Virus record (IMG/VR): IMGVR_UViG_3300025389_000011
DNA length: 64,000 nt
Source of the DNA: a virus
Taxonomy: Duplodnaviria > Caudoviricetes
Strand: one strand, 5' to 3'
Shown here: in pieces, positions 1 to 64,000 of the stretch
Layout: every line of letters begins with the position of its first letter
How positions within the stretch are numbered: position 1 is the first letter of the stretch
Program-made: the position numbers and the translations under genes
The notes under the pieces: model-generated
What the model saw: the letters and a program-made list of their open reading frames with translations, nothing else
The model's database searches: none
What the model was told of the DNA's origin: nothing

Positions 1-149
1 GGGGCTTTAGTCAATACTGGGATTTCTAGGCCCTGAAAGTTTTTCTCAAAAATAACACTAGTAACTTGGCCCTCGCTTGTTGGCAATTGAGAAACAATAG
101 TATTATCTTGAGCAATTAAAGTATTGATTTCATTAAGTGACATTTTCAT
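1..149 (-). CDS. Hypothetical protein, 5' part only (runs off window start)
   Basis: Manual translation from ATG at 149: MKMSLNEINTLIAQDNTIVSQLPTSEGQV..., open to base 1. Preceded by SD-like GAAAGG and a consensus sigma70 promoter. Confidence 0.7.
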   Translation of the reverse strand, partial: MKMSLNEINTLIAQDNTIVSQLPTSEGQVTSVIFEKNFQGLEIPVLTKA

Positions 150-177
150 ACTGTACCTTTCAAGTGATTAAGTACGT

Positions 178-206
178 ATTATATGCCCAAAACGATTTAT
201 TGTCAA
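178..206 (-). promoter_or_regulatory. Consensus sigma70 (early-type) promoter
   Basis: Minus strand TTGACA (206-201), 17-nt spacer, TATAAT (183-178): perfect consensus upstream of the CDS starting at 149. Confidence 0.85.
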
Positions 207-222
207 ATTTTGGATAGATTGA

Positions 223-1227
223 CTATTTGATAGGAACTAGGTTGTCTCTAAAGATTTCCCATGCACGTTTCCAAGACCAACGAAAACTACCTTTCAGTAC
301 TTGATTTCTGTCTAATTGTAAACAGCTATCAATAGCATGGGTTAGGTTCTCATTCATGAACCCCGTGACCCCTTGTTCAATTACATCCATAGGACCTTGA
401 CAAGGGTATGCCGCAACTGGCGTACCACACGCCATTGCCTCAATCATTACAATACCAAATGTTTCCCATTGGCTGGGGAATACAAATACATCAGCATTTG
501 CATAATAGACTGCCAAGTCTTTACCTGTTTTGAAACCAACAAAATTAACATCAGGATATTTTTTCTTGTACGTTTCTAACATAGGACCATCACCAACCAT
601 TGTTTTTCTTGCGCCCGGATAATCTAATTCAAAAAAGTCTTCTAAGTTTTTTTCTTTGCTAACACGTGCAACGCACAATAAATCAATTACACCCACTTCA
701 CTATACTCATGTCTTTGTTTAGTATTGAAAATTGTTCTATCAACCCCACGTGTCCATGGAATAACTTCACCGTCAAATCCATGCTTACGTAATTCAGCAA
801 CCATGCTGTCAGTCGTTGTTAAAACCTTGCCACTATGCTTATGAAACCAGCGTACAAAGCGCCAAGTAAGTGATTCAGGTATTCCAAATAGTTTGTTAAG
901 TCCTTCAGGGAATTTAGTATGATAAGCAGTATTGTGCCTAATACCACATTTTGCAAGATATGCTCTAGCCCACAAACCAAGAGGACCTTCTGTGGCGATG
1001 TGGATATGATCCGGATCAATCTTCGCAATCTTCTTGCCCATGTTCCTTGGATAGCTAAGTTTGACTTCGTTGTAGCCAGGACAATCAATATAGCTGAACC
1101 ACCTGGGGTCAATATAATCAATAGTATAACCATCCAGTATCGCAGGAGCCTCAAGATTTTTGTAAGTCGTGACAACGCCATTGATTTGATCCGGTAAATT
1201 ATCCGTTATTATCAGTATTTTCTTCAT
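223..1227 (-). CDS. GT4 (GT-B) glycosyltransferase, Agt/MgtA-like diacylglycerol glycosyltransferase
   Basis: TDNLPDQINGVVTT, IHIATEGPLG, AYHTKFPE, WTRGVD, ARVSKEKN, VGDGP, ADVFVFPSQWETFGIVMIEAMACGTPV are the motifs of the Agt/MgtA branch of GT4. Confidence 0.85.
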   Translation of the reverse strand: MKKILIITDNLPDQINGVVTTYKNLEAPAILDGYTIDYIDPRWFSYIDCPGYNEVKLSYPRNMGKKIAKIDPDHIHIATEGPLGLWARAYLAKCGIRHNTAYHTKFPEGLNKLFGIPESLTWRFVRWFHKHSGKVLTTTDSMVAELRKHGFDGEVIPWTRGVDRTIFNTKQRHEYSEVGVIDLLCVARVSKEKNLEDFFELDYPGARKTMVGDGPMLETYKKKYPDVNFVGFKTGKDLAVYYANADVFVFPSQWETFGIVMIEAMACGTPVAAYPCQGPMDVIEQGVTGFMNENLTHAIDSCLQLDRNQVLKGSFRWSWKRAWEIFRDNLVPIK

Positions 1228-1303
1228 AAAATGTTTCTTTAATGGCTAAAATTAAAGTTAATCCAATCCAAAGCACAAACATGCTAATTATAAAATATTT
1301 CAT
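1199..1303 (-). CDS. 34-aa single-pass membrane peptide (not in ORF track)
   Basis: MKYFIISMFVLWIGLTLILAIKETFYEENTDNNG*. Start overlaps the rimK stop (ATGA); hydrophobic stretch followed by an acidic tail. Confidence 0.55.
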   Translation of the reverse strand: MKYFIISMFVLWIGLTLILAIKETFYEENTDNNG

Positions 1304-2184
1304 TTTGCTTTGAATTTAATGTATTCTGTAATGATATCTGCAACGTCTACATTACAGAATTTTTCAAAGCCAAAGAATCCTGGATTACTGTTAGCCTCAC
1401 AAACTCTGAAACCGTTTTCGTCAAACAATAAATCAATACCGGCAATGTCTAAACCTAATACATGTGCTGTTTCTCTAGCCATGAATTCAATTTCTTCTGT
1501 GAGAGGGTAATTTTCACCAGTACCGCCACCTGTGATATTAGCACGGAAGTCTCCTTCAGGCGCTGTACGTTTCATTGCACCTACAACTTTACCGCCAATA
1601 ACTAACACACGCAAATCTTCACCTGGTCTATGGCCCATGTATTCTTGTACAATCATGGTTTTCTTGTTTCCAAGTTTTTCTACAAACTCTACAAGTTTTT
1701 TATAATCTTTTTTACGTTCACATAAATGAACACCTTCGCCATAGCTACCGGTAACAACTTTAACTACACAGGGGAATCCAATGTTTTCACTAACCAATTT
1801 ATCTTCAATAGGCCAACGTACCAACATTGTGTTCGGGATCGGAATTCCTGCACGACTTAGTATTTGACTGGTACGCAATTTATCTTTAACAGTTTCGATT
1901 GCAACGCTTCCATTTACACATGGAATACCGCATTGTTCAAAATGTCTGATAACTGCTAATTGGAATGGGAGAATACCTGCACCTAATCTAACTAGTACTA
2001 GTCTAGGTAACTCCATGTCTTGACCTTTATACTTGATACCTTTACGAATATCTCTATTCACGACAATATCAAAATCGTCAGGGTGAGCCATCATGGCTTT
2101 AATGCCCTTGCTTTCAAAACTTTCAATCAATTTATTTGATTCGTATTCGTTTCGTTCTAACTTAGTTAATACTAATACTGTCAT
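1300..2184 (-). CDS. rimK: RimK-family ATP-grasp alpha-L-glutamate ligase
   Basis: DKLRTSQILSRAGIPIPNT, FPCVVKVVTGSYGEGV, VQEY, DLRVLVIGGKVVGAMKR, DFRANITGGG, GIDLL, CEANSNPGF. Confidence 0.9.
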   Translation of the reverse strand: MTVLVLTKLERNEYESNKLIESFESKGIKAMMAHPDDFDIVVNRDIRKGIKYKGQDMELPRLVLVRLGAGILPFQLAVIRHFEQCGIPCVNGSVAIETVKDKLRTSQILSRAGIPIPNTMLVRWPIEDKLVSENIGFPCVVKVVTGSYGEGVHLCERKKDYKKLVEFVEKLGNKKTMIVQEYMGHRPGEDLRVLVIGGKVVGAMKRTAPEGDFRANITGGGTGENYPLTEEIEFMARETAHVLGLDIAGIDLLFDENGFRVCEANSNPGFFGFEKFCNVDVADIITEYIKFKAK

Positions 2185-2932
2185 CGTTTGCTTTCGTCCA
2201 AGTTATTATTTCCCAATGCCCATCATGATGTTCTACTAATGCAGTCATTGATTCTACCCAGTCACCGTCATTCATGTAAATCACATCATCTATCATTTTT
2301 ATTTCTGCATGATGTATGTGTCCGCATATTACTCCATCAAATCCACGCTTTTTACAATAAGCTGTTATATTTTTTTCAAACTGAAACACAAAGTCTGCGG
2401 CTTTTTTAACTTTGTGTTTCAAAAATTTACTTAAGCTCCAATAACCTAATCCTAGTTTATGTCGTAACGCATTGAATTTACTGTTTAATTCTAATACAAT
2501 ATCATACATCTTGTCACCTAAAAAGGCTAACCAGGGTGCTAATTTAGTAATCCCATCAAACAAATCCCCATGCGTTACCAAATAGTGTCTGCCATCAATA
2601 CCTATATGCTCAGTTTGATTAACAATTTCTACTGCACCAAATCCCAATCCATACGGTATTAACGGCCTAAGAAATTCATCGTGATTTCCTGCTACATACA
2701 CAACTCTAGTGCCACGTTTGGCATGTCCTAAAACTCTACGAACTACATTGCTATGACTTTGTTTCCAACGCCATTTATTTTGTTGAATTTTCCAAGCATC
2801 AATAATATCTCCCACTAAGTAAAGTGTTTCACACGTATTGTGTTTTAAGAAATTATTAAGTTGTTCTGCTTTACAATCTCTTGTACCAAGATGAACATCA
2901 CTAATAAAAATGGTTCGGTATGTTTTTTTCAT
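2162..2932 (-). CDS. plcP: PlcP-like metallophosphoesterase (usually annotated UDP-2,3-diacylglucosamine diphosphatase)
   Basis: FISDVHLG, LVGDIIDAW, AGNHDEFLR, THGDLFD, GYWSLS, DGVICGHIHHA, YMNDGDWVES fit the PlcP subfamily (GDWVES, YWSLS) better than E. coli LpxH. The neighbouring Agt-like GT4 supports this. Confidence 0.75.
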   Translation of the reverse strand: MKKTYRTIFISDVHLGTRDCKAEQLNNFLKHNTCETLYLVGDIIDAWKIQQNKWRWKQSHSNVVRRVLGHAKRGTRVVYVAGNHDEFLRPLIPYGLGFGAVEIVNQTEHIGIDGRHYLVTHGDLFDGITKLAPWLAFLGDKMYDIVLELNSKFNALRHKLGLGYWSLSKFLKHKVKKAADFVFQFEKNITAYCKKRGFDGVICGHIHHAEIKMIDDVIYMNDGDWVESMTALVEHHDGHWEIITWTKANDDSISIN

Positions 2933-2937
2933 AGCAA

Positions 2938-2944
2938 TATTTAT
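2938..2944 (-). promoter_or_regulatory. T4-late-like promoter ATAAATA, 5 nt before the plcP ATG (possible leaderless mRNA)
   Basis: Minus strand GATAAATA-TTGCT-ATG; no SD present. Confidence 0.55.
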
Positions 2945-2955
2945 CTTGCTAGGTG

Positions 2956-3174
2956 TTAAGGACTTTTGATTGTTTCATCTAATTTTGGAGATACTTTTTG
3001 ATAGTATTCCTCAGGTGGATTAAAATTCCAACTATCTGCTGTAAAGATACGTATTGGTTTCCAATAATGATGCATAATGTTATTGATAACAATAATACCA
3101 ACTACAACTACCACCAATGCTAACATTGTTAGAATGCTACCAGCCAAAACTCTTGCGGCTATTTCCATATCCAT
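2956..3174 (-). CDS. Small single-pass membrane protein
   Basis: 72 aa with a long hydrophobic N-terminal segment; SD AGGAA upstream. Confidence 0.7.
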   Translation of the reverse strand: MDMEIAARVLAGSILTMLALVVVVVGIIVINNIMHHYWKPIRIFTADSWNFNPPEEYYQKVSPKLDETIKSP

Positions 3175-3205
3175 GCTAATTCCTATTACAAAAAACTAAT
3201 TATAC

Positions 3206-3236
3206 AAAAAAACAAAGGCTCTGTACAGAGCCTTTG
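3206..3236 (-). terminator. Rho-independent terminator after the OMP gene
   Basis: Perfect 24-bp palindrome CAAAGGCTCTGTACAGAGCCTTTG (3213-3236) followed by T7 on the minus strand. Confidence 0.85.
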
Positions 3237-3259
3237 GGTATTAACATTTCAATCTAAGA

Positions 3260-3814
3260 TTAGAATGAACGTGTGTATGATAAGTTATAGCTATGATTTT
3301 GGCTATCACCACGAACGCGGTCATAACGTAAACCGATACTATCTTTCTTTGTCAATGCATAGCTTAAGCCAGCACGAACGGTATCTGTTGTATCATTGTA
3401 CACATTTGGGTCTACCATAGCAGTACGATAACGGAATCCAACTTTAGCAGTTGCTTTACCTAATGTGTAAGTAACACCAGGCTCAACGCTGTAGTAACCA
3501 AAATTAGCACCATTTGTATACTTTTCACCAACTGCAACACGTGTATAAACACCAGCTGGTCCGAATGATAATGCACCAGTTACACCAGCTTCCAAACGTG
3601 TACTTAATACGTCAGTTGCTTGTTGTTGATAATTGGTAAAACTTACGTCACCTGCAAAAGTATTGTTGATTGATTCTTTTACAGAAACTTGGTAGTTAGT
3701 TGAATTTTTAGCACCTTTGTCACCTAATTGGTCTTGACCTTCTAGGGTAACACTAGCGGCTGATACGAAACCAGCAAAAGCCATTAGGGCTAAAGTTAAA
3801 GCGAGTTTTTTCAT
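3260..3814 (-). CDS. Outer-membrane beta-barrel protein (porin/OMP-like)
   Basis: Signal peptide MKKLALTLALMAFAGFVSA, alternating amphipathic strands with Gly/aromatic residues, C-terminal YNLSYTRSF ending in Phe (BAM-type signal). SD AAAAGGAAA. Confidence 0.75.
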   Translation of the reverse strand: MKKLALTLALMAFAGFVSAASVTLEGQDQLGDKGAKNSTNYQVSVKESINNTFAGDVSFTNYQQQATDVLSTRLEAGVTGALSFGPAGVYTRVAVGEKYTNGANFGYYSVEPGVTYTLGKATAKVGFRYRTAMVDPNVYNDTTDTVRAGLSYALTKKDSIGLRYDRVRGDSQNHSYNLSYTRSF

Positions 3815-3862
3815 TGTTATTTCCTTTTGTTAATGAATCGACAACTTCTTGTCTTGAACATG

Positions 3863-3869
3863 TATTTAT
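3863..3869 (-). promoter_or_regulatory. Late-type promoter ATAAATA upstream of the OMP gene
   Basis: Motif in the intergenic gap 49 nt before the ATG; same motif recurs at other operon heads. Confidence 0.5.
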
Positions 3870-3914
3870 TGTAAAATTAGTATTCTACAAAAAAATACAT
3901 GTGTTTTTGGTCAT

Positions 3915-4826
3915 TTACGCTGGAATAAAATCAATACCACTACCTGCTAATACGCCTGTAGTTGCTGGAGCAATACCAACTAATCCAATTGTTTGTTGGA
4001 ATGCTGTTAGATGTGCCGCGGCATTTAGTAATGATACTTCAGTCGCTGTACCTGTTGCTAGTTGAGTAACGAAAGGCAATGCTTGTGTTGGTGTGGGTGC
4101 AACACCCATAACGTTAGTATAAACGTTATTAACGAATGTAGCATAGTCTGGGTTAGCTGTTTTGAATGGTGTGCTACCAACAATAGCTTGTGCAATACCT
4201 AAACTAGTTGTACCTGCATCTTCTAATTTGATACCAAGACCTTCGTATGTAGTATTAACTGTTCCACCGAAACCTGCTTTAAGCAATGCATATACATCAC
4301 CGGCGTTACCATTGATGTCAAATGCTGTGGCTTTATCTGTAAAAACTACTCTCTCATGTTGTTCCAACTTGAATGATACTGTTGTATTCAAAGTACTTGT
4401 TACATTAATAACCTTGTTTGTAGTGTCATTAACCACTGTATAGTCTGCGCTCTTGTCATTGAATGTATATGTGTCAACACCTGTAGTGCCTGTTACATCA
4501 ATAACTGTGTTTATAGTTCCATTACCAATTGCGCCTGCACCAACTGAACCAAATGTTTTAATTGTACCATTTGTTCCGATTGATCCAACTGTGATAATGT
4601 CGTTGTTAACACCCGTTGTTCCACCTAAACTTGCGCCTGGGATAGTAATCGTGTCACCAACGGCATATCCTGTACCAAGATTTGCTGTTTCAATAACAGT
4701 AGTGTACACACCATTTGTTTTTGTTACATCAAATTTAGCACCAGTACCAGCACCAGTTGTAGTACCAGTAACTGCCGTGTAAGTTGAGTTGATTGGTAAT
4801 TCGCCAATTGTTATCGTAGTTGTCAT
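3915..4826 (-). CDS. DUF4214/S-layer-like Thr/Gly-rich surface protein
   Basis: C-half ERVVFTDKATAFDINGNAGDVYALLKAGFG...FVNNVYTNVMGVAP resembles the DUF4214 region of proteobacterial surface proteins. N-half is a GTGYAVGDTITIPG beta-rich module. Confidence 0.6.
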   Translation of the reverse strand: MTTTITIGELPINSTYTAVTGTTTGAGTGAKFDVTKTNGVYTTVIETANLGTGYAVGDTITIPGASLGGTTGVNNDIITVGSIGTNGTIKTFGSVGAGAIGNGTINTVIDVTGTTGVDTYTFNDKSADYTVVNDTTNKVINVTSTLNTTVSFKLEQHERVVFTDKATAFDINGNAGDVYALLKAGFGGTVNTTYEGLGIKLEDAGTTSLGIAQAIVGSTPFKTANPDYATFVNNVYTNVMGVAPTPTQALPFVTQLATGTATEVSLLNAAAHLTAFQQTIGLVGIAPATTGVLAGSGIDFIPA

Positions 4827-4900
4827 GTTTTTAATTCCTTTTTAAAACGTTATTATAATTTTTATTATCTAAGATGTATGTGATTGTAGTCACAAAGATT

Positions 4901-4929
4901 GAAAGAAAGCCCACATATAAGTGGGCTTT
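4901..4929 (-). terminator. Rho-independent terminator closing the tmRNA transcript
   Basis: Stem AAAGCCCAC/GTGGGCTTT (4906-4929) with a 6-nt loop, followed by CTTTC on the minus strand. Confidence 0.8.
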
Positions 4930-5089
4930 GGTATTTTCTGTTTCGAGGTATATCCTACCCAATAGTGGCTTACGCCGCTAAAGAATAAACGCTATCGTTT
5001 GCATTTATAAGTTTTGCTTGATTTACGGTCATCGCCTACCGAGTTGTCCATTTACGTACTTATCACCCTGTCGAAACCAAGTCAGGCCC
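4930..5089 (-). ncRNA. ssrA: tmRNA coding piece (permuted two-piece ssrA); tag (A)ANDSVYSLAA at 5002-4970
   Basis: Starts GGGCCTGACTTGGTTTCGACAGGG (tmRNA 5' signature). pk1-like stem CGGT...ACCG. ATAAAT|GCA resume context. Tag ORF GCAAACGATAGCGTTTATTCTTTAGCGGCGTAA with its stop in a TAGCGGC-GTAA-GCCACTA hairpin. 3' end approximate. Confidence 0.93.
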
Positions 5090-5090
5090 A

Positions 5091-5213
5091 TCAAAAATTA
5101 TCATTCCATAGCTGTTCTAATTCAGGATCTACTGGGCCATGATCGGCAACAAGTGCCCATACATTTACTACTACCCAGATAATACCTATTGAATAAAACC
5201 AATGCCATTCCAT
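5091..5213 (-). CDS. 40-aa membrane peptide encoded in the tmRNA intervening segment (not in ORF track)
   Basis: MEWHWFYSIGIIWVVVNVWALVADHGPVDPELEQLWNDNF*. SD AAAGG directly after the CCA, 6 nt from the ATG; stop ends 1 nt before G1 of the coding piece. Confidence 0.7.
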   Translation of the reverse strand: MEWHWFYSIGIIWVVVNVWALVADHGPVDPELEQLWNDNF

Positions 5214-5224
5214 ATAATACCTTT

Positions 5225-5289
5225 TGGTGGACCTGGCGGGAGTCGAACCCGCGTCCAGAATGCCTTTCGGCTCACTTCATACAACAATA
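5225..5289 (-). ncRNA. ssrA: tmRNA acceptor piece (T-arm + CCA)
   Basis: ...GACGCGGGTTCGACTCCCGCCAGGTCC-A-CCA. CAGGTCC pairs with GGGCCTG (5089-5083) including the G3.U alanyl determinant. CATTCTG/CAGGGTG and GTTGT/ACAAC form helix 2 between the pieces. 5' end inferred from the promoter. Confidence 0.92.
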
Positions 5290-5295
5290 ACTCTC

Positions 5296-5324
5296 AGTAT
5301 ATATTTATTTGATAATACTGTCAA
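5296..5324 (-). promoter_or_regulatory. sigma70 promoter of the tmRNA, with an embedded late-type ATAAATA
   Basis: TTGACA (5324-5319), N17, TATACT (5301-5296); ATAAATA at 5308-5302 inside the spacer. Confidence 0.8.
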
Positions 5325-5339
5325 TAACGGATTTACCCG

Positions 5340-5471
5340 TTATTTTACGGCTTCTGTATGCTTACCGTCAAGACTTTTTTTCAATAACTTAAACCAAAGT
5401 TTTTTAACTTTTTCTAAATTATGTTCAAACTCAGCCTTGTTGAGTTTCATGATTAGTTTTTTAACTTTCAT
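5340..5471 (-). CDS. 43-aa Lys-rich small protein (not in ORF track)
   Basis: MKVKKLIMKLNKAEFEHNLEKVKKLWFKLLKKSLDGKHTEAVK*. Strong SD AAGGAGG; ATAAATA at 5498-5492 upstream. Confidence 0.75.
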   Translation of the reverse strand: MKVKKLIMKLNKAEFEHNLEKVKKLWFKLLKKSLDGKHTEAVK

Positions 5472-5490
5472 AATAAACCCTCCTTGACTA

Positions 5491-6078
5491 TTATTTATTC
5501 GCTAGGGGATTGTCTACAGCTTTTTGAATTTTAGCATCAACTTCTTTCTTTAATGCTACCATTTCACGGTCAATGTCTTTACGCATTTGAGCATTTTCTT
5601 GGCGCATTGCTTGAAGTTCTGCACGTTCTTTATCCAAATCTTCACGAACACCTTTACGCAAGTCACGCATTTCGGCGTCACTTTCACGGTTTGCATCCTT
5701 AACATAACGTTCAACTTGTTCAGTAACAGTTTCAGTTCTACGGATATCACCTTTTAAATCATTCTTGATGTCACGTGTATAGTCAGAAGTTTTTTCGCTA
5801 TTTTGTTCAATAACGGCTAGTCGTTTATCAAATTCACTTAAGTCTGGTGCTACATATTTGGCAATTTTATTTTTCATGTCCATATAGTCTTTGTACACCT
5901 CAAAACAACCATATAGTCCGCCCAATATAGAACTTACCAAGGTAAATGCTACCATTAGTTTTGCCGGAGTAAATTCATATCCACCAATACTAATAACAGT
6001 ATCTTTACTTGCGTATTTTTTTACAGCTTCTTCTGCTTGGTCAATTTTTTCATTGACATCTTTAATTTCTTCTGTCAT
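5491..6078 (-). CDS. Membrane-anchored coiled-coil protein
   Basis: TM segment LMVAFTLVSSILGGLYGCF followed by ~130 aa of E/K/R-rich heptads; SD AAAGGAAAA. Confidence 0.75.
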   Translation of the reverse strand: MTEEIKDVNEKIDQAEEAVKKYASKDTVISIGGYEFTPAKLMVAFTLVSSILGGLYGCFEVYKDYMDMKNKIAKYVAPDLSEFDKRLAVIEQNSEKTSDYTRDIKNDLKGDIRRTETVTEQVERYVKDANRESDAEMRDLRKGVREDLDKERAELQAMRQENAQMRKDIDREMVALKKEVDAKIQKAVDNPLANK

Positions 6079-6079
6079 A

Positions 6080-7978
6080 TTATTTTCCTTTATATTGCTG
6101 GTCTACCATCTCTTGATGTAGTCTGTCGCTTGATAACTGTCTTAATGCTCTTACGTTATCAATCGTTGTTTGATTTTTATAAATTTCTTTTGGTTCATAA
6201 AAAGCCGCATCTTTCAAACTAAACCCATACATATCGTATCCAGCTGGTTGTGTTGCCATTAATGCTATACTTACACCATTGGCTGCTAAATCATTTGGTT
6301 CAACATTCTTTTTAACTGTATCTGTCTTTTGTTCTACTGTTGTAGTTTGTATTTCGGGTCTAACTTGATTAATGGGATCAGTAGGATCACCTGCTAATTT
6401 TGAAGTAGCAGTTGCACTTGATGTTAATGTAGGTGAAACTAAATTTAATGCACCTAAATCTGATTTTAATTGCATAGCCTGTAACGATAATGCTTGTTGC
6501 TGTTGCGTTTGTTGTACTGCTTGTTGTGTACTTTGTTGTTGGTTAGCAAAAACTAGTGGTTGTGAACTTAATGCAGTACTTGTACTTGCAGTTACTGGTC
6601 CTAAATTTTTACTTGTAATACTATTATTCACTACAGAATTTTGTGCCTTATAAGGGTTTAGTGCATCTACAGTTGAACCCTGTGCTTGTGACTGTGATGA
6701 AGTATCTTGCGTTGTGGCATTAACTGAATTTTGTGCATTCATGTTGTCTAAGATTTGCATTGCCAAATCTTGTTGTTTGTTGTTCGAACCCGGTTGGCCA
6801 GGCTGTTGAGGACCGGGTTTATTTTCATTTGTACCCCCTGGCTGAGGGCCAGTCTTTTGCTGTTGATTTTGTTGTGTATTAGTAGTTGCTTTAGCTTGTT
6901 GTGCAGATGTTTGTTGGCTAGATCCTGTTTTAGCTTGTTGTGTAACTGATTGTTGATTATTTGCAGAACCTGCTTGTTGTACAGGACTATTACTTGGACC
7001 CACAATAGGTCCAGCTGGTGTTGGCTGTGATTGTGTAGTTGTCGTTTGTGATTGCTGTGTAGTTTGTGTGCTACTTGTATTACTAGAATTACTATTTGAA
7101 ACAATTGCAGGAACACTATTACCTAAAGTATTGATATTTCCTGTACCAGAAATGCTTACACTTCCCACTGTTTGTGAGCCTGTGGATTTATTATCTGTAC
7201 TACTTGTGTCTGTTGTTGCGGCAGCTGTAAAAGTTGCAGTTGATTGGCTGGCAGCTTGTGTTGCTTGATTAGAGACTGTTGTTCCGGGATTAACAGTACC
7301 ACTAGATGAAGTTTCTGCTATACCGTAATTCAAACTTAAACTAGGGTCACGTACTCTTGGACCATAATAACCTGCCCAATATCTATCATCTTGGCCCGCA
7401 AATGCTACAGTTAAACTTCCTAAACTACTTGCTGAATAAATTGAATTAAAATTTTGTGTTCCTGAAATTGTTTGGAAATTATAATTTCCAGTTAGATTCA
7501 TTTTGTAGCTTTCTAACACGCTACCTGTGTTACTGGTTAACCCATAACCGGCATATAAAGTACCTGAAGTTTGCCCCTCATTATCAACAATAAAACTATA
7601 ATTAAATCCACTCACATAAATATTATTTCCTTTACCTGCTAATGCCGTACTGATTGCAATTGCTTGTTGTGCTATACCAAACCCATAACTAAAACGTATA
7701 GTGTTAGTATCTTGGTTCATAGCTGGATTAGGTCCACCACTACAACATTGACCTACCCCTGCATTATTAGTATACGTAATGCCGGACCATCCTGTTTTGT
7801 TGATAAGATTATCTGTAGTTGCCGTACTACTTAGAACCGGTGTTATTGATGAGGTATTTTGCCCAGTAACATTTGAAGTGGTATTTACCACTCCAGTGGT
7901 TAAATCAACTAGTACTTGGCTATTAGAATAACTTGTACACAAGAGCACCAAGCAAAGCGCCAAGGCCAATCTTTTCAT
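6080..7978 (-). CDS. Secreted protein: N-terminal beta domain, long Q/T/S/N linker, compact C-terminal domain
   Basis: Signal peptide from MKRLALALCLVLLC (ATG 7978; the track's start at 8002 adds basic residues). Low-complexity Q-rich centre. Confidence 0.75.
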   Translation of the reverse strand: MKRLALALCLVLLCTSYSNSQVLVDLTTGVVNTTSNVTGQNTSSITPVLSSTATTDNLINKTGWSGITYTNNAGVGQCCSGGPNPAMNQDTNTIRFSYGFGIAQQAIAISTALAGKGNNIYVSGFNYSFIVDNEGQTSGTLYAGYGLTSNTGSVLESYKMNLTGNYNFQTISGTQNFNSIYSASSLGSLTVAFAGQDDRYWAGYYGPRVRDPSLSLNYGIAETSSSGTVNPGTTVSNQATQAASQSTATFTAAATTDTSSTDNKSTGSQTVGSVSISGTGNINTLGNSVPAIVSNSNSSNTSSTQTTQQSQTTTTQSQPTPAGPIVGPSNSPVQQAGSANNQQSVTQQAKTGSSQQTSAQQAKATTNTQQNQQQKTGPQPGGTNENKPGPQQPGQPGSNNKQQDLAMQILDNMNAQNSVNATTQDTSSQSQAQGSTVDALNPYKAQNSVVNNSITSKNLGPVTASTSTALSSQPLVFANQQQSTQQAVQQTQQQQALSLQAMQLKSDLGALNLVSPTLTSSATATSKLAGDPTDPINQVRPEIQTTTVEQKTDTVKKNVEPNDLAANGVSIALMATQPAGYDMYGFSLKDAAFYEPKEIYKNQTTIDNVRALRQLSSDRLHQEMVDQQYKGK

Positions 7979-9050
7979 AAGTGTCATCCTTTTTCGCCTC
8001 ATCTAATTTTGGCATCTTTTGAGAATTTTCTTCCCAAGCTGCCTTAGCCTGTTCACCAATCTTACCTTCGTATGGGCAAGGTGTACCTGCCTGCATCATA
8101 GCATCAAACACACGACGGTCTTGACACATAGTAGCAACTGCGGCAACTTTCATACCCATGTCATATAGTGTTTTAGATAATTTTAATCTTTCACAATTCA
8201 TATCACGAACTGTGCCACCACTACTTACCCCAAATACTTGTGTTTGTACTGAACCAGATGAACCAGTTGTACACAAATCTTGATTACCACCGCTCATCAT
8301 AGCAGGGGCAACTGCTGTTGGTGGAGGTTGAATCACACGTTGTGTAATATCACTTGTATTGATATTGTTGTTAGTCATACTACCACTTTGTATATTTTGA
8401 TTAACATTATTGTTACTACTACTTGTGGTAGCAGTTGTTTGGTTAATGTTATTGTTTGTAGCAGTAGTTGTATTAACGTTGTTGTTATTGTTTGTTAATG
8501 TGCCACTTTGTACATTATTGTTATTATAAGTCATAGTACCGCTGTTAACATTGTTATTTGTATTAACGTTAGTACTCGTTGATGCTGAAGTATTAACGTT
8601 ATTATTGTTATTAGTCATTGTACCATAGTTATAATTTGTGTTAGTAGCAGTACTAGTACTTGTATTAACGTTATTGTTATTGTTCGTCATGGTACCTGTA
8701 TTGACATTGTTATTATTATATGTCATAGTACCAGAGTTAACGTTATTATTGTTATACGTCATTGTACCCGTATTAACATTATTGTTGTTATTGGTATTTG
8801 TTGCCGTTGAGGTACTAACATTGTTATTATTGTTAGTATTCGTAGACGTTTGATTTGCGTTAACCGTAGTTTGGTTAACGTTAGTAACAGTTCCACTATT
8901 AATTGTGTTTACTGTACTAGTACTTGTGCTGTTACTATCTACTAATGAACTAGTAGTATACCCACCCTGATTAATCAAGGTGTCTGCAAAAACATATGGC
9001 CCACACAGGTAAGCAAGGAGTATCCCCCCTGCGAGAATTCTTTTTATCAT
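7923..9050 (-). CDS. Secreted/membrane protein with Asn-rich repeats and a 4-Cys C-terminal domain
   Basis: Signal peptide MIKRILAGGILLAYLCGPYVFA, N-rich repeats, C-terminal CTTG...NCERLK...MCQD...PCP domain, terminal hydrophobic tail. SD AGAGGA. Confidence 0.8.
   Translation of the reverse strand: MIKRILAGGILLAYLCGPYVFADTLINQGGYTTSSLVDSNSTSTSTVNTINSGTVTNVNQTTVNANQTSTNTNNNNNVSTSTATNTNNNNNVNTGTMTYNNNNVNSGTMTYNNNNVNTGTMTNNNNNVNTSTSTATNTNYNYGTMTNNNNNVNTSASTSTNVNTNNNVNSGTMTYNNNNVQSGTLTNNNNNVNTTTATNNNINQTTATTSSSNNNVNQNIQSGSMTNNNINTSDITQRVIQPPPTAVAPAMMSGGNQDLCTTGSSGSVQTQVFGVSSGGTVRDMNCERLKLSKTLYDMGMKVAAVATMCQDRRVFDAMMQAGTPCPYEGKIGEQAKAAWEENSQKMPKLDEAKKDDTYEKIGLGALLGALVYKLF
8370..8850 (-). repeat. 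Coding tandem repeats, ~12-aa unit NNNNVN(T/S)GTMT(Y/N)
   Basis: Unit visible in protein and DNA (36-nt period around 8690-8800), interspersed with NNNNVNTSTST variants. Confidence 0.9.
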
Positions 9051-9091
9051 AACTGATCCTCTCTAATGGTTGTTTAATACAACTCTAAGAG

Positions 9092-9098
9092 TATTTAT
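9092..9098 (-). promoter_or_regulatory. Late-type promoter ATAAATA heading the 9050-5340 operon
   Basis: GATAAATA in the intergenic gap upstream of the SD and ATG at 9050. Confidence 0.55.
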
Positions 9099-9118
9099 CA
9101 GTCATTAGAGAAAAACCG

Positions 9119-12100
9119 TTATAAATCAATACTTTGTTGATAAATGTTAAATAACCATTCCCAGTCGTAACTTAACATTAATTTTTGCAAGTCTCCGCCC
9201 ACTGAGTCATAGTAATCCATAGCATCATGTGCGCCTTTTTTGCTTTCTTCACCAAAATTACCGTTACCAATATTTAACCAAGCATGTAAACGTTCTTTAT
9301 TTTCATCAGTGCCACTATGTCTTAGTTTGATTGTTTCACGGAAAGCAGTACGCCAAGTGTCCCATGCGCTAGAATTATACATAGCGATACCACAGTTTAA
9401 TGGGACTACTTCGTGTTCACTATCCAATGTAAAGTCTAACCCTCTTACTTTGGTGTTAAGAGTTAATATTTTATTGTTAGCAACAATAGCTTGGTGACCA
9501 TATTCTAATCCATTTACGGGATTAGTTGCATTAAAGATATAGTGTTTTGGTATTTGTAACCTGTCAGGCTGCCAACTAAAATCAAATGTTTTATTCACTT
9601 TTAATTTTGCGTTAACTAAGAAATACCATGGTGTTGATGAGTTATACGCCGCAGTATGTTGACTAAGTACACGACCTTTAATATTGTCCAAACGTATTAC
9701 TTTATTACCTAAGTTTTTAGTAACACTTAACAAATGCTCATAATTTGCATCAGCACATGCTTCACCATTACTTAAAAAGATAATATCTAACGGATTAGAT
9801 TTTAATAACTTAGGTGACCTAGTGATATAAGGATAATCATATAACTCACGCTCAACATAATTTTTAGCCTCACTAGGGACTGTAATTCTAGTGCCGCCAG
9901 TACTTTTAATAACAATGTTTTTGTGGTCAGGTGCCCATAAACTTATAGGTTCATTTTCATCTTTTAGATTGATTAAGTTTTCATTATCACCTGTAATAAA
10001 CTCTGCATACGGAAATGTAAAGTCATAGTTAGACAACTCAACGTGGGTATCTTCTTTTACCAATATAACTGGAGCAGATAGTCGTTTAACACGTTGATGT
10101 TGATTGAAGTTAACTTTTTCATAATCCTCTAGTCTAATCATATCATTAACAAGACTTAAAAATTTATTAACATCTACTAAGAACGTATCACCAAACTTTT
10201 GCTTGTCGCTAGGGAACACATGCAGTTGATCCTTAGCATATGGATCGCAAATATAACTAAAATCAAAATCTTTATAGTCACAAATGCTACTGCAAATCCA
10301 AACATAATGTTCTTTTTTAGTTTCTAATGTCTTTAAATAGTTTTTAAGTGTCTGTAAGTAACTGTTATCAAACTTAATGATAGTTGTTGGCTTAAGAGTT
10401 TTTTCAACGATAGTGTCATTTACAGCCCTGAATTCTTTTTTAAAGTTTCCATGATTACCATGGTCTATTAACACAACATCATACAAACAATCAGTGGCTA
10501 CTGCTATTTTCTTTTTAACAAAATTCAATACATTCAAGTGTTCAATCACTTTTACATATTTTGTATCTTCAGGGAATGTTTCTTTGTTTACCATGAATGT
10601 AGTTCCCCAATGACTCCATTGAGTTCCAAATACATGCACCATTTTCATTTGCCATGGGCTAGGATAAAAGTCAAATTGAAAATCAGTATAGTCTAACTCG
10701 CTGTTCAATATCCAACATAAATTGGTTTCCGATTTAGTTAAACAACGAGTGATGGTGTCTACCCAGCTGTTTAAATAACGTGTTTTTTGAATTTGCGGAT
10801 ATCTTAATTTGAGTGCGTTATATCTGTTTGTTGACTCAAGATTACCCCTATCCACAAAGAACATACTTAAGTTACTATCAATTTCTACTGTTTGACTGTC
10901 AACGTAATTATATTCACGGTGACCTAACATGTACATAGGAGCGTTAACATAGTATGTCTGTGTGTTCATACTATATTCATTACCAAATACATTTATGTGT
11001 AGAAAGTTTTCTTCGTTAGGTCTCCAACTAAAGTCAAACTTATCGTAACTTAAGTCAGGATTGATAGCCCAAAACACCTCATCTTGATGCTCATTAATTA
11101 AATCCTCAAGTGTTGTTTTAATCTTGTAATGTTTTACAATACTACGTGTGATTTCTTCAGTACGTTTCATAAAAACAACTTCGGCATCTTTTAGTACGTC
11201 AGGGTCTGCGTATCTGGGTCCGTTATCTTCCCACTGATAAATTTGCAACGGGCTATGTGGATTGGGTCTCCAACTAAAATCAAACGTTTCTAAATCATCA
11301 TTGTTACTAATATGCCAATACTTTAAGTCTGGTCTTGGTGTAGCTACAATATCTTTAATGTACTTGAATTCTGTAGCACCCTCTACATAGTATTCTAATG
11401 TGGCTTCAACTGTGGCGTCATTCCATTTGTTTCCAAACACATAGATATAAGGAGGATCCATTGGATCAGGTCTCCAACTATAATCAAAACTTTCTACAGG
11501 AATTAATGTTTTCCATTTGCTCATGTCAGGCAACGTTGATGCTACTTTGTCATGCATGTATTTCTTTTCAGTAGCACCTGGGCAATGATACTCTACTGTT
11601 GGTTCAAATTCTGCGCTGTTAAACTTATTACCCCATACATAAATGAATGCTGGTTCACGTGGGTCAGGTCTCCACTTAAAGTCAAAACTATTTTTATTTA
11701 CTGGAATAAGAATATTCCATTTATCCCATTCAGGTTGCACATCAACTTCACCGATATACTTGCGTTCAGTAGCGCCCGGGCAATGATACTCTAATGTAGC
11801 CTGTAACTCAGCGTTGATATATTTGTTACCCCACACATAGATGTAATCAGGCTCACGTGGATCTGGTCTCCAACTAAAATCAAAATTTTCTACGTTTTGT
11901 AGTATCTTCCAATTTTCTATAATAGGCAATACTTCAGCAGGTTCTGCCATGTATTTCTTTTCAGTAGCACCGGGGCAACGATATTCTATTGTTGGTTGTA
12001 GTTCTCCAGCAATCCATTTGTTACCCCATACATAAATGTATGCTGGTTCTCTTGGATCAGGTCTCCAACTCATATCAAACTTGTTTCTGTCTACAGGTTG

Positions 12101-14431
12101 ATATTCTATCCAACGTTCATATTGAGGGACAACTTCAACATCGCCCATGTACTTGCGTTCACTTGCTCCTAGACAATGGTATTCTATTGTGGGCTGTAAT
12201 TCACCTGCAATCCATTTATTACCCCATACATAAATGTACGCTGGTTCTCTTGGGTCGGGACGCCATGTCATATCAAAGTCTACAGGTTCTTGATAAACAC
12301 GCCACAACTCTTGTTCAGGTAATACTTCAACATCACCCATATATTTGCGCTCAGTTGCGCCTGGATAATGATATTCTATTGTAGATTTTAATTCACCGGG
12401 TATCCATTTATTACCCCATACATAAATGTATGCTGGTTCACGTGGATCTGGGCGCCATGTCAAGTCAAATTTCTTTATATCAATTGCCTGAACCATTGTC
12501 CATCGTTCAAATTCAGGTACCACTTCTAATAGTTCTTCCATAAATTTGTATTCTGTTGCACCTTCAACAATATATTCAAGTGTGGGAATAATATTCCCTG
12601 GCACATGTTTGTTACCCCATACATAAATATAGGGAGGGCTTGTTGGATCCGGTCTCCATGTCATGTCAAATTTAGTTTTATCAACTTCTGAAGGATGTAG
12701 TTTCCAATTCTTACTAACAGCCAATTTAACATCTTGCGACATGTGTTTGATTTGTGTTGCACCTGGTACAATATATTCTACAGTGGGTTTTAATTCACTA
12801 CTATAATGTTTATTGCCCCATTGGTAAATGTATGGTTCTTCAGTTGCATCAGGATGCCAGCTATAATCAAAATCTAACACATCTTCATGTGTTACCCAAT
12901 TTTCTGTTGTTGATTGAGCAATTGCTTTAATCGTGTCAACATACTTGATAGGCGAATCCATAGTGCATCCAACAGCAGTAAAGATAGGTCCACCTGTTTT
13001 TTGATGCTGTGTACCAAACTGATATATCATTGGTTCATCTTGTATATCAGGATGCCAACTAAAATCAAAACCTTCTGTGATACAGCCTTCAGGTATTGCC
13101 CAATGATCCATATCAACTTTGGCAGTTGCTGTCTGTACATCAATATACTTAAACTCAGTTGCACCCTCTACAACAAAGCGTGGTCCACCTGAATGTTGCC
13201 ATTGACTTGGAAACTGATAGATATATGGATCTTCTGTTAAGTCTGGATGCCAACTAAAGTCAAACGTACTTCTATCAATGTTCATTGGAATTTGCCAATT
13301 TAAAAATTGATAGCAAACCACTAGTGATACCGGATTATCAACATATTTTAACTCAGTAGCACCTTCAATATAGTATTGTGGGCCATCTGTTTTTTGCCAT
13401 TGTGTTCCAAATTGATATACATAGGGAGGGTCATTGGGATTTGGTTCCCAACTATAATCAAAGCTACCTTCTGCAACGTGTACAGGTACTCGCCAATTAT
13501 CCATACAAGGTAAACGTATTGCACGTTCTTCCATGTACTTGATTTCTGTTGCGCCTTCTACAACATATCTAACACTTGCTTTATCTTCTGGCTTATTCCA
13601 TTGATTGCCCCATACATAAATGTAGGGAGGACTTGTTGGATCGGGTACCCAACTAAAATTAAATGCCAACTTATCAATATCTTCTAGTATTTCAAAATCT
13701 TCTGGTCTACGTACTAATTCAGGAGTAAAGTCATCAATATACTTACGTTCGGTGGCACCTTCTACATGAAACTCAATCGTTGGCATAATTGTGCCAGGGT
13801 ATTGATTGTTACCAAACACATAGATATAAGGAGGGCTAGTTGGATCAGGTACCCAACTAAAATCAAATTTAATAACTGGATGTATTATTTTAAATAGTCT
13901 TGGACTTTGTGCAAGTATTGCTATTTTGTCTATAACATATTTTCTATTGATAGCACCGGGTACATGATATTCTACCGTTGGCATGATAGCACCACTGTGC
14001 CATTGATTACCAAACACATAGATATAGGGAGGGTCACTGGGATCAGGATGCCACTTAAAATCAAACTGCTCTCTATCAATATTTTCTAGTATCTTCCAAT
14101 TTTTACTTATTTCTAATTCTTTGAATTGTAGAGGGTCTACATCAGCCCTGTAAACCATTAAATAATCACTACGATTAGGACACAACCATGTACCACTGTC
14201 TTTTTGATATTGACTGGGCCAGACATTAATATGATCTTGTGCCCATACATCTTCATCTGGTAATAACTCAAAATCAAAGTCCCAGTCAAAGTCACGATAA
14301 TCACACCGTTCGTTGATTATCCAAAAATGTTCTGTAGTGGCCTGTGATAATGCATCTTCAAATGAAGTTGCATGTTTTTCTCTAGGGTGGGCGTTTGGTT
14401 TTTCGCCATAGTAAAATACATCTCTTAGCAT
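9119..14431 (-). CDS. 1770-aa repeat protein with degenerate GT-A-like domains
   Basis: About 15 repeats FD(F/M)(S/T)WxPDPxxPxYIYVWGNKW...PGATExKY. The C-terminal domain aligns by eye with 36550-37503 (DIIFLS, H-x-AA, NGLxYG, WRxxFRExxK), but its DxD position reads NAK. Confidence 0.85.
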   Translation of the reverse strand: MLRDVFYYGEKPNAHPREKHATSFEDALSQATTEHFWIINERCDYRDFDWDFDFELLPDEDVWAQDHINVWPSQYQKDSGTWLCPNRSDYLMVYRADVDPLQFKELEISKNWKILENIDREQFDFKWHPDPSDPPYIYVFGNQWHSGAIMPTVEYHVPGAINRKYVIDKIAILAQSPRLFKIIHPVIKFDFSWVPDPTSPPYIYVFGNNQYPGTIMPTIEFHVEGATERKYIDDFTPELVRRPEDFEILEDIDKLAFNFSWVPDPTSPPYIYVWGNQWNKPEDKASVRYVVEGATEIKYMEERAIRLPCMDNWRVPVHVAEGSFDYSWEPNPNDPPYVYQFGTQWQKTDGPQYYIEGATELKYVDNPVSLVVCYQFLNWQIPMNIDRSTFDFSWHPDLTEDPYIYQFPSQWQHSGGPRFVVEGATEFKYIDVQTATAKVDMDHWAIPEGCITEGFDFSWHPDIQDEPMIYQFGTQHQKTGGPIFTAVGCTMDSPIKYVDTIKAIAQSTTENWVTHEDVLDFDYSWHPDATEEPYIYQWGNKHYSSELKPTVEYIVPGATQIKHMSQDVKLAVSKNWKLHPSEVDKTKFDMTWRPDPTSPPYIYVWGNKHVPGNIIPTLEYIVEGATEYKFMEELLEVVPEFERWTMVQAIDIKKFDLTWRPDPREPAYIYVWGNKWIPGELKSTIEYHYPGATERKYMGDVEVLPEQELWRVYQEPVDFDMTWRPDPREPAYIYVWGNKWIAGELQPTIEYHCLGASERKYMGDVEVVPQYERWIEYQPVDRNKFDMSWRPDPREPAYIYVWGNKWIAGELQPTIEYRCPGATEKKYMAEPAEVLPIIENWKILQNVENFDFSWRPDPREPDYIYVWGNKYINAELQATLEYHCPGATERKYIGEVDVQPEWDKWNILIPVNKNSFDFKWRPDPREPAFIYVWGNKFNSAEFEPTVEYHCPGATEKKYMHDKVASTLPDMSKWKTLIPVESFDYSWRPDPMDPPYIYVFGNKWNDATVEATLEYYVEGATEFKYIKDIVATPRPDLKYWHISNNDDLETFDFSWRPNPHSPLQIYQWEDNGPRYADPDVLKDAEVVFMKRTEEITRSIVKHYKIKTTLEDLINEHQDEVFWAINPDLSYDKFDFSWRPNEENFLHINVFGNEYSMNTQTYYVNAPMYMLGHREYNYVDSQTVEIDSNLSMFFVDRGNLESTNRYNALKLRYPQIQKTRYLNSWVDTITRCLTKSETNLCWILNSELDYTDFQFDFYPSPWQMKMVHVFGTQWSHWGTTFMVNKETFPEDTKYVKVIEHLNVLNFVKKKIAVATDCLYDVVLIDHGNHGNFKKEFRAVNDTIVEKTLKPTTIIKFDNSYLQTLKNYLKTLETKKEHYVWICSSICDYKDFDFSYICDPYAKDQLHVFPSDKQKFGDTFLVDVNKFLSLVNDMIRLEDYEKVNFNQHQRVKRLSAPVILVKEDTHVELSNYDFTFPYAEFITGDNENLINLKDENEPISLWAPDHKNIVIKSTGGTRITVPSEAKNYVERELYDYPYITRSPKLLKSNPLDIIFLSNGEACADANYEHLLSVTKNLGNKVIRLDNIKGRVLSQHTAAYNSSTPWYFLVNAKLKVNKTFDFSWQPDRLQIPKHYIFNATNPVNGLEYGHQAIVANNKILTLNTKVRGLDFTLDSEHEVVPLNCGIAMYNSSAWDTWRTAFRETIKLRHSGTDENKERLHAWLNIGNGNFGEESKKGAHDAMDYYDSVGGDLQKLMLSYDWEWLFNIYQQSIDL
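11200..14110 (-). repeat. About 15 tandem ~65-aa (~195-nt) W/D/P-rich coding repeats
   Basis: FDxxWxP(D/N) motif counted 15 times. The central copies (about 11600-12650) are near-identical in DNA (accccatacataaatgtatgctggttc). Confidence 0.9.
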
Positions 14432-14436
14432 ATTAC

Positions 14437-14443
14437 TACTTAT
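14437..14443 (-). promoter_or_regulatory. Late-type promoter variant ATAAGTA, 5 nt before the ATG of the 1770-aa gene
   Basis: ATAAGTA-GTAAT-ATG with no SD; same spacing as at 2938 and 42804. Confidence 0.45.
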
Positions 14444-15921
14444 GAAAGTACTGTTATACCATAAAGTTTTTCAAATCTATCTGCATCATTACGGTCATTG
14501 ACCATGGGCTCACCACGTATGTTTAAACTTGTGTTTAATAACATAGGGCAACCGGTTAGTACATACCATTTTTCGAGTAGTTCTCGAATACCTGATCCAT
14601 CTTTAGGAACAGTTTGGATACGACTAGTGCCGTCATGATGAACGATAGCAGGAAATAAGTCAGGATACCTACAAGTACCGACGACTTGCATATACCTACT
14701 GTTATGCCAATTGAGAGGCATAGTAAAATAATCATTAACATACTCTTCCAGAATAACTGGGGCAAATGGTCTAAATTTTTGTCTACGTTTGATTTCATTT
14801 ACTTTATCCTTAATTTCATTTCCTCTAGGGTCTGCTAATAAACTACGATTGCCTAACGCTCTTGGTCCAAACTCTGCTCGTCCGTTTGCAACTCCCACGA
14901 TTTTACCATTAAGTAAAATATCAAGCAACTTGTTAGTAGGATAAGCCCCGGTAATATCAGTACCGAGAAAAGCATTATTCCAATTAACACGCTTACTATA
15001 ACCCAAGCCGGCACTGCCAAGACTATTCCCAGCATCGCCAGGATTAGGCATAATCCAAATGTTTTCATAGTATTTTCCTAAAATTCTATTTGCTACACAA
15101 TTAAGTGCTACTCCCCCACCATATACCAAATTTTTACTTGGTCCCAACACCTTTGCAAGTGTCACCACATTGGTTATTAATTGTTCAGTTAGCAACTGAG
15201 TACTTGTTGCCAAATCCATTGGATCAGCATTATGTATAAATTCTTTATCAACACCCGTGTGTAAATTTTCTTTAAATGTTATTGTAAGACTATCTTGTAG
15301 TAACTGTCTATGTAACTGGGCATAGTGTTTATTTTCACCATATGCTGCCATACCCATAAAAATATATTCTTCTTCGTTGGCTTTTAACCCAACGCTATCA
15401 GTCATGGCACTATAAAACAAACCAATACTATGTGGGTATTTTTTACCCCATAATTTTTTATATGTTGCAACACCATTAACATAACGTGCGTCCCAAATAC
15501 TTATAGTATCAAACTCACCTATCGCATCAATTACAACAACGGTTGCATCAACAAAACTGCTTGTTTGAAATCCACCAGCCGCATGACACAAATGATGTCC
15601 ATGTGTATGTATCTTTTTATTACCTAATAACTTCATATTTTCCTTGCCAATGATGTTACTAGCAAACAAACTACTAAGTTTAGGTTGTTCCCCGCTACGC
15701 AATTGTCTTAGAAATTTAATGGTAGGACGTTCATAGTAGTGCAATTCATAATCACCCTTAACATATGATAGTGCATCTAATATCAATTCACGATTTAAGT
15801 CTTTATCGTTTTTGATTTTACTATAGCGTTCGCTATGACCAGCGAACAAAATATTACCACTATCATCTATTACACTCAATGCACCATCATGAAATCCACA
15901 ACTAATGCCTATGTAGTTCAT
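14440..15921 (-). CDS. O-carbamoyltransferase, NodU/CmcH/TobZ family
   Basis: GISCGFHDGA, SERYSKIKND, HHLCHAA, VIDAIGE, EEYIFMGMAAYG, GGGVALNCVAN, GRAEFGPRALGNRSLLADP, RQKFRPFAP, LNTSLNIRGEP. Start taken at MNYIGIS (ATGA overlap with upstream gene). Confidence 0.92.
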   Translation of the reverse strand: MNYIGISCGFHDGALSVIDDSGNILFAGHSERYSKIKNDKDLNRELILDALSYVKGDYELHYYERPTIKFLRQLRSGEQPKLSSLFASNIIGKENMKLLGNKKIHTHGHHLCHAAGGFQTSSFVDATVVVIDAIGEFDTISIWDARYVNGVATYKKLWGKKYPHSIGLFYSAMTDSVGLKANEEEYIFMGMAAYGENKHYAQLHRQLLQDSLTITFKENLHTGVDKEFIHNADPMDLATSTQLLTEQLITNVVTLAKVLGPSKNLVYGGGVALNCVANRILGKYYENIWIMPNPGDAGNSLGSAGLGYSKRVNWNNAFLGTDITGAYPTNKLLDILLNGKIVGVANGRAEFGPRALGNRSLLADPRGNEIKDKVNEIKRRQKFRPFAPVILEEYVNDYFTMPLNWHNSRYMQVVGTCRYPDLFPAIVHHDGTSRIQTVPKDGSGIRELLEKWYVLTGCPMLLNTSLNIRGEPMVNDRNDADRFEKLYGITVLS

Positions 15922-16760
15922 TTGATATACTCTTTGGTTTTTTCTGCCCAATATTCGTGATGTATAGGTCCAAGATGACTTTTGTCTCTAGCCAAATCTT
16001 TTTCGATATCAGTTTCAGTATATTGTTTGTAAAATCTATCAAATACTCTACCAAATTGTGGTATAATTACTGCACTGGTTAAATCCATGTGTTTCAAAAA
16101 TTCGTATGTGTTACCGTCCCACGCTGAAAGATATATTTTGATATTTCTTTCTTTGGCAATTTTTTCTGCCAAATAAATATCATTCCTAAGGTTCTTGTAC
16201 ATATCTTCCTCAGGTGTACCTTTATACAATGATTCAACATCAACTTTGTATTTTTTTAACATAGGATCAGTAGATTGAGCTGATGACATATACAATATTT
16301 TATGTGTCTCTGCGTTAATTTTAGCTATCTGTAATCGCATATAGGGAGATAACACCAATATTGCATGTTTCATGGTTACATGTTTAGATATAATTAAAAA
16401 TAAATCTATGATACTTTTAGGTGACAATCCATTCATTGCAAAGTTCAAATGCGACATGTTTAATTGTTTAGCCAATAATGTATGCCACAACATGTCTACG
16501 GGTAATCCCAATCCTGCACAATAGCTACAACCAAAAATACCAATATCAGTTGTCGAAGGTATTTCATCGCTATCCATGCGAAATCCAAATTTATTATAGT
16601 TGTAATTAAATTTTGAATATTTCTTTTCCCATTCACTGGAAAATTTCATGTCATCGAGGCTAGCAAATTCAAGTTGAAATGAACTAGTCGCAGTTGTGTA
16701 AGAAGATACATCACTTATATTTTTTGAATCTAATAAATTCAATTTAGCTATACTTTTCAT
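15918..16760 (-). CDS. SGNH/GDSL-like hydrolase-fold protein
   Basis: YNKFGFR, IFGCSYCAGLG (block I), NFAMNGLS (block II), RDKSHLG (DxxH-like block V). Confidence 0.6.
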   Translation of the reverse strand: MKSIAKLNLLDSKNISDVSSYTTATSSFQLEFASLDDMKFSSEWEKKYSKFNYNYNKFGFRMDSDEIPSTTDIGIFGCSYCAGLGLPVDMLWHTLLAKQLNMSHLNFAMNGLSPKSIIDLFLIISKHVTMKHAILVLSPYMRLQIAKINAETHKILYMSSAQSTDPMLKKYKVDVESLYKGTPEEDMYKNLRNDIYLAEKIAKERNIKIYLSAWDGNTYEFLKHMDLTSAVIIPQFGRVFDRFYKQYTETDIEKDLARDKSHLGPIHHEYWAEKTKEYIK

Positions 16761-16783
16761 TTATAAATCCAATGTCATTGTTT

Positions 16784-16888
16784 TCATTTATAAATAAAAG
16801 GATCTCTTTTACGTAATTCTTTAATGCGTTTACGATAACGTAATTCCATTTTGATTTTATAGTATATATTTTTAATCCAACTAAACAT
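16784..16888 (-). CDS. 34-aa basic peptide (not in ORF track)
   Basis: MFSWIKNIYYKIKMELRYRKRIKELRKRDPFIYK*. Overlaps the stop of the upstream rSAM gene and fills the gap. Confidence 0.7.
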   Translation of the reverse strand: MFSWIKNIYYKIKMELRYRKRIKELRKRDPFIYK

Positions 16889-18155
16889 TTGTGTTCTCCT
16901 TGTTTATAGTGTCAATGATTTCTACAATGTCAGGGTAAATCTTTTTCCAATCTAGATTTCTTCTAACATCTAAATCATCTAAGAATCCATGTAAGTCGTT
17001 TACAGCTTTAACACTTACGGGAGTAGCCAACATTTGCTTTTTAATACCGGTTAATGAATTGATTTCCGGGCTATAATCTTTTTTATATTTATTAAGTGCT
17101 TCAATGGCTTTGTCTACATATGGCACCAAGTGCTTTCCAAAGTTATACGGGTTAAAGCAGTCAGGTCTAACCACTGTGTTCCAATTGAGGTTGGCAGTTT
17201 TATTTTTCAATATCCATTGACCACAGAACATGTCAATTAATTTATGCAATGCAGGTAATGTTACAGCAGTTAGTGTAGCATGTATTTGCAACACAACTCC
17301 CCAACTTTCTAACACGGTATTGATATTCTTTTCGCAATTTTCTAAGTTAAGACCATAACGTGCATACTCTAATTCTGGTCCCCAACAATCAATACTTGCA
17401 GTAATTTCAAAACGTTTTAATTTTTTAGCTTCTACTAATTTTTGAATTCTATTGATTTTTTCCTTGAACTTTTCAGGCTCATGATTTAGATTTGAAAAGA
17501 TACGCCAAATTAAATTTGGATTGTCATGTGTTTCAAAAAATTCTAAATGCTGTTCAAATTCTTTTTGATACATGGGCTCTCCACCCAATGTATTGTAAAT
17601 TACTAAATCTTTTGAGTTTTCATGCATCCATTCCCAGAATTGTTTTACATACTCATCATAGTTATCTCTGTCATCTGCTCTAAAGTTACTATAGTCATCA
17701 TTGAATTGGCTTTTACCATACTTACGTACTTCTTGTTCAATAACGCTACTAAAGCCGGGGGTACAATAAACGCATGATTGATTGCACACGTTGCTAAAGT
17801 ATACTTCCAACAGTCTAGGGTTTACGTTGATTTCTTTAGGGTTTGTTTCTAATTCATACGGAAGCAATTCAACTGATTTGTTTGCAAATCCAATTCTATC
17901 GCTTACCCCACCTGCTTGTTCAACATTGCGACAATATTCGCAACCGTTACCTGGCCATATACCTTCTAACATTTTTTCTCTATCACCTAATTTGCCCGGA
18001 TGATTATGAAAATCTTTTAGTGTATCTTTATTTAATTTCCAATGAAATCCACGATGGCAACTAGCAGTAGTTCCTCGATTTAAGAATAATGTGCTCCATG
18101 TCCATTTATATAGACATGCGGCATCGTTTACTATAGGGAATGTTTTTTTGTTCAT
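16881..18155 (-). CDS. Radical SAM protein, N-terminal twitch (CxxKW...SCH...CxxC type)
   Basis: CLYKW...SCH...CEYC, then CNQSCVYC and LGGEP. Confidence 0.9.
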   Translation of the reverse strand: MNKKTFPIVNDAACLYKWTWSTLFLNRGTTASCHRGFHWKLNKDTLKDFHNHPGKLGDREKMLEGIWPGNGCEYCRNVEQAGGVSDRIGFANKSVELLPYELETNPKEINVNPRLLEVYFSNVCNQSCVYCTPGFSSVIEQEVRKYGKSQFNDDYSNFRADDRDNYDEYVKQFWEWMHENSKDLVIYNTLGGEPMYQKEFEQHLEFFETHDNPNLIWRIFSNLNHEPEKFKEKINRIQKLVEAKKLKRFEITASIDCWGPELEYARYGLNLENCEKNINTVLESWGVVLQIHATLTAVTLPALHKLIDMFCGQWILKNKTANLNWNTVVRPDCFNPYNFGKHLVPYVDKAIEALNKYKKDYSPEINSLTGIKKQMLATPVSVKAVNDLHGFLDDLDVRRNLDWKKIYPDIVEIIDTINKENTNV

Positions 18156-18922
18156 ACTATATTTAAGGTTCTTTTAACCAATGGGAATAATTCTTGTCTG
18201 AAATACATTAAATGTCCGGCTTCATTAACATGATTGTCGATAAAATGATAATGGTTCCAATTGTGTTCAAAGTCCATACGCCCAGAAAAATCATACCTAG
18301 CTATATGTCTATATTGCAAATGTTTAAGTATTTCTAATTCTTTGAATTTAGTATTCATATCAGAATGTATTGTTTCGGGATTACACCATAAAAATTTTAT
18401 ATTTTTAGATGTTACAAACGAATAAGTTGCCAATGTTGACATTAAACTTTGATAATACATTATTGTGTCATTTGTAAGATATTTGTAAAACTGAACTCTT
18501 GCATTTCTATATTCATTATATGCGATTGGATATAATGGATTATTTATTTTATCCGGGTCATCGCCCCAAGCAGGGCACCACGGCACAATCATTTCAGGAT
18601 CTTTATACCCTGCTAAACTAAAACGATCCATGAATGTTCCATTAAATAACACCAATGCTATATCGTCATGTTGATTGATATAATCAACTGTGTCCTTGAA
18701 AATTCCAAATTGACTATTGCCCGGGCTTGCTAAATTAACTACATTATAATATGGTAACTGTTGATTTAATAATGTTGCCCAGCAGTATTCGCTAGAAGGG
18801 TCATTGGGATATTCAAAGGGTTTACCTAAATGAGTTTTTGTTTTCTCATCAAAATAATATATTCTATCCTTACAACCTTGACCATATGTATAGCTATCCC
18901 CTACTACTAATATTGTACTCAT
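18152..18922 (-). CDS. SGNH/GDSL-like protein
   Basis: VVGDSYTYGQG, NLASPGNS, DNHVNEAGH. Confidence 0.7.
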   Translation of the reverse strand: MSTILVVGDSYTYGQGCKDRIYYFDEKTKTHLGKPFEYPNDPSSEYCWATLLNQQLPYYNVVNLASPGNSQFGIFKDTVDYINQHDDIALVLFNGTFMDRFSLAGYKDPEMIVPWCPAWGDDPDKINNPLYPIAYNEYRNARVQFYKYLTNDTIMYYQSLMSTLATYSFVTSKNIKFLWCNPETIHSDMNTKFKELEILKHLQYRHIARYDFSGRMDFEHNWNHYHFIDNHVNEAGHLMYFRQELFPLVKRTLNIV

Positions 18923-19674
18923 TAACTAATTCCTAACTGTTTCATAAAGGGCATTATAACTCTATCAAAATAAATTTTATGTCCTGTGTCATTGCAATGT
19001 CCATCAGGCTGATAACATGTTTTATTAAATTCTTCATTTTCTCTTCCTGAAAAATCATACCTAAATATATGAGGGAAATAGTTAGGTACTAGTTTTGATA
19101 TTTTGTACTTTAGTTTAGAATAATCAACGCCAACCAGAGGCATAGACCAAGCAAATTGTGCGTTACATGCTTTGGCTACCCCATATATTCCCATGATACT
19201 GGTAAATGCATTTTGTAGACCAATACTATCATTATACAAGTATTTTGCATACATCATTTTTGCAGTACTATAATCTTTAGGATCATTGTCTCTGTAAAAA
19301 GAACCATCAAATTTGATAGACCAAGTTACTGGATCTTCTGGATTAAGATAGCTTGCCACTTCAATTCTGTCCATAAAAGCTCCGGCCGCTACAATTAAAT
19401 AGTCTGAATTTATATTGCTACTGGCATGTAGTGTCATTAAATCTCTAAACATTCCTGAATATGAATGTCCCGGTTTACTTGCATTTATTACCAATGCATT
19501 GTTAATATTGTTTTGTAACAAAGAACCCCAGCAATAATTGCTAGGTTTCAAGTGAAAGTCGGATGCCATACTTCCCACCCATACTTTCTTTTCAATATCA
19601 AAGTAATAATTTTTGTCTGAGCACCCATGTCCAAATGTAAAACTATCACCTAGCAGTATAATTCGTTTTATCAT
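18922..19674 (-). CDS. SGNH/GDSL-like protein (paralog of 18152-18922)
   Basis: LLGDSFTFGHGC, NASKPGHS, DGHCNDTGH. Shares GxGCxDxxYYFD and RYDFSGR with its neighbour. Confidence 0.7.
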   Translation of the reverse strand: MIKRIILLGDSFTFGHGCSDKNYYFDIEKKVWVGSMASDFHLKPSNYCWGSLLQNNINNALVINASKPGHSYSGMFRDLMTLHASSNINSDYLIVAAGAFMDRIEVASYLNPEDPVTWSIKFDGSFYRDNDPKDYSTAKMMYAKYLYNDSIGLQNAFTSIMGIYGVAKACNAQFAWSMPLVGVDYSKLKYKISKLVPNYFPHIFRYDFSGRENEEFNKTCYQPDGHCNDTGHKIYFDRVIMPFMKQLGIS

Positions 19675-19675
19675 T

Positions 19676-20428
19676 TCAATCTTTTTTGTCTAAATCTGTG
19701 GAGTATCTTTCGATAATTTCTTTGTTCTTGCAAGTAAGTTCAGGATTTTTATACAAGTCAATAATTTCAGGATATAGTTCCCAACACTCAGAAATTATTT
19801 TAGCAAAAATCATGTTTCTTTCTTTAGATAAATGACACCAACGATTGTCAACACGATTCATATTGGGCAATTCATTTCTACTTACTGATATTAAATTGTA
19901 TAAACATGGACCATGACGGTTATCTAAGTTGGTACTTAAATGTTTGTCTCTACGGTCTTCAAATGTTAACACATTTACTAATTTAATATTTTTGTTTCTG
20001 CATATATCATTTACATCATTGAAGATTTTTTGTTTTACCCAAACATCAAACTCAGTATCTATATTTATAGCACGACCAGTAAGAATTCTTACCATTTCAA
20101 GTTCTTGTTCAATTGTTAATTCTTTGTTTCTGCGTGTTTCATATAACTCATCGGGAGTGTTTAAGAAATGTAATCCTTCACAACCATGTGGCAAATGATG
20201 TATACGATGCAATGAAGAATGCATGAACACAATGTGGTCAAATTGGTCATGATGTGCTAAAAATTGCTGATATGCATACCACGTGCTGGTACCTGTTTTA
20301 CCATAAGTGGTTATCTTGTTTCCACCTTCTTCAATAAATCTAATCCAAGATTCGTCTTCCTTAAAGGGACTATCAGGATTGTGCGGAGCTCTATCCGCAA
20401 AACTATCTCCAAATACACCTATTCTCAT
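19676..20428 (-). CDS. SGNH/GDSL-like protein
   Basis: GVFGDSFA, YGKTGTS, RWCHLS. Confidence 0.6.
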   Translation of the reverse strand: MRIGVFGDSFADRAPHNPDSPFKEDESWIRFIEEGGNKITTYGKTGTSTWYAYQQFLAHHDQFDHIVFMHSSLHRIHHLPHGCEGLHFLNTPDELYETRRNKELTIEQELEMVRILTGRAINIDTEFDVWVKQKIFNDVNDICRNKNIKLVNVLTFEDRRDKHLSTNLDNRHGPCLYNLISVSRNELPNMNRVDNRWCHLSKERNMIFAKIISECWELYPEIIDLYKNPELTCKNKEIIERYSTDLDKKD

Positions 20429-20431
20429 ATA

Positions 20432-21628
20432 TCATCCTTTTTTGATTACTTTATTTACATATAACTTGTCCATGGCAGATTTTTTACCACATGTTTCTAA
20501 ACAGAATAACAATTTACCACCTTCAATAGTTGGTCTACTCCATCCATCTAAAAAGAATTTTTGAAAGTAAGGACCGTTTAATACTTCTACCATATTATAT
20601 ACTTTCAAATCAAATTTATCAAGCCCATATTCTCTAATCAATGTGTTAAACTGAAAACGTGAATATGAACTATGAAATTGACCAAATACTCCACCCAAGA
20701 AACAACAAGGTAACATATACCCATTGGCTGATATGTATACTTCACCATGTTCAGGGTGTTCAATTGATTTACACGCTATGCCATCATTTTCTAAACTTTT
20801 ACCAAACTCGCTAATAATAGGTATATGTCTATCTTGTGCAGTACTTAATACACCTTTACTAAAATCAACTTTGTAACCTAAAGGCGGAGTATAAACTTCT
20901 TCTTTAGAAAAACTAGCATTTGCAGGCCAAATACTGTACTCGAAATATCCTTCTTTGTCATAAACATTAATAGGAGTTGGTTTGTCATCGTATTCACCAA
21001 AACCTAAAGGATTTTTCATTGAGAATATAAATCCCAACTCTTTTGCCAACTTTTGTGCTTCTTCTACTTGATGTTTATTGTGGTCAAATAACAGCCATTC
21101 CCATATTGCTTTGGCCCCGGTAGCACTATATGCTCTCATGTTAGCAATAACTTTTTCCCACTTGACCCCTCTGCGATAAATGTGATTTGTGTCTTCTAGT
21201 CCATCAACACTAAACACAACACCCGGTTGGTTAAACAAGTGATTGTCCCAAAATTTGGGAGTACGGTTTTGTTGTTCCGCAAAAAACTCACCCATGCTAG
21301 TCCAAAACTCAGTATTACGCATACCACCATTGGTTCTTACTTGTTGTATAACTTTACTTGAATGCTCTGAAAAATATTTCATGATTGGTAACAAGTCAGG
21401 AGCCATTCCAGGATCTCCAACATTACCGCAATAATTAATTCCAATTAAGTTTTGTGCTATCTCTACCGGAACCATTCTTTTAATATCTTCAAGCGATAGT
21501 TCTGTAAGTTCTAAGTCTGGTACTACTGCACCACCAGAAAAATTTCTACTACATGCCGGGCAACTGGCATTGCATCTACTTGATAACTCAATGTGCAGTC
21601 TTGCCACTTTATGATACATCTTATCCAT
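20432..21628 (-). CDS. Radical SAM protein with C-terminal SPASM/twitch-like domain
   Basis: CNASCPAC near the N-terminus, CGNVGDP, C-terminal ACKS...YISANGYMLPCC...CLETC. Confidence 0.9.
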   Translation of the reverse strand: MDKMYHKVARLHIELSSRCNASCPACSRNFSGGAVVPDLELTELSLEDIKRMVPVEIAQNLIGINYCGNVGDPGMAPDLLPIMKYFSEHSSKVIQQVRTNGGMRNTEFWTSMGEFFAEQQNRTPKFWDNHLFNQPGVVFSVDGLEDTNHIYRRGVKWEKVIANMRAYSATGAKAIWEWLLFDHNKHQVEEAQKLAKELGFIFSMKNPLGFGEYDDKPTPINVYDKEGYFEYSIWPANASFSKEEVYTPPLGYKVDFSKGVLSTAQDRHIPIISEFGKSLENDGIACKSIEHPEHGEVYISANGYMLPCCFLGGVFGQFHSSYSRFQFNTLIREYGLDKFDLKVYNMVEVLNGPYFQKFFLDGWSRPTIEGGKLLFCLETCGKKSAMDKLYVNKVIKKG

Positions 21629-22881
21629 TATTTTTTTCCTATATATTTTGCTAAATTGTCCGGTTTATTTCTACGCTTAGTGTACTGTTCAAAAAAGATA
21701 TCACTATCAACACGCAATTGTTGTTGATTTTCTTTCACTAAACCACTATCTAACATAGTTAATAATCTGTTGCAATGTTCTTGTTCAACAGGTAACAAAT
21801 CATTACTAATACTATCGTAAAATTTTGTATACTTGTCAATATAAAAATCACGTTCTTGTCGTGTTAGGCAACCAAAACCTTGAAAGTCTGGCTTGTCAAC
21901 CATGTTAATTGATATATAAGGTTTTACTTTGGTACGCTTACGTATGTCAATAATATCCAAATACATTTGATCCAAACTCTGTAACGCAATTGCGCTTACT
22001 GTGGTGCTGATTGTAAATTCTTTAACTGTACTGTTACCTAGTCTTTCTACATTTTCTAACCATTCACTATATACCATACCCTCACGAATAAACTCCGCAG
22101 TTTCTCCTGCGCTTTCATTACTGATATTCATGCGTAAGTTTGTAAGTTTACTAATCTTGTCAAAAAATCTGTCCATAACAACGGGCTTTTGACATAAGTT
22201 ACTGTGTATCACGCATTCAATGTGTGGGTTCATTTGTGTCATCATTTCAAACACACGAAACACTTCTTCATGCATTAAGGGTTCGCCACCACTAACACGT
22301 ATGCTTTCTAGTCCATCTGCAACGGTAGTGAACCAATCCCAAAACAAATTCATATCGGGAGGGTCAATCATTTGTTGTATCTCAGCAATATCTTTTTGAT
22401 AATGTCTGCGGTCGTCAGTTGTAATGTCCTGATAGACTCCTTGATTTCTAATATCATTCATCCATGCTGTACTGAACTGCGGACTGCAATAGCTACATGC
22501 TAAGTTACATGTATTCTGAAATGCTAATTCTAATGCTTTGGGCTTGAATACGTAGTTAGGATTTTTATAATCATCTGCACTTAGATGGTCTTTGAAACTT
22601 AAACTTTTACGTGTTCTGTCACTACGCAAGCCTAAGTTTTCATAATGCCAACAGCTATTACATGCAGGAGGTTGTTCACCTGCTAACATACGCTTTTGTT
22701 GTTCACGTTTTTCAGCAGGATTATAAAATGTATCTACTGTGTTGCCCACTTGAATAAAGGGAGTATAATGACAACTTGCTATTTTACCCGAGTATACCCA
22801 AATACTTGCTTCATGGAACTTAGCCAAACACATTGTTGGACTGGTTTCATCACGTATCTTGAAAAGTTTTTTCTCATCCAT
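21628..22881 (-). CDS. N-twitch radical SAM protein
   Basis: CLAKF...SCH...CNSC; CNLACSYC; VSGGEP. Confidence 0.9.
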   Translation of the reverse strand: MDEKKLFKIRDETSPTMCLAKFHEASIWVYSGKIASCHYTPFIQVGNTVDTFYNPAEKREQQKRMLAGEQPPACNSCWHYENLGLRSDRTRKSLSFKDHLSADDYKNPNYVFKPKALELAFQNTCNLACSYCSPQFSTAWMNDIRNQGVYQDITTDDRRHYQKDIAEIQQMIDPPDMNLFWDWFTTVADGLESIRVSGGEPLMHEEVFRVFEMMTQMNPHIECVIHSNLCQKPVVMDRFFDKISKLTNLRMNISNESAGETAEFIREGMVYSEWLENVERLGNSTVKEFTISTTVSAIALQSLDQMYLDIIDIRKRTKVKPYISINMVDKPDFQGFGCLTRQERDFYIDKYTKFYDSISNDLLPVEQEHCNRLLTMLDSGLVKENQQQLRVDSDIFFEQYTKRRNKPDNLAKYIGKK

Positions 22882-24224
22882 TATAATACCTTGATTTTAT
22901 TGTACTGTTCTTTTTGCAATGTTACGTTTAAGTTGTTGTGTATAATATAATTTTTCATATTGATATGTTCTGGATAAACATCAAAAAAACTTTGACTGCG
23001 AATATCATCTAGTTTTGTTGTGATATGCCAAAAGTCTCTAAGACTTTCATCAATACCCGCATGGTATTTTGATGTATCCGACCACATAAATTTAATTGCA
23101 GTATCATACATACTTACCACATGTTCGCAGTTACCAAAAGTTTTTAGCCACTCAATGTTTTCATTTAGTTTGATTTCAATTTCACGCTTTTTCCAATCAG
23201 GAATATTCTTCAAACAATAATAGGGAGGAGTATCTAATGGATTAACCATGATTTTATCAGGTTGAATATATCCCAATTCAGTCCATTCTCTATGAAACTC
23301 TACCAAGTTAAATGCATTAGGCCAACTTAATGTATATGCTATACTAAAGTTAACGTGCGGAGTTTGTTCCATCATGCGTTTACGATTTTCTACAACTTGT
23401 TTCCAATCTGTGCCATTACGCCAGTATTCGGCTTTTTCATGACTGCCATCTAAACTTGCATATACATTTACGTCTTTGAACTTTTTCCAATACTCTAACA
23501 CATTATCAAAATTCTTTAACTTGAAATTAGTAAAGTTTGTGTTGTATCTGATAGTAATATCTGTGTTGCCAAACTCAATCAATTTATCTAAAATTTGATA
23601 GTGTTCTTTTTGCATCAATGGCTCACCACCTGCAAAGTAAATGCACTTAGCTGTTGCTAAGTGTGGTAATGTTTCTAAAAATGCTTGTTCTTCAGTTTTA
23701 CCTGGATATTGAAATCCATCGTCTTTGTCTCTGCGCTCAACCAAATTGTATAGTTTTCTATGGTCTAATATCCATCCAGTGCTATAGTGAGGGGCACAAC
23801 TACGGCAACTTAAATTACATAGGTTATTAAATCGTACATCAATGTAATACAATTTATGTTCATCTAATGAACCATCAGGGTTAGTACTTGCTACAATATC
23901 TTGTATGTCTTTGCTTTTTTCAAAAAACAATTTGTTGTATTCATTCTTGTGTGCGTAATCAATTTCCGCACGTTGGTTACATATGTGACAATTGGGTTCT
24001 TCAATGCCGTTTAAGAAATCTAAACGCATTTTTTTCATTTTGTCATTGTTCCATATTTCTTCTAATGTGTTTTCTTTAAGACTACCCACTTGTTCATTGT
24101 GGCTATACACACAGCAAGGTTTAACATCACCTGGTGGACCTACATATTGATGAATCCATGGAAAGATACAAAATGTTTTACTTGTTTTAGCTAATGCTAA
24201 TGGATCAAACGTTTGATTGGACAT
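22881..24224 (-). CDS. N-twitch radical SAM protein
   Basis: CIFPW...KPCC...CHIC; CNLSCRSC; FAGGEP. Confidence 0.9.
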   Translation of the reverse strand: MSNQTFDPLALAKTSKTFCIFPWIHQYVGPPGDVKPCCVYSHNEQVGSLKENTLEEIWNNDKMKKMRLDFLNGIEEPNCHICNQRAEIDYAHKNEYNKLFFEKSKDIQDIVASTNPDGSLDEHKLYYIDVRFNNLCNLSCRSCAPHYSTGWILDHRKLYNLVERRDKDDGFQYPGKTEEQAFLETLPHLATAKCIYFAGGEPLMQKEHYQILDKLIEFGNTDITIRYNTNFTNFKLKNFDNVLEYWKKFKDVNVYASLDGSHEKAEYWRNGTDWKQVVENRKRMMEQTPHVNFSIAYTLSWPNAFNLVEFHREWTELGYIQPDKIMVNPLDTPPYYCLKNIPDWKKREIEIKLNENIEWLKTFGNCEHVVSMYDTAIKFMWSDTSKYHAGIDESLRDFWHITTKLDDIRSQSFFDVYPEHINMKNYIIHNNLNVTLQKEQYNKIKVL

Positions 24225-25521
24225 AATTTGTTATTTTTTCATACATATAGGGAAATACATCGCTGAACTTTTCATTTCTAACATTATCTAATAGTTCAGT
24301 TTCGTGTAAGAATTTTTTCAACATTTCTTTATCACTTGGTTGACTATTCATTAATATGATAGCATTTTCCCAATGACTTATTGATTGGTCATATGTAAAA
24401 TTCTTTTCTTGTGTTTCTTCTAACCATTTTAAATGATTTTTAATTTTTTCTGTTACTTCTTGTTTAACATCAGGAGGCAATATATTGGTTCTGAAATGTT
24501 GTGGGTAATGTAATGTGTTCAAATAAAACCCAAACTTATCAAACAATTTATTCTCACACATGTATCTATGCAAATCAACTGCTTGGTAACAATTTAATAA
24601 ACTATATACTGCGGTGATGCCATAATCTTTATTAGGCAAATATTCTTTAGCGGTCTTGATCCATTCAAGTGCAACGTTCCAATCAAAACCTTTACGTATA
24701 TATTCACCTTCTGCGCCCATTGCATCAACACTACCCACAATAAACACATTGTCAAACTTCTGTAGTAACTCAAATGCATTATCGTCTTTAAGTGTATATG
24801 TTGTAAGATTGGTATTGTAACGTATCTTAACATCAGTTTTGTTTTTAGCAATCAATAATTTTAAGAAATCATAGTGGTCTTGTTGCAACATAACCTCACC
24901 ACCGCTAAAGTGTACTTCAGTATATGTATCAATGATATTAACCAGTTCTTCTAAATCTGTGTGTACATTTTCTGAATCATTGCTTAACAATCTTGAGTTT
25001 GTGGTAAAATGATGACGACCTAATTTAATTTCATCAGGAATCCAAGCTGTGCTACAACGTGTACCACAACTACGGCATTTCAAATTACACAAGTTATTAA
25101 AGATTAAATCAACTGTTGAGATTTTTAAATCATTATCAACTGTGCCATCTGTGTCACTATGCTTTAATATGTCTTCTAATTTGTTGGCATTGGTTTGACT
25201 TAATGCATCAGGGAATCGTGAATAGCGTTCATTAAATCTTTCACGCATACTAACAATACCACTATCCTCTTCGCTCCAACATTTAGTGCAAGGTTCAGGC
25301 TTTTTACCATCTAAAAAGTCCTTACGTAACTGATTCCATTTGTCATTGTGAAATGTATCAATCAATGTACTGTTGTTCCAATTGCCTAATACATTGTCTT
25401 TGGTATGTGCAGGATTATAATAACAGCATGGTGTTATCTCTCCGTCTGGTTCTGTATGTATTTGTAGCCAAGGTAGACTGCAAAATGTTTTTGGTAATTG
25501 TTCTACTGTTAAATTAATCAT
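24205..25521 (-). CDS. N-twitch radical SAM protein
   Basis: CSLPW...TPCC...CTKC; CNLKCRSC; FSGGEV. Confidence 0.9.
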   Translation of the reverse strand: MINLTVEQLPKTFCSLPWLQIHTEPDGEITPCCYYNPAHTKDNVLGNWNNSTLIDTFHNDKWNQLRKDFLDGKKPEPCTKCWSEEDSGIVSMRERFNERYSRFPDALSQTNANKLEDILKHSDTDGTVDNDLKISTVDLIFNNLCNLKCRSCGTRCSTAWIPDEIKLGRHHFTTNSRLLSNDSENVHTDLEELVNIIDTYTEVHFSGGEVMLQQDHYDFLKLLIAKNKTDVKIRYNTNLTTYTLKDDNAFELLQKFDNVFIVGSVDAMGAEGEYIRKGFDWNVALEWIKTAKEYLPNKDYGITAVYSLLNCYQAVDLHRYMCENKLFDKFGFYLNTLHYPQHFRTNILPPDVKQEVTEKIKNHLKWLEETQEKNFTYDQSISHWENAIILMNSQPSDKEMLKKFLHETELLDNVRNEKFSDVFPYMYEKITNYVQSNV

Positions 25522-26671
25522 GTTTTATAAATTCAATTATTTGGTTAAACGCATTTTGGTATGTTGTATTTCTTAAGATATCTATATTATTTAAAGTATC
25601 TATTGCTATATCAAATTTTCGTGTATCAAAATCTTTTGGCACAGAATAATCCATATGTTGTTTAAATATTTCTATACCACGTAGTATAGTTTTGTTGGTT
25701 ATGTTGGGATTTATACCATTAATAACATATTCACATATTTGTCGTTTGTTGTCAGAAGATAATATGTCAACAGAATAATAATTAGGACCAATTAATTTAG
25801 TTACCAATAAATCTGATAATTTTGGATAATCCGTACTTATCCAATTAATAAATTCTTTGAAATTACTAGAGTTCATCCATGACAATGTATAATTAAAACC
25901 AAAAGTCATGTTTGATGCATTGGTATAATATTGATAAAAATAATCAATTGTTTCTTTAGTTGATTGATAATTTGCACCAGACCTAATATATTCAAATACA
26001 TTATCTGTACCGTCTATACTTAATTGAATACCCACCATGCTGAATTTGTTTAGGTATTTTTGTATGTTTTCACATTTGGTTGTTCCATTGGTTGTGATAA
26101 CTATCACAGTATTCTTTGCATAAGGCTGTTCTGCTAACCAATCAATAAACTCTAGTACCATTGGGTTAATCAATGGTTCACCGCCTAACACTTCAAATCT
26201 AAATTCTTCAAAATCACGTTCTGCCAGTAATTGTTTAATAAAGTCAATTTTTTCAGGTGCCGGACTCTTTATTACTTTATTAAACCATTTTATATCTTTA
26301 CCTTCTATTTGTAGTTTTTCTGCGGCAATACGTGTGCTATTTTCAGGTATACATGTAATGCATTTTAAATTGCATAAGTTATCAAACGATGCAGTAACAA
26401 CCAATACTTTATCCGAACGTATGCTATCCTTAAAGGATGTTCTTAGACTCCATGGACCTGATTTCTCCATGTCAATACATCCTTTACAATTGGTTTCAAT
26501 ATCACACTCAGCTAATTGAGAATAAAAATCATTAGGTGTTTTAGCTTCAATGCTAGATTTGAACCAACAGCAAGGTTTATATACTTTTGCTGATTCAATC
26601 TGACTAGCATTGGCAATAAAAATCCATTGCTTATGTGCAGAGCATTCTTTATAAGGTGTTAAATCAATCAT
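25514..26671 (-). CDS. N-twitch radical SAM protein (short twitch)
   Basis: ECSA...KPCCWF...CKGC; CNLKCITC; LGGEP. Confidence 0.88.
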   Translation of the reverse strand: MIDLTPYKECSAHKQWIFIANASQIESAKVYKPCCWFKSSIEAKTPNDFYSQLAECDIETNCKGCIDMEKSGPWSLRTSFKDSIRSDKVLVVTASFDNLCNLKCITCIPENSTRIAAEKLQIEGKDIKWFNKVIKSPAPEKIDFIKQLLAERDFEEFRFEVLGGEPLINPMVLEFIDWLAEQPYAKNTVIVITTNGTTKCENIQKYLNKFSMVGIQLSIDGTDNVFEYIRSGANYQSTKETIDYFYQYYTNASNMTFGFNYTLSWMNSSNFKEFINWISTDYPKLSDLLVTKLIGPNYYSVDILSSDNKRQICEYVINGINPNITNKTILRGIEIFKQHMDYSVPKDFDTRKFDIAIDTLNNIDILRNTTYQNAFNQIIEFIKHD

Positions 26672-26672
26672 T

Positions 26673-27806
26673 TTACTTATAGCCTATAAATTGTAAAAAA
26701 TCTTGTACCAATGGTTGATGTGTATTACCACGTCTACCATCAAAGACATTTAACGAATTTATTCCACTTCTTAATAACTCTTTGTCATATGAATCATAGG
26801 TTGTGGATAGCATATGCTCTTTGTAAAGAAACAAGCAACGTTCATAATTTTCATTAACTGGGGTGTCCAATTCGGTCATAACTTTATTGAACACACGTGT
26901 TTTCATATCTACGGATAACAAATCAATTGAAAAATGTTCTGGTACATCTAGTTTACTAACATAGATATTCCATTTTGGATATCTGCGTTGTGCCCAATTG
27001 TAGTATTGTGCGAAATGCAAACAATTCATCCAGCTTAATGTATAGTGACTTCCTATAAAAAAGTTACTGTGTGTTTCAGTTAATTTATAAAATTCATCAC
27101 ATACTTTTTCTAATGTGGTAAAATCATTTCCATATCGCAAATATTCATACTCTTGATTAATACCATCAATACTTAACTGAATGATAACGTTAGAAAACTT
27201 ATCCAAATACTTAAGTATTTTGTCGCTGTATGTGGTACCATTTGTAGTAATACTAATCATGGTATTTTTTGCATAAGATTGTTCGCTTAACCAATCTAAA
27301 AATTCAAAGATAGCAGGATTAATCAATGGTTCACCGCCCAATATGTCTACACGTATTGTTTTGAATGTATTGTTGGCTAGAGTTGTTTTAACAAAATCTA
27401 CTTTCTTAGGAGCTTGTTGTTGCAAACGTGTGTAATACTTTTTATCTTTACCCATTACTCCGTCAGGCCAATCAACAAAAAATTCTTTAATCAATGTTGT
27501 TGAATTTGAAGGAGTGCAGGTAATGCAACCCAAGTTACAAATATTGTCAAATGAAACTGTTAATATCAATTCGTCTGGTTTATCAAATTGTTGTCTATAA
27601 CTATATTGCCCACCTTGATCCTGCTTGATACAATAATCGCAATTATACTCTAAGTCCATTTCACTTAGTTGTTTTCTATAATCATCTGCATCAACTGCAT
27701 CAATATAAGTTTTGAACCAACAGCAAGGTCTGTAGGGTTTTTCTTCATTAGCAATAAAAATACTATTTGTTAGTGCTAGACAATTTTTGTAAGGTGTTAA
27801 ATCCAT
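26673..27806 (-). CDS. N-twitch radical SAM protein (short twitch; duplicate of 25514-26671)
   Basis: NCLA...RPCCWF...CDYC; CNLGCITC; LGGEP. Confidence 0.88.
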   Translation of the reverse strand: MDLTPYKNCLALTNSIFIANEEKPYRPCCWFKTYIDAVDADDYRKQLSEMDLEYNCDYCIKQDQGGQYSYRQQFDKPDELILTVSFDNICNLGCITCTPSNSTTLIKEFFVDWPDGVMGKDKKYYTRLQQQAPKKVDFVKTTLANNTFKTIRVDILGGEPLINPAIFEFLDWLSEQSYAKNTMISITTNGTTYSDKILKYLDKFSNVIIQLSIDGINQEYEYLRYGNDFTTLEKVCDEFYKLTETHSNFFIGSHYTLSWMNCLHFAQYYNWAQRRYPKWNIYVSKLDVPEHFSIDLLSVDMKTRVFNKVMTELDTPVNENYERCLFLYKEHMLSTTYDSYDKELLRSGINSLNVFDGRRGNTHQPLVQDFLQFIGYK

Positions 27807-29080
27807 CCTGATAACTCCGGGAAATTCATGTTAAAGTTTTTATTTCTGCGTTTGTCATACTCATTAACAAACTTACTAAACTGGTCTGTACGCCAATCTC
27901 TGTCTTCTGTTGTCATTGTGTCGTGTCGTGCTTTCCAAAAGTCATAAACCATTTGCCACGTTTCTTCTTCTACATTAGTTACATTATTGTTTTTAATAAA
28001 ATCATTTGTATCATCAAAGTACTTATCGCAATAATCAGGGAGAATTCTTAAATCAAACTGTTTAGGGTCAACAAGTCTTGCACAATTAAACATAATGTCT
28101 ATGCCATCATTGCGTAGTTCAATAACTTTCTGTATAAATGTTTTAAAGTTAAAAATACTCATTAACCCAAACGTTACCATAATACGAATAGGTACATTAA
28201 ATGTTGTACTTACTTTGCGTACAGTATTTTCCCAACGTTCAATATCTAACCCATCACGAATGTACTCAGCTTGTGGGCCCCATGTATCCATGCTTGTATA
28301 TACTTCTAAGCCTTTGATTGTTTTAGCATTTAATAATGTTGTTGCTTTTTCAAAGAACATGTTTAAGTTCTTATCAGGTACACACAAGTTTGTGTTTACA
28401 ACCAATGTTAAGTTGGGGTTATGATTTGTTGCAACAAAGTCTAACAACTTCATAAAGTTGCGAGTTGCAAGTGGTTCACCCCCTGTAATGCGTAGATATT
28501 TTAAGTCTTTGTAAGCATCTGGTAACCACTGCCAAAATGCATCAATATATGGATTGTCATCTTCTAATAACATGTCATGCATTTTGTCTTTGTGTACTGT
28601 AGGGTCTTCAATGGGGTAACTACCATACTTGCGTACTTCTGTTTCCCACTTACTACTTTGTCCAGGACTGCAATAACTGCAACCAAAGTTACACACGTTA
28701 CTAAAACTTAGTTCCAAATAACTGGGATTGATATGTTTATCATAAGGTGCATTGATAATTTCTTCTCTGCGTTCAATAGCATATTGTTCGTTGGTAAAAC
28801 GTTTTCTATCACTAATCACATCTGGATTAATCTTTTCCATGTCAAAACAGTAATAGCATTCGTTAGGTTTTTCACCATTCATCATTTGTCTACGTTGCTC
28901 AATTTTATGTGCGGTGTTGTGCAACATGCTTGGGTCACGTTTTACATCTTCTAAGTTCCAACGATGTATTGGTGGGTGGTAGCAACTGTGATTTTCTCCC
29001 ATACCAAAGTGCATGGTAGCCATTAACCATTTGGCTGAACAAAAACTATCTTTAATCTTATCTGGAATAATTGGTATCAT
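27797..29080 (-). CDS. N-twitch radical SAM protein
   Basis: CSAKW...SCYH...CYYC; CNFGCSYC; ITGGEP. Confidence 0.9.
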   Translation of the reverse strand: MIPIIPDKIKDSFCSAKWLMATMHFGMGENHSCYHPPIHRWNLEDVKRDPSMLHNTAHKIEQRRQMMNGEKPNECYYCFDMEKINPDVISDRKRFTNEQYAIERREEIINAPYDKHINPSYLELSFSNVCNFGCSYCSPGQSSKWETEVRKYGSYPIEDPTVHKDKMHDMLLEDDNPYIDAFWQWLPDAYKDLKYLRITGGEPLATRNFMKLLDFVATNHNPNLTLVVNTNLCVPDKNLNMFFEKATTLLNAKTIKGLEVYTSMDTWGPQAEYIRDGLDIERWENTVRKVSTTFNVPIRIMVTFGLMSIFNFKTFIQKVIELRNDGIDIMFNCARLVDPKQFDLRILPDYCDKYFDDTNDFIKNNNVTNVEEETWQMVYDFWKARHDTMTTEDRDWRTDQFSKFVNEYDKRRNKNFNMNFPELSGWI

Positions 29081-30255
29081 AAAAATTTCTCTAATTCTGG
29101 TATGTAATCATTATATCTTATATTACGTGCATTGTCAACTGCTACAATAAAGTCTTTGGCTTTAGTTAGTAGTTCAGGTTGAAACTCTATGTTAAGTTTA
29201 GCAAACAAATCATTGCGTTGATATTCGGGTAACTTGTCAGCATAGTATTCTTTCAACTCAGTTTTGATATGGTTGGGCAATACTGCTAGACTTAAGTAGT
29301 CTGGGTATAACACATAATTGTGATGTGGGTGTTTGTTGTATTCACTACTTAACCAATCGCTAAACTTGTCTAAGTTATAGATATTGAAAATGCTAACAGT
29401 CTGCGTAACATGCCAGTCTACATTCTTTAGTTTGTTTAGTTTTTTAATACTGTTAAGTGTCTGTTCCCATTTGGTTGGGTAACGAATATAATAGTTGCGT
29501 TCATTCAAGTCATCAATACTTGCGTTGACTGTAACCTTTTTAAAACTTTTCCATAATGCAATTAAGTTGCTGGGAATATCCATCATGTTCAAGCTGTAAA
29601 CCAAATGTACATTTTGTGCAACATCTAACAATATCAATTTCTTTAAGTATTCAAAGTGTGCTTTAATCAATGTAGGTTCACCACCATTGATGTAAATTTC
29701 TTCTACGTCTTTACTGTGTTCTGCTAAGTCTTGATAGAACTCGGGTTTTTCAAACCATTTGAAATTTTCAAGCGGGCGCAATTCGAACCAAGGCAACACT
29801 TTAGCAATTTTCTTTTCATCAGGATACCATTTGCTACTGCTATAACTGTTGCAAGTTAAACAAGCATTGTTACATACATTACCCAATCGTAACTCTACAT
29901 AACGCAAGTCTACGTTTTGTAACTTAGCAGATTTTTCTAGTAAAGGTATAATGTGCGCCCAACGTTCGTTTTCATATTGACGTTTGCTTTTAATGCCCTT
30001 GTCTTCGTCACTCCAACAGCCTTCACACTCAACAGGACGTTGTCCATCTATCATAGCTTGGCGAACTTCAATAAACTTTTTACTGTTCATAATGTCACTA
30101 ACACTATCATTGTCAAGCATAACTAGACTTTGTGTGTCATCTTTCTTTGCCCAACTGATTGCATTTGTATGATTGCTACGGCAACATAGGCTAGCTCCTC
30201 CGTTAGGGTGCGTAGCCAAATGCATCCAGGGTAGTACGCATAATGTATCACTCAT
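29077..30255 (-). CDS. N-twitch radical SAM protein
   Basis: CVLPW...LCC...CEGC; CNNACLTC; INGGEP. Confidence 0.9.
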   Translation of the reverse strand: MSDTLCVLPWMHLATHPNGGASLCCRSNHTNAISWAKKDDTQSLVMLDNDSVSDIMNSKKFIEVRQAMIDGQRPVECEGCWSDEDKGIKSKRQYENERWAHIIPLLEKSAKLQNVDLRYVELRLGNVCNNACLTCNSYSSSKWYPDEKKIAKVLPWFELRPLENFKWFEKPEFYQDLAEHSKDVEEIYINGGEPTLIKAHFEYLKKLILLDVAQNVHLVYSLNMMDIPSNLIALWKSFKKVTVNASIDDLNERNYYIRYPTKWEQTLNSIKKLNKLKNVDWHVTQTVSIFNIYNLDKFSDWLSSEYNKHPHHNYVLYPDYLSLAVLPNHIKTELKEYYADKLPEYQRNDLFAKLNIEFQPELLTKAKDFIVAVDNARNIRYNDYIPELEKFL

Positions 30256-31657
30256 TGTAAATATTATCCCACCATTTTAATAATTCAGGGTTACGACTGT
30301 AAATGTCACGTAGGGTTAACGGATTCTCACGAATTTGCTCTAGTCTTTCTACCCAACCTTTACCGTTTTTAGCACCCTGTTTGTATGTTTCTGGCCACTC
30401 TTCGGCATGTGTTTTACGTGTTTCTTTTAATGCCTTTAAGTTACCAATCAAGGTGTCTTGTTTCCACGTAGCACGTGGTGTAATGTACTCTAAGATATCA
30501 TCTACCATGTCGTTGAGTATAGGACGTGGCCAACTTAATGGTGTCCACATGATATCATTGTGAAAGCCAAACGTTGTTTTAGTTTCAATCTTAACATCTA
30601 ATTCAATACTCAAGTCAAACAAGTCTTTAATTGAAAACATGCCTGGAGCAGTTAGTGTTAAATCAAGAACCATTTTGTCTTTACCATTTGGTAATGCTAG
30701 TCCTTGCTTGAAGTTTTCTAACCACTTGTCCCATTTAATGCCTGTGCGAATGTATTCAACAATTTCACCAGTGCCATCAATACTTGCACACATCATCCAG
30801 TCTTTGTACAATGGAAGATAATCATATAAGTTTTTCTTTCCAAATTGTACACGACTTAAGTTACTGTTATAACGCATGTAACATTTCTCATTACTCCCGT
30901 TATTCAGCATTTCTTCTAATGTCCACCAATGTATATCATACATCAATGGCTCACCACCAACCCAATACATTTCTTCAACAATACCCCTGCGTACCGCATC
31001 CTTAAATTCTGCTTCCACAACATTAACTTGAAAGTCTTGCATGGCACTTTTGATTTCCGGAATCATAAAAGGTTGATTCTTTGGTGTCCACATATCATGT
31101 GTTTTCTTTTCAGTTTCCCATGCGCTACTTAATTGTTCTCCGCACATACGACATTTGAAATTGCATAGATTGCTAAAGCGATAATCGAAACTAATTGGTT
31201 CCATCGTGGTGTAACCATTATCGTCTGTGCTATCAAATGCTTGTTGTATTTTGTCACGGAACAATGCACCGGTAAACCAACCGCGGTAGCTATAACCTTC
31301 CATCAATAGATTTTTGTTGCATACATCACATTGTGGAATCTCTTCGCCACGCATTAACTTAACACGTATGTCACGCATGTATGGACTGTTCCAATGTTCT
31401 TTTAGACTAATAGGCTTATATGCATCAAGTGAAGTACCGCTTTCTTTTACATTGCCATACTTGCTATCATTACTACTGTCAATATATTGTTTTTGAAAGC
31501 TATGTTCTTCACGACTGGCACAACATAATCTGCGTTCGCTTTGTGGGCTTATGTAAGTGTGTGTCCATGGCGCCATGCAAAACACTTTGTTTTTGCTTTC
31601 AGGAGCAGGCTTTGCATTATCTCCCCATATAGGGATTATTCTGTTATTAGTATCCAT
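30248..31657 (-). CDS. N-twitch radical SAM protein
   Basis: CMAPW...LCC...CDVC; CNFKCRMC; VGGEP. Confidence 0.9.
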   Translation of the reverse strand: MDTNNRIIPIWGDNAKPAPESKNKVFCMAPWTHTYISPQSERRLCCASREEHSFQKQYIDSSNDSKYGNVKESGTSLDAYKPISLKEHWNSPYMRDIRVKLMRGEEIPQCDVCNKNLLMEGYSYRGWFTGALFRDKIQQAFDSTDDNGYTTMEPISFDYRFSNLCNFKCRMCGEQLSSAWETEKKTHDMWTPKNQPFMIPEIKSAMQDFQVNVVEAEFKDAVRRGIVEEMYWVGGEPLMYDIHWWTLEEMLNNGSNEKCYMRYNSNLSRVQFGKKNLYDYLPLYKDWMMCASIDGTGEIVEYIRTGIKWDKWLENFKQGLALPNGKDKMVLDLTLTAPGMFSIKDLFDLSIELDVKIETKTTFGFHNDIMWTPLSWPRPILNDMVDDILEYITPRATWKQDTLIGNLKALKETRKTHAEEWPETYKQGAKNGKGWVERLEQIRENPLTLRDIYSRNPELLKWWDNIYNE

Positions 31658-32780
31658 ATTCTATCGCCATTTCTTTGTATTCGGGAAACGCATTAATAAA
31701 TGATTCTTCCCTACGTAAATCAACTTCTTTTAATCTTGCTATTGCCGCTGTCATCAAATTTGATTTATCTTTACTGTTCATAAATAAAACCATTCCCTTC
31801 AATGTATCCATATTAACTTTATTTTTATCAATACTATTAAAATATTTTTCAACACGTGTTTTGATATTTTTAGGTAATACTTGCAAATTAAACAAATCTG
31901 AGTATACTGTATTAAAATTAATTTGTGGTTTATTATCAAAAGAAGCTAGTGCATCAATTATCTTTTCTACATGAAAAACATTTGGCCAAGATATAGTTAC
32001 TGTATACTCTAATTTAACATTTGGCATTAATTGTTTAACTTGTTTAACGTTATTAATAATTGTATCCCATTTTTCTCCATGTCTCCAATATTCGGCAGAA
32101 TCTTCAACTGCATCTATACTTACTCTAAAAATAACATCACTAAAATGTTTCCATTTATCAAAAATGTGTTGGTTCTTAAATGTCAATAGTGATGCATTAC
32201 TGTAATATAACAACTGAGGGTCTAGTTTGTTTTCTATAAGATAATCTAAAAAGTCCCAATGTTGCCATTGTAGTAGAGGCTCTCCTCCACTAAAGGTAAC
32301 TGTTTTTAGATTACTAGCAATTTGCTTTGACTGATTTAATATAAAATTTTCATCTATCCCAGAATAACGTAATACCGGAAACTTCCAATTTAAGTATTTT
32401 TTTTCTTCTGTGGCAATTGGTGAACTGGTATTTGGTATGCACGTTCTGCATTTAGAATTGCATATGTTTGAAAATCTAACTTCTAAGTGAGAAAAATTAT
32501 CTGATTCAAAAATAGTTTTATCAGTTTTTGACAACCAAAATTGTCTATTGCTACCAATATTTTGGTCTATCTCCTCTAAATTATAACATGAATTACATAA
32601 TGGATTTCTAATACCATTTTTCATGTCTGATTTTAATTGTTGTAGTTTTTCGTCTTTCAGATATTCATCAATTGTTTTGACATTGACCATGTTGTTTAAC
32701 GAACAGGGTCCCATTTTGTTGTCCATGTCATAATGAACAGCACCAAAAGCCAATGGACATATATATCTGTTATCGGTCAT
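31647..32780 (-). CDS. N-twitch radical SAM protein
   Basis: CPLAF...GPCS...CNSC; CNSKCRTC; FSGGEP. Confidence 0.88.
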   Translation of the reverse strand: MTDNRYICPLAFGAVHYDMDNKMGPCSLNNMVNVKTIDEYLKDEKLQQLKSDMKNGIRNPLCNSCYNLEEIDQNIGSNRQFWLSKTDKTIFESDNFSHLEVRFSNICNSKCRTCIPNTSSPIATEEKKYLNWKFPVLRYSGIDENFILNQSKQIASNLKTVTFSGGEPLLQWQHWDFLDYLIENKLDPQLLYYSNASLLTFKNQHIFDKWKHFSDVIFRVSIDAVEDSAEYWRHGEKWDTIINNVKQVKQLMPNVKLEYTVTISWPNVFHVEKIIDALASFDNKPQINFNTVYSDLFNLQVLPKNIKTRVEKYFNSIDKNKVNMDTLKGMVLFMNSKDKSNLMTAAIARLKEVDLRREESFINAFPEYKEMAIEYGY

Positions 32781-34309
32781 TGTAAATCTGGGTTAACAAA
32801 CACATCTTTACTAGGATCTTCAGCAGGATGAATTGGAATATACCCTGTACCATCACTATATTGACCTGTTGTGATTTCTGTTTCAGTTGGTAAGTCTGTG
32901 TCAATACTATCGTAAAAGTCTACAAACTCTTGCGGGAATGTATTACGGAAGTCTTTACCTCTACGAATATCATATTGATGGTAGAATTGTTTAAAGTCAC
33001 GTTTGTTTTGCTCAGGGTCTTTAACATTTTTGTGCGGAGTTTTAATAACGTCAAGATAGTCAATCAGTCGTTGTGTTTGCTCACGCTCAATATGCATAAG
33101 AATTGGGCTACCGCCTGTTGTTCTTTCATCTTTTGCAATTTGTTCATCTAACCATACTTGTAGTTTTTCGCTGTACTTTTGACGAACATCCATTGGCAAT
33201 AATGAGCAACTTTGAAAGCTAGGGAAACGTAAGATGTTCAAACTCATTGTTGGATAGTGAGTGTCATGCTTACGCTTAAATGCTAGTATTTCATCCATGA
33301 ACTCAGTAATACTTGCTAAACACAAACTATTGATTGTCATCATAATGTGTGTCTTTTTGATATTACCTTCAGTATGTAAACGTGTTAAATTATGAATCCA
33401 TTTATCCCAAATGAAACCATCACGAATATATTCGCTATGTGCGCCTAAACTTTCTGCGCTAGTGTATACTTCTAAGTGCGGGACAAAGTGACTTAACTCA
33501 ATCAATCTATCCATGATATCATCTTTAGGAACTAAGTTACTGTTAATCGCATAACGCATAACTTTTCCATCTTTACGATTTTTAACACGTTCTTGATTTG
33601 CTTTGAACCATTCGAATAGTTTCCATACGCCCGGAGCCATTAATGGCTCCCCACCTGTAATGCGAATTTCTTCTAAGTTATCTGCAAGACCATCTTCTTG
33701 TTCCCACCAACGCCAAAAGGCTTGAATATATGGGTTAACTTCATCAGGCAATGGCTTTGCGTGGTCTGCCGCATTAACAAAGTGACTACGGGCATCACCA
33801 TCGATGTTACGATATGGGCCATACTTGTGAATGTCTTTTACCCATGTTGTGCTAAAACTAGGGTTACAATAACTGCAACCAAAGTTGCATGTTCTATCAA
33901 AACTAATTTCTAATGTACGCAACATTGTGTTTTCTTGCCAATCTGCTTTGGCAGTTTTTAAAATATGTTCTTCTTCAAATACAGCAGTCTTGTATACGCG
34001 GTCACTGATGTTGTTACGACCAATATCTTCAATCTTCCAGCAGTACTCACACTCTTGTGGACGTGTGCCTTCCTGCATCATTTTACGCATAAGTTTTTTA
34101 TGTGGAGTATTATGAATTGCTGAAGGGTTTTCAATCAATTCATTGGCATCAATTTGATGACCTAATGGGTGGTGACAGCTTGTTGTTTGACCATTACCCA
34201 ACCAAATAGTTGCGTTTAGCCATTTTGCCGCACAATAACTCTCACTAATTGGATCAATCAATCGTGCTTTATACTCTGCAAAACTTTCTGTGTGTTTTTT
34301 ACCTGCCAT
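32777..34309 (-). CDS. N-twitch radical SAM protein
   Basis: CAAKW...SCHH...CEYC; CNFGCSYC; ITGGEP. Confidence 0.9.
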   Translation of the reverse strand: MAGKKHTESFAEYKARLIDPISESYCAAKWLNATIWLGNGQTTSCHHPLGHQIDANELIENPSAIHNTPHKKLMRKMMQEGTRPQECEYCWKIEDIGRNNISDRVYKTAVFEEEHILKTAKADWQENTMLRTLEISFDRTCNFGCSYCNPSFSTTWVKDIHKYGPYRNIDGDARSHFVNAADHAKPLPDEVNPYIQAFWRWWEQEDGLADNLEEIRITGGEPLMAPGVWKLFEWFKANQERVKNRKDGKVMRYAINSNLVPKDDIMDRLIELSHFVPHLEVYTSAESLGAHSEYIRDGFIWDKWIHNLTRLHTEGNIKKTHIMMTINSLCLASITEFMDEILAFKRKHDTHYPTMSLNILRFPSFQSCSLLPMDVRQKYSEKLQVWLDEQIAKDERTTGGSPILMHIEREQTQRLIDYLDVIKTPHKNVKDPEQNKRDFKQFYHQYDIRRGKDFRNTFPQEFVDFYDSIDTDLPTETEITTGQYSDGTGYIPIHPAEDPSKDVFVNPDLQ

Positions 34310-34318
34310 GTGTTTTCC

Positions 34319-35884
34319 TTAATGTTTGGTATACGCTTTAATACATTCTCTCCAGTACCATTTTAGTTCTGGAAATATTTCCATAAAATTTGTTTGCCTA
34401 CGTCTATCGTACTCACTAATAAACATGTAGAAGTTAGTTTTATTTAGTGACACTTGGTCCGCTGGCAAAGATTCTTGCATTATAGCAAGGTCTCGCTTGA
34501 TTTTCAATATCTCATAGGGTTTAAATCCTTCGAATGTTTCCGAATAGTCTTCACCTTGTACGTTGTCTTCCATATATTTCAAACAACGTTCTACTTCTTT
34601 GATACCATATTCTCCTGCATTTTGTATGCTGAACCATGGTGGATAACGTAGAATGGGTATGTCAAAGAATACACGTTGATATTTCTTTTGCTTATAAACT
34701 TTGTGTACAATATTATTTTCTTTTTCAGTTTCAGTTTGTTCGGGTGCGATTGTAAACTCAGTTTGGGCACGTCCACCAAATTCTTCACGTAGTGTTAAAA
34801 TCATTTCTAAAAATTTATGTAAGCTGGGAATGCTTAACATGTTGAATGTATTGATAAAACTAACTGTGCTGTATTTTGTTTCACGTAAAAAGGTACGAAC
34901 ATTGTTCAACAATCTGTCAAACTCTAATCCAGTACGCATATATTCTGCTTGTTCCCCAAATCCATCTAATGATACAAACAACCAAAAGTGCTTGAAGCCT
35001 TTGTCTACATACCAATGATTACCGCTGAACTCATTAAAGTTTTCCTTGTCTTCATATGTACGTAATTCTTCTAGTGCCTTTACTTTTTCTAAAAACTTAT
35101 CAAATAGTTTTTGATCTGGAGGACACATGTTACTTGTTATACTTAATTCAAGTTGACCATGTGGGTTTTCATTTACATAGTCTAATACTTTAAATGTGTT
35201 TTTGTCCATGAGTGGTTCACCGCCGGTCATTCTAAAAACACGTAACTTACGATAAATCTCAGGAAACCATTGCCAAAATGCTTCAACATATGGATTATCT
35301 TTAGCCGCAACCTTAAGTGGCATTAGTCCCTTTTTCTCCAAATGCTCTAAGTTGTTGTGTGTCATGTCAGATAATTTATACCCACCATGTTTTTTAACTT
35401 CTTCTTCCCAACTTGTGCTTAGGTGAGGACTGCAATACATGCACTTGAAATTACATGCTTGATTAAAATTAACCTCTACATAGCGAGGGGTAACATTATA
35501 GTCAAAACTATTTGTTGTTACTTCGTCAAATGTTGGTGCGTTCCACCACTCACTACTGCGATAATGTCTATCACTCATGTGACCTTTGGGGTCATCACTT
35601 TGTGCATCTTCTACTTTCCAACAGTAACTACAACCCTCAGGTCTTTCACCGTTGAGCATTTGTTTGCGTTCATGTATTTTGATAGGTGTATTGTGTAATA
35701 CACTAGGATTATCTTTTAATAACTCTAGTGGAATCTTATGCGTAGGAGGATGGTAACAGCTTTGTGTTAATCCACTTGGCAAGTGTATTGAAACTTGTTG
35801 CCATTTTGCGAGACATAGTGATGGACTGACCGCATTCAAGCGGTCACGCATGTCTCTAGCATATTGGTCGTACTCACCCGACAT
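34319..35884 (-). CDS. N-twitch radical SAM protein
   Basis: CLAKW...SCYH...CSYC; CNFKCMYC; MTGGEP. Confidence 0.9.
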   Translation of the reverse strand: MSGEYDQYARDMRDRLNAVSPSLCLAKWQQVSIHLPSGLTQSCYHPPTHKIPLELLKDNPSVLHNTPIKIHERKQMLNGERPEGCSYCWKVEDAQSDDPKGHMSDRHYRSSEWWNAPTFDEVTTNSFDYNVTPRYVEVNFNQACNFKCMYCSPHLSTSWEEEVKKHGGYKLSDMTHNNLEHLEKKGLMPLKVAAKDNPYVEAFWQWFPEIYRKLRVFRMTGGEPLMDKNTFKVLDYVNENPHGQLELSITSNMCPPDQKLFDKFLEKVKALEELRTYEDKENFNEFSGNHWYVDKGFKHFWLFVSLDGFGEQAEYMRTGLEFDRLLNNVRTFLRETKYSTVSFINTFNMLSIPSLHKFLEMILTLREEFGGRAQTEFTIAPEQTETEKENNIVHKVYKQKKYQRVFFDIPILRYPPWFSIQNAGEYGIKEVERCLKYMEDNVQGEDYSETFEGFKPYEILKIKRDLAIMQESLPADQVSLNKTNFYMFISEYDRRRQTNFMEIFPELKWYWRECIKAYTKH

Positions 35885-36548
35885 TGTATTCCAATAAATT
35901 AAACATTTCTACTAACTTATCATAATCAGCAAAAAATTCTTTAGGAGTTATATTGTATATATTTTTTACCACTTCACCGATTGGCACAGGTTCTATGTCT
36001 TCATACACCAGTGTATTGTCGCAAGGAAATCTATTAAGTTCTAGAATTTTCTTTATAAAATTATTAATTTCACGTATATCATACTTAACTGGTAAAGGCA
36101 TACCAAGTTGCGAAAAAGTATCATATTTGTATTGTCGATTGGTATGCAAAAAAATACAATGTGACATAAAATGATTTATATAGTTTCTTCTATACAATTT
36201 AATTAAATGATAGTTATCATTATACCATTTAAAACTACTAGGATTGCATGAAATCATATCTAATTCTGTATAGACAATTGTGCCAACACTATAACTATCG
36301 TTATTAGCTGTTACTTTTTGTAGTTTTTCAACCATGTTGAAATATGAATATTCATCGTCGGTGCCTTCCACATCAAATCTATCTGTAAAATACTCACCAT
36401 TATCATTATAAGGAATATTACTCTCTGCTAGTCTAGAACCTACTAATGCACGTAGAAAATTAGAACCAGAACGCATAGTTCCAATAATTATTGTGCCTTT
36501 TTTGTTTAAATCAAATAGTTGAGAGTTTAGCACATTTTTAGAATCCAT
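35874..36548 (-). CDS. Sulfotransferase-like protein (Stf0-type P-loop)
   Basis: IIIGTMRSGSNFL (5'-PSB-like loop), LIKLYRRN...FMS (3'-PB-like), LVYED. Confidence 0.65.
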   Translation of the reverse strand: MDSKNVLNSQLFDLNKKGTIIIGTMRSGSNFLRALVGSRLAESNIPYNDNGEYFTDRFDVEGTDDEYSYFNMVEKLQKVTANNDSYSVGTIVYTELDMISCNPSSFKWYNDNYHLIKLYRRNYINHFMSHCIFLHTNRQYKYDTFSQLGMPLPVKYDIREINNFIKKILELNRFPCDNTLVYEDIEPVPIGEVVKNIYNITPKEFFADYDKLVEMFNLLEYNVG

Positions 36549-36549
36549 A

Positions 36550-37503
36550 TCACCAACCTTCGATTCTGCGAATGACTTCCATTTCTGTTACCAATGGTCC
36601 TAAATTACGTGCATCTGCTTTATAGTGGCGTTTGAAAAACTTACTTTGTTCTGCGGTATGCATACACATAGGTAAACCTAACTTAGCACTTAAATCATCT
36701 CCGTACTTTTTAATTAACTGTAATGGATCTTCATTTTTAACATTTTCCCACATTGCAAGATAGTTATCAAACCATTGAACTTCAATATGATTCCAGTCAG
36801 TCAGCATTGTCATGTACGTTCCCATACGTGCGCCCATGATTGCCCATTCTCCGTTTTCGGCATCTAATCCAATGTTATGCCAAATTGTTAGATTATTCAT
36901 ATTACGCATGGCTACAGTTTCTTTGAATACATCTACTGAGGGTACCGCACCTTTGTCTAAACACATCTTAACACCTTCACGGAATCCAGCACGCCATGCT
37001 TGGAAGGGAGTTTGATTTGGATATGTAGTTGAATAACAATCATGCATAGCCCAGTATAGATTATCTTTACTATCTAAACAAAAATCAGCAATACGTGTTA
37101 TATCACCTTCTGTTTGATTTTCATGTGTTTGCATTTCACGCACGTATGTTTTTGTCCAACTACTCATACCACCGTTACCATAACGTAACCCATTGATAGC
37201 ATTGATAGCTTTCCAACGAAACTGTGCTTTTTTAAATGTTTCCTCTTTATCAGTAAAATCTAGTTGAATGTTGAAGAAATTTTCTTGTGGCATATTATCG
37301 CCATCAATAAGAATAAAACGTTCTGTTTCACTGGCTTCACCTGCGGCTTTATGTGCGGCATCACTACCTTTGACACCGTCAACACGTTTGGCCCAAGGTA
37401 CCATGTTTTTAATCTTTAACCAGAATTCTTCTTTCTGTGGTTCATCATAACTAAGATAAATGCAATCTAAGTCTGCTACATCAATAATATCATCCGAGTT
37501 CAT
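36550..37503 (-). CDS. GT-A-like putative glycosyltransferase
   Basis: DCIYLSYDEP, RVDGVKGSDAAHKAA, FILIDGDN (DxD), NGLRYGNGG, AWRAGFREGVKM. Confidence 0.6.
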   Translation of the reverse strand: MNSDDIIDVADLDCIYLSYDEPQKEEFWLKIKNMVPWAKRVDGVKGSDAAHKAAGEASETERFILIDGDNMPQENFFNIQLDFTDKEETFKKAQFRWKAINAINGLRYGNGGMSSWTKTYVREMQTHENQTEGDITRIADFCLDSKDNLYWAMHDCYSTTYPNQTPFQAWRAGFREGVKMCLDKGAVPSVDVFKETVAMRNMNNLTIWHNIGLDAENGEWAIMGARMGTYMTMLTDWNHIEVQWFDNYLAMWENVKNEDPLQLIKKYGDDLSAKLGLPMCMHTAEQSKFFKRHYKADARNLGPLVTEMEVIRRIEGW

Positions 37504-37861
37504 ATATAGTAAGTTTCCATTTCATTTTATCATTAAATGATTCGTCAACTACGATACTTACATCCTCGCTATAACAACTGATTCCGTCATTGCTTGGCAT
37601 TAATTTATAAACAACAGCATCTGCTTTCGCTGTTGAAATTCTACCATCAATAACTTTTATATCATGACGGGCTTCGGCAAATGTTTGTTTATCGATAACA
37701 ATATAGTTACCACCTTCAATATGGCAGGATTTATCTCCTACATATGAAATAACATTACCTTTATCGTCATAATATAATCTAAATTCGGGAGGCACCATAA
37801 CAGGTGGTTCCCAAACAATAAGAAAATCTGCGTTTTTGTCTTTTACGTATCTGACTGTCAT
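37490..37861 (-). CDS. Hypothetical protein
   Basis: 123-aa ORF with overlapping start/stop junctions on both sides. Confidence 0.7.
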   Translation of the reverse strand: MTVRYVKDKNADFLIVWEPPVMVPPEFRLYYDDKGNVISYVGDKSCHIEGGNYIVIDKQTFAEARHDIKVIDGRISTAKADAVVYKLMPSNDGISCYSEDVSIVVDESFNDKMKWKLTIYELG

Positions 37862-38607
37862 TTTATGCTTTCCAGTATTTTATCAGAAAAATTCTTAATA
37901 TGATAGTGAAATGGATATTGTTGTGATACTGTTTGCACTCTAATTTGGTTTGGTAAACATTCGTACACAAATGTGTCTGTCCAATTTTCAGTTGGGTTGT
38001 TGTTTACAAACTGTTTCATGTGTACCATACTCATTTCATTAAATGAAGGTAATGTTGTTTTTTCAACTCCTACAATATGACATGCAATAGCATATGCCCA
38101 ATCTGTACTAACTTCTTCTTGCGGTTTACATCTTAGTGTAGCTTTATACGTTTCCCAATTTTCAAATACATCTTTAACAACTTCAAAAAATGCTTTTGCT
38201 GTGTCAGATTTTTTAAAGTATGTTATGGCATTGTATACATCTGGTAATTTATTATCATCAATAAATCTACGGTAGGTTCTTGCATCTGAAATTTCTTGTT
38301 TGTAATTTCTAATTGTAGTTGATACAACAACATCTTGTAATGCCAAAATATCCCACCAGTGCTCTATACTGCGTGGTATATACATGTCACTTTCTAATTT
38401 GATTGTTTCATCATATGGGCTAGCCTCATATACTTGCCAATCATTTTGATATCCACCTAAATCTCCATATGGTAACATATCACTGGTTATAATTGTAATA
38501 TTTGCATTAGGCATTACACGTAGTATGCTTTTACTTAATGCTTCAGCACATTTTGTATATTTTGTTTGCTCGGTATCCTGAGCCATGATTACAAACCCTT
38601 TACTCAT
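37858..38607 (-). CDS. GT-A (GT8-like) glycosyltransferase
   Basis: SPYDETIKLESDMY, YNAITYFKK, STDWAYAIA; paralog of 38604-39407. Confidence 0.65.
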   Translation of the reverse strand: MSKGFVIMAQDTEQTKYTKCAEALSKSILRVMPNANITIITSDMLPYGDLGGYQNDWQVYEASPYDETIKLESDMYIPRSIEHWWDILALQDVVVSTTIRNYKQEISDARTYRRFIDDNKLPDVYNAITYFKKSDTAKAFFEVVKDVFENWETYKATLRCKPQEEVSTDWAYAIACHIVGVEKTTLPSFNEMSMVHMKQFVNNNPTENWTDTFVYECLPNQIRVQTVSQQYPFHYHIKNFSDKILESIK

Positions 38608-39407
38608 GCTATAAGCTCCATAAAATTATCTTTGTTCATCATGTGAAAGTCTGTATCTTTAACCATTGAATATTCTTTACGAATTTTTCCTTTAGTCCAG
38701 TTATCAAACATAACGGTATATTCTGTGTTGAATTCATCATCATTGTTTCTGTATACACTTGTGTTTTTACCAACGTGTACCAAATTCCATGGAATAATAT
38801 CTTCGGTAGGAGAAGTATGACCATTGGTAATACGTGCGGCTAATGTTAGTGCATAATCATTTCTAAATGTAATAGAAATAAAACCGTGCAATGTTGCATA
38901 GTGGTCGTAATTAGATTGAATCATTTCTAAACATTCAAATATTTGTTTAGCACGATTTGTCTTTTTGAACATTACAACAGTTGCCCACATAGTCTTAAAA
39001 CTATATACGCTAATCATGTCTTGGTCAGAGTTTGGATGCATTAAAAAACTAGTAGAATCATGGCAACAAAAATCTGTTGGCAATTCAAAAAGTTTTAACA
39101 ACTTATCTGAATTAACCATGTAATCTGTGTCCAATAGTATTGTTTCATCATATGGACTTAAGTCATAAGCACGAAATCTACCTTTATTCATCCACACACC
39201 CCATTCACGACTATTGGTTTTATCGGCTGTGGTTATAATGGTATTATCAAAAATATAAGTTTGATTTTGTGGCAATGACTCTTCATCCGTTACCAATGTA
39301 ACTGGAAGTCCCAAAAAGTGATTAATACGTTTAGCAGTAGCCACTGCCATTTCGTAATAATTGTATTTTGGACTATTAAAGGCGAATAATAGTACCCCTT
39401 GGCTCAT
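38604..39407 (-). CDS. GT-A (GT8-like) glycosyltransferase
   Basis: SPYDETILLDTDY (DxD), WATVVMFKK, FRNDYALTLA. Confidence 0.7.
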   Translation of the reverse strand: MSQGVLLFAFNSPKYNYYEMAVATAKRINHFLGLPVTLVTDEESLPQNQTYIFDNTIITTADKTNSREWGVWMNKGRFRAYDLSPYDETILLDTDYMVNSDKLLKLFELPTDFCCHDSTSFLMHPNSDQDMISVYSFKTMWATVVMFKKTNRAKQIFECLEMIQSNYDHYATLHGFISITFRNDYALTLAARITNGHTSPTEDIIPWNLVHVGKNTSVYRNNDDEFNTEYTVMFDNWTKGKIRKEYSMVKDTDFHMMNKDNFMELIA

Positions 39408-39709
39408 CTGTTATTCTCTAGTTCTGTCCATTCATCGTGCCAATCACTCATTACTGTTGTATAAGTATCTTGTAATTTGGCTAACAATGTTTTTCTGTCT
39501 ACTTTGACAGGATTGTTAAAAGTGTCAATAAGAATTACTTCTTTTGACTTGCTTGAATTCAAAAAATTGATGGTTGTTAAATCAGCACGCCAAAGACCAT
39601 TTTGTTCGGCAACAATAAGTTTGCTGTCGTATTTGTCTTTTAAATAGGCTTTGGCTGAGTTATGATTGAAACGTGCTTTGGCTTCGTTAATTAATGTCTT
39701 TGTGTCCAT
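39404..39709 (-). CDS. Hypothetical protein, first gene of the modification operon
   Basis: 101 aa; SD AGGAGAG; ATGA-type overlap with the GT gene. Confidence 0.75.
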   Translation of the reverse strand: MDTKTLINEAKARFNHNSAKAYLKDKYDSKLIVAEQNGLWRADLTTINFLNSSKSKEVILIDTFNNPVKVDRKTLLAKLQDTYTTVMSDWHDEWTELENNR

Positions 39710-39728
39710 GTATATACTCTCCTATGAG

Positions 39729-39736
39729 TATTTATA
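39729..39736 (-). promoter_or_regulatory. T4-type late promoter TATAAATA heading the 39709-14440 operon
   Basis: Exact TATAAATA in the intergenic gap, just upstream of the SD. Confidence 0.7.
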
Positions 39737-39761
39737 GATTAACACAAAGACATTATAAAAA

Positions 39762-40715
39762 TTATGAACCCGAAACAGTACCGGTTACAGTAATTGTACC
39801 CCAAGTATTACTTAAGTATGTTGTTTCTGGAACAACTGCTGTTACTGTTGTAGCAGAACCTGTACCAACAGTTAAGCCACCAGGAATCTCGTCCCAAATT
39901 GTGTATAAAGTAATAACACTACCTGTGTCACTGTGTGAACCTTGCGTACCATTTGATTTAGCAACAACACGAATAAATGTGTTTACATAACCTGAAGGGC
40001 TACCTGTCGCTGTTTGTGTAAACACGTTAGCATTGCTTGTTGTTAATGCATAATATCCGTTATTTGTTAATACAGTTGGTGAATTACCACCTCCACCAAC
40101 TTTTTGAACACCGCTATACGATGTACTTGCAATTGTTGCTGTACCTGAACTAGGTGCGCTTATTACAATTGTACCAACGTTACTTGCTAATTGGTTCATT
40201 AGTAAGTTAATACCCGAAGTATTATTTGGATTACTACATGTAATTTTTAATTGTCCACCTGAGTTAAAGAAATACCGTGCGGCATCACCGTTTGCAAAAG
40301 TAATTGTGTGAGTAAATGTCAATGCAGTTGACCAAGTACTACCATAAGTTGCTGTGTTAGCAACAGTGGTTCCTTGACTGGCTGCATTTAATCTAGGTGA
40401 ATAGATTGATGTTAAGTTTGTAGGGATAGCTGACAAATAAGTAATAACACCGCCCACAACTGGAGCAGTAACTGCTGTGATACTTGTGCCTTGATGTGAA
40501 GCGGCATTAGAAGTTTTATTAACTAAGTTAGCCCAATCACTAGCAAAAACTGAATTACCTGCAGATACGTTTGCTAATGCAGTTTGACCATAACCTGCGG
40601 TTGAGCCGCCGGTTGCCCATACTGTGTTTAATGCACCTGATGTAGTGACAGGATCGCCACCTACTAGTGCATTATAGTCACTAGCTTGAATTGTTCCGTA
40701 TTGTGCGTATGACAT
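39762..40715 (-). CDS. Virion structural protein (tail/fibre-associated)
   Basis: S/T/G-rich beta-type sequence within the structural block; SD AAAAGGA. Confidence 0.6.
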   Translation of the reverse strand: MSYAQYGTIQASDYNALVGGDPVTTSGALNTVWATGGSTAGYGQTALANVSAGNSVFASDWANLVNKTSNAASHQGTSITAVTAPVVGGVITYLSAIPTNLTSIYSPRLNAASQGTTVANTATYGSTWSTALTFTHTITFANGDAARYFFNSGGQLKITCSNPNNTSGINLLMNQLASNVGTIVISAPSSGTATIASTSYSGVQKVGGGGNSPTVLTNNGYYALTTSNANVFTQTATGSPSGYVNTFIRVVAKSNGTQGSHSDTGSVITLYTIWDEIPGGLTVGTGSATTVTAVVPETTYLSNTWGTITVTGTVSGS

Positions 40716-40733
40716 GTTTTATTAATCCTTTTA

Positions 40734-41993
40734 TTATTTAATTGATACGATTGCTAGAACCAAACCAATTTCGTCTGTGGTTTTGTCTGCTAATGCACGA
40801 CCTATTGAGTTGAATGGTGTAGCTTCCCCTGCTTTTGCGGCACGTGCAATGCCATTGCCTGCACTTACTAATCTGTCAGCCTTCTTAACTTGACCAATTG
40901 CTTTAACTTCTACTCTACCGGCGAGTGCTATAGGAGGGTGGGTTTTATCTGAACCTGCGGCTTGATTCATTAAATATGCCGCTGTATTTGAAACTACACC
41001 AAATACATTGTCGCTTAAATCCAATTTAACTGCGGTGATTTCTTTTTCTCCGCCTATTTCAACTACTGTACCAACTTCATATTCTTGGTCAGCTTCAAAA
41101 CGTTCTGCTAAGTCAGCGTATGTTGCTTGTAACCTTGAACCTGTTGTTAATGTAAAATTACCAGTAAGCGCACCAGCAATTGTATTTCCACCAGTTGTAA
41201 TGTTTGCTGTAGTGACACTTGCAACGCTAATCGAACCACTAAAACGTGATACTGAGTTGCTACCTGTCAAATAATCATACACGTTACCATTATTATAGGT
41301 ACCTGCAAAGCTGACAGGTGTACCATTTGCATAATAATAGTTATCTGTTCTAATACCAATATTACCGCCACCTTGGCTATTTACATTACCTATCAATAAA
41401 TTACCACCAGTGATATATACTGCGGTTCCTCCCTGAGAATTTAGTGAAGCTGAACCATTAACTGTCCAAGCACCAACAATGTTACCTGTTGTAGATGGTG
41501 AACCAGTACTGATAAATTGTGTGTATAATGATCCAATATTACCTGTTGTAACGTTTGCGTTTGCAATACTTGCATTGCTTGTTACAGTTGCTAAACGTAC
41601 TGTAATTGTGTCAGCTGCCAATGCATTAGTGATTGTAGCATTGTTTGCTGTTAAATTTCCTGTAACTTGTAGTGTGCCAAAAGTTGTTGTTCCTGAACTA
41701 CCTGATTGTGCTAATGTCAACCAAGCATTTGCATTGGTGATATAGTCTGTAGGGCAAACATTTAGTGTGTTATTATTTGTATTAAACCATAATTGGCCCT
41801 GTAATGGGTTAGGAGGAGGACTTGCATTGGCAAAATTCTCAGTTAGCCAAACAAAGTTTGTATCTAAAACGTTACCATAACCAGCATAATTACGACCGGG
41901 TAACCCGTATAGTGATGTACTATTTGTGTTGATAGTACCGTCTGCAATGGTAGTTAGTGGTTGCCCATTGAATTTATTAATCGAATATGCCAT
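40734..41993 (-). CDS. Tail fibre-like protein with C-terminal intramolecular chaperone/autoproteolytic domain
   Basis: N-terminal GRNYAGYG...ENFA...P..GQLWF anchor motif; C-terminal ATYADLAERFEAD...GTVV...GVVS...PIALAGRV...IGRAL. Confidence 0.7.
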   Translation of the reverse strand: MAYSINKFNGQPLTTIADGTINTNSTSLYGLPGRNYAGYGNVLDTNFVWLTENFANASPPPNPLQGQLWFNTNNNTLNVCPTDYITNANAWLTLAQSGSSGTTTFGTLQVTGNLTANNATITNALAADTITVRLATVTSNASIANANVTTGNIGSLYTQFISTGSPSTTGNIVGAWTVNGSASLNSQGGTAVYITGGNLLIGNVNSQGGGNIGIRTDNYYYANGTPVSFAGTYNNGNVYDYLTGSNSVSRFSGSISVASVTTANITTGGNTIAGALTGNFTLTTGSRLQATYADLAERFEADQEYEVGTVVEIGGEKEITAVKLDLSDNVFGVVSNTAAYLMNQAAGSDKTHPPIALAGRVEVKAIGQVKKADRLVSAGNGIARAAKAGEATPFNSIGRALADKTTDEIGLVLAIVSIK

Positions 41994-42016
41994 GTTTTAA
42001 TTACTCCGTTATCTGT

Positions 42017-42023
42017 TATTTAT
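42017..42023 (-). promoter_or_regulatory. Late-type promoter ATAAATA
   Basis: GATAAATA upstream of SD ACGGAG and the ATG at 41993. Confidence 0.55.
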
Positions 42024-42024
42024 C

Positions 42025-42645
42025 TTAAATTGTTATTAAATTAGTTAAACTCTGTATTCTTACAGTATAATCGATTTGAATTTGTCTATTCAAACTCTTT
42101 TGTACTGGGTGAAAAATCACATGAGTTAATAAAGTAGTAATAACGTTACCGTTATTATCTGTACCGTAATTTGAGAGCAAGCCCAATTCATCAAAAACAT
42201 AAGAACTATCAGTTTGTGTACTATTATCAAATGCGGCTTGACCTGCGGGCTCACCGTAATCTAGTAAACATTGAACTAATATATCTGTATAAACTGTACC
42301 TGTCGTATGCGTTACTGTCATCTTGTTACGTGTAGGATCCAAGTTAAAAACACTAGTATCATCTACGATTTTTGCGTAAGTTTGATTGTACAATGCCGCA
42401 TTTTGTCCAGATACGTTAGGGGGCAAATAAGTAATAACGCCTGTTTCACTTACACTTGCACCACCGTTTCCAAAAGCCATTTCATAAATCTGACCATAAC
42501 CACGATTACTTAATGTGTTAGCAATTGATTCTGACATATTTTCATAATTAATGGCATTTTTCTTTTCCACAAATACTTCTCCGTTGTTAGGATCGTATAC
42601 TTTTAGAAAGCCTTCTACTTTATATGATAATTGTATTACTGACAT
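42025..42645 (-). CDS. Conserved virion/baseplate-region protein
   Basis: 206 aa (KNAINYENMS, EMAFGNGG, YVFDELGL, THVIFHPVQKSLNR...IDYTVRI), located in the structural block. Confidence 0.6.
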   Translation of the reverse strand: MSVIQLSYKVEGFLKVYDPNNGEVFVEKKNAINYENMSESIANTLSNRGYGQIYEMAFGNGGASVSETGVITYLPPNVSGQNAALYNQTYAKIVDDTSVFNLDPTRNKMTVTHTTGTVYTDILVQCLLDYGEPAGQAAFDNSTQTDSSYVFDELGLLSNYGTDNNGNVITTLLTHVIFHPVQKSLNRQIQIDYTVRIQSLTNLITI

Positions 42646-42648
42646 TAA

Positions 42649-42798
42649 TTAATCGCCTCGCATGTGTACTAGAACTTCTTTTGTGTTTGGATCAGTTATT
42701 TTAACCCCAGAAGAAAAATAGAACCCGCCAATTTCATTTGGCTTTTTTTGGGGCTTTTCTACGGGTTTTTCTTCTTTTTTGTTTAGGTTTTCGTTCAT
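42649..42798 (-). CDS. 49-aa small protein (not in ORF track)
   Basis: MNENLNKKEEKPVEKPQKKPNEIGGFYFSSGVKITDPNTKEVLVHMRGD*; fills the gap exactly. Confidence 0.7.
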   Translation of the reverse strand: MNENLNKKEEKPVEKPQKKPNEIGGFYFSSGVKITDPNTKEVLVHMRGD

Positions 42799-42803
42799 AT
42801 ATT

Positions 42804-42810
42804 TATTTAT
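42804..42810 (-). promoter_or_regulatory. Late-type promoter ATAAATA, 5 nt before the ATG at 42798
   Basis: GATAAATA-AATAT-ATG with no SD. Confidence 0.5.
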
Positions 42811-42812
42811 CA

Positions 42813-45800
42813 TTAATTTATACCGCCTCTTAGGAAATCTGCGCCCTGAGTATATGCAATCTGTAACGGATCACCGTTAACTGTGTCATAATATCCTGGG
42901 ATAGGATTCCATGTTTCATGATATAAAACATCTGTCATCATGTTAGTTGTGTTTATTCCATACACAGGAGTGTATACTGGTATGTAATTTTGTTCTCCAG
43001 TACCATTTGTTCCCCTAGATAATCCAGTGACTGTGTTGGTATTTAAATCACAGTACTCAAATCCAATCTGTTCTCCGTTAATAAACACTAATCTACCAAT
43101 ACCCACTGTAATAGTTAATGAGTCACCAATAGACACTTGGCTGTTTATCTGCAATATAGGAGCTGTATCAACAATTACAGTTTTGTAACTAGTTTGATTT
43201 AACTCTACTCCTGTAGTGTTGTTATAGACATATATGTAACAGATGTCATTTTTATTAGCACTTAAACCAATATAATAGTCCCCGTCAGTTGCGGCCGCAG
43301 GGCAAGTTGCATTTTGTACAATACTGTTTGTAATTTTTTTAACATCATTAAAATGTATTATACTATCCGTGTATTGCAATGGTTGTGTTAACCAAGTTCT
43401 ATTATTTCCATTAGTTCTGAAAACATTTCCTTGATTTGAAGCAGACACGTTTAACAAATAAACTTCTTCGTTTGGTGTAGCACTTGGCATCATACTTGTA
43501 ATAATAACCTCATCACCTGTTTGAATTGTAGTTAATATGCTTAAATCGTTATATGGGTTTAGTATTAACTTACTTGAAGGAACACGATACCCGTTTATTG
43601 TTACCCATAATCTATCTACGTTAATTTGTACAAATTGTGACACAAACACTTTACCTGTATCAGTTGTTAATACAAACTCACTTTGATTTGGATATTGCTT
43701 TGTGCTAATTGTAAATTCTTGGTCTGCTGTGGCAGTTCCTGTTCCACTACCATAACCTGTTGCAATGAATGTAACGCCAATTGTGTTAGAACTTGCGCCA
43801 ACTGCGGTGAAATTAGTAGTACCTAATGTTACAATCGTATATTGATTTCCAATAATAAAGTTTCCTGCAGTTGTAATAGGACTTACTTCATAAACATAGT
43901 ATTCTACGTCAGCTTGAATACCACCTAAAATATTGTCACCAAAAGTTGAATTTACAGTAGTAAAGTATACAGGAGTATTAGGTATTAATCCTTGTGTGCT
44001 TACCACTGTTATTCTATTACCAGTAGAATTTGTTGCTGTTGTGTTTGTGTTTGAAAGTGTGAACACTCTATCTAACCAAACATAACCATCACCTATGTAT
44101 GTTGAACAATTAGTTACAGGGAAGTTAGGGGCATTTAATGTTGGAGTATATGCTTGTAGATACAAATCAATAATTTTACTTGTAACTATTTTAGCATAAA
44201 ATACATTATTATTCAATTGTACGGAACCAACAGTACCATCTATACGTATCAATGAGTTTTCAGCTAAATTATGGTCAATTCCAGTTGTCACACGAATAGC
44301 TGGCTGACCTCCTGCATATCCAACAATAGTTCCTGTACTATAATCAGTCAATTGAATTGTTGTACCATATTGGTCTGTGATTGTAAAACTTGTATCGTCA
44401 ATAATTGTGCCTACAATATAGTATTCACCAGTTGTACTGATTCCCCCATATGTGCCAGGCGTTTGAGCTTTGAATATAATAAATTGTCCCGGTACCACTG
44501 GGTGTGTCGCATTATAAACAATTGCATTTGTTCCGGAAATTGTTTGAGATACTAATACTGTTGAACTTGCAGGGGTAATGGCATTGTCGATATTAACAAT
44601 ATTAGCCACAGTTAAACCATTCAATGAACCGTTCATTGTACCAGTATCACTAGTAACTGGGAACACAGCACCACCAACTTGAGTTGAAATAGTAAAGTCT
44701 GTAGAATTTAATATTTGAAGAATATAGTAAACTTGTCCGGCGATAATTCCACCAAATGTAGGTGATGAAAACACGATTGGGCTGTTGACAGTTAAATCTG
44801 CCGTAGTACCTGTACTCAAATGTAAGTAATTAAATTGTTCGTCATATGTTACAATTTGTGGATTATTTTCATCATATGTATATGTATTTGGGCTATTTTC
44901 ATCGTATGTAGCCAATGTATTTACAGTAGCACCAACTACAACTTCAACAAATACTGAGCCAGGACTTCCAGTGATACCATATTGAGTATTTAAATATTGA
45001 CGGTCAGTTAAGTTATATGTAGTAACTGCTACCGTTGAGTTTAATAGGGGCGGAGTATAGAACAAAATAGTATTTGTTGAACTATTAATTGAATATAATC
45101 CTATTGTTTGACGTAAGCCATTAATCTCTACAATTGCATTGTTTGGATTGTCACCACCGCAATAGTTTACCAAATTAAATGTTGATTTAGATGCATTACC
45201 AAAGAACACTTGTGTTTGTGGTATTGTGTAACCATATTGTATAGGAGATGTTTGTCCCAATACAGTATAGCTAATATAATCTACTGCTGTGTTGTATGTT
45301 TGTGCAAGAATAATCTTAGCGTTAATTCCATTATCTGCTATACCTAATGCAAAGTCGTTAGATATATAAGTTGCTACACCTGATTCAGTTGACACAACAA
45401 ATACTGGACCACCTGCAGTCTCACTAATGGTGATTCTATCGTATCCTAATATTTGTTTAACGTAGTATGTTATGTATGGAGTAATTCCACCAAAAATACC
45501 GGGACCAAACGTAATTGGCATATTGGGTACAAAGTTATATGTTGAATTAACAATTATTAAATTATCAAAAGAAAGTGTATTTGTAACTATACCAGATTCA
45601 CCCAATACTAATAAATTACCATTATGGTATACCGCTGGTGGAGTCCAAACAACACCATCACCATTTTGAGAGATAGCTTTCATGCTACCACTTGCTGTAG
45701 TTAAATCAAAAGTAACACCTGCTGTACCTGTAGAAAGATTGATACTTGTTGATATAGTAATTCTATTTGATATGTCATCAATTGTTTTTACGTAATAAGG

Positions 45801-48800
45801 AGTTTCTATTGCAACACCACCAAACACAGTTCCTTCAAAAGTTATTACGTTGTTTAATGCAATATTAGCCACTGTATCAAGCGTTATTTGATTTGTGGTT
45901 GAATCAGTATGTGTTGCAGTTGCAATGTAGGGTTGTGATCCTGGTCTGATAACCCCTGAACCTTGATAGATACTTGCACTATAATTTGCATTTAAGTAAA
46001 TTTCTTGGAAGCCAGTAGTTTCGTTTGTTCTAATTGGATTGTTACTCGTACTAGATTTAACCAATTGGTCACCGTTACCAGTTTCATACAAATCAATACG
46101 TAATGAATCTGCGTTGCCAGGGCTTGTAAATGACAATGAGTTTGTCAATATGATTAATTGATTTACCCAATCAACGGTATAGAATCCGTTTTCTTCGTAA
46201 ACTCTTGTGCTTAAACCAGTCGTATAACTTGTAACATATACAGCTAATTCGCTTGGAGTTGTAGCTATACTTGCAAAACTATATTCAGTTTGAGTACCGC
46301 TAGTTGCCTGTATCTCAATTGATTTAGTGCCATAACCTAGGTTTTGATATACTGTGGCGTCCCAGTTTGTACCAGGACGTGTAGCTACTGTCATTGTTAA
46401 TGTGTCGCTTACCACACCAGGTACCAATTCTTCTGGACCATAACCACTAGTAAATGAGTCACCTTGTACATCGTATACAGTAGGTGGATTTCTAAATATA
46501 CTACCTATTGTCCAACCAGATGTGTTACCCTGTAATACCGTGTTGTTATCTCCTACAACAAGATATTCATTAGTATCACTATTGTATGTAACACTTCTTA
46601 AGTTTTGCGTTGTGCCTGAAGTTTGTGTAGTCCAAGTTGTACCGTCAACTGTTCCGTACACTATGGCACCATTATCACCTACAGCCACAAATCTATTATT
46701 AATGTTGTCCCATATAATTTTGTTTAAATTTTCAGTTGTACCTGATGTTTGTACAAACCAAGTATACGTGTTAAATGTAGTATAAATGCTACCGCCTTGG
46801 CCAACAGCAACTATAGTATCAATATTACTTGCAACAGAATTAAGTCCATATTGAGTAGTAAAGGTTAATGGACTCCATGATATACCATCTCTACTAGAGA
46901 AAATAATTGCGACATTATTGATAACTAAATTAGTTGAAACTTGCCCTGAACCAACAGCAATAAATCCAGTGAATCCTGCTGTGTTTGCATATGTTACTCC
47001 TGTCAAATTATTTTCTAATGTGCCAGTAAATTCATAACGTTGTTTCCAATCATTAATATCTGTTGCAGTAACAATATTTTTTCCTACTGCAACATATAAA
47101 CCATTTGCATATGCAATACTGCTTAATCCAGTTGAAGGTACTACAGTTGATGGAGTACTAAAGGTTGTGCCATCAATACTTATTAATATTGGAGTAGCAC
47201 TATTGTTTCCTGTTAGTACATATTCACCATCAACATATATAATGTCATATAAACCAATTGGTGTATTAGCTAACTGTAGGCTAGACCATGTTACTCCGTC
47301 AACACTAGCATTAATTGATGAGTTGTTACCCGAATCACTTGTTGCGATATAAGCATGGTTGTTATATAATACTGCTGATAAATTAATGCCAGTTGGGTAA
47401 AATGGTTGGTCTTGTAAGATAGTATCTAACGGATAATTATCAGCCGGTGCAAATGCATTACCTAAATACGTACTATTTGGATAAGTAATACCTGTTACCA
47501 ATTGTGTTAAATCTACACCTGGCATGTCAACAGTTGGTTGATAGTAACCAATAATTCTATCAAGCGCATTAAGTTTACTTGAACCTGAAGTTAATAATTC
47601 CCATTTACCAAAAATGAAGTCAGCATCATTATTACTTACAATACATTGGTAAACATTATTATTGTACTTAACAATACTACTGTTAAAATAGAATGGTTCT
47701 GGTAATAATAAGTAATCACCTGACTTAGCCATTGTCATTGATCCAGTTGCATTTGTTGTAATTGTAAATGCACTACCACCGATACTTGTACTAATAGTTA
47801 TAGTCGTTGATGTAGGTTTAGTTAGAATATAATATGTTTGACCAATTGTTATACCGCCAAATACAGTTCCCGTAAACACAACAGGATCATTGATATTAAA
47901 TTCAGTATTGCTTACAACAGTAATAACATTACCAGTGGTTGCAGTTTGTGTTGCAGTTGTACTTGTTATTCCTTTATATGGTAAGTTTTGTCCACTCACT
48001 GATACCTTCAAGTTAGGATCGCTGTATAGTGCAATTTGATTTACGTCTACTACATCTACATAATATTTGTTGTCCAATCCAGGTGTTACACCTGTTGCAA
48101 TAGTTCCAGTAATACCACCTGTACTATTAATTGCGGACACAGTTAATGTTAAATCATTTGCCGGTGTAGTTCCTCCTACTGAAGTACCAGGTATTACAAT
48201 GGTATTGTTTATTGCGTATCCAACACCTGCACTTGAAAATGCCACATTGTATCCACCTAAAATATAACTAACGTCAAAACTTGCATAGTTACTTGGATTA
48301 ATATATTGTGTTAATGAAATTGTATTAGTTGTTGCATTTGTTAAAGTGTTGCTTAACACAACATATGGGTCACCTGTACCAGTCATACTACCTGTATCGT
48401 TAGATACTGATAACGGTAATGAGCTTCCAACTGAAGTAGCTATAGTAAATCTTCCTTCACCGCTTGGAGGGCTATTATCAATGCTATGTACATAGTAAAT
48501 TACATTTAATAAAACATTACCTAATGATGTTCCTGAGAAGTATATCGGCATGCCAACATATAATACATCAGTTGAATTAGTACCATTAACTGTTAACCAA
48601 TTTCCAGTGCTACTAGTGCTTAACACCTGAACTGAAGTTACTCCAGTGTTTACGACTGTGTATTCTGTTCCAGTAGTTAATCCACCAATATTACCACTAA
48701 CATTAAATTGCATGTTAGTATAAATGTTGGTTATTCCAGGTCCAGTTTGACTCAAGCAAACTCTATTAACTGTTGCCAATGTAGCTGTAAGATTTATGTT

Positions 48801-51800
48801 CAATAAACTAGATGTGTTTAATGTACCATTTACACCGGTATACACACCTGAAGTATTATATGCTGTAAATTGTTGTCCTTGAATTTGTCCAGGATTAATA
48901 CTTAAATTAACATTCAACGTCATTGAGCCAGTACCATTAGTTAATTTTAATGTATTAGCTTGGCTTGTAAATGTAAGAAGTGATGTGCCAAATACAGGAT
49001 CTAGTGGTGCAGTTGCAGTAGTTAATGTTACTACAGGGCCGTTGATACTTAATGACACAGAAAATTGAGTGTTCTTTGTCCCAGAAAATAACTGGCTTAC
49101 ATAATAAGTAATACCTGTTTGCAGATTACCCACAGCAGTTCCAGTAAATATAATAGGTGTATTTACAGACAAGCCCAACGTACTATCGCAAGTGATTGCG
49201 TTGTTGCTTGAAGATGTTGCCGTAACGTTTACCATTAATGGGTCAGCACTTGTAGACATTGTAAATGTCTGTGGATCAACTACAGTTGTTACATAATAAA
49301 TTTCATTAGCAACAATTCCACCAAACACATCACCTGTAAAGAATATTGGAAGACCAACATAGAAGTTTGTTGTTCCATTTTGACCTGTTGGTGTTAACTC
49401 TACTGTAACATAATTAGTTCCAGCAGTAGTAGCTGTTGTATTTCTGATGCCATCATAGTTGATTGTTAATATTGCTTGATTTGTAACTTCACCAGGATAA
49501 GCTAATAATCCCGCTGTTGGCACAGTAGCAGATGTTAGTGCAAATGTTGAGCCAGGGTTTCCATTACCATCTATTGAAGTTGAAACAGTAAAGCCTGTTG
49601 CCTCTAAGACACCTGTTGTTAAATTAGGAAGCTGTACCAATGATTTTACATAATATGTTGTATAATTACTTAAATTACCAACTGCTTCTCCAATAAATTG
49701 TATTGGCATACCTACGTAAAAACCAAGTGTAGCACCAAGAGTTGGAGTAACAGGATTACCACCAGTACTTGCTGTTATACGAATTGTATTTGGATATGAC
49801 GATCCAGAACCATATGTTTGTACAGTATTTCTAGATAGTGAAGACCAAACTAATGTTTGTTGATTTTCTACAGCTAATATTTCAAAAGGCGCGCCTTGGG
49901 CACTAGCAAGTATATTAGCAATATTAGGTTGAGCATTATCTAATAAAATACTTGAACTTGAAACCAATTCACTATTTGAATATGAACCTGCATAGAATGC
50001 ACCGTAATACCCACCTGGTTGCCAATCAATAACTTGACTGTTATACGTTGTTCTATCAAATTTTAATGTTATGTTATTTTCTCTAACTGGTATAGCACTA
50101 GTTACGCAACTTGCAACAGCACCTACACTAAAATTCTGATATCCAGTACCTTGCGAATTTAATTTCACACGATTGTTGTCGTTTACACAATTCAAGTATG
50201 ATTCATATAACGCAAACGTTATATTTGGATATGATTCCAATACGTTAACATAATATCTTTCACTAGGAATTAAACCTTCAATTGGTTCTGACCCTGTTTC
50301 TGGTTCATATATGATTAAGTCACCTGATTGTAGCAATGGTGATTGTAAATCAATTGTGTTATTAGTTGTATTAACTTGACTGCTGTTAACGCTTACAACA
50401 AGTGCAGGATCAATACTAATGCTAGGTAATATTGCATAACCTTCACCTGGATTATTAACTGTCACCCCAATCACACGATCCAAATTCATAATTGCAGTAA
50501 ATGATGCAGGAACTCTTGGAGCAGGGTATATTGATGTATCAATGTATGCTCTAATCTGCGGAGGATTACTGTAACCCCTACCGCTGTTCAATACCAATAC
50601 TGCTGGTAAATTAATGTAAATTTTTGAACCAGGTAGATGTTGACTAGCACCACTGTTGTTCAATCCACGTGATAATCCCAATAATTGATTTGTAGCAATA
50701 TTCAAATCAGAATATCCAATTTGTTCATTATCAATAGTTATAGTACCGTTGACCGGAAATCCGGTTACATTGTCAACATAACAAGATGTTGTATTAACCG
50801 CCATATACGATTGCAACGTGGATATTAAATAATTATCTTGTCCAACAATACTTAATCCATAATTATTAAACCACTGATTATAACTTGTTTCTTGCCATAT
50901 TGAATCTGTGGGTAAATATTGATTATCACCGCTGGCATTATTGTATACCAATTCAGGAGTTATAAATTGTTGAACACTTGAATTCCATTGAGCAGGTAAA
51001 TCAAAGTCAGTAATATCACCCTCAAATACGTCAGTACCTGTATACGCAAATAAGAAATCTTTGATAAGAACATGGTATGGTTTTACCTCGTTTAAATATC
51101 CTTCTAAGAATATTTCATTATCACTTTGGAAAACTTCTAATGGTAACAATTCACGCACAGTATGTGTAACATCAACCAATGATGTTTTGTTCAACCATGG
51201 TAAAAAGTTTTGATTTTGTACTGTTTCAGCTTGGATATAATTGAATAATAATATTAAACCTACGTTTCTCTCTACTAATAAATTGTCAGGAAGTTCTTCA
51301 TTCAATGAACGTATAATATATCTAGTTTCTTCGCTAGGATATGTATCATATGGTGCTGTGTCAAAATAGTTGTTACCAAATCCAATGGCGTTGTTTGCAT
51401 AATCATATATTGCACTACTGATTTGAACAGTACCATACTGTAAACCAATACGTACCCATCCTAAGGTAGCATCTAATACATATGTTTCTTGGAAACCGTT
51501 TCCGTTTTTCAACACACTTGCAATAGTTCCTACAGGAACATTAAGAGTTGATAAATCTGCATAGATAGGTACTTGCACACTTGCTCTTGTATTGTCATTG
51601 TAGCCAGGAGCCCACCAATTAACAGAATTTACATAATTTGCAACATTGTAGAAAGGTAATCCAGTTGAAGGATTAATTGGACCAACTTCATACAAGAAAA
51701 CACTATTGGCAATTTCATTGAAAGGATATTGAATCAATAATGCATTTGCACCAGTAATATAGTTATCCAATGCTCCCAATCTGTCATAGAAGAAACTTTG

Positions 51801-54800
51801 ACGGGGTCTTGTTAGTACACCTGTGCGAACTGGGGGAGGTAACCTAGGATCAGGAACAACGGCTCCAGTAACATTTGTACCAGACAAACTGTCTAACATT
51901 CTAGCATACAAACCAGTTGGTTGTGTTGATGTTACTGATCCTCTTAAGTTGTATACGCTTGTGCTTGGTAAGCCAGGCAAGAAACTGTCTTTGTTTCCAT
52001 CTTGTATTAGTGTGTATTGCGTATGTGCAACATCATTACCGCCACCTGATGAGTAACCAATATGTAGTACAGAGTCTGTATTGTTTATGTAGTCACTACA
52101 GTTATATAATGCAAATACATTTTGTAATAATGGTGAAAAATAGCTTATACCACTAGCCTGAGGCTGTGCAATATAACTTTGCAATGTAGAATCGGCTAAT
52201 GTTTTTCCCTGTTCTTGATTTACTATATTTGTGTTTCTAGCCCAGAAATAATATATAGGAACAATTGCACCCTGTTCATTAATGATTGGCGTAACCACAA
52301 ATGAATCTATACTATAAGCAGTTCCAGGACCTGAATATTGGTTAGGTGGCACGTTACTTGCTACCCATGAATATATTGCAACGTCACTTCCAGGGAATAC
52401 AGCGCCCCAATATTGGCTATTGTATACTACATCATTTTGATGGTAATTTAAAAACCGAACATTACTTGTATCAAACCAAAGTTTACCAAGATTTTCTGCT
52501 CCCCAAACTTTCCCACCAACTGTTGTACCCACAGAATTATAAGTTGCAGGATCAACATTACTGATAATGTCTATGTTTTCTCTTACTGCACCTAATAATT
52601 TACCTTGCAATGGATCAAAATAATCTAAATTAATTAATGTGTTATTTGTTTTTGCGCTATAAATTAAGATAGGTCCAATGTTATTAACATCTACAACAGG
52701 ACATGATGTTCTATACACAGCCCAGTCATTGCTTGTACTGCTGTTTACATATGTAACCACCTGACCGTTTGTGTCATTTGCATAAGTTGTAGGGCTAAAT
52801 TTAGGAGTACCAATAGTAACCACATTGTTATTATAGTCTAGTGCAGTACCGTATAAAGGTTGTGAACCATAATCAATATTCAATGCATTTGTACTTTGTG
52901 CATATGCAAATAGTCCAGGAGCTGTTATGCTTTCATTATATGCACCTAAATAATCAAACATATAAACAGCACCAGCATTATTGAATGTATCAATAAATTG
53001 TGTTGCGTTGTTGTCAAAGATAGTATCTAAATCTACGTTATTTTGAGGGGTAGCATCAAATGTTGTTGCAGAATAGCGTGTACCTGCAGGAGCACTAACA
53101 ACTATACTTGTACCAAATTCGTTAAACTTAACTACAGTACCAAACTGTGTGGCACCTGCTGTATGTGGGCATTGGATAACTTGTGTTTCAGTATATAATT
53201 CAATTCCTAATTCAGCTAATACTGTACTGTCTAATACCGTCAATGATAATTTGTTGTTTGAAACACCTAATGATACATCAATCAATTGAATCATTAATAT
53301 GCCATCAACTGCGGTTGAGGTAATGTTTGTTATTTTTGCATTGTTAATAAGCTGACTGATAACTGTTGCGTTGCCAGGTTTTAAATTAACTGCATATCCA
53401 TTCAATAATATAGTATGATTTTGTGTTACGTTTGTTGCATAGGCACCAACAATCATACCATATTTTTCACCACTATTGGTAAATCTATGAACAGCACCTT
53501 CATGATTTTCAGGGCTTAATTCAAATGGTGCACCAATCAATATTTCATTTGCAAAATTATTTGTAGCAATACTTGTACCAAATTCTACCCCAACTCTTGG
53601 TGTCATTTCATCGGTAAATGTTTGTGCCAATACAAAATTAATACTACTGATGTTTATCAAATCTCCATAATTAAGTGTTGGGGTCGAGTTACTATATATG
53701 TTAAATGTTGAGCCTAATACTGCGTACATGCTATCAGGTATCAATGTTCCATTGACAGTAACATACAATGGTGAATTTTGTATAACCAAATTCATTGAGC
53801 CTGTTGTTGCGCCGGCTAATGTAAACGCCGGGCCACCTCTGGTCAATGATACTGTGATGTTGTTTCCGCTAATTGATTTTACATAATAAACTGTGTTTAC
53901 TGCTAAACCACCAAATGGTGTACCTGTAATAATAAATGGTAAATTAACATATACACCAACAACAGTATTCAACACCAATGCGTTTCCACTATAACTAGAT
54001 GCTGTTACTGTAGTAGTTGTAGGTGTCCATGCCAATGTAAATGGTTGAGGAACAAAAAGTTGACTTGGATTAGTAGCTTCAAACATTTGAACTGTTCTAT
54101 TGAACAAGAATGCATAACCATAACTAGCAGTATTGGCATCATAGTTTGTATAAGGAGCTCCAATTGTTACTGTATCTCCGTAATAATCTGTTGCAATTGA
54201 ATATCCAAATTCTGCATTTGAATTAATACCGGCTACACTTAATGTTTCCATTAATTCATATAGATATGTGATTGCTGATTTACGATATACATAAACATTA
54301 TTGTTTGCGGTATCACTAATGTATAACCAATTTGCATCACCTGATATTGCAAGACCTTTACCCCATATACTGCCACCAGCAGGAGCCGGAATAGTTTGTT
54401 GTAATTCAAGTGAATTTACCAATGCTGTTTGAATCAATTCATAAACATAAACGTTACCTGTTGGTTCTGATATAATAAATGTGTTTCCAGTATAGGCAAT
54501 TGTAGTACCAAAAGAAGTATTCTGCGTCAATGTTTGTGTGATTTCATATGCCTGATATACACTATTATATTGATATCTATAAACTTTACCTGCACCCGCA
54601 TCAGCAATCATATATCCTAAATTATATGCGTATGCAACGGCAGAACCAAATGTTTCACTTGCTGGTAACAATATTTCAGCATCATAGGTGTAATTCAACG
54701 ATTTTTGATATACCGCCCAACCACCATTGGTATTTGCGTCTGTCCAAACTAACAGCTGGTTGAATTCGTTGTTAAGTAGTGATGGTAGTTCTGCAATCTC

Positions 54801-57800
54801 AGGTGCTGTTGCAACACGTTGACTGTCAAACATAAAACCAACACCTAACCCTGTGACATTTGTTAGTTGTGGATTTAATGATAAATTAATCAATACTCTA
54901 TTTGCATCAACAACACCAGCAACAATATAGTAATTGTTGATTTGTGTATTAAAATTAACGATTGCAAAAATTTGATTTTTTGTTAAGTTGTGTGGTTGTA
55001 CAAATGTAATCGTTACTGTACCATTTAAATTATTTTTAGCATTAACAATAGGACCTAAACTTGCAGGTGTAAATACGTCCCAATCACTTAAGTAATTTGC
55101 TATCCATGCATAGTCACCAACGTAAAAATTACTTAATGGTACTACTGTTCCAAAACTATTTTTAGCAGTAGCTAATCCTGAATAGTAATAGCTTGCCATT
55201 TTTACGTCATCAAAATTAACATAACCTGCAGTTGGGTATACTGTACTAGGTGTTGTTGTTGAAATTGTAGGTAGTATATTAGGCTGTGTAATTGTTTCTG
55301 AGTAGTTAACCAATTGATACAACGGAACTTCTTGTTGTACCCCGTCAGTATATACACCATTTGTTAACCCAACAATACTTGGGTTACCTGTTAATTGATT
55401 TTGTTGTAAAATAAATTCTACGTAATTGTTGTTTAATGTTCCACCAAATTGCCCTGACAATATGGCCCAATTTTCATAGATTGTGTAATCAATACCACCC
55501 TGTGGCAAATTAGCGCCCTTAAATGCGTTAAGAGCATTTATTGTACCCTTTTCTTTAATCATGTTTTTATAAACATTGATTTGTGTAATATCAGTTAAGT
55601 CAACTGTTGCTAGGTAATTTCTAGGACGATATCCAATCAAACTGTAACTTAATAAGTTAGCATCTTCATCTAAATTGTTTCTGTATGTGTCATAGTACAA
55701 GGTAGATTCATATGCACGTGTTTGTCCATTTGGTAATAAACCTTTTTGTACTTCATTATAGTTAGTAACTTTCCAACTCTTTTCTATAAACGTTGGATTT
55801 GGTTGAACAATATCTAGTGCAAACCAATATTTGTTTTTGTATGTAACAATACTACCAGCAGTATATTTGACAGTTGGGTCCCATGGTAAAATATTATCTT
55901 GATTTAATATAAATCCATTAGCATCTAATGTACCGTTCCAATCAGCAGTTTTTACACCACGCACATAAATTCTATTTTGACGTAAACCTGTAATCAAATT
56001 ATAAATGATGTCATTAAATTGTGTTACATTATCAAATACAATACCATGCTCAATGTTACTGATATTAAATTGTCCATAACTAATTGAGTCACCTTGATTT
56101 TGCGGAGCTACATTAAACAATGTACCATTACGGAATATTGACAAATCAATATTCTTTATTGGGTATAAGTTTTGATTCAATACAAAGTTTTGTTCTTGTA
56201 CCGATAATGGCTGTACTACATAACTATCTTTATCAATTGTTAATTGTGAGGCAGCAGGATTTAGTGTTGTTATAACTCCCAAGTCCCATCCCATTTGTGC
56301 CCAATATAAGAATTCAGCAATCATTTGATTCCATGTTACCGGGACGCCATTTTCTACTGATTCATAAATCATACCTTGTTCAATAAGATATGCACTATAA
56401 CCACTGATAAATGATGCTACTTCTTGTGCAGAATAAAATTCAGTACCATATGGAACTAACACCACATCATTGTAAAATTGTGAGTATACTTTTACTGACA
56501 AATTTTCTACTGTACTTACTGTATATTTTGAACTTGTATTTGGCAGGTAAACTCTGAAATATGCATCGTTTTGACTGTTTCCGTATACCTTATAACCGTT
56601 TTGAGTTATTTGCACAACTACGCCACTATAGACTAAAGTTGTGAAAGGTGTGTTCTCGTATAATAGTACAGAATAGTTTTCATTAGGAATTAATAATGAA
56701 CTGTTGTTACTGTTTGCAGAACTCTTTTCTAAATAGAAATTCAATAATGACTGGTCACTAAAGCCAGCTAGTCTATATACCAAACGAACATCTAAGTTAC
56801 TGAATAGGTTTGTAATCTGTGTTGTTGCATCTACACCTAATTGTTTTTCGTAATCAACAATCCAATTGATGTAACTAGTTGCAGGTGTGCCACTACCATA
56901 CACAGGTATGTTTTGTATATCTAAATGACTTCTATCATTGATTAAGAATTGATTAAACTCTGCATTGTATTTGTAATTGTCAACGTCAACACCCAAGTTA
57001 AAGAACTCTGCAGGTTTGAATAATGCATACAAGCGCATTAAATCAAATGGCCATGTGCTACTTCTGCGATAAGAAAATTCTGCAGGACCACTGTCACCTA
57101 CTACCCAGTCATTTTGGAAAGTAAAATGATTGTAATTACCCATAATAGAATCAAACGGTGATAACAAATTACCTTGACTATCTACTGGTAAAACACTTAA
57201 CAAACCATCACGAACATAAAGAGGATTAATAAATGGATTACCATTATTGTAATCTATACCTTGAGCCATGTCGTTCCATAACACCAAGTTATCACTTGTA
57301 TATGGTGCGGGACCATAACGGTCAGTCCACCAACCTGGCATTGTTGTGTAGCCTACCATTTCCCAAGGTGTTTCATTTGGAGTACTTGTATCATAGTAAT
57401 ACAAATATAAACCTCTAAAGTTACCTTGTTGGATAGGTTCTTGATTTATCTTATTTGCGCTGTTAGAATAATTATAACTAAACTGGTCTGATTTCAAATA
57501 GAATTGAGTTTTATAATTAATACGATTGATACCAACCCAGTTTAAGAAACCTTCACTATAGATTTCTAAAAATTCATCATATGAATATGGCAACGTTCTA
57601 AAGAAACCGGGAACTACTTCATATTGTGTAATTGGTATAACGTTGCTTAGTTTTAAGTTATTGTATACACGTGTTTCATACTCTAATAACGCTTGGTCTC
57701 TGAAATCATCTAATGCGCCTGTATCTGGATCGTAATTACCATATAGTTTATTATATGAACCATCATGTCCTACAATAAAATATGTTGGTTGAAAGTAATC

Positions 57801-60800
57801 TGAATCTAATGTTACGCTAGGAATTGTTGCAGGGTATAATCCTAACTTAGTTGGTGTGTTAGGTACATAGCTACCTGTTGTGTTATTATATTCATTAATT
57901 GTAATGGTATCGTTTTGTAACAAGTCATATGTTACCGTTAATGAAGGTGCGGTACTGCTGACAGTATAATCAACACCACGTATCAATTGAGTTTGAACAC
58001 CATTGCGTGTTAAGTATACCAATACGCTACTATAATTTGCTTTACTAAAATCATAAATTGTACTCAATGGATAGATACTAATATCTAATGAGTTTGCAAA
58101 AGTATATGTATTTGTAATATAAGGAGCATTACAAGGCAACATATCACTCCAAAAGAATGGTTGATCTGAAGAATGTGTTGCTGATATTTGCGTTATTGCA
58201 TCATCTAAAATTTGAGCAGGAGTTTGTATATAACTATAATTTGTATTATTAATTGTGTAAACTAACAAATCTTTAAATGTAATATATTCTCTACTATTAT
58301 ATTGTAATGAGTCAAATAAATTAGTATTTGGGTCACGTAAAAATGCACCAGGCAATACTAAACTTGCACTATTTTGAATAATAGCATTGCCCCATGGAAC
58401 TAAATTACCTAAATCACGGTAATTATTAGGTCCAAAGATTTGACCGCTAGTATTTGGATTATTGTAGAAAATACTTTGATATTGTCTACGAATATCACCA
58501 ACATTCGCTGTTGTAATATTGGTGTTGAAAGGATTGTTATTAATATTAATAGGTGTTTGGTAGTAAGCAGTTTCACTTACTTGGTCACTTAATATTAAAA
58601 CTTGTATTACACAATCAGTTACCGGAATATATGCTGAAGATATAATAATGCTTGTGGTATCAGAAGTTGTTGTTAATGTATAATTAGCAGGATCCAAATA
58701 TGTATTGTTTACATAAACTTGAACCTTAGGCCATTGAATATCAGATGTTGAACTTAATGGAGCAATGTCGCAATTAAATGCTGTGAGTCCACTTAGTGCA
58801 GGTACACTAAAATCAAAAATTTGATATTGAACGCTAGGACTTACTGCTGTTTGCCAACCTAATTGACGAATATATGTTGTACCGTCAATAGAGTAATTAT
58901 ATACATAACCAGTGTTAACATTTTCAGTTATAGGACTTAACCCACTTACATAGGTAAAAGTATCACTATTCAATGTTACATTGAAAGATATATCACCAAT
59001 GTTGTCTACACCAGAATATTGAATTGGGAAACCTAATACCGTGTCATTTGTTCCTGTACCAACACCATATTGAAATAGTGTGCTTCCCTTAAATGAGCTA
59101 CCTTGATAAACTGTTAAGTCACCAAAACTTATTCCATTGCTATCAAACACATCAAAATAAGGTGTTTGATTTACATTTATTTTTTGTTGGCATTCTATCC
59201 AAGCTGTACCATTGTAATAAAAATCTGTACCTTGATAATTATACCCACGATAAATTGTTGTTTGTTCATTTGGTAATACCAATCCGTCTTCTGCTTCTGT
59301 TAGTGTAATGATTGGTACACCATTGGTTACAGTTGTAGAAAATTGTGACACATAGATTTTGTTTCTTACATTTACATCGGTGTCATTTGCAAAAACAATT
59401 CTTGCACCATCGAACAATGCGTAATTGCTTAGTTGAGTATATGCTGTAACTAAACTAGCTACCGTTGTTCCTTGAACAGTTGATTGATTATACCAACTTA
59501 CTGTAATGATAGTATTGGTATCAACTTTTTCAATATTTGTAATTTGCGTAATTGCAGGTAATACCAATGTTGAATCTGTAATATATTGTCCAATTCCAAA
59601 TGTACCTGACAGATCGGCAGTTGGGATAGTAATCAATGTACTGTATGGATATATTGATGCACTTAATGTACCAGTAGCTGTAGTTAATGTTAAGTTTGTA
59701 CCTTGTTTTTGCGTTGAAATTGTAATATTAGTACCAATGATTGATGTAATATAATATGTAACACCTGTGCTTATTCCACCAAAAGTTGTACCACTAAAAG
59801 TGATTGTGTCATTTACAAACAATCCATTGGTATCACTCAATGTAATTTGATTTATTAATGCAGTTGTATGTGTCGCAGTTTTAGTTGAAGGACCTGTTAC
59901 TGCTTGAATCGTTGCATTATATGTTGTGTATCCTGCTACATCAGGATAGTAATTTGTTTGCCCAGCCACTTGAGTAAACGCATTTGTTGTTCTAAAATCT
60001 ATAAAGTCAATAGGTGATTTACCAATTGTACCTGAATCAAACAATTGTAAGTTTGGATAAAACTCAATGATAGGTCTTATTGCTTTGGCAGCCTGTGTTG
60101 CATATGTAGAAATAATAGTTGGATCATTGTTATATTTTGCAGTTGCAGTAATAACGTCTGTGTGGAACCAACGATTGCTACGTGACCAGGCATTTCTATT
60201 AATAGAATTTCTAGCAATTGTTATATAATCTTGCAGTAGTGGCAAGTATAATGTAATATCATAGTTACCAATATCATATGGTAATGTATCATATGGAATA
60301 TATTGTCCTTCTGAAAATAAGCCCGGGCTTATTAATTCAGTAGTAGGAATTAATTCAATAGCGGTACCAACACCCTGTACATAGTATTCTCCACTTGCAT
60401 AACTTGTTGGGAAAATATCACCCTGAAATGTTACCTTTAAACCATTTGTAAAAACAATTCCTGTAGTCGATGTATATTGAGTTTTACCTAATATTTCTGT
60501 ATCAACGTTTAGTGTATTATTATTGTTGTTTTCAACTAATTTAATAATGCCCACTTTACTTGGAGTAGTGCCATCTTGATAATATAATGTATCTAATATT
60601 GCACTATTATACGGTATTTCTTCTATAGTACCATTTGTATTTCTAAAGAATTTAAGGTTAATATATTCATTACCATATGTTGCAGTAATGTTTTCATTTG
60701 TTGGAATAAAACCAGATGGCGTTAATTGGATTTGTGGATTTGAAGGATCTCCGATTAAACTTATTGTGTAAAATGTAGCATTTACTTGTGTATAATAACC

Positions 60801-61826
60801 ACCTTCAAAATTATCATTGTCTAAAGGTGTACCAGGGAACACATAAGGATTTGGATTACCACCATCTTGGTCGTATGTAGTTTGTGCATAAAATTGATTT
60901 ACATAACCATATTCATCTTCAACGCCAGTATTATAAAACATTACTGTTAAACCATTTAATGCAGTAACACTATCAATGCCACCTAAGGCGTTTACAAATG
61001 CACCATTAACTTGACTAAAAGGAACATTACAAACAACATCTACTAAATTGTTTCCCGGGAATATATATTGGTCTAAGGCATTGGCTTCTGGTACTTGGAA
61101 TGTGATTACTCCATAATCAGCACCATTGTTTGATACTCCATATACATCACGTGTTTGTACATTTGGTTGAGTTGGACTATAACCAGTAATGCCTGGTTGA
61201 CCCTGTATCCAAAATTGACTATTTTGATTTACTGTAAATGTATATGTTCCTCCACGCAATAATGTTAGTGTTGGATTTACAGCCCCGGCAGGGTCTATAT
61301 TTGAAGTAATCAAATATGATTCAGATTGACTTTGTACTAAAAAGTTTACAGAATTATATATAACACTTGTAGAAATAGTAACAGCAGGCGGACCTGATGG
61401 CAACCAATAATATTGATTGTAATTAATAATTTTATCTAAATCAACAAAAGGATCCCATGAATAAAATTGACTGTTAAACAATCTACTGTTATTATCTGTA
61501 ATGCCACCTTGTAATTTTAATGCATCTAAAATACCAGGATAACTAATAAAATCTTGTGCTACAGTTGCACCGCTAGATGGATCAACCCCAGTGAAAACAA
61601 CACCTGGTTCTAATTGATAATCTGTTCTAGTTTTAGTTGGTTCAGTTACATAATAGTTATTTGGATTTACACCATATCCAAACTTACTACCAATATAACC
61701 TTGTATCTTTTGCGTGTTAGGCTGTGATGTGATTTGGTCTAATGTCGCACCTAAAAACTGTGTGTTTGTAGGTGTTTGGAATATTTCTGGAAGAAAATTA
61801 ATTGTTCTAACTCTTGTAGTTGCCAT
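42813..61826 (-). CDS. 6337-aa modular virion protein (baseplate wedge/fibre-like, multi-domain adhesin)
   Basis: Uninterrupted 19-kb ORF after a gp6-like gene. More than 12 copies of a ~45-aa GLxxxxPIxFxGxxFGGIxxxxxYYV module, an FG-GAP-like propeller (~52750-54750), a BNR/YCF48-like propeller (~46500-47400) and two CBM5/12-like W/Y motifs. Confidence 0.8.
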   Translation of the reverse strand: MATTRVRTINFLPEIFQTPTNTQFLGATLDQITSQPNTQKIQGYIGSKFGYGVNPNNYYVTEPTKTRTDYQLEPGVVFTGVDPSSGATVAQDFISYPGILDALKLQGGITDNNSRLFNSQFYSWDPFVDLDKIINYNQYYWLPSGPPAVTISTSVIYNSVNFLVQSQSESYLITSNIDPAGAVNPTLTLLRGGTYTFTVNQNSQFWIQGQPGITGYSPTQPNVQTRDVYGVSNNGADYGVITFQVPEANALDQYIFPGNNLVDVVCNVPFSQVNGAFVNALGGIDSVTALNGLTVMFYNTGVEDEYGYVNQFYAQTTYDQDGGNPNPYVFPGTPLDNDNFEGGYYTQVNATFYTISLIGDPSNPQIQLTPSGFIPTNENITATYGNEYINLKFFRNTNGTIEEIPYNSAILDTLYYQDGTTPSKVGIIKLVENNNNNTLNVDTEILGKTQYTSTTGIVFTNGLKVTFQGDIFPTSYASGEYYVQGVGTAIELIPTTELISPGLFSEGQYIPYDTLPYDIGNYDITLYLPLLQDYITIARNSINRNAWSRSNRWFHTDVITATAKYNNDPTIISTYATQAAKAIRPIIEFYPNLQLFDSGTIGKSPIDFIDFRTTNAFTQVAGQTNYYPDVAGYTTYNATIQAVTGPSTKTATHTTALINQITLSDTNGLFVNDTITFSGTTFGGISTGVTYYITSIIGTNITISTQKQGTNLTLTTATGTLSASIYPYSTLITIPTADLSGTFGIGQYITDSTLVLPAITQITNIEKVDTNTIITVSWYNQSTVQGTTVASLVTAYTQLSNYALFDGARIVFANDTDVNVRNKIYVSQFSTTVTNGVPIITLTEAEDGLVLPNEQTTIYRGYNYQGTDFYYNGTAWIECQQKINVNQTPYFDVFDSNGISFGDLTVYQGSSFKGSTLFQYGVGTGTNDTVLGFPIQYSGVDNIGDISFNVTLNSDTFTYVSGLSPITENVNTGYVYNYSIDGTTYIRQLGWQTAVSPSVQYQIFDFSVPALSGLTAFNCDIAPLSSTSDIQWPKVQVYVNNTYLDPANYTLTTTSDTTSIIISSAYIPVTDCVIQVLILSDQVSETAYYQTPININNNPFNTNITTANVGDIRRQYQSIFYNNPNTSGQIFGPNNYRDLGNLVPWGNAIIQNSASLVLPGAFLRDPNTNLFDSLQYNSREYITFKDLLVYTINNTNYSYIQTPAQILDDAITQISATHSSDQPFFWSDMLPCNAPYITNTYTFANSLDISIYPLSTIYDFSKANYSSVLVYLTRNGVQTQLIRGVDYTVSSTAPSLTVTYDLLQNDTITINEYNNTTGSYVPNTPTKLGLYPATIPSVTLDSDYFQPTYFIVGHDGSYNKLYGNYDPDTGALDDFRDQALLEYETRVYNNLKLSNVIPITQYEVVPGFFRTLPYSYDEFLEIYSEGFLNWVGINRINYKTQFYLKSDQFSYNYSNSANKINQEPIQQGNFRGLYLYYYDTSTPNETPWEMVGYTTMPGWWTDRYGPAPYTSDNLVLWNDMAQGIDYNNGNPFINPLYVRDGLLSVLPVDSQGNLLSPFDSIMGNYNHFTFQNDWVVGDSGPAEFSYRRSSTWPFDLMRLYALFKPAEFFNLGVDVDNYKYNAEFNQFLINDRSHLDIQNIPVYGSGTPATSYINWIVDYEKQLGVDATTQITNLFSNLDVRLVYRLAGFSDQSLLNFYLEKSSANSNNSSLLIPNENYSVLLYENTPFTTLVYSGVVVQITQNGYKVYGNSQNDAYFRVYLPNTSSKYTVSTVENLSVKVYSQFYNDVVLVPYGTEFYSAQEVASFISGYSAYLIEQGMIYESVENGVPVTWNQMIAEFLYWAQMGWDLGVITTLNPAASQLTIDKDSYVVQPLSVQEQNFVLNQNLYPIKNIDLSIFRNGTLFNVAPQNQGDSISYGQFNISNIEHGIVFDNVTQFNDIIYNLITGLRQNRIYVRGVKTADWNGTLDANGFILNQDNILPWDPTVKYTAGSIVTYKNKYWFALDIVQPNPTFIEKSWKVTNYNEVQKGLLPNGQTRAYESTLYYDTYRNNLDEDANLLSYSLIGYRPRNYLATVDLTDITQINVYKNMIKEKGTINALNAFKGANLPQGGIDYTIYENWAILSGQFGGTLNNNYVEFILQQNQLTGNPSIVGLTNGVYTDGVQQEVPLYQLVNYSETITQPNILPTISTTTPSTVYPTAGYVNFDDVKMASYYYSGLATAKNSFGTVVPLSNFYVGDYAWIANYLSDWDVFTPASLGPIVNAKNNLNGTVTITFVQPHNLTKNQIFAIVNFNTQINNYYIVAGVVDANRVLINLSLNPQLTNVTGLGVGFMFDSQRVATAPEIAELPSLLNNEFNQLLVWTDANTNGGWAVYQKSLNYTYDAEILLPASETFGSAVAYAYNLGYMIADAGAGKVYRYQYNSVYQAYEITQTLTQNTSFGTTIAYTGNTFIISEPTGNVYVYELIQTALVNSLELQQTIPAPAGGSIWGKGLAISGDANWLYISDTANNNVYVYRKSAITYLYELMETLSVAGINSNAEFGYSIATDYYGDTVTIGAPYTNYDANTASYGYAFLFNRTVQMFEATNPSQLFVPQPFTLAWTPTTTTVTASSYSGNALVLNTVVGVYVNLPFIITGTPFGGLAVNTVYYVKSISGNNITVSLTRGGPAFTLAGATTGSMNLVIQNSPLYVTVNGTLIPDSMYAVLGSTFNIYSNSTPTLNYGDLINISSINFVLAQTFTDEMTPRVGVEFGTSIATNNFANEILIGAPFELSPENHEGAVHRFTNSGEKYGMIVGAYATNVTQNHTILLNGYAVNLKPGNATVISQLINNAKITNITSTAVDGILMIQLIDVSLGVSNNKLSLTVLDSTVLAELGIELYTETQVIQCPHTAGATQFGTVVKFNEFGTSIVVSAPAGTRYSATTFDATPQNNVDLDTIFDNNATQFIDTFNNAGAVYMFDYLGAYNESITAPGLFAYAQSTNALNIDYGSQPLYGTALDYNNNVVTIGTPKFSPTTYANDTNGQVVTYVNSSTSNDWAVYRTSCPVVDVNNIGPILIYSAKTNNTLINLDYFDPLQGKLLGAVRENIDIISNVDPATYNSVGTTVGGKVWGAENLGKLWFDTSNVRFLNYHQNDVVYNSQYWGAVFPGSDVAIYSWVASNVPPNQYSGPGTAYSIDSFVVTPIINEQGAIVPIYYFWARNTNIVNQEQGKTLADSTLQSYIAQPQASGISYFSPLLQNVFALYNCSDYINNTDSVLHIGYSSGGGNDVAHTQYTLIQDGNKDSFLPGLPSTSVYNLRGSVTSTQPTGLYARMLDSLSGTNVTGAVVPDPRLPPPVRTGVLTRPRQSFFYDRLGALDNYITGANALLIQYPFNEIANSVFLYEVGPINPSTGLPFYNVANYVNSVNWWAPGYNDNTRASVQVPIYADLSTLNVPVGTIASVLKNGNGFQETYVLDATLGWVRIGLQYGTVQISSAIYDYANNAIGFGNNYFDTAPYDTYPSEETRYIIRSLNEELPDNLLVERNVGLILLFNYIQAETVQNQNFLPWLNKTSLVDVTHTVRELLPLEVFQSDNEIFLEGYLNEVKPYHVLIKDFLFAYTGTDVFEGDITDFDLPAQWNSSVQQFITPELVYNNASGDNQYLPTDSIWQETSYNQWFNNYGLSIVGQDNYLISTLQSYMAVNTTSCYVDNVTGFPVNGTITIDNEQIGYSDLNIATNQLLGLSRGLNNSGASQHLPGSKIYINLPAVLVLNSGRGYSNPPQIRAYIDTSIYPAPRVPASFTAIMNLDRVIGVTVNNPGEGYAILPSISIDPALVVSVNSSQVNTTNNTIDLQSPLLQSGDLIIYEPETGSEPIEGLIPSERYYVNVLESYPNITFALYESYLNCVNDNNRVKLNSQGTGYQNFSVGAVASCVTSAIPVRENNITLKFDRTTYNSQVIDWQPGGYYGAFYAGSYSNSELVSSSSILLDNAQPNIANILASAQGAPFEILAVENQQTLVWSSLSRNTVQTYGSGSSYPNTIRITASTGGNPVTPTLGATLGFYVGMPIQFIGEAVGNLSNYTTYYVKSLVQLPNLTTGVLEATGFTVSTSIDGNGNPGSTFALTSATVPTAGLLAYPGEVTNQAILTINYDGIRNTTATTAGTNYVTVELTPTGQNGTTNFYVGLPIFFTGDVFGGIVANEIYYVTTVVDPQTFTMSTSADPLMVNVTATSSSNNAITCDSTLGLSVNTPIIFTGTAVGNLQTGITYYVSQLFSGTKNTQFSVSLSINGPVVTLTTATAPLDPVFGTSLLTFTSQANTLKLTNGTGSMTLNVNLSINPGQIQGQQFTAYNTSGVYTGVNGTLNTSSLLNINLTATLATVNRVCLSQTGPGITNIYTNMQFNVSGNIGGLTTGTEYTVVNTGVTSVQVLSTSSTGNWLTVNGTNSTDVLYVGMPIYFSGTSLGNVLLNVIYYVHSIDNSPPSGEGRFTIATSVGSSLPLSVSNDTGSMTGTGDPYVVLSNTLTNATTNTISLTQYINPSNYASFDVSYILGGYNVAFSSAGVGYAINNTIVIPGTSVGGTTPANDLTLTVSAINSTGGITGTIATGVTPGLDNKYYVDVVDVNQIALYSDPNLKVSVSGQNLPYKGITSTTATQTATTGNVITVVSNTEFNINDPVVFTGTVFGGITIGQTYYILTKPTSTTITISTSIGGSAFTITTNATGSMTMAKSGDYLLLPEPFYFNSSIVKYNNNVYQCIVSNNDADFIFGKWELLTSGSSKLNALDRIIGYYQPTVDMPGVDLTQLVTGITYPNSTYLGNAFAPADNYPLDTILQDQPFYPTGINLSAVLYNNHAYIATSDSGNNSSINASVDGVTWSSLQLANTPIGLYDIIYVDGEYVLTGNNSATPILISIDGTTFSTPSTVVPSTGLSSIAYANGLYVAVGKNIVTATDINDWKQRYEFTGTLENNLTGVTYANTAGFTGFIAVGSGQVSTNLVINNVAIIFSSRDGISWSPLTFTTQYGLNSVASNIDTIVAVGQGGSIYTTFNTYTWFVQTSGTTENLNKIIWDNINNRFVAVGDNGAIVYGTVDGTTWTTQTSGTTQNLRSVTYNSDTNEYLVVGDNNTVLQGNTSGWTIGSIFRNPPTVYDVQGDSFTSGYGPEELVPGVVSDTLTMTVATRPGTNWDATVYQNLGYGTKSIEIQATSGTQTEYSFASIATTPSELAVYVTSYTTGLSTRVYEENGFYTVDWVNQLIILTNSLSFTSPGNADSLRIDLYETGNGDQLVKSSTSNNPIRTNETTGFQEIYLNANYSASIYQGSGVIRPGSQPYIATATHTDSTTNQITLDTVANIALNNVITFEGTVFGGVAIETPYYVKTIDDISNRITISTSINLSTGTAGVTFDLTTASGSMKAISQNGDGVVWTPPAVYHNGNLLVLGESGIVTNTLSFDNLIIVNSTYNFVPNMPITFGPGIFGGITPYITYYVKQILGYDRITISETAGGPVFVVSTESGVATYISNDFALGIADNGINAKIILAQTYNTAVDYISYTVLGQTSPIQYGYTIPQTQVFFGNASKSTFNLVNYCGGDNPNNAIVEINGLRQTIGLYSINSSTNTILFYTPPLLNSTVAVTTYNLTDRQYLNTQYGITGSPGSVFVEVVVGATVNTLATYDENSPNTYTYDENNPQIVTYDEQFNYLHLSTGTTADLTVNSPIVFSSPTFGGIIAGQVYYILQILNSTDFTISTQVGGAVFPVTSDTGTMNGSLNGLTVANIVNIDNAITPASSTVLVSQTISGTNAIVYNATHPVVPGQFIIFKAQTPGTYGGISTTGEYYIVGTIIDDTSFTITDQYGTTIQLTDYSTGTIVGYAGGQPAIRVTTGIDHNLAENSLIRIDGTVGSVQLNNNVFYAKIVTSKIIDLYLQAYTPTLNAPNFPVTNCSTYIGDGYVWLDRVFTLSNTNTTATNSTGNRITVVSTQGLIPNTPVYFTTVNSTFGDNILGGIQADVEYYVYEVSPITTAGNFIIGNQYTIVTLGTTNFTAVGASSNTIGVTFIATGYGSGTGTATADQEFTISTKQYPNQSEFVLTTDTGKVFVSQFVQINVDRLWVTINGYRVPSSKLILNPYNDLSILTTIQTGDEVIITSMMPSATPNEEVYLLNVSASNQGNVFRTNGNNRTWLTQPLQYTDSIIHFNDVKKITNSIVQNATCPAAATDGDYYIGLSANKNDICYIYVYNNTTGVELNQTSYKTVIVDTAPILQINSQVSIGDSLTITVGIGRLVFINGEQIGFEYCDLNTNTVTGLSRGTNGTGEQNYIPVYTPVYGINTTNMMTDVLYHETWNPIPGYYDTVNGDPLQIAYTQGADFLRGGIN

Positions 61827-61845
61827 ATTTTTTATAATTCTTTAA

Positions 61846-63999
61846 TTATGATGTACTTCCTGATTGTAACTCAGCCGGGGTCAGCGCGGCAATTACAACA
61901 ATATCATTAGCAGTTGCCGCATTTACAAATATTTCATAAGGTGCAGACTGAATTTCATACAAATCACCAAACGTTAAATTTGGATCGTTTGGTACTAACA
62001 CACACGAACTTACATAATCACCTATATTGCTATGAATATATGCGCTTAACTCACTAAAATAAAATGTGTCTCCAAAATTCCAATTATCAATACTAAAGTA
62101 ATTATTCATTTGCGTTAACACCGCACTTACAATTTCACTCGTACTTGCATTTGTAGTTGCATTTGGAATAACTTTAATTGTTGCTTGTAATAATGGATCA
62201 GCTTTAGGACCAAATAATGGTTTGAAAACAACATTATTTACGACCACGCTGTCACTTAACATTTTATAATCTTGTAATTGTGAATATTCAGTTGTCAATT
62301 CATTGATTGTAGGTGGAATTGGTTTTGGAATAGTATTTGTACTATTCTGAATATAATTTTGATATTGTGTATAATACGATTGAGTTACAACATATAAATC
62401 AATAATGTTTGTTGTAGCTGGATCAATACGTGTAGTGTTATTGCTATTATGGCGATATTGAAAACTTAATCCCTGACGACCTGTTTGAACACTATATTGT
62501 GATTGCTGTGCCAATGTATAATATGGAGTTGTAACTGTTGGGTCTTGTACAGTAATGTAAAACACATTATCTGTGTATGCATAAAATAGTTGTCCAACTG
62601 GATATTCATATTTTACAACTTCAATTTGTGATTGTGTTGCATATTGATAGCAAACTGTAGTACTGTCAATCAAATCATATCGTGTTAAATTAAGTGCATC
62701 TTGCACTTGTATAAAGAATGCATAAATTCCAATATTAGTACCATTTGGAATATATCCAGTTGCTTGATTAAAGAAGTCTGGATTATCTACGATACTGGAA
62801 TTATTAACATCTATACTTGCTATTTCTACTTCAAAGTCATCAACATAACCGTCACTTTCAACTGTTTGTCCAATAATACTTGCAGTAATAGGAGTGCTTA
62901 ATGGATAATTGCTGTTAGGTTGTGAATTAGTCTCTAATATTTTTATATAATCTTGTAAGATTTTTCCTGTAAATGGATCATATACTAATGACCCGGTTTC
63001 AAATGTAAATCTAGTTTGGTCTACACTACCAAAGTAATAAGCCAATGAACGATATGTTATTTGGTAACGATTATATCCTGTGCTTTCAAAAAGAACAAAC
63101 CAATTTGGATTAGTGTATAATTCTACACTCCAACGATCCTGTGCTATTGTTAATGAGTTATCAAATACCAATGAGAAATTTTGTTGTAATTCAAGTCTAG
63201 TAATACATTCTTGAATAACTGCATTGCTTAATGAATTGGTAAATGCAGGAATTACAACAGACAGTATTGCGCCTGTTGGTACAAATCCATTTAATGTTAC
63301 CGGGCCCGAACCATTAGTAAAGCTACCTTGACCATTATTATAACCATCACCGATGACATTTAACACAGTAGTCCAAATATATGTTTGATTACTTGGTGTG
63401 GGGATACCGCTTACTAAACGATTATTACTGTCAAAATAATAACCAGCGGGTGCAACAAATTTTAAGATAGCTCCGGCAGTAATATATTTTGCATTTGTTG
63501 TAGAATATGTACCAATTGGAATTGGAGTGTTTACATTATTTGTAAAATTATAAAAATATCCACTTAAACTGTTGGCATCAACTGTGCTGATTTGCCAATA
63601 ATCAAATGCTGTTCCTGTGTCTGCTACATATGTAGAATTACTACTTATTGATGGACCAGTTGCGTATCTAGGATAGTATTGTATATAGTATTGCATTGCT
63701 CGGTTACCAGCTAATACAGCTGCCAATGTACCGCTTAAGAATGTAATAATATCGCCAGTGTTATTAATTGTTAATAACGAAAATCCTGAGGTTGCATTTA
63801 ACCAAATACCACCATCGTCTGCAAAGCTATTGCTACTACTATATTTTCCTGTAGGGTCTAGTAAGTCTAAGTTTTTACTTACACCTACGCTACTACGGTT
63901 GATTGCTTTACTTTTAATAATTGAACTATACAATGTATACGGGAAGTTGTTATAGTCTTCTCCATTAACCATACGATTTTGTGTATAGTATCTGCTAGG
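61846..63999 (-). CDS. Baseplate wedge subunit, T4 gp6-like, 3' part (5' end beyond window)
   Basis: Frame open to the edge: PSRYYTQNRMVNGEDY matches the gp6 QNRxVTxxDY motif; C-terminal YFSIDNWNFGDTFYFSELSAYI. Confidence 0.7.
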   Translation of the reverse strand, partial: PSRYYTQNRMVNGEDYNNFPYTLYSSIIKSKAINRSSVGVSKNLDLLDPTGKYSSSNSFADDGGIWLNATSGFSLLTINNTGDIITFLSGTLAAVLAGNRAMQYYIQYYPRYATGPSISSNSTYVADTGTAFDYWQISTVDANSLSGYFYNFTNNVNTPIPIGTYSTTNAKYITAGAILKFVAPAGYYFDSNNRLVSGIPTPSNQTYIWTTVLNVIGDGYNNGQGSFTNGSGPVTLNGFVPTGAILSVVIPAFTNSLSNAVIQECITRLELQQNFSLVFDNSLTIAQDRWSVELYTNPNWFVLFESTGYNRYQITYRSLAYYFGSVDQTRFTFETGSLVYDPFTGKILQDYIKILETNSQPNSNYPLSTPITASIIGQTVESDGYVDDFEVEIASIDVNNSSIVDNPDFFNQATGYIPNGTNIGIYAFFIQVQDALNLTRYDLIDSTTVCYQYATQSQIEVVKYEYPVGQLFYAYTDNVFYITVQDPTVTTPYYTLAQQSQYSVQTGRQGLSFQYRHNSNNTTRIDPATTNIIDLYVVTQSYYTQYQNYIQNSTNTIPKPIPPTINELTTEYSQLQDYKMLSDSVVVNNVVFKPLFGPKADPLLQATIKVIPNATTNASTSEIVSAVLTQMNNYFSIDNWNFGDTFYFSELSAYIHSNIGDYVSSCVLVPNDPNLTFGDLYEIQSAPYEIFVNAATANDIVVIAALTPAELQSGSTS

Positions 64000-64000
64000 A

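Follow-up and report, generated by a model that had tools for sequence, protein, structure and literature searches.

A gene cluster carried by a giant uncultured lake phage is best explained, with a probability of about 0.7, as a phage-borne module for phospholipid-to-glycolipid remodeling, the phage counterpart of the PlcP-Agt pathway with which bacteria renovate their lipids. A PlcP-type phosphoesterase would cut the phospho-head group from host glycerophospholipids to leave diacylglycerol, and a GT4 glycosyltransferase would move a sugar from a UDP-sugar onto the diacylglycerol to give a phosphorus-free glycolipid. The net effect during infection would likely be the liberation of membrane phosphorus for phage DNA synthesis with the membrane left intact. 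The evidence consists of gene structure, family placement, synteny, motif conservation, promoter comparison and purifying selection, and from these we infer the enzymatic activities, the substrates, the timing of expression and the benefit to the phage.

Organization of the gene cluster

The window is the whole stretch of 64,000 nucleotides that was analyzed. The three enzyme genes are all on the minus strand and are transcribed in the order plcP, ATP-grasp, GT4. The features of the cluster are given below in the direction of transcription.

3213..3236, minus strand: intrinsic terminator (10-bp stem and T-run)
3199..3227, minus strand: sigma-70-like promoter TGTACA-17-TATAAT, 10/12 consensus matches, ahead of the small membrane-protein gene
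2956..3174, minus strand: small72, a 72-aa single-pass membrane protein (ORF call)
2954..2960, minus strand: CTTAACA, apparent half-site remnant of a Pho-box-like repeat (by-eye alignment with related phage locus L113)
2938..2944, minus strand: ATAAATA, as GATAAATA, with the TAAATA core at 2938-2943; a -10-like element conserved in relatives
2162..2932, minus strand: plcP, predicted PlcP-type metallophosphoesterase, 256 aa, LpxH-like fold, GNHD (family, tree, motif, model)
1300..2184, minus strand: RimK-family ATP-grasp protein, alpha-L-glutamate-ligase-like, 294 aa (TIGR00768)
223..1227, minus strand: Agt/GTcp-type GT4 glycosyltransferase, 334 aa (PF00534, PF13439, orthogroup)
178..206, minus strand: perfect sigma-70 consensus promoter TTGACA-17-TATAAT of the next gene, the downstream boundary of the cluster

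The sequence-only reading had placed a metallophosphoesterase gene at 2162-2932 and a GT4 gene at 223-1227 on the minus strand, and both were found there. Its description of the two as one operon pair stands in part: they belong to a same-strand cluster, but they are not adjacent. The ATP-grasp gene between them (1300-2184) had been overlooked, as had the 72-aa membrane-protein gene (2956-3174) that precedes plcP.

The 3' end of plcP and the ATP-grasp gene share 23 nt. The stop codon of small72 is located 23 nt ahead of the plcP start, and small72 is itself preceded by the terminator and the sigma-70-like promoter. The terminator ends the upstream porin-like gene and marks the upstream boundary of the cluster; no terminator was found 3' of the GT4 gene. 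The promoter at 3199..3227 is the likely start of a small72-plcP-ATP-grasp-GT4 transcript in this genome; it is a consensus match only, and such sites are no more numerous in this region than in shuffled sequence. No match to small72 was found in Pfam or NCBIfam. Homologues are present in phage loci L103, L113, L117, L187 and L190, and small72 is a mobile small gene that takes varied positions near plcP among the relatives. Purifying selection acts on each of the three enzymes: comparisons with phage homologues give pN of 0.14-0.20, pS of 0.64-0.82 and dN/dS of about 0.06-0.14. The cluster is located inside a hypervariable island of envelope-related genes that include a porin-like OMP and a secreted repeat protein, and the corresponding islands of relatives add DD-carboxypeptidases and an adhesin-like protein.

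The phosphoesterase and the glycosyltransferase

The phosphoesterase matches PF00149 with 42 bits (cut-off 21.5). Calcineurin-type dimetal sites are recognized by the motifs DxH, GD, GNH[DE], H and GHxH, and the site is intact in the phage protein, with D12, H14, D42, N83, H84, H121, H205 and H207 invariant in 43 homologues. Thousands of homologues are found at >80% identity, several of them on contigs of ~340 kb, and the phage homologues are labeled in public databases as 'UDP-2,3-diacylglucosamine pyrophosphatase LpxH'. Clustering with LpxH was the outcome that the sequence-only reading had set against its own proposal, and it was not obtained. Scores of 49.7 and 38.1 bits against the LpxH families fall below the cut-offs of 134 and 190. 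The phage enzyme carries GNHD, as do 156 of the 163 PlcP-type ORFs with high scores (no motif match was returned for the other 7), versus GNRD in 6/6 LpxH proteins. In a maximum-likelihood tree, LpxH and the PlcP type are split at 100/100 and the phage copies form a single clade within the PlcP type.

The cellular relatives give the same separation. Each of the five beta/gammaproteobacterial genomes with the closest relatives also encodes a true LpxH (213-332 bits), and the PlcP-type copies in four of those five score 38-55 bits against LpxH. Five alphaproteobacterial genomes contain the PlcP type only, without LpxH. The phage protein shares 50-57% identity with cellular members of the PlcP type. 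By these comparisons the phosphoesterase is a paralog distinct from true LpxH, and it is predicted to be a PlcP-type phospholipase C that releases diacylglycerol. PlcP enzymes are Mn-dependent members of the LpxH-like metallophosphoesterases that act on PE, PG or PC.

An AlphaFold2 model of the phosphoesterase was obtained with a pLDDT of 89.7, in which the helices across residues 122-196 correspond to an LpxH-like helical cap inserted in the core. The best 25 PDB fold matches to the model are all LpxH structures, including lipid-X complexes, with TM scores of 0.5-0.6, and a fold search of Swiss-Prot with the same model returned LpxH entries only and no PlcP. The phage enzyme thus resembles LpxH (PDB 5B49, 5K8K and 6PH9) in its metallophosphoesterase core, the helical lipid-binding cap and all of the dimetal ligands. 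It differs from LpxH in an identity of 17-22%, in GNHD for GNRD and in scoring below every LpxH family cut-off.

The GT4 protein contains the GT-B domains PF00534 (87 bits) and PF13439 (53 bits) and aligns end to end over its full length with plcP-linked GT4 enzymes at 37-45% identity. This identity clearly exceeds the <25% seen with other GT4 enzymes. The characterized enzyme GTcp of SAR11 strain HTCC7211 has the same length of 334 aa (PMC8231724). The catalytic His104 of GTcp and its diacylglycerol-binding residues Thr162, Arg163 and Trp320 (PMC8231724) are kept in the phage protein, where they align with H103, T159-R160 and W319. Cellular homologues share the His in 49/49 cases and the Trp in 48/49, and the motifs HT[KR]FP and W[TS]RGV appear in nearly all of the 39 phage GT4 homologues. 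Both UDP-sugar motifs are variant. GRVAxEKN and FPSxTDTFG of GTcp, with the catalytic Asp256 (PMC8231724), appear in the phage protein as ARVSKEKN and FPSQWETFG, the latter with Asp replaced by Glu and Thr by Trp; FPSxTDTFG is the usual form in cellular enzymes. The WE pair is present in 35 of the 39 phage copies, and the Glu in 10 of 49 cellular plcP-linked GT4 enzymes. A D-to-E change in GTcp lowered the in vitro activity by >90% (PMC8231724). Because Glu takes the place of the catalytic Asp, the phage GT4 may use another donor or acceptor.

Gene order connects the two enzymes. Of the 80 closest cellular plcP loci, none of them from the model strains, 49 have a same-strand GT4 homologue (185-270 bits) directly downstream of plcP. 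This arrangement is seen in 8/8 loci from alphaproteobacterial genomes, five of which come from genomes of 1.2-1.6 Mb with 29-33% GC. Among the best 40 GT4 matches (401 alphaproteobacterial species), 38 abut a PlcP match in the order plcP then GT, as counted by inspection of the coordinates by eye. In related phages the GT4 gene directly adjoins plcP in about 25 of 80 loci; here the ATP-grasp gene intervenes. Alignment and synteny place the GT4 in the plcP-linked Agt/GTcp orthogroup, and it is predicted to be a diacylglycerol glycosyl- or glucuronosyltransferase; enzymes of this clade use UDP-sugars as donors of Glc, Gal or GlcA. Within the limits of sequence evidence, the earlier assignments to the PlcP type and to an Agt-like GT4 therefore stand.

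The cluster has both enzyme families, their order and their strand in common with the 'type 2' plcP-agt arrangement of bacteria described by Sebastian et al. 2016 (PMC4796936). It differs from the bacterial operon in its carrier, a roughly 350-kb lytic-type T4-like phage, in the ATP-grasp gene inserted between plcP and agt, in the sugar motif FPSxWETFG for FPSxTDTFG, and in the decay of the Pho box in this copy. The characterized reference proteins are the PlcP and Agt proteins SMc00171, MED193_17359, PB7211_983/960, Atu2297 and PA3219. Orthology to them is proposed from synteny, from published motifs and lengths, and from proxy genomes, the nearest of which are the five small, low-GC alphaproteobacterial genomes (1.2-1.6 Mb, 29-33% GC) that have plcP-GT pairs.

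Promoter elements and the phosphate link

The sequence-only reading had reported no Pho box upstream of the cluster, a late-type ATAAATA in its place, and a pathway uncoupled from host PhoB control. The absence of the box was borne out. The best score of the Pho-box position weight matrix (PWM) was -12.0 in the 80 nt upstream of plcP and -4.5 before small72, compared with 8.4 for the 99th percentile of control upstream regions, so that by this matrix no Pho-box-like repeat precedes either gene in the window. The E. coli-type Pho box CTGTCAT-N4-CTGTCAT, with <=3 mismatches allowed, had no match near the cluster.

The relatives contain a repeat of the form TGT[AC]A[TC]-N5-TGT[AC]A[TC] (TGTAAT/TGTCAT, 11-bp period), which was detected upstream of plcP in 28/72 relatives using the strict pattern and in 41/72 using the PWM. 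The same repeat appears in 11 of 1149 control upstream regions, and 9 of those 11 belong to pstS. An nnTAAATA element is positioned 10 nt downstream of the repeat and 5-6 nt before the ATG, at -11/-12. A repeat with a -10 element 10 nt downstream is the classic geometry of a Pho promoter. The same small72-plcP layout with an intact TGTAACAGATTTGTAACA box is present in locus L113, to which the CTTAACA of this genome was aligned by eye. CTTAACA corresponds to a remnant of the promoter-proximal half-site, and the distal half-site is unrecognizable. The comparison indicates that the Pho box of plcP has decayed in this genome.

A late promoter was considered for ATAAATA (2938-2944) and rejected. 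In a T4-type late promoter, TATAAATA is placed some 20-50 nt before the start codon and the leader includes a ribosome-binding site. The sequence here is GATAAATA rather than TATAAATA, it ends only 5 nt before the plcP ATG, and in relatives it follows the Pho-box-like repeat with Pho-promoter spacing; TATAAATA occurs 3 times in the window and in no case at the plcP cluster. The element is thus poor evidence for late expression and fits better as the -10 element in a Pho-box promoter. No Shine-Dalgarno sequence separates it from the ATG, a spacing that suggests a leaderless or near-leaderless mRNA.

The claim of uncoupling from PhoB divides accordingly. Loss of PhoB control is plausible in this genome because its Pho box has decayed, but it does not extend to the module as a whole, for which 41/72 relatives retain the repeat. 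Because the box has decayed, transcription here would probably proceed from the sigma-70-like promoter before small72, from the surviving -10 element, or from both. No intact Pho box is present in the window, and phosphate-responsive expression of the genes is therefore without support in this genome. The window also lacks pstS, and no PstS-like ORF was found in 103 kb of this genome. Two strict Pho-like repeats in the same 103 kb are both inside genes and are probably due to chance.

In most related phages the module would be driven by a PhoB-type promoter composed of the Pho-box-like repeat and the TAAATA -10. The repeat is common to plcP and phage pstS in most relatives, and the two genes are often neighbors; in Pelagibacter phage Mosig the phosphoesterase homologue adjoins pstS. 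The earlier proposal that the phage mines host membranes for phosphorus gains support from this shared promoter and adjacency. The promoter in relatives is of the same kind as that of the bacterial PlcP-Agt operon, whose known members include SAR11 HTCC7211 PlcP and GTcp and Agrobacterium Agt (Atu2297). The pstS-type repeat before plcP in relatives also recalls the pstS and phoA genes of cyanophages and pelagimyophages, which are under host PhoB control (PMC12379486). The predicted role of PlcP differs from these auxiliary metabolic genes in that phosphorus would be released from the host's own membrane and not taken up.

Alternative genes downstream of plcP in relatives encode an OlsB-type N-acyltransferase or a GT2/GT21-like transferase, which are likewise lipid enzymes, and a fatty-acid desaturase gene is found near plcP in relatives. 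Linkage to a gene for phosphorus-free lipid synthesis (agt, btaAB, GT21 or olsB) is expected of a plcP, and here the Agt-type GT4 gene of the cluster provides it. One 95%-complete relative contains plcP and lacks both GT4 and ATP-grasp, so the phage family can do without glycolipid synthesis.

The companion ligase, competing explanations and significance

The ATP-grasp protein was identified as a RimK family member by its full-length match to TIGR00768 (229.3 bits, cut-off 143.4), and PF18030 (pre-ATP-grasp) and PF08443 both match it. It resembles RimK ligases such as Pseudomonas RimK (PDB 7QYR) in having the pre-ATP-grasp and ATP-grasp domains at full length, and it is 44-47% identical to the T4-like cyanophage protein named 'ribosomal protein S6 glutaminyl transferase'. 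It is not S6-RimK: the score against that equivalog is 158.5 bits with a cut-off of 331, and no RimB-like protease partner was found for the phage protein. In these phages the gene is linked to plcP. In a genome with both kinds, a Zn_protease-paired canonical RimK (153 bits) is distinct from the gene of the phage-like subfamily (217 bits). In the closest cellular subfamily the partner is a class-II glutamine-amidotransferase-like (GATase_4) gene and not a lipid gene; no GATase_4 partner was found in this genome or in the related phage loci searched.

The ligase is a recurrent companion of phage plcP that the bacterial PlcP-Agt pathway does not need. That it contributes a third function to a phage phosphate-stress program, acting by modification of a PlcP/Agt product or by glutamylation of host proteins, is judged quite unlikely. 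In the former case it would amidate the carboxylate of glucuronosyl-diacylglycerol or the released head group to give a new amino-acid-bearing lipid or metabolite; in the latter, glutamylation would redirect resources under phosphorus limitation. If true, such a role would be new for the RimK family and would represent a new kind of viral auxiliary metabolic gene. The narrower proposal of a three-gene pathway, in which the ligase amidates or glutamylates a carboxylate that PlcP and the GT4 produce (such as the uronic acid of glucuronosyl-diacylglycerol, or a released head group), is very doubtful. In its favor, the ATP-grasp gene adjoins plcP at about 25 of the 35 phage loci that are informative, in three different orders (plcP-AG-GT4, plcP-GT4-AG or AG-plcP), and its start usually overlaps the plcP stop. 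In locus L214 a lone copy is preceded by a Pho-box-like repeat and a TAAATA element of its own. Carboxylates are what ATP-grasp enzymes activate, and a glucuronosyl lipid is among the products that Agt/GTcp can form (PMC8231724). On the other side, ATP-grasp is present in 0/80 of the closest cellular plcP loci, about 10 phage loci have it without any plcP within 3.5 kb, and the cyanophage homologues are located amid photosynthesis and purine genes without plcP. The pairing of the closest cellular subfamily with GATase_4 also argues against the proposal, as does the retention of the ligase beside plcP even where an OlsB-like or GT2 gene replaces GT4. We know of no RimK-family member that acts on a sugar or a lipid.

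Two further explanations reassign the purpose of the enzyme pair. Lipids could be remodeled to change the host surface or membrane, as a block to superinfection or as tuning for assembly and lysis, and not to harvest phosphorus. The location in an envelope-gene island and the absence of a Pho box in this copy are consistent with such a purpose, membrane lipid composition has been linked to phage adsorption (PMC9938194, PMC9804370), and the same interpretation was given to pelagimyophage glycosyltransferases (PMC7029224). It is nevertheless unlikely, for the plcP of most relatives has the pstS-type promoter and often adjoins pstS, an indication that phosphate stress is the setting in which it is selected, and glycolipids of the inner membrane are not obvious receptors. 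The remaining explanation, an LpxH-type lipid A enzyme that together with an LPS/glycan GT4 modifies LPS, is extremely improbable and already contradicted by the sequence evidence, despite the database name of the phage homologues and LpxH being the nearest solved fold. The scores are about 1/3 to 1/5 of the LpxH cut-offs, the motif (GNHD) and the clade (split at 100/100) both differ from those of LpxH, true LpxH coexists with the PlcP type while LpxH-less Alphaproteobacteria still have the latter, and the GT4 specifically matches the plcP-linked orthogroup. Phosphorus harvest by phospholipid-to-glycolipid remodeling is the preferred explanation.

No published account of a phage plcP or of a phage PlcP-Agt pair was found in the searchable literature, where papers combining plcP, phage and lipid remodeling treat host lipids and not phage genes. 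Surveys of viral auxiliary metabolic genes miss phage plcP because it is labeled 'LpxH'. Two particulars come from this window: the RimK-type ligase that repeatedly travels with phage plcP and a natural variant with a decayed Pho box, a useful comparator for PhoB control. Phage pstS and phoA are the standard examples of how viruses reprogram hosts that are short of nutrients, and membrane phospholipids are a sizeable cellular pool of phosphorus. If the preferred explanation is true, the mining of host membrane phospholipids would be a second phage route to phosphorus beside uptake, and infection could alter the membrane lipids of bacterioplankton in lakes and oceans.

Organization of the gene cluster

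The window corresponds, in reverse complement, to positions 25547-89546 on a 103-kb IMG/VR contig, which represents an estimated 29% of the genome (roughly 350 kb) of a T4-like, uncultured jumbo phage. Both genes and the ATAAATA motif at 2938-2944 recognized in the sequence-only reading are real, but an ATP-grasp gene between the pair and a small gene in front of it had been overlooked. The features of the region are listed below.

Features of the lipid cluster and its boundaries
3260-3814, minus strand: porin-like gene, 184-aa secreted protein; its own transcription unit just upstream of the lipid cluster
3236-3213, minus strand: clean terminator at the end of the porin-like gene
3227-3199, minus strand: sigma-70-like promoter
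2956-3174, minus strand: gene for a single-pass membrane protein, 72 aa
2938-2944, minus strand: ATAAATA upstream of plcP
2162-2932, minus strand: metallophosphoesterase gene (plcP), 256 aa
1300-2184, minus strand: ATP-grasp gene, 294 aa; 23-nt overlap with the metallophosphoesterase gene
223-1227, minus strand: GT4 glycosyltransferase gene, 334 aa
206-178, minus strand: promoter of the next gene, TTGACA-17-TATAAT, matching the sigma-70 consensus at 12/12 positions right after the GT4 stop codon

The consensus promoter at 178-206 suggests use of early or middle promoters recognized by host RNAP in this accessory region. The three enzymes evolve under strong purifying selection relative to their phage homologues, with dN/dS values of 0.06-0.14 and near-saturated synonymous sites. 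The 184-aa protein encoded at 3260-3814 gives a weak match to Porin_4, slightly under the Pfam cut-off, and may alternatively be a small outer-membrane beta-barrel. An ATAAATA at 3863-3869 accompanies this minus-strand gene, and porin-like homologues are again found near plcP in the related phage loci L100, L104, L121, and L142.

Assignment of the phosphoesterase and the glycosyltransferase

Phage homologues of the phosphoesterase are annotated as LpxH in public databases. Against two NCBIfam LpxH models with cut-offs of 134 and 190 bits, the phage protein reaches only 49.7 and 38.1 bits. Its nearest cellular relatives (50-57% identity) are from Burkholderiales, Rhodospirillales, Caulobacterales, Sphingomonadales, and Pseudomonas. 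A true LpxH (213-332 bits) is present in all five beta/gammaproteobacterial genomes of the closest-relative kind; the PlcP-type copies, matched in four of these five, score 38-55 bits on the LpxH models, as the phage protein does. In five of five alphaproteobacterial genomes no gene exceeds the LpxH cut-off and the PlcP type alone is present. Alphaproteobacteria use LpxI at the LpxH step of lipid A synthesis.

In the maximum-likelihood tree, six LpxH sequences (including that of E. coli) are split from 95 PlcP-type sequences with support of 100/100. The phage copies group in a single clade (100/99), to which the copy of the pelagimyophage Mosig is a weakly supported sister. The motif GNHD appears in every one of the 156 high-scoring PlcP-type ORFs that gave a motif match (seven others gave none), and GNRD in all six LpxH sequences. 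The AlphaFold model (pLDDT 89.7) consists of a metallophosphoesterase core with a helical cap, and its best solved matches are LpxH structures, including lipid-X complexes, with TM scores of only 0.5-0.6 at 17-21% identity. As modelled, the phosphoesterase has an LpxH-like lipid phosphoesterase fold yet is a different enzyme from LpxH. The public annotation is contradicted by the low scores, the coexistence with LpxH, the separate clade, the GNHD motif, and the weak fold match.

The phage GT4 (334 aa) aligns end to end with plcP-linked GT4 proteins at 37-45% identity. GTcp, the Agt-type GT4 of SAR11 strain HTCC7211, is also 334 aa long, and its clade shares <25% identity with other GT4 enzymes (PMC8231724). 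In GTcp, His104 is catalytic, and Thr162, Arg163, and Trp320 bind diacylglycerol (PMC8231724); the counterparts H103, T159-R160, and W319 are kept in the phage enzyme. The second UDP-sugar motif (residues 250-258) reads FPSxWETFG in 35 of 39 phage copies, while cellular GT4 proteins mostly carry FPSxTDTFG, with E in 10 of 49 cellular copies. Because the D256E substitution crippled GTcp in vitro (PMC8231724), the sugar-donor preference of the phage GT4 may be altered.

Of the 80 closest cellular loci, 49 have a homologue of the phage GT4 (185-270 bits) as the next gene after the PlcP-type gene, in the same orientation. Across 401 evenly sampled alphaproteobacterial species, a full-length GT4 match (E<=1e-30) was obtained for 154, mostly exactly one per genome, and a PlcP-type match for 140. 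Among the 40 best GT4 matches, 38 abut a PlcP match in the order plcP to GT, as read from coordinates by eye. The pair is present in all eight alphaproteobacterial loci that were examined, in the adjacent plcP-agt arrangement designated "type 2" by Sebastian et al. (PMC4796936). Five of the eight loci belong to genomes measuring 1.2-1.6 Mb with a GC content of 29-33%, and GRVAxEKN and FPSxTDTFG, the published GTcp motifs (PMC8231724), occur in most of the glycosyltransferases at these five loci.

The ATP-grasp ligase and alternative partners of plcP

The ATP-grasp protein is a clear member of the RimK family (TIGR00768, 229 bits versus 143). Assignment as an S6-RimK, MptN, CofF, or LysX equivalog was rejected, each score being about half its cut-off or below. 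The ligase is absent from 80 of 80 cellular plcP loci. A profile search returned 39 phage loci, and plcP lies within 3.5 kb of the ligase in ~25 of the 35 that are informative. The ligase directly follows plcP in the orders plcP-AG-GT4, plcP-AG, plcP-AG-OlsB-like, and plcP-AG-GT2 (AG, ATP-grasp); plcP-GT4-AG is found in a lineage with a more divergent ligase (55% identity), and AG-plcP is a third order. The ligase stands alone in ~10 loci. In one of these loci (L214), the gene has its own upstream Pho-box-like repeat, TAAATA, 5-6 nt, and ATG (3460-3503), with a position weight matrix (PWM) score of 13.8, and the ligase itself may thus be phosphate-responsive in some phages. Homologues in T4-like cyanophages (44-47% identity) have unrelated surroundings, either psbA/psbD with purine genes or plastocyanin.

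The closest cellular ligase subfamily (39-45% identity) has a class-II glutamine-amidotransferase-like (GATase_4) partner in three of five loci (L205, L207, and L209, from gammaproteobacterial-class genomes), a two-gene module that appears uncharacterised. This subfamily differs from the canonical pair of RimK and a Zn-protease (rimK-rimB) present in the same genome. The ligase is best read as an independent auxiliary gene of these phages that recurs beside plcP and may share its regulation; direct involvement in lipid remodelling is a possible but unsupported alternative.

Among the 80 nearest viral loci, plcP is the constant member, found alone, with GT4, or with both ATP-grasp and GT4. A 95%-complete relative of 332 kb carries plcP and lacks GT4 and ATP-grasp genome-wide. 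Alternatively, phage plcP can be followed by a GT2/GT21-like transferase or by an OlsB-type N-acyltransferase (PF13444). The former (240 aa; L188:5046-5768, L087:6880-7596, and L149:6907-7629) recalls the bacterial processive GT21 lipid glycosyltransferases found beside plcP. The latter, an OlsB/FeeM-type N-acyl amino acid synthase, takes the place of GT4 after plcP and ATP-grasp in L183:4885-5544 (plus strand), L211, and L223, which hints at phage-driven aminolipid synthesis. The island in relatives also contains a fatty-acid desaturase (L183:7593-8294 and L084:9581-10285, both minus strand) and a 679-aa CHASE2-adenylate/guanylate cyclase (L183:5553-7592 and L084:2950-4989). The alternative downstream genes of the phages mirror the alternative plcP neighbourhoods of bacteria (PMC4796936), which supports a role in lipid remodelling.

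Promoter architecture and predicted function

The 45 nt upstream of plcP were aligned for 72 related phage loci. The common architecture is TGT[AC]A[TC]n-N4-TGT[AC]A[TC]n, ~10 nt, nnTAAATA, 5-6 nt, and ATG, a direct repeat with an 11-bp period and no Shine-Dalgarno sequence before the ATG. Exact TGTCAC/TGTCAT pairs occur in some loci. The strict repeat precedes plcP in 28 of the 72 loci; among 1149 other ORFs of these loci it precedes 11, nine of which encode PstS-type phosphate-binding proteins (GAGATFP signature; PF12849 in the single protein tested). With the PWM, the region upstream of plcP scores above the 99th control percentile in 41 of 72 loci. Established PhoB-dependent promoters have a pair of 7-bp repeats separated by 4 bp, 10 bp upstream of the -10 hexamer. 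The phage plcP promoter is probably of the PhoB type with ATAAATA as its -10 element, and this layout predicts a near-leaderless transcript that would start at or next to the plcP ATG.

A phage pstS adjoins plcP in L094:4900-5889, L109, L135, L139, L143-L145, and L150, and the same TGTAAT/TGTCAT repeat (11-bp period) lies 56-72 nt ahead of its start. The two genes with their common repeat define a small putative phage "Pho regulon". The 103-kb contig of this genome contains no pstS.

The absence of a Pho box noted in the sequence-only reading is correct for this genome: the PWM scan of the window gave -12.0 upstream of plcP and -4.5 upstream of the small gene, with no Pho-like repeat. Locus L113 has the same layout of small gene and plcP, with an intact box overlapping the stop codon of the small gene; in an alignment by eye, only CTTAACA (2954-2960) is left in the window as a remnant of the proximal half-site. 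Uncoupling from PhoB, which had been proposed for the pathway, is plausible for this decayed copy but is not a trait of the module, the box being kept in 41 of 72 relatives by PWM; judged by this comparison, it would be a derived state. The designation of ATAAATA as late-type is not supported here, since in relatives TAAATA sits ~10 nt after the Pho-box-like repeat in a -10 layout. ATAAATA is depleted across the window (17 found versus ~46 expected), and several coding-strand (minus) copies (3863, 9092, 39729, and 42017) precede gene starts by 20-50 nt. The motif may therefore have a dual use, serving also as the late-promoter motif of this phage elsewhere in the window.

In the literature library searched, no paper connects plcP with auxiliary metabolism, and the homologue is not mentioned as lipid remodelling in the Mosig genome record or in the pelagimyophage papers PMC7029224 and PMC12379486. 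The available sequence tests place the phage module in the PlcP and Agt families. It differs from the bacterial PlcP-Agt pathway in being carried by a phage, in the insertion of a ligase gene, in its WE sugar motif, and in the decay of its Pho box, and it is predicted to work in the same way.

Follow-up and report, generated by a model that had tools for sequence, protein, structure and literature searches.

Results

A two-piece tmRNA gene on the minus strand

The minus strand of the window, i.e., the whole 64,000-nucleotide stretch of viral DNA analyzed here, carries a circularly permuted tmRNA gene whose two halves are separated by a spacer with an open reading frame. Two independent programs called the permuted, two-piece form that had been proposed in the first-pass annotation: ARAGORN placed the tmRNA at 4879-5317(-) with the tag ANDSVYSLAA and labeled it as "Permuted" (3′ domain at gene positions 55-93 and 5′ domain at 229-255), and the Rfam search matched beta_tmRNA (RF01850) at 5338-4904 on the minus strand with 134.4 bits against a cut-off of 84 (E value, 8e-41). 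The alignment to RF01850 was full length (model positions 1-331) and took in the promoter, helix 2, the hairpin following helix 2, the tag, and both terminal hairpins. A further model, tmRNA_permuted (RF04321), was also matched with 138.8 bits against a cut-off of 47; RF01850 was the winner of the clan competition.

The features of the locus are collected in Table 1. Between one upstream promoter and one downstream terminator, the 3′ tRNA-like half with its encoded CCA precedes the 5′ half, exactly in the order that had been noticed before, and the two are separated by the intervening segment (IVS). All seven pairs of the acceptor stem GGGCCTG/CAGGTCC, including the G3·U pair that had been pointed out together with the discriminator A, do form on direct reading, and the tag ending in LAA was obtained both from the ARAGORN call and by reading the minus strand. 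The strand, the exact borders, and the spacer content of that earlier reading needed correcting, and the ORF in the spacer had been overlooked. Namely, the range given at first (4930-5289) encloses the core of the gene but leaves the promoter and the terminator outside, and the length of about 160 nt assigned to the coding piece is valid without the terminator hairpin but becomes 186 nt when the hairpin is included.

Table 1. Features of the tmRNA locus in the order of transcription
Feature	Position	Strand	Remarks
Sigma-70-type promoter, TTGACA-17-TATACT	5324-5296	-	11/12 matches; aligned to the promoter part of RF01850
Acceptor piece, 3′ tRNA-like half, transcribed first	5286-5225 (~62 nt)	-	predicted 5′ end
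Helix 2, 5′ strands	within acceptor piece	-	
T-arm, GCGGG/UUCGACU/CCCGC	5252-5236	-	posterior probability '*' in both covariance models
3′ acceptor strand, CAGGUCC	5235-5229	-	
Discriminator A	5228	-	
Encoded CCA	5227-5225	-	
IVS, 135 nt	5224-5090	-	predicted absent from mature RNA
IVS ORF, 40 codons + UGA	5213-5091	-	UGA at 5093-5091
Coding piece, 5′ half, 186 nt	5089-4904	-	Rfam and ARAGORN
5′ acceptor strand, GGGCCUG	5089-5083	-	G3 at 5087, opposite U
Tag CDS, GCA AAC GAU ... GCG GCG UAA	5002-4970	-	ANDSVYSLAA + stop
Intrinsic terminator, 9-bp hairpin (4929-4906) then U-rich tract	4929-4897	-	aligned to the RF01850 terminal hairpin

The -10 hexamer of the promoter ends about 7 nt ahead of the first modelled base, and a promoter-like site was present in 35 of the 94 viral relatives, mostly at an equal distance, as compared with a background of 15%. 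In the coding piece, GGGCCUG leads into the 3′ strands of helix 2 and then a hairpin; the tag frame comes next, and a small hairpin separates it from the terminator. The terminator palindrome was reported on the plus strand, and the minus-strand tail reads CUUUCAAUCUU. Pairing is poor in the middle part of helix 2, where non-standard pairs were flagged in the RF01850 alignment, and the long-range tmRNA helices were not recovered in a minimum free energy fold of the 391-nt precursor. Only 66 nt are found 3′ of the tag stop, and in the model alignment these fall on the two terminal hairpins, of which the first is matched imperfectly. The presence of only hairpins after the tag agrees with the suggested absence of pk2-pk4; such compactness is, however, standard for the beta class and nothing special to this gene.

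A divergent member of the betaproteobacterial class

As judged from its sequence, the phage gene belongs, over its full length, to the known betaproteobacterial class of two-piece tmRNAs. It is also a divergent member, scoring 134 bits as opposed to the 160-331 bits of the bacterial members. The first-pass annotation had raised an independent permutation, which would mean that a one-piece tmRNA was circularly permuted specifically in phages. Two observations would be in line with this idea: GGGCCUG/CAGGUCC is a common acceptor stem among the viral copies but absent from 19 sampled bacterial beta-type genes, and the score falls below those of the bacterial members. Nonetheless, RF01850 is aligned with the phage gene from end to end, and the break point is the same as in the genes of Accumulibacter, Rhodocyclaceae, and Thauera. 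The IVS of Thauera-type bacterial genes, furthermore, starts with GAAG and ends with CUUCUGAU, and its closing helix and UGAU tail are common to the viral genes, about 100 of which form a continuum with the beta class. With the end-to-end match to the beta model and the shared break point, closing helix, and tail, therefore, an independent permutation is unsupported and is considered to be very improbable.

The gene belongs to a jumbo phage

The window is part of a 103,401-bp virus record of IMG/VR, the completeness of which is 29% according to CheckV. Genes for a portal, a major head protein, a large terminase (TerL), a gp55-like late sigma factor, and SbcCD are present on the record, and TerL is about 50% identical to the terminases of PA5oct-type jumbo phages. 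More than 550 viral contigs carry a relative of the gene directly upstream of the tmRNA; since some of these contigs reach 330-340 kb, the source is a jumbo phage of the T4-like kind with a genome of roughly 350 kb. No match was obtained when 9.6 kb of the flanking DNA was compared with cultured phages by megablast.

It could be argued that the tmRNA represents host DNA that came in at the border of a prophage or through chimeric assembly, given that tmRNA genes are frequent integration sites and that some short viral contigs have the tmRNA match at the contig end. The gene is, however, some 5 kb away from the nearer edge of the window, beyond which the record continues for another 13.9 kb; the ORFs around it lie on the same strand, phage hallmark genes flank the window on both sides, no integrase was seen near the tmRNA, and the gene order is repeated in several samples, on 20 or more independent contigs. 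A host origin of this DNA is hence extremely improbable.

In terms of its distribution, a tmRNA was found within 4 kb of the upstream gene in four out of 80 related loci, at the identical spot in only one of them (L137), and was missing at this locus in the other 76. A permuted tmRNA above the cut-off was nonetheless present in two of the three relatives with 95-97% completeness, at other positions of the genome, which indicates that the gene is common but mobile and dispensable. As had been noted for the window, no smpB was detected: SmpB (PF01668) gave no match there, in the entire 103-kb record, or in five related records, three of which are 95-97% complete. A complete gene is thus carried by a phage in which SmpB was not found, and this supports, though it does not prove, the earlier suggestion that the RNA probably works with the SmpB of the host. 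The search for RNase P RNA (RF00010) was likewise negative in the source record and its five relatives.

A clamped spacer with an open reading frame

In this phage, the first 12 nt of the IVS and the 12 nt preceding its UGAU tail form 10 of 12 possible pairs. Across 87 unique viral IVSs, this closing helix was paired in 936 of 1044 cells (90%), as compared with 40-56% in slid registers, and each position of the helix was occupied by four to six types of pair; in other words, the helix covaries. When 94 unique viral IVSs were examined as an unselected set, furthermore, a stop codon (UGA or UAA) was located at positions -4 to -2 in 88 and a U at position -1 in 89, irrespective of whether the IVS contains an ORF. 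Given the closing helix and the stop-bearing tail, therefore, the IVS can be described as a clamped loop, the tail of which provides a stop codon for free.

The ORF in the IVS of this phage starts with an ATG at 5213, 11 nt past the CCA, with AAGG positioned 6 nt upstream of the ATG; its UGA stop codon is followed by a single U and then by G1 of the coding piece. We note that this AAGG is a weak Shine-Dalgarno (SD) sequence and is sequestered in the closing helix, and that the last four codons of the ORF are also under RNA-structure constraint.

The frequency of such ORFs was evaluated with the set of 94 IVSs. Of the 17 IVSs that are at least 120 nt long, 10 contain an ORF that begins with ATG and stays open as far as the terminal stop, while shuffling the interior of long IVSs produced a mean of 0.43 such ORFs with a maximum of 4 in 500 shuffles, and the other frames gave 0-1. 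The ORFs in long IVSs are, therefore, about 20 times more frequent than in shuffles; no surplus of open frames was evident in IVSs shorter than 80 nt. SD-like 4-mers were observed in 11 of 16 ORF-bearing IVSs but in only 10 of 75 IVSs with no ORF.

Spacers of bacterial beta-type genes are quite different in this respect: the IVS was 3-4 or 36-38 nt long and had no ORF in 19 genes, and one further gene had a 103-nt spacer, again without an ORF. In 44 genes of the Rhodocyclaceae family, the RF01850 span was 278-351 nt in 43 and 422 nt, with no ORF, in the remaining one. A class-level search in bacteria retrieved a beta-type gene from one out of 151 genomes, which is too few to serve as a control for spacers; another genome in that sample (G042) gave a sub-threshold match only.

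Selection on the spacer ORF and the predicted peptide

Three homologues of the ORF (in L443, L436, and L377) were identified, each within the IVS of a tmRNA with another acceptor stem or another tag; they were gathered by a second, ATG-biased scan, which was used for collecting relatives only. In the frame of the ORF, dN/dS was 0.26, 0.24, and 0.20 for three pairs, an estimate that comes from only four homologues and hence few contrasts, and the substitutions favored third codon positions. The same alignments gave dN/dS of 1.5 or more in the two shifted frames wherever it was computable. A second family of IVS-encoded proteins (62 amino acids) showed dN/dS of 0.13-0.24 in 10 pairs. The substitution patterns indicate that the spacer ORF is under purifying selection at the amino acid level and in the ORF frame only.

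Gene callers predicted the identical 40-residue protein on at least 20 metagenome contigs with two upstream contexts. A model by AlphaFold based on a five-row alignment (mean pLDDT, 83) consisted of two helices joined by a short linker, the first hydrophobic (residues 4-23) and the second acidic (residues 30-39); the best 19-residue hydropathy window scored 1.89, and the net charge of the tail was -5. This plan of helix-linker-helix was kept in the peptide family across identities of 53-38%, and the predicted product fits a small, single-pass membrane peptide. No match for the spacer peptides was found in Pfam or PHROGs, and ESM Atlas returned nothing usable. Also, no real match in cultured phages was obtained with the ORF by tblastn, and an exact degenerate DNA pattern for its N terminus hit nothing in the viral contigs; a looser pattern did match.

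It should be considered here that the ORF might be untranslated and open either by chance or only for the sake of the folding and processing of the spacer RNA. The terminal stop exists in 88 of the 94 spacers with or without an ORF and would thus come free from the RNA motif, and the purine-rich 5′ strand of the closing helix is by itself SD-like. Both the SD and the last codons are base-paired, and the lack of an open-frame excess in spacers below 80 nt as well as of Pfam and PHROGs matches would also be consistent with an untranslated ORF. Against this, however, stand the bias to third positions and the low in-frame dN/dS that is lost in shifted frames, and also the excess of ORFs in long spacers, the enrichment of SD motifs only where an ORF is present, and the conserved helix-linker-helix plan. 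We hence regard an untranslated ORF as rather unlikely. It is instead probable, when taken jointly with a working tmRNA, that the spacer holds a real 40-codon gene for a predicted small, single-pass membrane peptide.

Spacers are exchanged as cassettes

The IVS of this phage is 94% identical to that of L443, while the tmRNA flanks of the two are only 61-63% identical. The opposite is the case for the syntenic locus L137, where the acceptor piece is 84% identical to that of this phage but the IVS is only 24% identical; namely, the two spacers are unrelated and encode different peptides. These mosaic identities indicate that spacers swap between phages as cassettes, for which the conserved tRNA-like flanks likely serve as homology arms. 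Several unrelated ORF families fill the spacer slot, and in a near-complete relative (G275), the IVS measures 273 nt and contains an ORF of 83 codons.

Discussion

Proposed roles of the transcript

Taken together, we consider it quite probable that the locus is a phage accessory gene for a working two-piece tmRNA of the beta class with a real gene in its spacer, the transcript of which doubles as a messenger. A single precursor would be transcribed from its own sigma-70-type promoter through the acceptor piece, spacer, and coding piece to the terminator, and the two halves are expected to be held together by the 7 bp of the acceptor stem and by helix 2. A cut 5′ of G1 would then be made by the RNase P of the host, and host nucleases would trim the acceptor piece to the encoded CCA. 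Provided that the host AlaRS is compatible with this RNA, it could be charged through the G3·U pair and the discriminator A. With host SmpB, the charged RNA would rescue stalled ribosomes and add ANDSVYSLAA as a degradation tag of the ClpXP type, and a likely benefit to the phage is that ribosomes are freed while messages are degraded during infection.

The RNA might instead act as a decoy or a re-tagging device, which titrates host SmpB or redirects tagged proteins. Indeed, a molecule of mycobacteriophage DS6A that comprises only a tRNA-like domain inhibits tmRNA and sets a precedent for decoys (PMC4131195). No SmpB gene was found for the phage examined here, so that its RNA would have to share the SmpB of the host in competition with the host tmRNA; unusual tags of 28-31 residues, furthermore, are present in many viral relatives, suggesting that phage tags can diverge in function. 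The gene of this phage nonetheless encodes a complete and canonical 10-residue tag with the LAA end and the GCA resume codon, retains all of the tRNA-like identity elements, and has a full-length architecture that extends beyond a tRNA-like domain. A decoy or re-tagging role is hence improbable.

Given that the ORF is placed in the spacer together with a ribosome-binding site and a stop codon, the precursor or the released spacer may also be a messenger. The ribosome-binding site and the last codons of the ORF lie inside the closing helix, and translation would require opening of this helix, which hides the SD; the stop is the conserved UGA beside the RNase P site. Cleavage at G1 would leave a spacer message that ends one base past the stop codon, and such an end hints at a possible link of maturation to the fate of the peptide. 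In an extended form of this link, the spacer gene and the tmRNA would be coupled: the closing helix shuts the ribosome-binding site in the precursor, 3′ trimming removes the stop codon and opens the helix, and the peptide translated from the resulting non-stop message is tagged by its own parent tmRNA. While we consider such coupling unlikely, it would, if true, supply the phage rescue system with a built-in first substrate or a timer, and this role would be the reason why the UGA at -4 to -2 is conserved.

Besides correcting the idea of a separate permutation event, our finding suggests that what would be the "waste" of stable-RNA maturation is a compact, strongly transcribed, and exchangeable slot in which phages can place small genes, many of them for predicted membrane peptides. 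One transcript would be a stable-RNA precursor and a messenger together, which raises the question of how translation and tRNA-type processing share a single RNA. It also points to small phage proteins that are masked by annotation pipelines once a tmRNA has been called.

Comparison with known tmRNAs and other systems

The betaproteobacterial two-piece tmRNA was reportedly described by Sharkady and Williams in 2004. The phage gene shares with this class the order of acceptor piece, spacer, and coding piece as well as the break point, and also the G3·U pair, the discriminator A, the encoded CCA, a tag of the ANDxxxxLAA type, and the presence of only hairpins after the tag. It differs in that it is phage-borne and has a 135-nt, protein-coding spacer. 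The layout, a protein gene nested in the spacer of a tmRNA, is the new element.

The tmRNA alone, in contrast, is ordinary phage cargo and one more copy of a known class. Phage two-piece tmRNAs have been published before and are very frequent among viral contigs: of 133 unique tmRNAs from phages, 53 were reported to be two-piece (PMC9004378), and 99 of 110 tmRNAs among the matches listed in one pattern scan of viral contigs were permuted. Beta-type copies are also carried by Menderavirus and Bosavirus phages of Stenotrophomonas and by the Xanthomonas phage BUDD, some of which are annotated in GenBank as ssrA. As in the phage described here, the Methylophilales phage Melnitz, pelagimyophages (PMC9004378), and the Stenotrophomonas and Xanthomonas phages have a permuted ssrA but no phage smpB; the carriers are large aquatic or T4-like myophages, in which the gene is common but not universal. 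The copies in Stenotrophomonas and Xanthomonas phages are different, however, in having spacers of 56-127 nt with no ORF filling them, and that of Melnitz is of the alpha type; both Melnitz and L325 were called as RF01849 in the Rfam search. A homologue of the 62-residue family of spacer ORFs is located directly upstream of ssrA in Melnitz, and its own IVS has another frame with an SD and ATG, which runs into the coding piece. No spacer gene is mentioned in PMC9004378, and the literature searched did not yield any account of a protein gene within a tmRNA spacer; in a tmRNA database paper published in 2025, only a tRNA gene and a repetitive element are mentioned in such spacers.

In its layout, the spacer gene is also reminiscent of a toxin system. 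The mRNAs of hok-type type I toxins encode a small hydrophobic peptide, and base pairing of their 5′ and 3′ ends conceals the ribosome-binding site. By analogy, trimming of the 3′ end could change the translatability of the spacer message; the likeness is in layout only, and the spacer gene is not filed with these systems.

As regards other cargo of tmRNA genes, group I introns, some of which have homing-endonuclease genes, are inserted in the T-loop of tmRNA, and a tRNA-Ala gene is located in the spacer of one permuted tmRNA (PMC11915505). These insertions are similar to the spacer gene in that the tmRNA gene tolerates extra cargo to be removed at maturation; the cargo is a self-splicing intron or a stable RNA in those cases, whereas it is a small protein gene here, with its release predicted to occur by tRNA-type processing. 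The nearest analogue is the intervening sequence in the 23S rRNA of Coxiella burnetii, which carries an ORF for S23p reported as probably not expressed (PMC4990558). In both cases, an ORF is placed in a helix-closed spacer that is excised, or is predicted to be excised, from the precursor of a stable RNA. The stable RNA is rRNA in Coxiella but tmRNA in the phage, however, and the spacers of phage tmRNAs are distinguished by several unrelated families of ORFs and by the signature of purifying selection.

Spacer ends and tag lengths

The spacer, i.e., the segment that lies between the acceptor and coding pieces of the permuted tmRNA and is absent from the mature RNA, ends in a conserved tail immediately ahead of G1, the first base of the coding piece. 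Among the 94 unique viral spacers, UGA or UAA occupied positions -4 to -2 in 88 and U occupied position -1 in 89, and this near-invariant combination of a stop and a U was present also in viral spacers without an ORF. The tail may reflect a leader preference of RNase P or, alternatively, may provide a stop that bars ribosomes from the tRNA-like domain. Among the 44 bacterial beta-type tmRNAs sampled, only one (L458) had a long spacer, which is composed of 103 nt with a closing helix and an internal hairpin and contains no ORF. The genome carrying this gene (G224) is small (1.8 Mb), and the 8.4-kb locus around the gene has a GC content of ~40%.

Many of the viral permuted tmRNAs among the matches listed specify tags that, at 28-31 residues, are unusually long (contigs L017, L022, L032, L037, L051, L055, L059, L060, L065, L071, L081, L107, L108, and L113), approximately three times the usual length. 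These tags share a common core, ANADTFDFSAMSFTGN..., and the C-terminal end ALAA.

Other genes in the window

Genes for a RimK-type ATP-grasp enzyme and a GT4 glycosyltransferase are located a few kb downstream of the phage tmRNA. Elsewhere in the window, radical SAM enzymes of ~380-520 aa are encoded in a tandem array, flanked by a carbamoyltransferase gene on one side and by more ORFs on the other. The window also contains two ORFs of 1770 and 6337 codons.

Features of the window and of the compared loci
Feature	Location	Strand	Remarks
GT4 glycosyltransferase	window 223-1227	-	
RimK-type ATP-grasp enzyme	window 1300-2184	-	PF08443, E 1e-45
1770-codon ORF	window 9119-14431		Pfam and PHROGs: nothing matched
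Radical SAM tandem array	window 16881-35884	-	PF04055 in 9/10 ORFs tested; SPASM additionally in 3 of these
6337-codon single ORF	window 42813-61826	-	Pfam search of both halves: neither matched
Bacterial beta-type tmRNA (L458)	genome G224, contig 10, 56270-56691		
Melnitz ssrA region (L448)	MZ577097.1 45780-46436		Methylophilales phage

Permuted tmRNA in cultured phages

In the GenBank records of the cultured phages Mendera, Moby, IME-SM1, YB07, BUCT608, X1, DLP_6, BUDD, JGB6, and QDWS359, the tmRNA match is either unannotated or covered by a feature called “hypothetical protein” or “tRNA-OTHER.” A beta-type permuted tmRNA was confirmed by ARAGORN and Rfam in all three records checked: namely, Bhz51, annotated as ssrA in GenBank, and BUDD and QDWS359, in which “hypothetical protein” is the sole feature at the site. 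The remaining phages listed probably carry unannotated copies. In Melnitz, the 142-nt spacer contains an unannotated frame with a Shine-Dalgarno sequence and ATG, which continues into the coding piece, and gene 85 (hypothetical protein), immediately upstream of ssrA, exhibits 59% identity to a 62-aa protein encoded within the tmRNA spacer of related viral contigs.

Follow-up and report, generated by a model that had tools for sequence, protein, structure and literature searches.

A small membrane-peptide gene very probably nested in the intervening segment of a permuted phage tmRNA gene

Genes in the removable parts of stable RNAs

The cellular two-piece tmRNAs of Alphaproteobacteria, Betaproteobacteria and cyanobacteria have the same order of pieces, the same CCA and the same G1 as the phage gene described here (Keiler, Shapiro & Williams 2000; RF01849-RF01851, RF04321; PMC11915505). 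They also share with it the G3:U70 pair, an Ala-initiated tag that ends in LAA and, in the beta type, an intervening sequence (IVS) whose ends read NAAG ... TGAT before GGGG. Where the two differ is in what lies between these ends: unlike the cellular one, the phage IVS appears to be coding and to be exchanged as a cassette. The IVS oddities given in the 2025 tmRNA database paper are a tRNA gene and a repeat element, with no protein gene (PMC11915505). The two-piece ssrA gene of Melnitz and the pelagimyophages, likewise from aquatic phages, is a permuted tmRNA gene with extra cargo; there the cargo is a glutamine riboswitch, predicted in the gene's 3' domain, and the paper reports no gene in the IVS (PMC9004378). 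Unlike Melnitz, the lineage analysed here is of the beta type and comes from freshwater jumbo-phage contigs. The two-piece tmRNA literature that we searched, including the 2025 database, Melnitz and Sinorhizobium Ribo-seq papers, holds no description of a protein gene in a tmRNA intervening sequence, in agreement with the initial annotation of this locus, which had known of no described case.

The closest precedent is the IVS of 23S rRNA with its S23p ORF (Coxiella burnetii, Leptospira), which is likewise closed by a stem, cut from a stable-RNA precursor, furnished with an ORF inside and spread horizontally (PMC4990558). The Coxiella IVS is reported to be excised by RNase III, and its ORF to be without a working ribosome-binding site, apparently untranslated in vivo and decaying. 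Unlike the 23S element, the phage IVS has tRNA-type processing ends, a Shine-Dalgarno (SD) motif and a stop codon in its closing stem, and diverse cargo under purifying selection. Two other systems are looser analogies. The homing-endonuclease genes of group I introns in the tmRNA T-loop are likewise protein genes in a part that is missing from the mature tmRNA (PMC11915505). In contrast to these introns, the phage cargo lies between CCA and G1, is removed by the processing of a permuted precursor and includes no endonucleases. The second analogy is the tRNA punctuation of mitochondrial polycistronic transcripts, reportedly described by Ojala, Montoya and Attardi in 1981: here, too, the coding sequence is bounded by tRNA-type 3' and 5' processing sites, and one homolog of our peptide gene lies between two tRNA genes. 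The differences are that the present system is of phages and bacteria, that it has an SD motif and an encoded CCA, and that both bounding elements belong to a single tRNA-like domain, of which they are the halves. Dual-function RNAs such as SgrS/SgrT and RNAIII/hld combine in one transcript a functional RNA and the messenger of a small protein. Unlike in these, the coding part of the phage transcript is predicted to be physically removed during maturation, and its cargo is interchangeable.

The permuted tmRNA gene and its 40-codon frame

The window, by which we mean the whole stretch of 64,000 nucleotides of viral DNA (Caudoviricetes) that was analysed, is part of a 103-kb IMG/VR viral contig (IMGVR_UViG_3300025389_000011) with an estimated completeness of 29%. 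Since related contigs reach about 340 kb, its source is probably a jumbo phage. ARAGORN calls a permuted tmRNA with the tag ANDSVYSLAA on the minus strand (tmRNA* 4879-5317), and two Rfam models match it over their full length: tmRNA_permuted (RF04321) with 138.8 bits against a gathering score of 47 (model positions 1-213), and beta_tmRNA (RF01850) with 134.4 bits against a gathering score of 84 (positions 1-331). About 111 nt or more between CCA and G1 are an insertion in both covariance models. A group I intron in this tmRNA was ruled out, as the T-loop TTCGACT runs without interruption and the Rfam scan gives the two tmRNA families only. A search of the 103-kb contig for SmpB, ClpP and RNase P RNA (RF00010) found none of them; with no more than about 29% of the genome in the contig, their absence says little.

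All elements of the gene lie on the minus strand in one promoter-to-terminator unit, from which the precursor would be made in the order acceptor piece, IVS, coding piece. A sigma-70-like promoter (5296..5324; TTGACA, 17 nt, TATACT; 11 of 12 matches in a consensus scan) opens the unit, and in an alignment of diverged relatives TTGAC and TATA(C/G)T are preserved. The acceptor piece (5225..5286; RF04321 positions 1-62 start at 5286) comprises the 3' half of the tRNA-like domain with the T-arm, CAGGTCC and ACCA, the CCA being at 5227-5225. After the IVS (5090..5224), a segment of 135 nt that is predicted to be absent from the mature RNA, comes the coding piece (4904..5089), which starts at G1 = 5089 with GGGCCTG in the ARAGORN prediction and extends to 4904 in the RF01850 match. 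The acceptor stem is formed across the IVS, CAGGTCC-ACCA (5235-5225) pairing with GGGCCTG (5089-5083), and includes the G3:U70 pair. The tag frame (ANDSVYSLAA* at 5002-4970, ARAGORN) begins with Ala and ends with LAA and a stop. An intrinsic terminator hairpin (4906..4929), made of the inverted repeat AAAGCCCAC/GTGGGCTTT and followed by a T-run, closes the unit and corresponds to the 3' terminal hairpin of RF01850.

Direct reading of the IVS reveals an SD-like AAAGG (5220..5224) right after the CCA and, 6 nt further on (TATTAT, 5219-5214), an ATG (5213-5211) that opens a frame of 40 codons ending in TGA (5093-5091), so that the ORF with its stop covers 5091..5213 in the ORF list. Together with the nucleotide at -1 of the predicted RNase P site, the stop codon makes up a TGAT (5090..5093), which is common to the IVS ends of the lineage; RNase P prefers U at -1. 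The initial annotation had set out this succession (CCA, AAAGG, 6 nt, ATG, 40 codons, TGA, one T at 5090, G1 at 5089), and it holds base for base. The IVS is predicted to fold into a long hairpin, an extension of the acceptor stem (-48.7 kcal/mol, z = -2.57). In both the MFE and the centroid fold the 5' strand of its basal, or closing, stem (5214..5224), with the SD inside, pairs with the 3' strand (5094..5104), which is invariant in all relatives and also codes for the peptide end N-D-N-F. The SD, itself short, is thus predicted to be paired with the 3' end of the ORF.

The predicted peptide starts with MEWHWFY; its hydrophobic helix (residues 4-23) is joined by the hinge DHGPVD to an amphipathic, acidic one (residues 30-39). 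It has no Lys and no Arg, and its tail is strongly acidic. An AlphaFold2 model built on ten close variants likewise gives a helix at 4-23, a loop and a helix at 30-39, with a mean pLDDT of 85.9. The transmembrane helix and acidic tail noticed on first inspection are thus backed by both composition and model. U-rich RNA easily yields hydrophobic peptides, and AlphaFold readily models these as helices. We consider it likely that the peptide is located in a membrane, and it would insert into the inner membrane of the host. Searches of Pfam (E <= 0.05), PHROGs and the ESM Atlas with the peptide returned no family and no match of known function. Pfam gave no match to thioredoxin (PF00085), and BLASTP found no homology between the peptide and the similar-looking 41-aa cargo of another locus of the lineage (L243). 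An S23p (PF05635) identity was ruled out, there being no Pfam match at E <= 0.05 and the host RNA being a tmRNA.

Dinucleotide-preserving shuffles of the window IVS with its ends held fixed contain an ATG- or GTG-started spanning ORF in 8.8% of cases (p ~0.09), and therefore the ORF is not significant when this IVS is taken singly. Exact or near-exact copies of the ORF occur in dozens of freshwater metagenome contigs. They encode ten 40-aa variants, that of the window included, which form two clusters at 90%; all of them keep the 40 codons, and one is called with an N-terminal extension. Seven distinct DNA versions of the ORF differ at 17 sites, distributed 3/5/9 over the codon positions, which is a weak bias. 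All 17 fall within the middle 83 nt; the closing stem, made up of the first 22 and the last 18 nt, is invariant. Several of these apical substitutions break predicted pairs and none is compensatory, and on this ground RNA structure was rejected as the cause of the apical conservation. A pattern scan by DNA alone retrieved two further contigs with the window IVS, both with the frame intact (n = 2 only).

More distant homologs were sought with a profile search of 1.8 billion representative proteins. This returned seven further homologs with 43-63% identity and 32-50 residues; their lengths fall at 37-42 aa, besides one deletion variant of 32 aa and one homolog called with an N-terminal extension of 10 aa. 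They share the N-terminal MEWHWFY, the hydrophobic helix and a C-terminal motif DPE(I/L)E(Q/K)(M/L)W(Q/N)DNF, and they occur in five genomic contexts other than that of the window. One lies inside the IVS of another permuted tmRNA, whose tag has 29 residues (L400). A second (L402) is placed between tRNA-Ala(TGC) and tRNA-Gly(GCC), its ATG 14 nt past the CCA and its TAA 6 nt before the next tRNA. A third ends within a few nt of the 5' start of a permuted tmRNA (L403), a fourth lies 180 nt upstream of one (L405), and a fifth is free-standing and is followed by a terminator and an AhpC gene (L406). In the pooled family of the window, pN/pS is 0.46 without correction, with pS saturated at 0.63, and the variable sites are distributed 26/20/34 over the codon positions. 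Both the close relatives and the distant homologs were ascertained through called ORFs and are therefore biased toward intact frames. As far as the compared sequences tell, conservation across these contexts concerns the protein and not the RNA setting. The peptide family appears to recur on the precursor transcripts of stable RNAs: in tmRNA IVSs, between two tRNAs and abutting a tmRNA 5' end.

A slot for exchangeable small genes

Phage tmRNA genes were gathered by their T-arm and acceptor sequence only, blind to the content of the IVS, which yielded 189 permuted genes with 140 unique IVSs of 11-340 nt in 100 sequence clusters. An ORF spans the IVS in 27 of the 30 clusters with an IVS of at least 120 nt, where shuffles predict 0.74. 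At 80-119 nt the count is 10 of 28 (5.0 expected from shuffles) and at 50-79 nt it is 8 of 35 (10.7 expected). The count of 27 was reached in none of 200,000 simulations, and this excess indicates that the long IVSs owe their length to the ORFs that they hold. Tested with Rfam, 18 of 18 ORF-bearing loci are full-length matches to tmRNA_permuted (92-152 bits). An SD-like GGA, GAG or AGG in the first 11 nt of the IVS tracks the ORF (odds ratio 17, p = 1.4e-8), with 30 clusters having both ORF and SD, 15 the ORF only, 5 the SD only and 43 neither.

The cargo found in the slot includes membrane microproteins, Cys-rich peptides and a thioredoxin, many of them mutually unrelated. The thioredoxin IVS (L295, 268 nt) reads CCA, TAAGGAAGTTTA, ATG, 84 codons with WCGPC, TGA, T, GGG; its product matches PF00085 with 75.4 bits (cut-off 23.5, E = 4e-21) and belongs to phrog_22. 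In a family of membrane peptides of 22-24 residues the ORF length shifts by single codons (IVSs of 89, 86 and 83 nt). Seven cargo families are computable for pN/pS, with values of 0.24-0.74 (0.28-0.66 in the five with more than a few differences). These counts and ratios come from the kind of collection that the initial annotation had proposed, in which the spacers of permuted phage tmRNA genes are examined for open frames with synonymous-biased change. The stop ends exactly 1 nt ahead of G1 in 21 of 37 ORF-bearing clusters, and in 8 of the 37 the frame stays open past G1 and terminates within the coding piece. A blastn search of cultured phages with the tmRNA and the SD-type CCA/IVS junction gave T-arm/acceptor matches only, with no SD-type IVS, and megablast with 20 kb of the window gave no match in cultured phages.

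Content of the IVS and phylogeny of the tmRNA are unlinked. The window IVS is 90-100% identical in genes whose acceptor pieces are only 45-84% and whose coding pieces only 49-77% identical; the tmRNA genes sharing it have seven different tags, and 9 of the 9 that were scanned are full-length tmRNA_permuted in Rfam. Conversely, loci L282 and L279 have identical acceptor pieces of 90 nt and unrelated IVSs. Traced on a phylogeny built from the mature parts of 82 representatives, the ORF-bearing state must change 28 times, and branches with good support force no fewer than 18 of these changes; shuffled labels require about the same number, 25.8. The IVS is therefore a swappable cassette, and the slot of this lineage appears to hold many unrelated small genes that are exchanged independently of the mature tmRNA parts. 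The two highly conserved halves of the tRNA-like domain, one on either side of the IVS, probably act as homology arms for exchange between co-infecting phages, and a general principle suggests itself, in which the most conserved RNA elements would serve phages as fixed homology arms for cassette exchange.

The ends of the cassette belong to the RNA. Among the 93 clusters with an IVS of at least 50 nt, the 3' end is TGAT in 67 and TAAT in 23, whether an ORF is present or not, and nearly all 5' ends are TAAA, TAAG or AAAG. The first 10 nt of the IVS pair with the nucleotides just before TGAT at a mean of 9.6 of 10 positions, in ORF-bearing and ORF-less IVSs alike, against 7.9 of 10 when the 5' end of one IVS is set against the 3' end of another as a control. 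Cellular two-piece tmRNA genes of betaproteobacteria (Azohydromonas, Oligella, Thauera) have the same ends, CCA-NAAG ... TGAT-GGGG. The cellular beta-type genes that were sampled, at order level and with 4 full matches in 151 genomes, span 325-345 nt on the model, against 435 nt in the window, which leaves no room for an ORF in their IVSs. Since these ends are common to ORF-less and cellular IVSs, the position of the SD, the stop codon and the single spare nucleotide are best regarded as inherited from the processing hairpin. The exact nesting of SD, stop and spare nucleotide that the initial annotation had stressed thus stands as geometry, whereas as a peculiarity of the gene it is largely a legacy of the RNA. 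In ORF-bearing IVSs the AAG is strengthened to AAGG, AAGGA or AAGGAG, and to judge by these sequences the ORFs moved into a pre-existing RNA frame and strengthened its AAG. Since the 3' strand of the stem supplies their last codons, unrelated cargo proteins, the thioredoxin included, have the same terminal residues (VSL in the TAAGGAAGTTT type).

Rival readings and the probable template

Taking the lineage-wide ORF excess, the thioredoxin cargo and the conserved homologs together, we conclude that the real small membrane-peptide gene in a tmRNA IVS that the initial annotation had proposed is very probably there, and the odds are strongly in favour of the window ORF being a real, translated gene. 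The explanation as a whole, namely that the IVS is a gene slot holding a real 40-codon gene that would be translated mainly from the precursor and exchanged as a cassette, we regard as probable with good confidence. That the ORF is incidental, the IVS being a processing hairpin or spacer with a frame that arose by chance and was conserved through recent recombinational spread, would fit the shuffle p of 0.088 for the window IVS, the inheritance of the SD-like AAG and the TGA as RNA features, and close relatives that differ at 17 sites only. This reading is very improbable: the family is 43-63% identical with the same length and motifs where there is no IVS hairpin (between tRNAs, upstream of tmRNAs, free-standing), a thioredoxin occupies the same slot, and ORFs fill 27 of 30 long IVSs where 0.74 are expected. 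We give equally little credence to an IVS that acts mainly as RNA, be it to regulate how the precursor folds or is processed, as a decoy or, after excision, as an sRNA, with a secondary or vestigial ORF. The hairpin is indeed more stable than its shuffles (z = -2.57), the basal stem is invariant and maintained across the lineage, and permuted tmRNA genes of phages can bear RNA cargo such as the glutamine riboswitch (PMC9004378). However, the apical substitutions disrupt pairs without compensation, the cargo of different IVSs is unrelated as RNA and yet consists throughout of open frames, and the homologs outside IVSs retain the protein and not the RNA context.

The more serious question concerns the template. 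The excised 135-nt IVS may itself be the messenger, punctuated by tRNA-like elements as in mitochondria and translated after its release by RNase P and post-CCA cleavage; the freed hairpin would have the SD 1 nt from the 5' terminus and the stop codon 1 nt from the 3' terminus. In keeping with this, a CCA end and an RNase P-type site delimit the gene here and its homolog between the tRNA-Ala and tRNA-Gly of locus L402, exactly 1 nt separates the stop from G1 in 21 of the 37 clusters with an ORF, and the IVS evolves as a self-contained unit. In the released hairpin, however, the SD would be locked in a closing stem of 10-11 bp, and 8 of the 37 clusters would yield non-stop messages. The 3' maturation of tRNA-like ends in bacteria normally begins with an endonuclease cut downstream of the CCA, and such a cut would clip the SD at +1. 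In addition, the excised 23S rRNA IVS of Coxiella is reported to be quickly degraded (PMC4990558). Translation from the excised IVS is therefore possible and, in our estimate, unlikely, and we lean, by reasoning from these features, towards the precursor as the main template. The precursor is favoured because an SD at +1 after the CCA would be lost to 3' maturation, because the SD is paired in the folded RNA, and because the 8 clusters without a stop before G1 could be supplied with one only by the unprocessed precursor. Either template is compatible with the homolog that lies between two tRNAs.

With the precursor as template, the ribosome would load on the nascent or unprocessed RNA in the seconds that it takes for the stem's 3' strand to emerge and pair with the SD. 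The 5' strand of the IVS would provide the ribosome-binding site after the CCA, and its 3' end the stop codon TGA and the U at -1. A ribosome at this TGA would cover G1 and the 5' strand of the acceptor stem, with folding of the tRNA-like domain waiting until it has left, so that translation and tRNA-like folding would be mutually exclusive on any one molecule. Once the RNA has folded, the SD would be locked in the stem, RNase P would cut at G1, 3' maturation would trim to the CCA and expression would stop. Since expression would end with folding and processing, the peptide would be made in a pulse tied to the transcription of the tmRNA.

A supposedly disposable piece of a stable RNA may thus also act as a messenger. 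The IVS of two-piece tmRNA, hitherto treated as disposable, would become a widely used and rapidly exchanged expression slot for small genes. The genes in it would form an overlooked class, as annotation pipelines either let the tmRNA call mask them or annotate them and overlook the tmRNA. The locus would offer a natural example of competition between translation, folding and RNase P cleavage on a single RNA molecule, and its cargo proteins may be linked to phage takeover of ribosome rescue. A bolder and, in our view, rather doubtful extension is that phages use tRNA-type processing sites as punctuation to make, or to time, the messages of small proteins on stable-RNA precursors, the ribosome that finishes such a message being a natural substrate of the same tmRNA from which the message had been cut. 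If that were true, the message after RNase P cleavage would end 1 nt past the stop, about one fifth of the slots would be without any stop, and the phage would have a built-in coupling, or sensor, that ties the level of the cargo protein to tmRNA maturation and to the capacity for trans-translation.

The surroundings of the tmRNA gene are variable as well. The neighbouring 195-aa gene has 554 relatives; among these a permuted tmRNA lies downstream only in L131 and, in part, L132, and the region downstream of the gene varies, with tRNA arrays and other genes.

Open reading frames carried in tmRNA spacers

The intervening segment of a permuted tmRNA can carry a recognisable protein domain. In another phage (locus L295), a thioredoxin ORF of 84 residues (L295:213-464, minus strand; WCGPC motif; PF00085, 75 bits) occupies the whole intervening segment of the permuted tmRNA (tmRNA_permuted match L295:28-539), and it is framed just as the microprotein ORF is in the window, with a Shine-Dalgarno-like sequence after the CCA and TGA-T-G1 at its end.

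Around one fifth of the ORF-bearing spacers have no stop codon ahead of G1, and their frames enter the tmRNA coding piece by 27-96 nt, with end positions that vary. Ten of these spacers have an intervening segment of 101 nt each (L011, L065, L081, L086, L237, L242, L248, L255, L260 and L269); further examples are L018, L258, L268 and L382. One family among these frames encodes a Cys-rich peptide (CPxC ... HKC). If carried on the excised spacer, the stop-less frames would constitute non-stop messages.

The ORF-less spacer of locus L279 (79 nt) has a T-arm-like hairpin (GTAGGTTCGAGTCCTAC). Over the 90 nt of the acceptor piece this tmRNA gene does not differ from L282, whose spacer has a 26-codon ORF instead.

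Microprotein homologs and genomic surroundings

A phage tRNA cluster (L402:611-908) includes, between tRNA-Ala(TGC) and tRNA-Gly(GCC), a gene whose product is homologous to the window's microprotein (57% identity). Because its ATG lies 14 nt past the CCA and its TAA 6 nt ahead of the next tRNA, this small gene is punctuated by tRNAs. At another locus, L219, a tmRNA gene with the window's microprotein in its spacer is immediately followed by a ClpP protease gene (PF00574; L219:1838-2416), and two tRNA genes lie upstream.

In the window itself, the region downstream of a conserved 195-aa gene (5491-6078) is a variable island, as judged by comparing 4870-5490 with L119:4189-5682, L122 and L144; at the position of the window's tmRNA, most relatives have, on the other strand, 10-13 tRNA genes in an array. 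A Lys-rich ORF of 43 codons (5340-5471, minus strand) immediately precedes the tmRNA promoter, and in the closest relatives it is called at the equivalent place as a gene of 36 or 43 residues.

A beta-type permuted tmRNA junction was also seen on a 4.5-kb contig (L385, CAZVFG010000104.1) binned with an uncultured archaeal Methanoregula MAG. Misbinning of a bacterial or phage contig is the probable explanation, and the 2025 tmRNA database paper suspects the same for its own archaeal tmRNA calls (PMC11915505).

Variation in the mature tmRNA parts

Five tmRNA genes with the window's spacer (L199:1428-1746, L210:1428-1744, L212, L213 and L217) have an unusual T-loop that reads GGCAGTG rather than TTCGACT, and their D-loop analogue is altered to match, with CAGGATCGAT replacing TGGTTTCGAC; their scores against RF04321 (Rfam tmRNA_permuted) are still 92-138 bits. 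Very long tag reading frames (ANANT...SARTAK...) were found in other phage tmRNAs, with 27 residues in L205 and L208 and 29 in L400/L401. Relatives of these have ordinary 10-residue tags, the tag region being mosaic among otherwise near-identical genes.

Follow-up and report, generated by a model that had tools for sequence, protein, structure and literature searches.

A modular protein at the end of a sugar-tailoring operon

The window, a 64,000-nucleotide stretch of DNA from an uncultured giant freshwater phage, carries at 9119-14431 one intact minus-strand frame encoding a 1770-residue protein (P0001), as the first-pass annotation had reported. The domain order is an N-terminal cap (N), 14 repeats followed by a partial repeat, and a compact C-terminal head composed of D0, DA, DB, DX and DC (Table 1). 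Hidden Markov models (HMMs) of these modules cross-match one another, and P0001 is a chain of modules all descended from one small unit of the GT-A, or nucleotide-sugar-transferase, fold. The net charge is about -90, and no transmembrane segment was found, the Kyte-Doolittle maximum of 1.14 indicating no hydrophobic segment. The strong acidity together with the missing membrane segment argues against a DNA-binding or membrane role, and DNA binding was rejected on the charge.

The P0001 gene is the last of a late, fibre-adjacent radical-SAM/sugar-tailoring operon whose sugar chemistry comprises epimerases, aminotransferases, a UDP-Glc dehydrogenase and a carbamoyltransferase. The carbamoyltransferase gene ends 8 nt ahead of the P0001 ATG, and the neighbors downstream of P0001 are metabolic rather than structural.

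Table 1. Features of the P0001 locus and of its stand-alone paralogue in the window.
Feature	Residues (aa)	Position in window	Strand	Remarks
Whole ORF, protein P0001	1-1770	9119..14431	minus	Single intact frame
N domain, reduced GT-A-like cap	1-111	14099..14431	minus	beta4 strand FWIIN, then E-R-C-D-Y
Array of 14 tandem repeats, 64-68 aa each	112-1038	11318..14098	minus	HMM domain E 1e-20 to 3e-32 per unit
Partial 15th repeat, first half of unit only	1039-1067	11231..11317	minus	HMM positions 1-29, E 8e-9
D0, half-module intermediate between repeat and full GT-A-like module	1100-1186	10874..11134	minus	
DA, mini GT-A/NTP-transferase-like domain	1187-1315	10487..10873	minus	beta1 = FFVDRGN; DxD position = N-S-E-L-D
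DB, second mini GT-A-like domain, DA paralogue	1316-1452	10076..10486	minus	DxD position = S-S-I-C-D
DX, beta-rich linker domain	1453-1544	9800..10075	minus	Always N-terminal to DC
DC, GT-A domain plus helical tail	1545-1770	9122..9799	minus	Paralogue of 36550-37503
N-A-K at DxD position of DC	1607-1609	9605..9613	minus	Lys kept family-wide
P0122, stand-alone DC paralogue	317 aa	36550..37503	minus	Intact D-G-D
Carbamoyltransferase gene, NodU/TobZ type		14440..15951	minus	Pfam E 3.5e-48 and 1.1e-30

The repeat as an amplified half of a GT-A-like domain

About 15 tandem repeats of about 65 residues, rich in Trp, Tyr, Pro and Asp, had been described at first pass. A repeat HMM resolved these into 14 full units, with matches far beyond chance, and one partial unit. 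The module is 66 residues long, with the consensus W..(I/V)D...FDF(S/T)W.P(D/N)P...YIYV(F/W)GN...E..T.EY..PGATE.KY; the region contains 9.6% Pro, 6.8% Tyr, 4.7% Trp and 7.1% Asp. The central copies had also been called near-identical in DNA, a claim that we had to abandon: the most alike pair of units (starting at aa 655 and 719) shares 82% DNA identity and 84% protein identity over 50 codons, and Tandem Repeats Finder detected no DNA array of the repeat period.

Each half-module consists of a beta4 strand, the FDFSWxP loop and a beta-hairpin. AlphaFold2 pLDDT was 91-97 over the three repeat units modelled, and for the 14 half-modules there is a high-confidence prediction of a beta-rich array that is ordered without being globular. 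The conserved positions (F12, D13, W16, P18, I26, Y27, G30, Y44, A49, K53 and Y54) look mostly structural, and there is no sign of 14 sugar-binding sites. The first-pass annotation had named assignment of the repeat to an unrelated known domain as one result that would count against its reading; the three-unit model gave no match in a Foldseek search of the PDB at E <= 0.001, and VIA-align, run exhaustively over 48,161 chains, returned no row spanning residues 106-330. A beta-propeller fold was rejected: copy number spans 1 to 34 and obeys no closure rule, and none of the hits was a propeller.

As had been noticed earlier, D0, DA, DB and DC each show the FDFSWxP motif again, following their DxD position. 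Profile-profile comparison by hhalign aligned the repeat with D0 at 99% probability (E 8e-18), with DA at 94.9% (E 4.6e-8) and with DC at 82.5%; the D0 and DA alignments run from strand beta4 onwards. In distant relatives, arrays of whole modules of 120-130 aa take the place of half-modules, as in P0339, which has 10. The proposal that the repeat was amplified from a glycosyltransferase fragment is thus supported by profile comparison and by these whole-module arrays, with the repeat homologous to the post-beta4 half of the mini GT-A-like domains. The family offers a clear evolutionary series, from stand-alone DxD-bearing GT-A proteins through arrays of whole mini-modules to arrays of half-modules acting as a new structural repeat. 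Few cases are so well documented in which an enzyme fold was trimmed and then amplified into a rod.

A conserved head with an apparently remodelled DxD site

The last domain is, as first proposed, paralogous to the product of 36550-37503 (P0122; blastp E 1.4e-6, HMM E 4.8e-16), with N-A-K in place of the D-G-D of P0122. Proteins of the P0122 and RsoM2USA_348 type, an unnamed family of stand-alone phage GT-A proteins, are true sequence homologues of DC over the whole domain (HMM E 5.4e-34 for RsoM2USA_348). They are single-domain proteins of 233-317 aa with an intact D-G-D; DC, by contrast, is joined to the module array and carries x-A-K. P0122 matched more than 8000 proteins, the top homologues among the matches listed being 79-97% identical. 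Residues E13, Y100, G101, D122, R154, E155 and K158 (DC numbering) are shared between this type and DC, together with the helical tail; these residues and W174 are invariant across DC and P0122.

The head has the Rossmann-like alpha/beta/alpha GT-A fold. A canonical metal-binding DxD is missing from D0, DB and DC, and from N. At the DxD position D0 reads N-P-D-L-S, N reads N-E-R-C-D and DB reads S-S-I-C-D, while the S-E-L-D of DA is a possible ExD in a domain that keeps many invariant polar residues. For DC, 55 of 56 cluster representatives have a Lys at the DxD position, and the family pattern is [FNPW][AGSP][KR]; one relative, P0376, keeps D-A-D. Mean column identity over the C-terminal 686 aa is 61%. 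The conserved Lys, along with the retention of residues that are invariant in DGD-bearing paralogues, makes the DC site look remodelled under constraint rather than simply decayed. The earlier description of these domains as decayed and catalytically dead is partly contradicted: DC has no canonical DxD, but its Lys is near-universal, the invariant residues are retained and DA keeps an E-x-D. Metal-independent GT-A enzymes with basic residues in place of the DxD-Mn site are established, GT14 C2GnT-L being an example; like DC, it has a GT-A fold without the canonical DxD-Mn site. The vaccinia envelope protein H3 (PDB 5ej0) likewise has a GT-A fold without a canonical DxD-Mn site, used for ligand binding. 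The conserved change from DxD to Lys provides a direct and simple test between metal-independent chemistry and pseudo-enzyme binding.

When the C-terminal 686 aa were compared with known structures by Foldseek, the best matches were multi-domain GT-A enzymes (E 3.8e-6 to 1e-3): Mimivirus R699 (9dyt; E 3.8e-6), E. coli K4 chondroitin polymerase (K4CP; 2z86), human LH3 (6fxk) and PmHS2 (8viw). Like P0001, these carry several GT-A-fold domains per chain, and R699 is also virus-encoded. Identity to these enzymes is only 7-12%, with no sequence-profile match, and none of them has a half-domain repeat array. Such matches to two-domain polymerases and viral multi-GT enzymes raise the alternative of an active multi-site glycosyltransferase or polymerase equipped with a ruler. 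Here DA, DC or both would be active (DC metal-independently via Lys1609), the rod would bind the growing glycan or fix the distance from an initiating or terminating N cap to the transferase head, and repeat number would set chain length. The FFVDRGN strand, E-x-D and invariant polar residues of DA are consistent with such activity, as are the presence in DC of every DC/P0122-invariant residue except the DxD itself and the location of the gene within a sugar-nucleotide tailoring operon. However, the mini-modules of P0001 span only about 130 aa and are missing the acceptor sub-domain that complete GT-A enzymes have. N, D0, DB and DC have no canonical DxD. Pfam GT families matched neither any P0001 domain at E values up to 10 nor the distant relatives. 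Furthermore, many relatives do without DA or DB; DX-DC is the constant core of the whole family. We consider an active enzyme of this kind unlikely.

A phage-restricted family with variable repeat number

Among 1.84 billion representative proteins we identified more than 1100 long homologues in 176 clusters, with about 1 to 34 repeats. Counting repeats across relatives, a check suggested at first pass, showed wide variation, with 12-34 units in 121 close homologues but as few as 1-2 in wider relatives. For the 121 homologues, protein length fits the line 70 x repeats + 694 with r 0.987. Close relatives retain the unit order ABCDEFGHIJKLMN, with local block expansions (BBB, IIIII, MLML, DEFA x n); arrays grow by duplication of 1-, 2- and 4-unit blocks. 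Two homologues in BFVD, one 804 aa and the other 1076 aa long, match the head (TM 0.85 and 0.83, respectively); at such lengths there is room for few repeats.

The family is restricted to phages. In cellular genomes we found four loci, all in MAG bins, which are probably phage contigs; among cultured phages the sole match was Ralstonia phage RsoM2USA, in the DC domain only, and none had the repeats. Queried with the full-length protein, individual domains or profiles, Pfam, PHROGs and the PDB returned no sequence match. An ESM Atlas feature search gave only viral 'hypothetical protein' clusters, a homology search with DA-DB gave only unnamed proteins and fragments, and we found no description of the family in the literature. 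Precomputed Pfam codes on a few homologues (SH3_CYT4, DUF6611) had no significant stretches and were dismissed as summed-repeat artefacts. The family is thus large, phage-only and entirely without annotation.

Variable-length stalks and rulers are known elsewhere, in bacterial 'periscope' or SHIRT-type stalk proteins and in the coiled-coil chain-length ruler of WbdD. They share with P0001 a tandem array of one small fold, present in different numbers in closely related proteins; such variation implies a role in setting length or spacing. P0001 differs in being phage-encoded and in its unrelated, GT-A-derived repeat fold. Compared with the periscope-like stalks (SHIRT type: bioRxiv 10.64898/2026.10.24.761521), it also lacks a signal peptide or anchor, and its repeats are diverged (82% DNA identity or less).

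Coupling to carbamoyltransferase and radical-SAM genes

The adjacency of a carbamoyltransferase gene recurs across the family. In 36 of the 62 evaluable loci it lies upstream of the family gene at a distance of 20 nt or less, and 12 more have it within 800 nt (48/62); the usual gap is 1-12 nt. The loci of two homologues, L003 and L005, have the same layout. For 13 further loci of the 62 the nearest labelled neighbor is a radical-SAM gene, and the distant relative P0339 lies directly behind at least six rSAM/SPASM genes. P0001 is also the conserved last element of this radical-SAM/sugar-tailoring operon in abundant freshwater jumbo phages, which makes it the obvious handle on the operon product and its destination.

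This recurrence beside rSAM/SPASM genes, P0339 included, and the invariant Trp, Tyr and Lys in each unit are the observations favoring the idea, already raised as an alternative at first pass, that the repeats are themselves a substrate, their aromatic-rich motifs (FDFSW, VWGNKW) being cross-linked or otherwise modified by the neighboring rSAM enzymes. We regard this as very improbable. The repeats are predicted to fold autonomously (pLDDT above 90), with the aromatics likely core residues; Cys is unconserved, and NKW is confined to certain subtypes. With its 1770 aa and predicted fold, P0001 follows no leader-peptide logic and contrasts with the short, leader-bearing precursors of the RiPP type. 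Nor does repeat number track rSAM number: 13 rSAM genes accompany 14 repeats here, whereas the L003 and L005 homologues have one in the 10 kb shown on their upstream side. The remaining operon is sugar chemistry.

A proposed spacer-borne, sugar-handling head

Drawing on conservation and neighborhood, we tentatively favor, at a probability of roughly 0.4, the reading that P0001 works with the radical-SAM/glycan operon as an atypical sugar-handling head borne on a spacer rod of evolvable length. The head may still bind what the operon makes, a nucleotide-sugar or glycan, at a basic site that needs no metal, and would either transfer the bound sugar or simply hold it. The acidic array would serve as a rigid spacer of evolvable length that sets the distance from N cap to head. 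A head that binds the operon product, on an array that acts as a spacer, would make P0001 a device that positions or scaffolds the glycan pathway inside the infected cell.

Three considerations count against this reading: no Pfam, CAZy-type, PHROG or PDB sequence match ties any residue to a known catalytic role; a rod tens of nanometres long would be odd in a cytoplasmic enzyme and would sit more naturally on a virion as an appendage; and fast change in repeat number is typical of surface or host-interaction proteins. We also weighed a structural fibril or decoration of the virion, in which the repeats would form the rod, the head a lectin-like adhesin or a glycan carrier or anchor, and the enzyme fold would be used as building material. 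The gene lies in a late co-directional block after the genes for a 6337-aa protein and tail fibres, and the array is predicted to be long, ordered, acidic and non-globular. Copy number changes rapidly, with units 96-100% identical in some relatives, and GT-A folds reused for binding exist, H3 being among the matches of the N domain. On the other side, PHROG and Pfam structural-protein matches are absent, although such an absence, like that of a PDB fold match for the repeats, is compatible with a structural role. The confident model is of a monomer, in contrast to the intertwined trimers typical of fibres, and the head is the most conserved part of the protein, whereas receptor-binding tips usually vary. 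The tight coupling to an enzyme gene and the metabolic genes downstream also fit poorly. On balance a virion appendage seems less probable than the sugar-handling head on its spacer, though it is a stronger contender than either an active polymerase or an rSAM substrate.

A bolder version of the spacer idea, which we think doubtful, makes the array a molecular ruler between the N cap and the sugar-handling head, where block duplication of 66-aa units would tune the length or spacing of a heavily tailored phage glycan; equivalently, the array might form a glycan-bearing virion fibril of a new class. Should either prove true, half of a GT-A domain would have turned into a structural repeat of a new kind that stacks on itself.

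A tandem array amplified from a glycosyltransferase fragment

P0001, the protein under study, is a chain of modules with a common GT-A origin, encoded by a single intact ORF. Its start codon is correct, as the N-terminus MLRDVFYYG is kept in homologues. The window is part of a 103-kb IMG/VR virus contig, and the estimated completeness of 29% implies a jumbo phage of ~350 kb.

Features of P0001, its window and related loci
Feature	Position	Strand	Description
P0001	9119-14431	(-)	single intact ORF, 1770 aa
N	aa 1-111		cap
Array	aa 112-1038		14 complete tandem units
Half unit	aa 1039-1067		directly after the array
D0	aa 1100-1186		half-module
DA	aa 1187-1315		mini GT-A-like domain
DB	aa 1316-1452		mini GT-A-like domain
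DX	aa 1453-1544		beta-rich linker
DC	aa 1545-1770		GT-A domain with helical tail
N-A-K	aa 1607-1609		DxD position of DC
P0122	36550-37503	(-)	317 aa, stand-alone DC paralogue
375-aa ORF	7923-9050	(-)	unannotated; weak phrog_20531 match
640-aa ORF	6080-8002	(-)	unannotated
6337-aa ORF	42813-61826	(-)	upstream of glycan operon
P0339	L006:1-12515		locus of a 1504-aa distant family member
P0376	L007:8001-11372		distant family member
ORFs 348, 350	L002:9649-12708		Ralstonia phage RsoM2USA

Scanning for motifs and searching with a repeat HMM resolved the tandem units of 64-68 aa and the half unit, and the scores of every full unit (E 1e-20 to 3e-32, repeat HMM) exclude chance. The first-pass annotation had described tandem repeats rich in W/Y/P/D, and the region is indeed Pro/Tyr/Trp/Asp-rich, strongly acidic and of net charge -59; no hydrophobic segment occurs across the whole of P0001. 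The annotation's claim that central copies are near-identical in DNA did not hold: the best pair shares only 82% DNA and 84% protein identity, and Tandem Repeats Finder saw no DNA array.

That the repeat was amplified from a glycosyltransferase fragment, also proposed earlier, was borne out. A profile of 137 units aligned by hhalign with D0 (99% probability, E 8e-18), DA (94.9%, E 4.6e-8) and DC (82.5%), always starting at the beta4 strand (W-x-I-L) and running via the FDFSWxP loop to the next hairpin (YIYVWGN / HVFGTQW). Domain HMMs cross-matched as well: DA with DB at 7.6e-13, D0 with every repeat at 1e-7 to 1e-11, and DC with P0122 at 4.8e-16. On these matches, the repeat is that half of a mini GT-A module which follows beta4.

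Neither P0001 nor any piece of it has a sequence match in Pfam, PHROG or PDB. Alignments of ~100 homologues were built. Of the two regions modelled, the C-terminal 686 aa reached pLDDT 85 and pTM 0.71, the N-terminal 330 aa pLDDT 87 (repeats 91-97). The best Foldseek matches of the C-terminal model were multi-GT-A enzymes (Mimivirus R699, K4 chondroitin polymerase, LH3 and PmHS2), and VIA-align resolved three GT-A/nucleotidyltransferase-like domains. The repeats are predicted to form short beta-strands with ordered loops; residues 106-330 of the multi-unit model had no PDB match in Foldseek or exhaustive VIA-align searches.

The site at the DxD position

As the earlier reading had it, DC carries N-A-K where P0122 has D-G-D, as does RsoM2USA_348. 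The idea of a catalytically dead protein of decayed pieces was not established: the DxD is gone, but the column reads [FNPW][AGSP][KR] in 55 of 56 representatives, and eight residues (E13, Y100, G101, D122, R154, E155, K158 and W174; DC numbering) are invariant in DC and the D-G-D paralogues. DA retains FFVDRGN and many invariant polar residues as well as S-E-L-D, a possible ExD, and CDY...HV(W/F)P(S/T)..Q..G(D/S)(T/G) is conserved in N, DB and the modules of distant relatives. On sequence grounds, these residues bear the signature of a pocket remodelled under constraint rather than decaying neutrally. With Lys in place of the metal, either a metal-independent GT-A or a pseudo-enzyme that only binds would fit. 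The former would accord with P0001 being a transferase active at several sites and carrying a ruler, a reading that we regard as improbable.

The single exception among the 56, P0376, has the canonical D-A-D in DC and DxE-like motifs in several upstream modules; it is possibly a 'still active' form and a useful comparator.

Family and copy number

A search of 5.8 billion proteins found more than 1118 homologues (973-3098 aa), none named and many on contigs of 340-370 kb; screened with a profile, 1.84 billion cluster representatives yielded only 176 clusters. Repeat count, which the first reading had wanted compared across relatives, varies from 12 to 34 in 121 homologues (protein length = 70 x n + 694, r 0.987). 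Close relatives retain the unit order ABCDEFGHIJKLMN of P0001 while enlarging particular units or blocks (BBB, IIIII, MLML, DEFA x n), and some homologues have units 96-100% identical; copy number is thus actively evolving, though the P0001 copy is old.

The architectures of these clusters form a series: N-R(1 to 23)-[D0]-DA/DB-DX-DC and, in more distant relatives, arrays of whole DA/DB-type modules (10 in P0339, 6 in P0376). DX-DC is the terminal part in nearly all full-length architectures listed, and models of BFVD relatives of 804 aa and 1076 aa match the head (D0 to DC) at TM 0.85 and 0.83. The head is constant and atypical, and the array variable and predicted to be ordered.

The family is essentially phage-restricted, with 377 loci in IMG/VR and only 4 among 185,579 prokaryotic species, all within MAG bins. 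These four (L101-L104) come from MAGs labelled Haliscomenobacter (two contigs, 148 kb and 183 kb), Legionellales and Fischerella; probably they are jumbo-phage contigs that ended up in bacterial bins, and the labels could be host hints. The only cultured phage to match, RsoM2USA, carries DC-type proteins in stand-alone form only.

Genomic neighbourhood

P0001 belongs to a sugar-tailoring/radical-SAM (rSAM) operon. A gap of 8 nt separates its start from the stop codon of a carbamoyltransferase gene of the NodU/TobZ type, and P0001 is the last in a long co-directional block whose members include 13 rSAM genes, P0122 and further small uncharacterised proteins. Among 62 evaluable IMG/VR loci, the carbamoyltransferase lies at most 20 nt upstream in 36 and within 800 nt in a further 12; the nearest recognised neighbour is an rSAM gene in 13. 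Two related loci (L003, L005) show one rSAM gene in the 10 kb upstream, with sugar epimerases or UDP-glucose dehydrogenase, and P0339 directly follows at least six rSAM/SPASM genes, beside DegT aminotransferases. This conservation makes the operon link robust; downstream genes are variable.

The rSAM neighbours might suggest P0001 as their substrate, which we consider very unlikely indeed: rSAM gene number does not track repeat number. Conserved repeat positions are mainly aromatic, Gly or Pro, with one Asp and one Lys, a pattern that looks structural. The Ser/Thr preceding the invariant Trp is not retained in distant relatives' modules.

Proposed role

P0001 most resembles multi-domain GT-A proteins and variable-length repeat stalks. 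It differs from canonical GT-A enzymes in lacking the defining DxD and a family-profile match, and from its stand-alone paralogues in lacking D-G-D. Within the GT-A superfamily, the half-domain repeat and the architecture are new; we found no paper describing the family. The stalk-like array would also suit a virion fibril or glycan carrier, which we think unlikely but the strongest of the rival readings.

We favour, at a probability of roughly 0.4, a positioning device for the glycan pathway inside the infected cell. The head would still bind the operon's nucleotide-sugar or glycan via a basic, metal-free site, and the array would act as an evolvable spacer separating it from the cap. P0001 offers both an evolutionary case and an entry point to a phage glycan pathway not yet characterised.

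Associated genes

P0122 carries no annotation anywhere and matched more than 8000 proteins; among the matches listed, the best 120 measure 316-318 aa and are 79-97% identical, a conservation far exceeding that of the repeat protein (41-78%). P0122 is probably one of the core enzymes of this phage clade. P0339, on a 118-kb sediment metagenome contig, has its 10 whole mini GT-A modules in tandem, with CDY, HVWPT and GGDT conserved; its position behind rSAM/SPASM genes implies that the pairing of rSAM and module arrays predates the freshwater jumbo-phage clade.

The 375-aa and 640-aa ORFs after P0001 recur, with a ferritin-like gene, downstream of the repeat protein in at least eight related loci. 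The 6337-aa ORF contains no repeat copy and is followed by an ORF of at least 708 aa extending nearly to the window edge. In the jumbo phage RsoM2USA, a 7.6-kb giant ORF precedes ORFs 348 (233 aa, D-G-D retained) and 350 (317 aa) by a few kb; all three are annotated as hypothetical, and the layout recalls the window.
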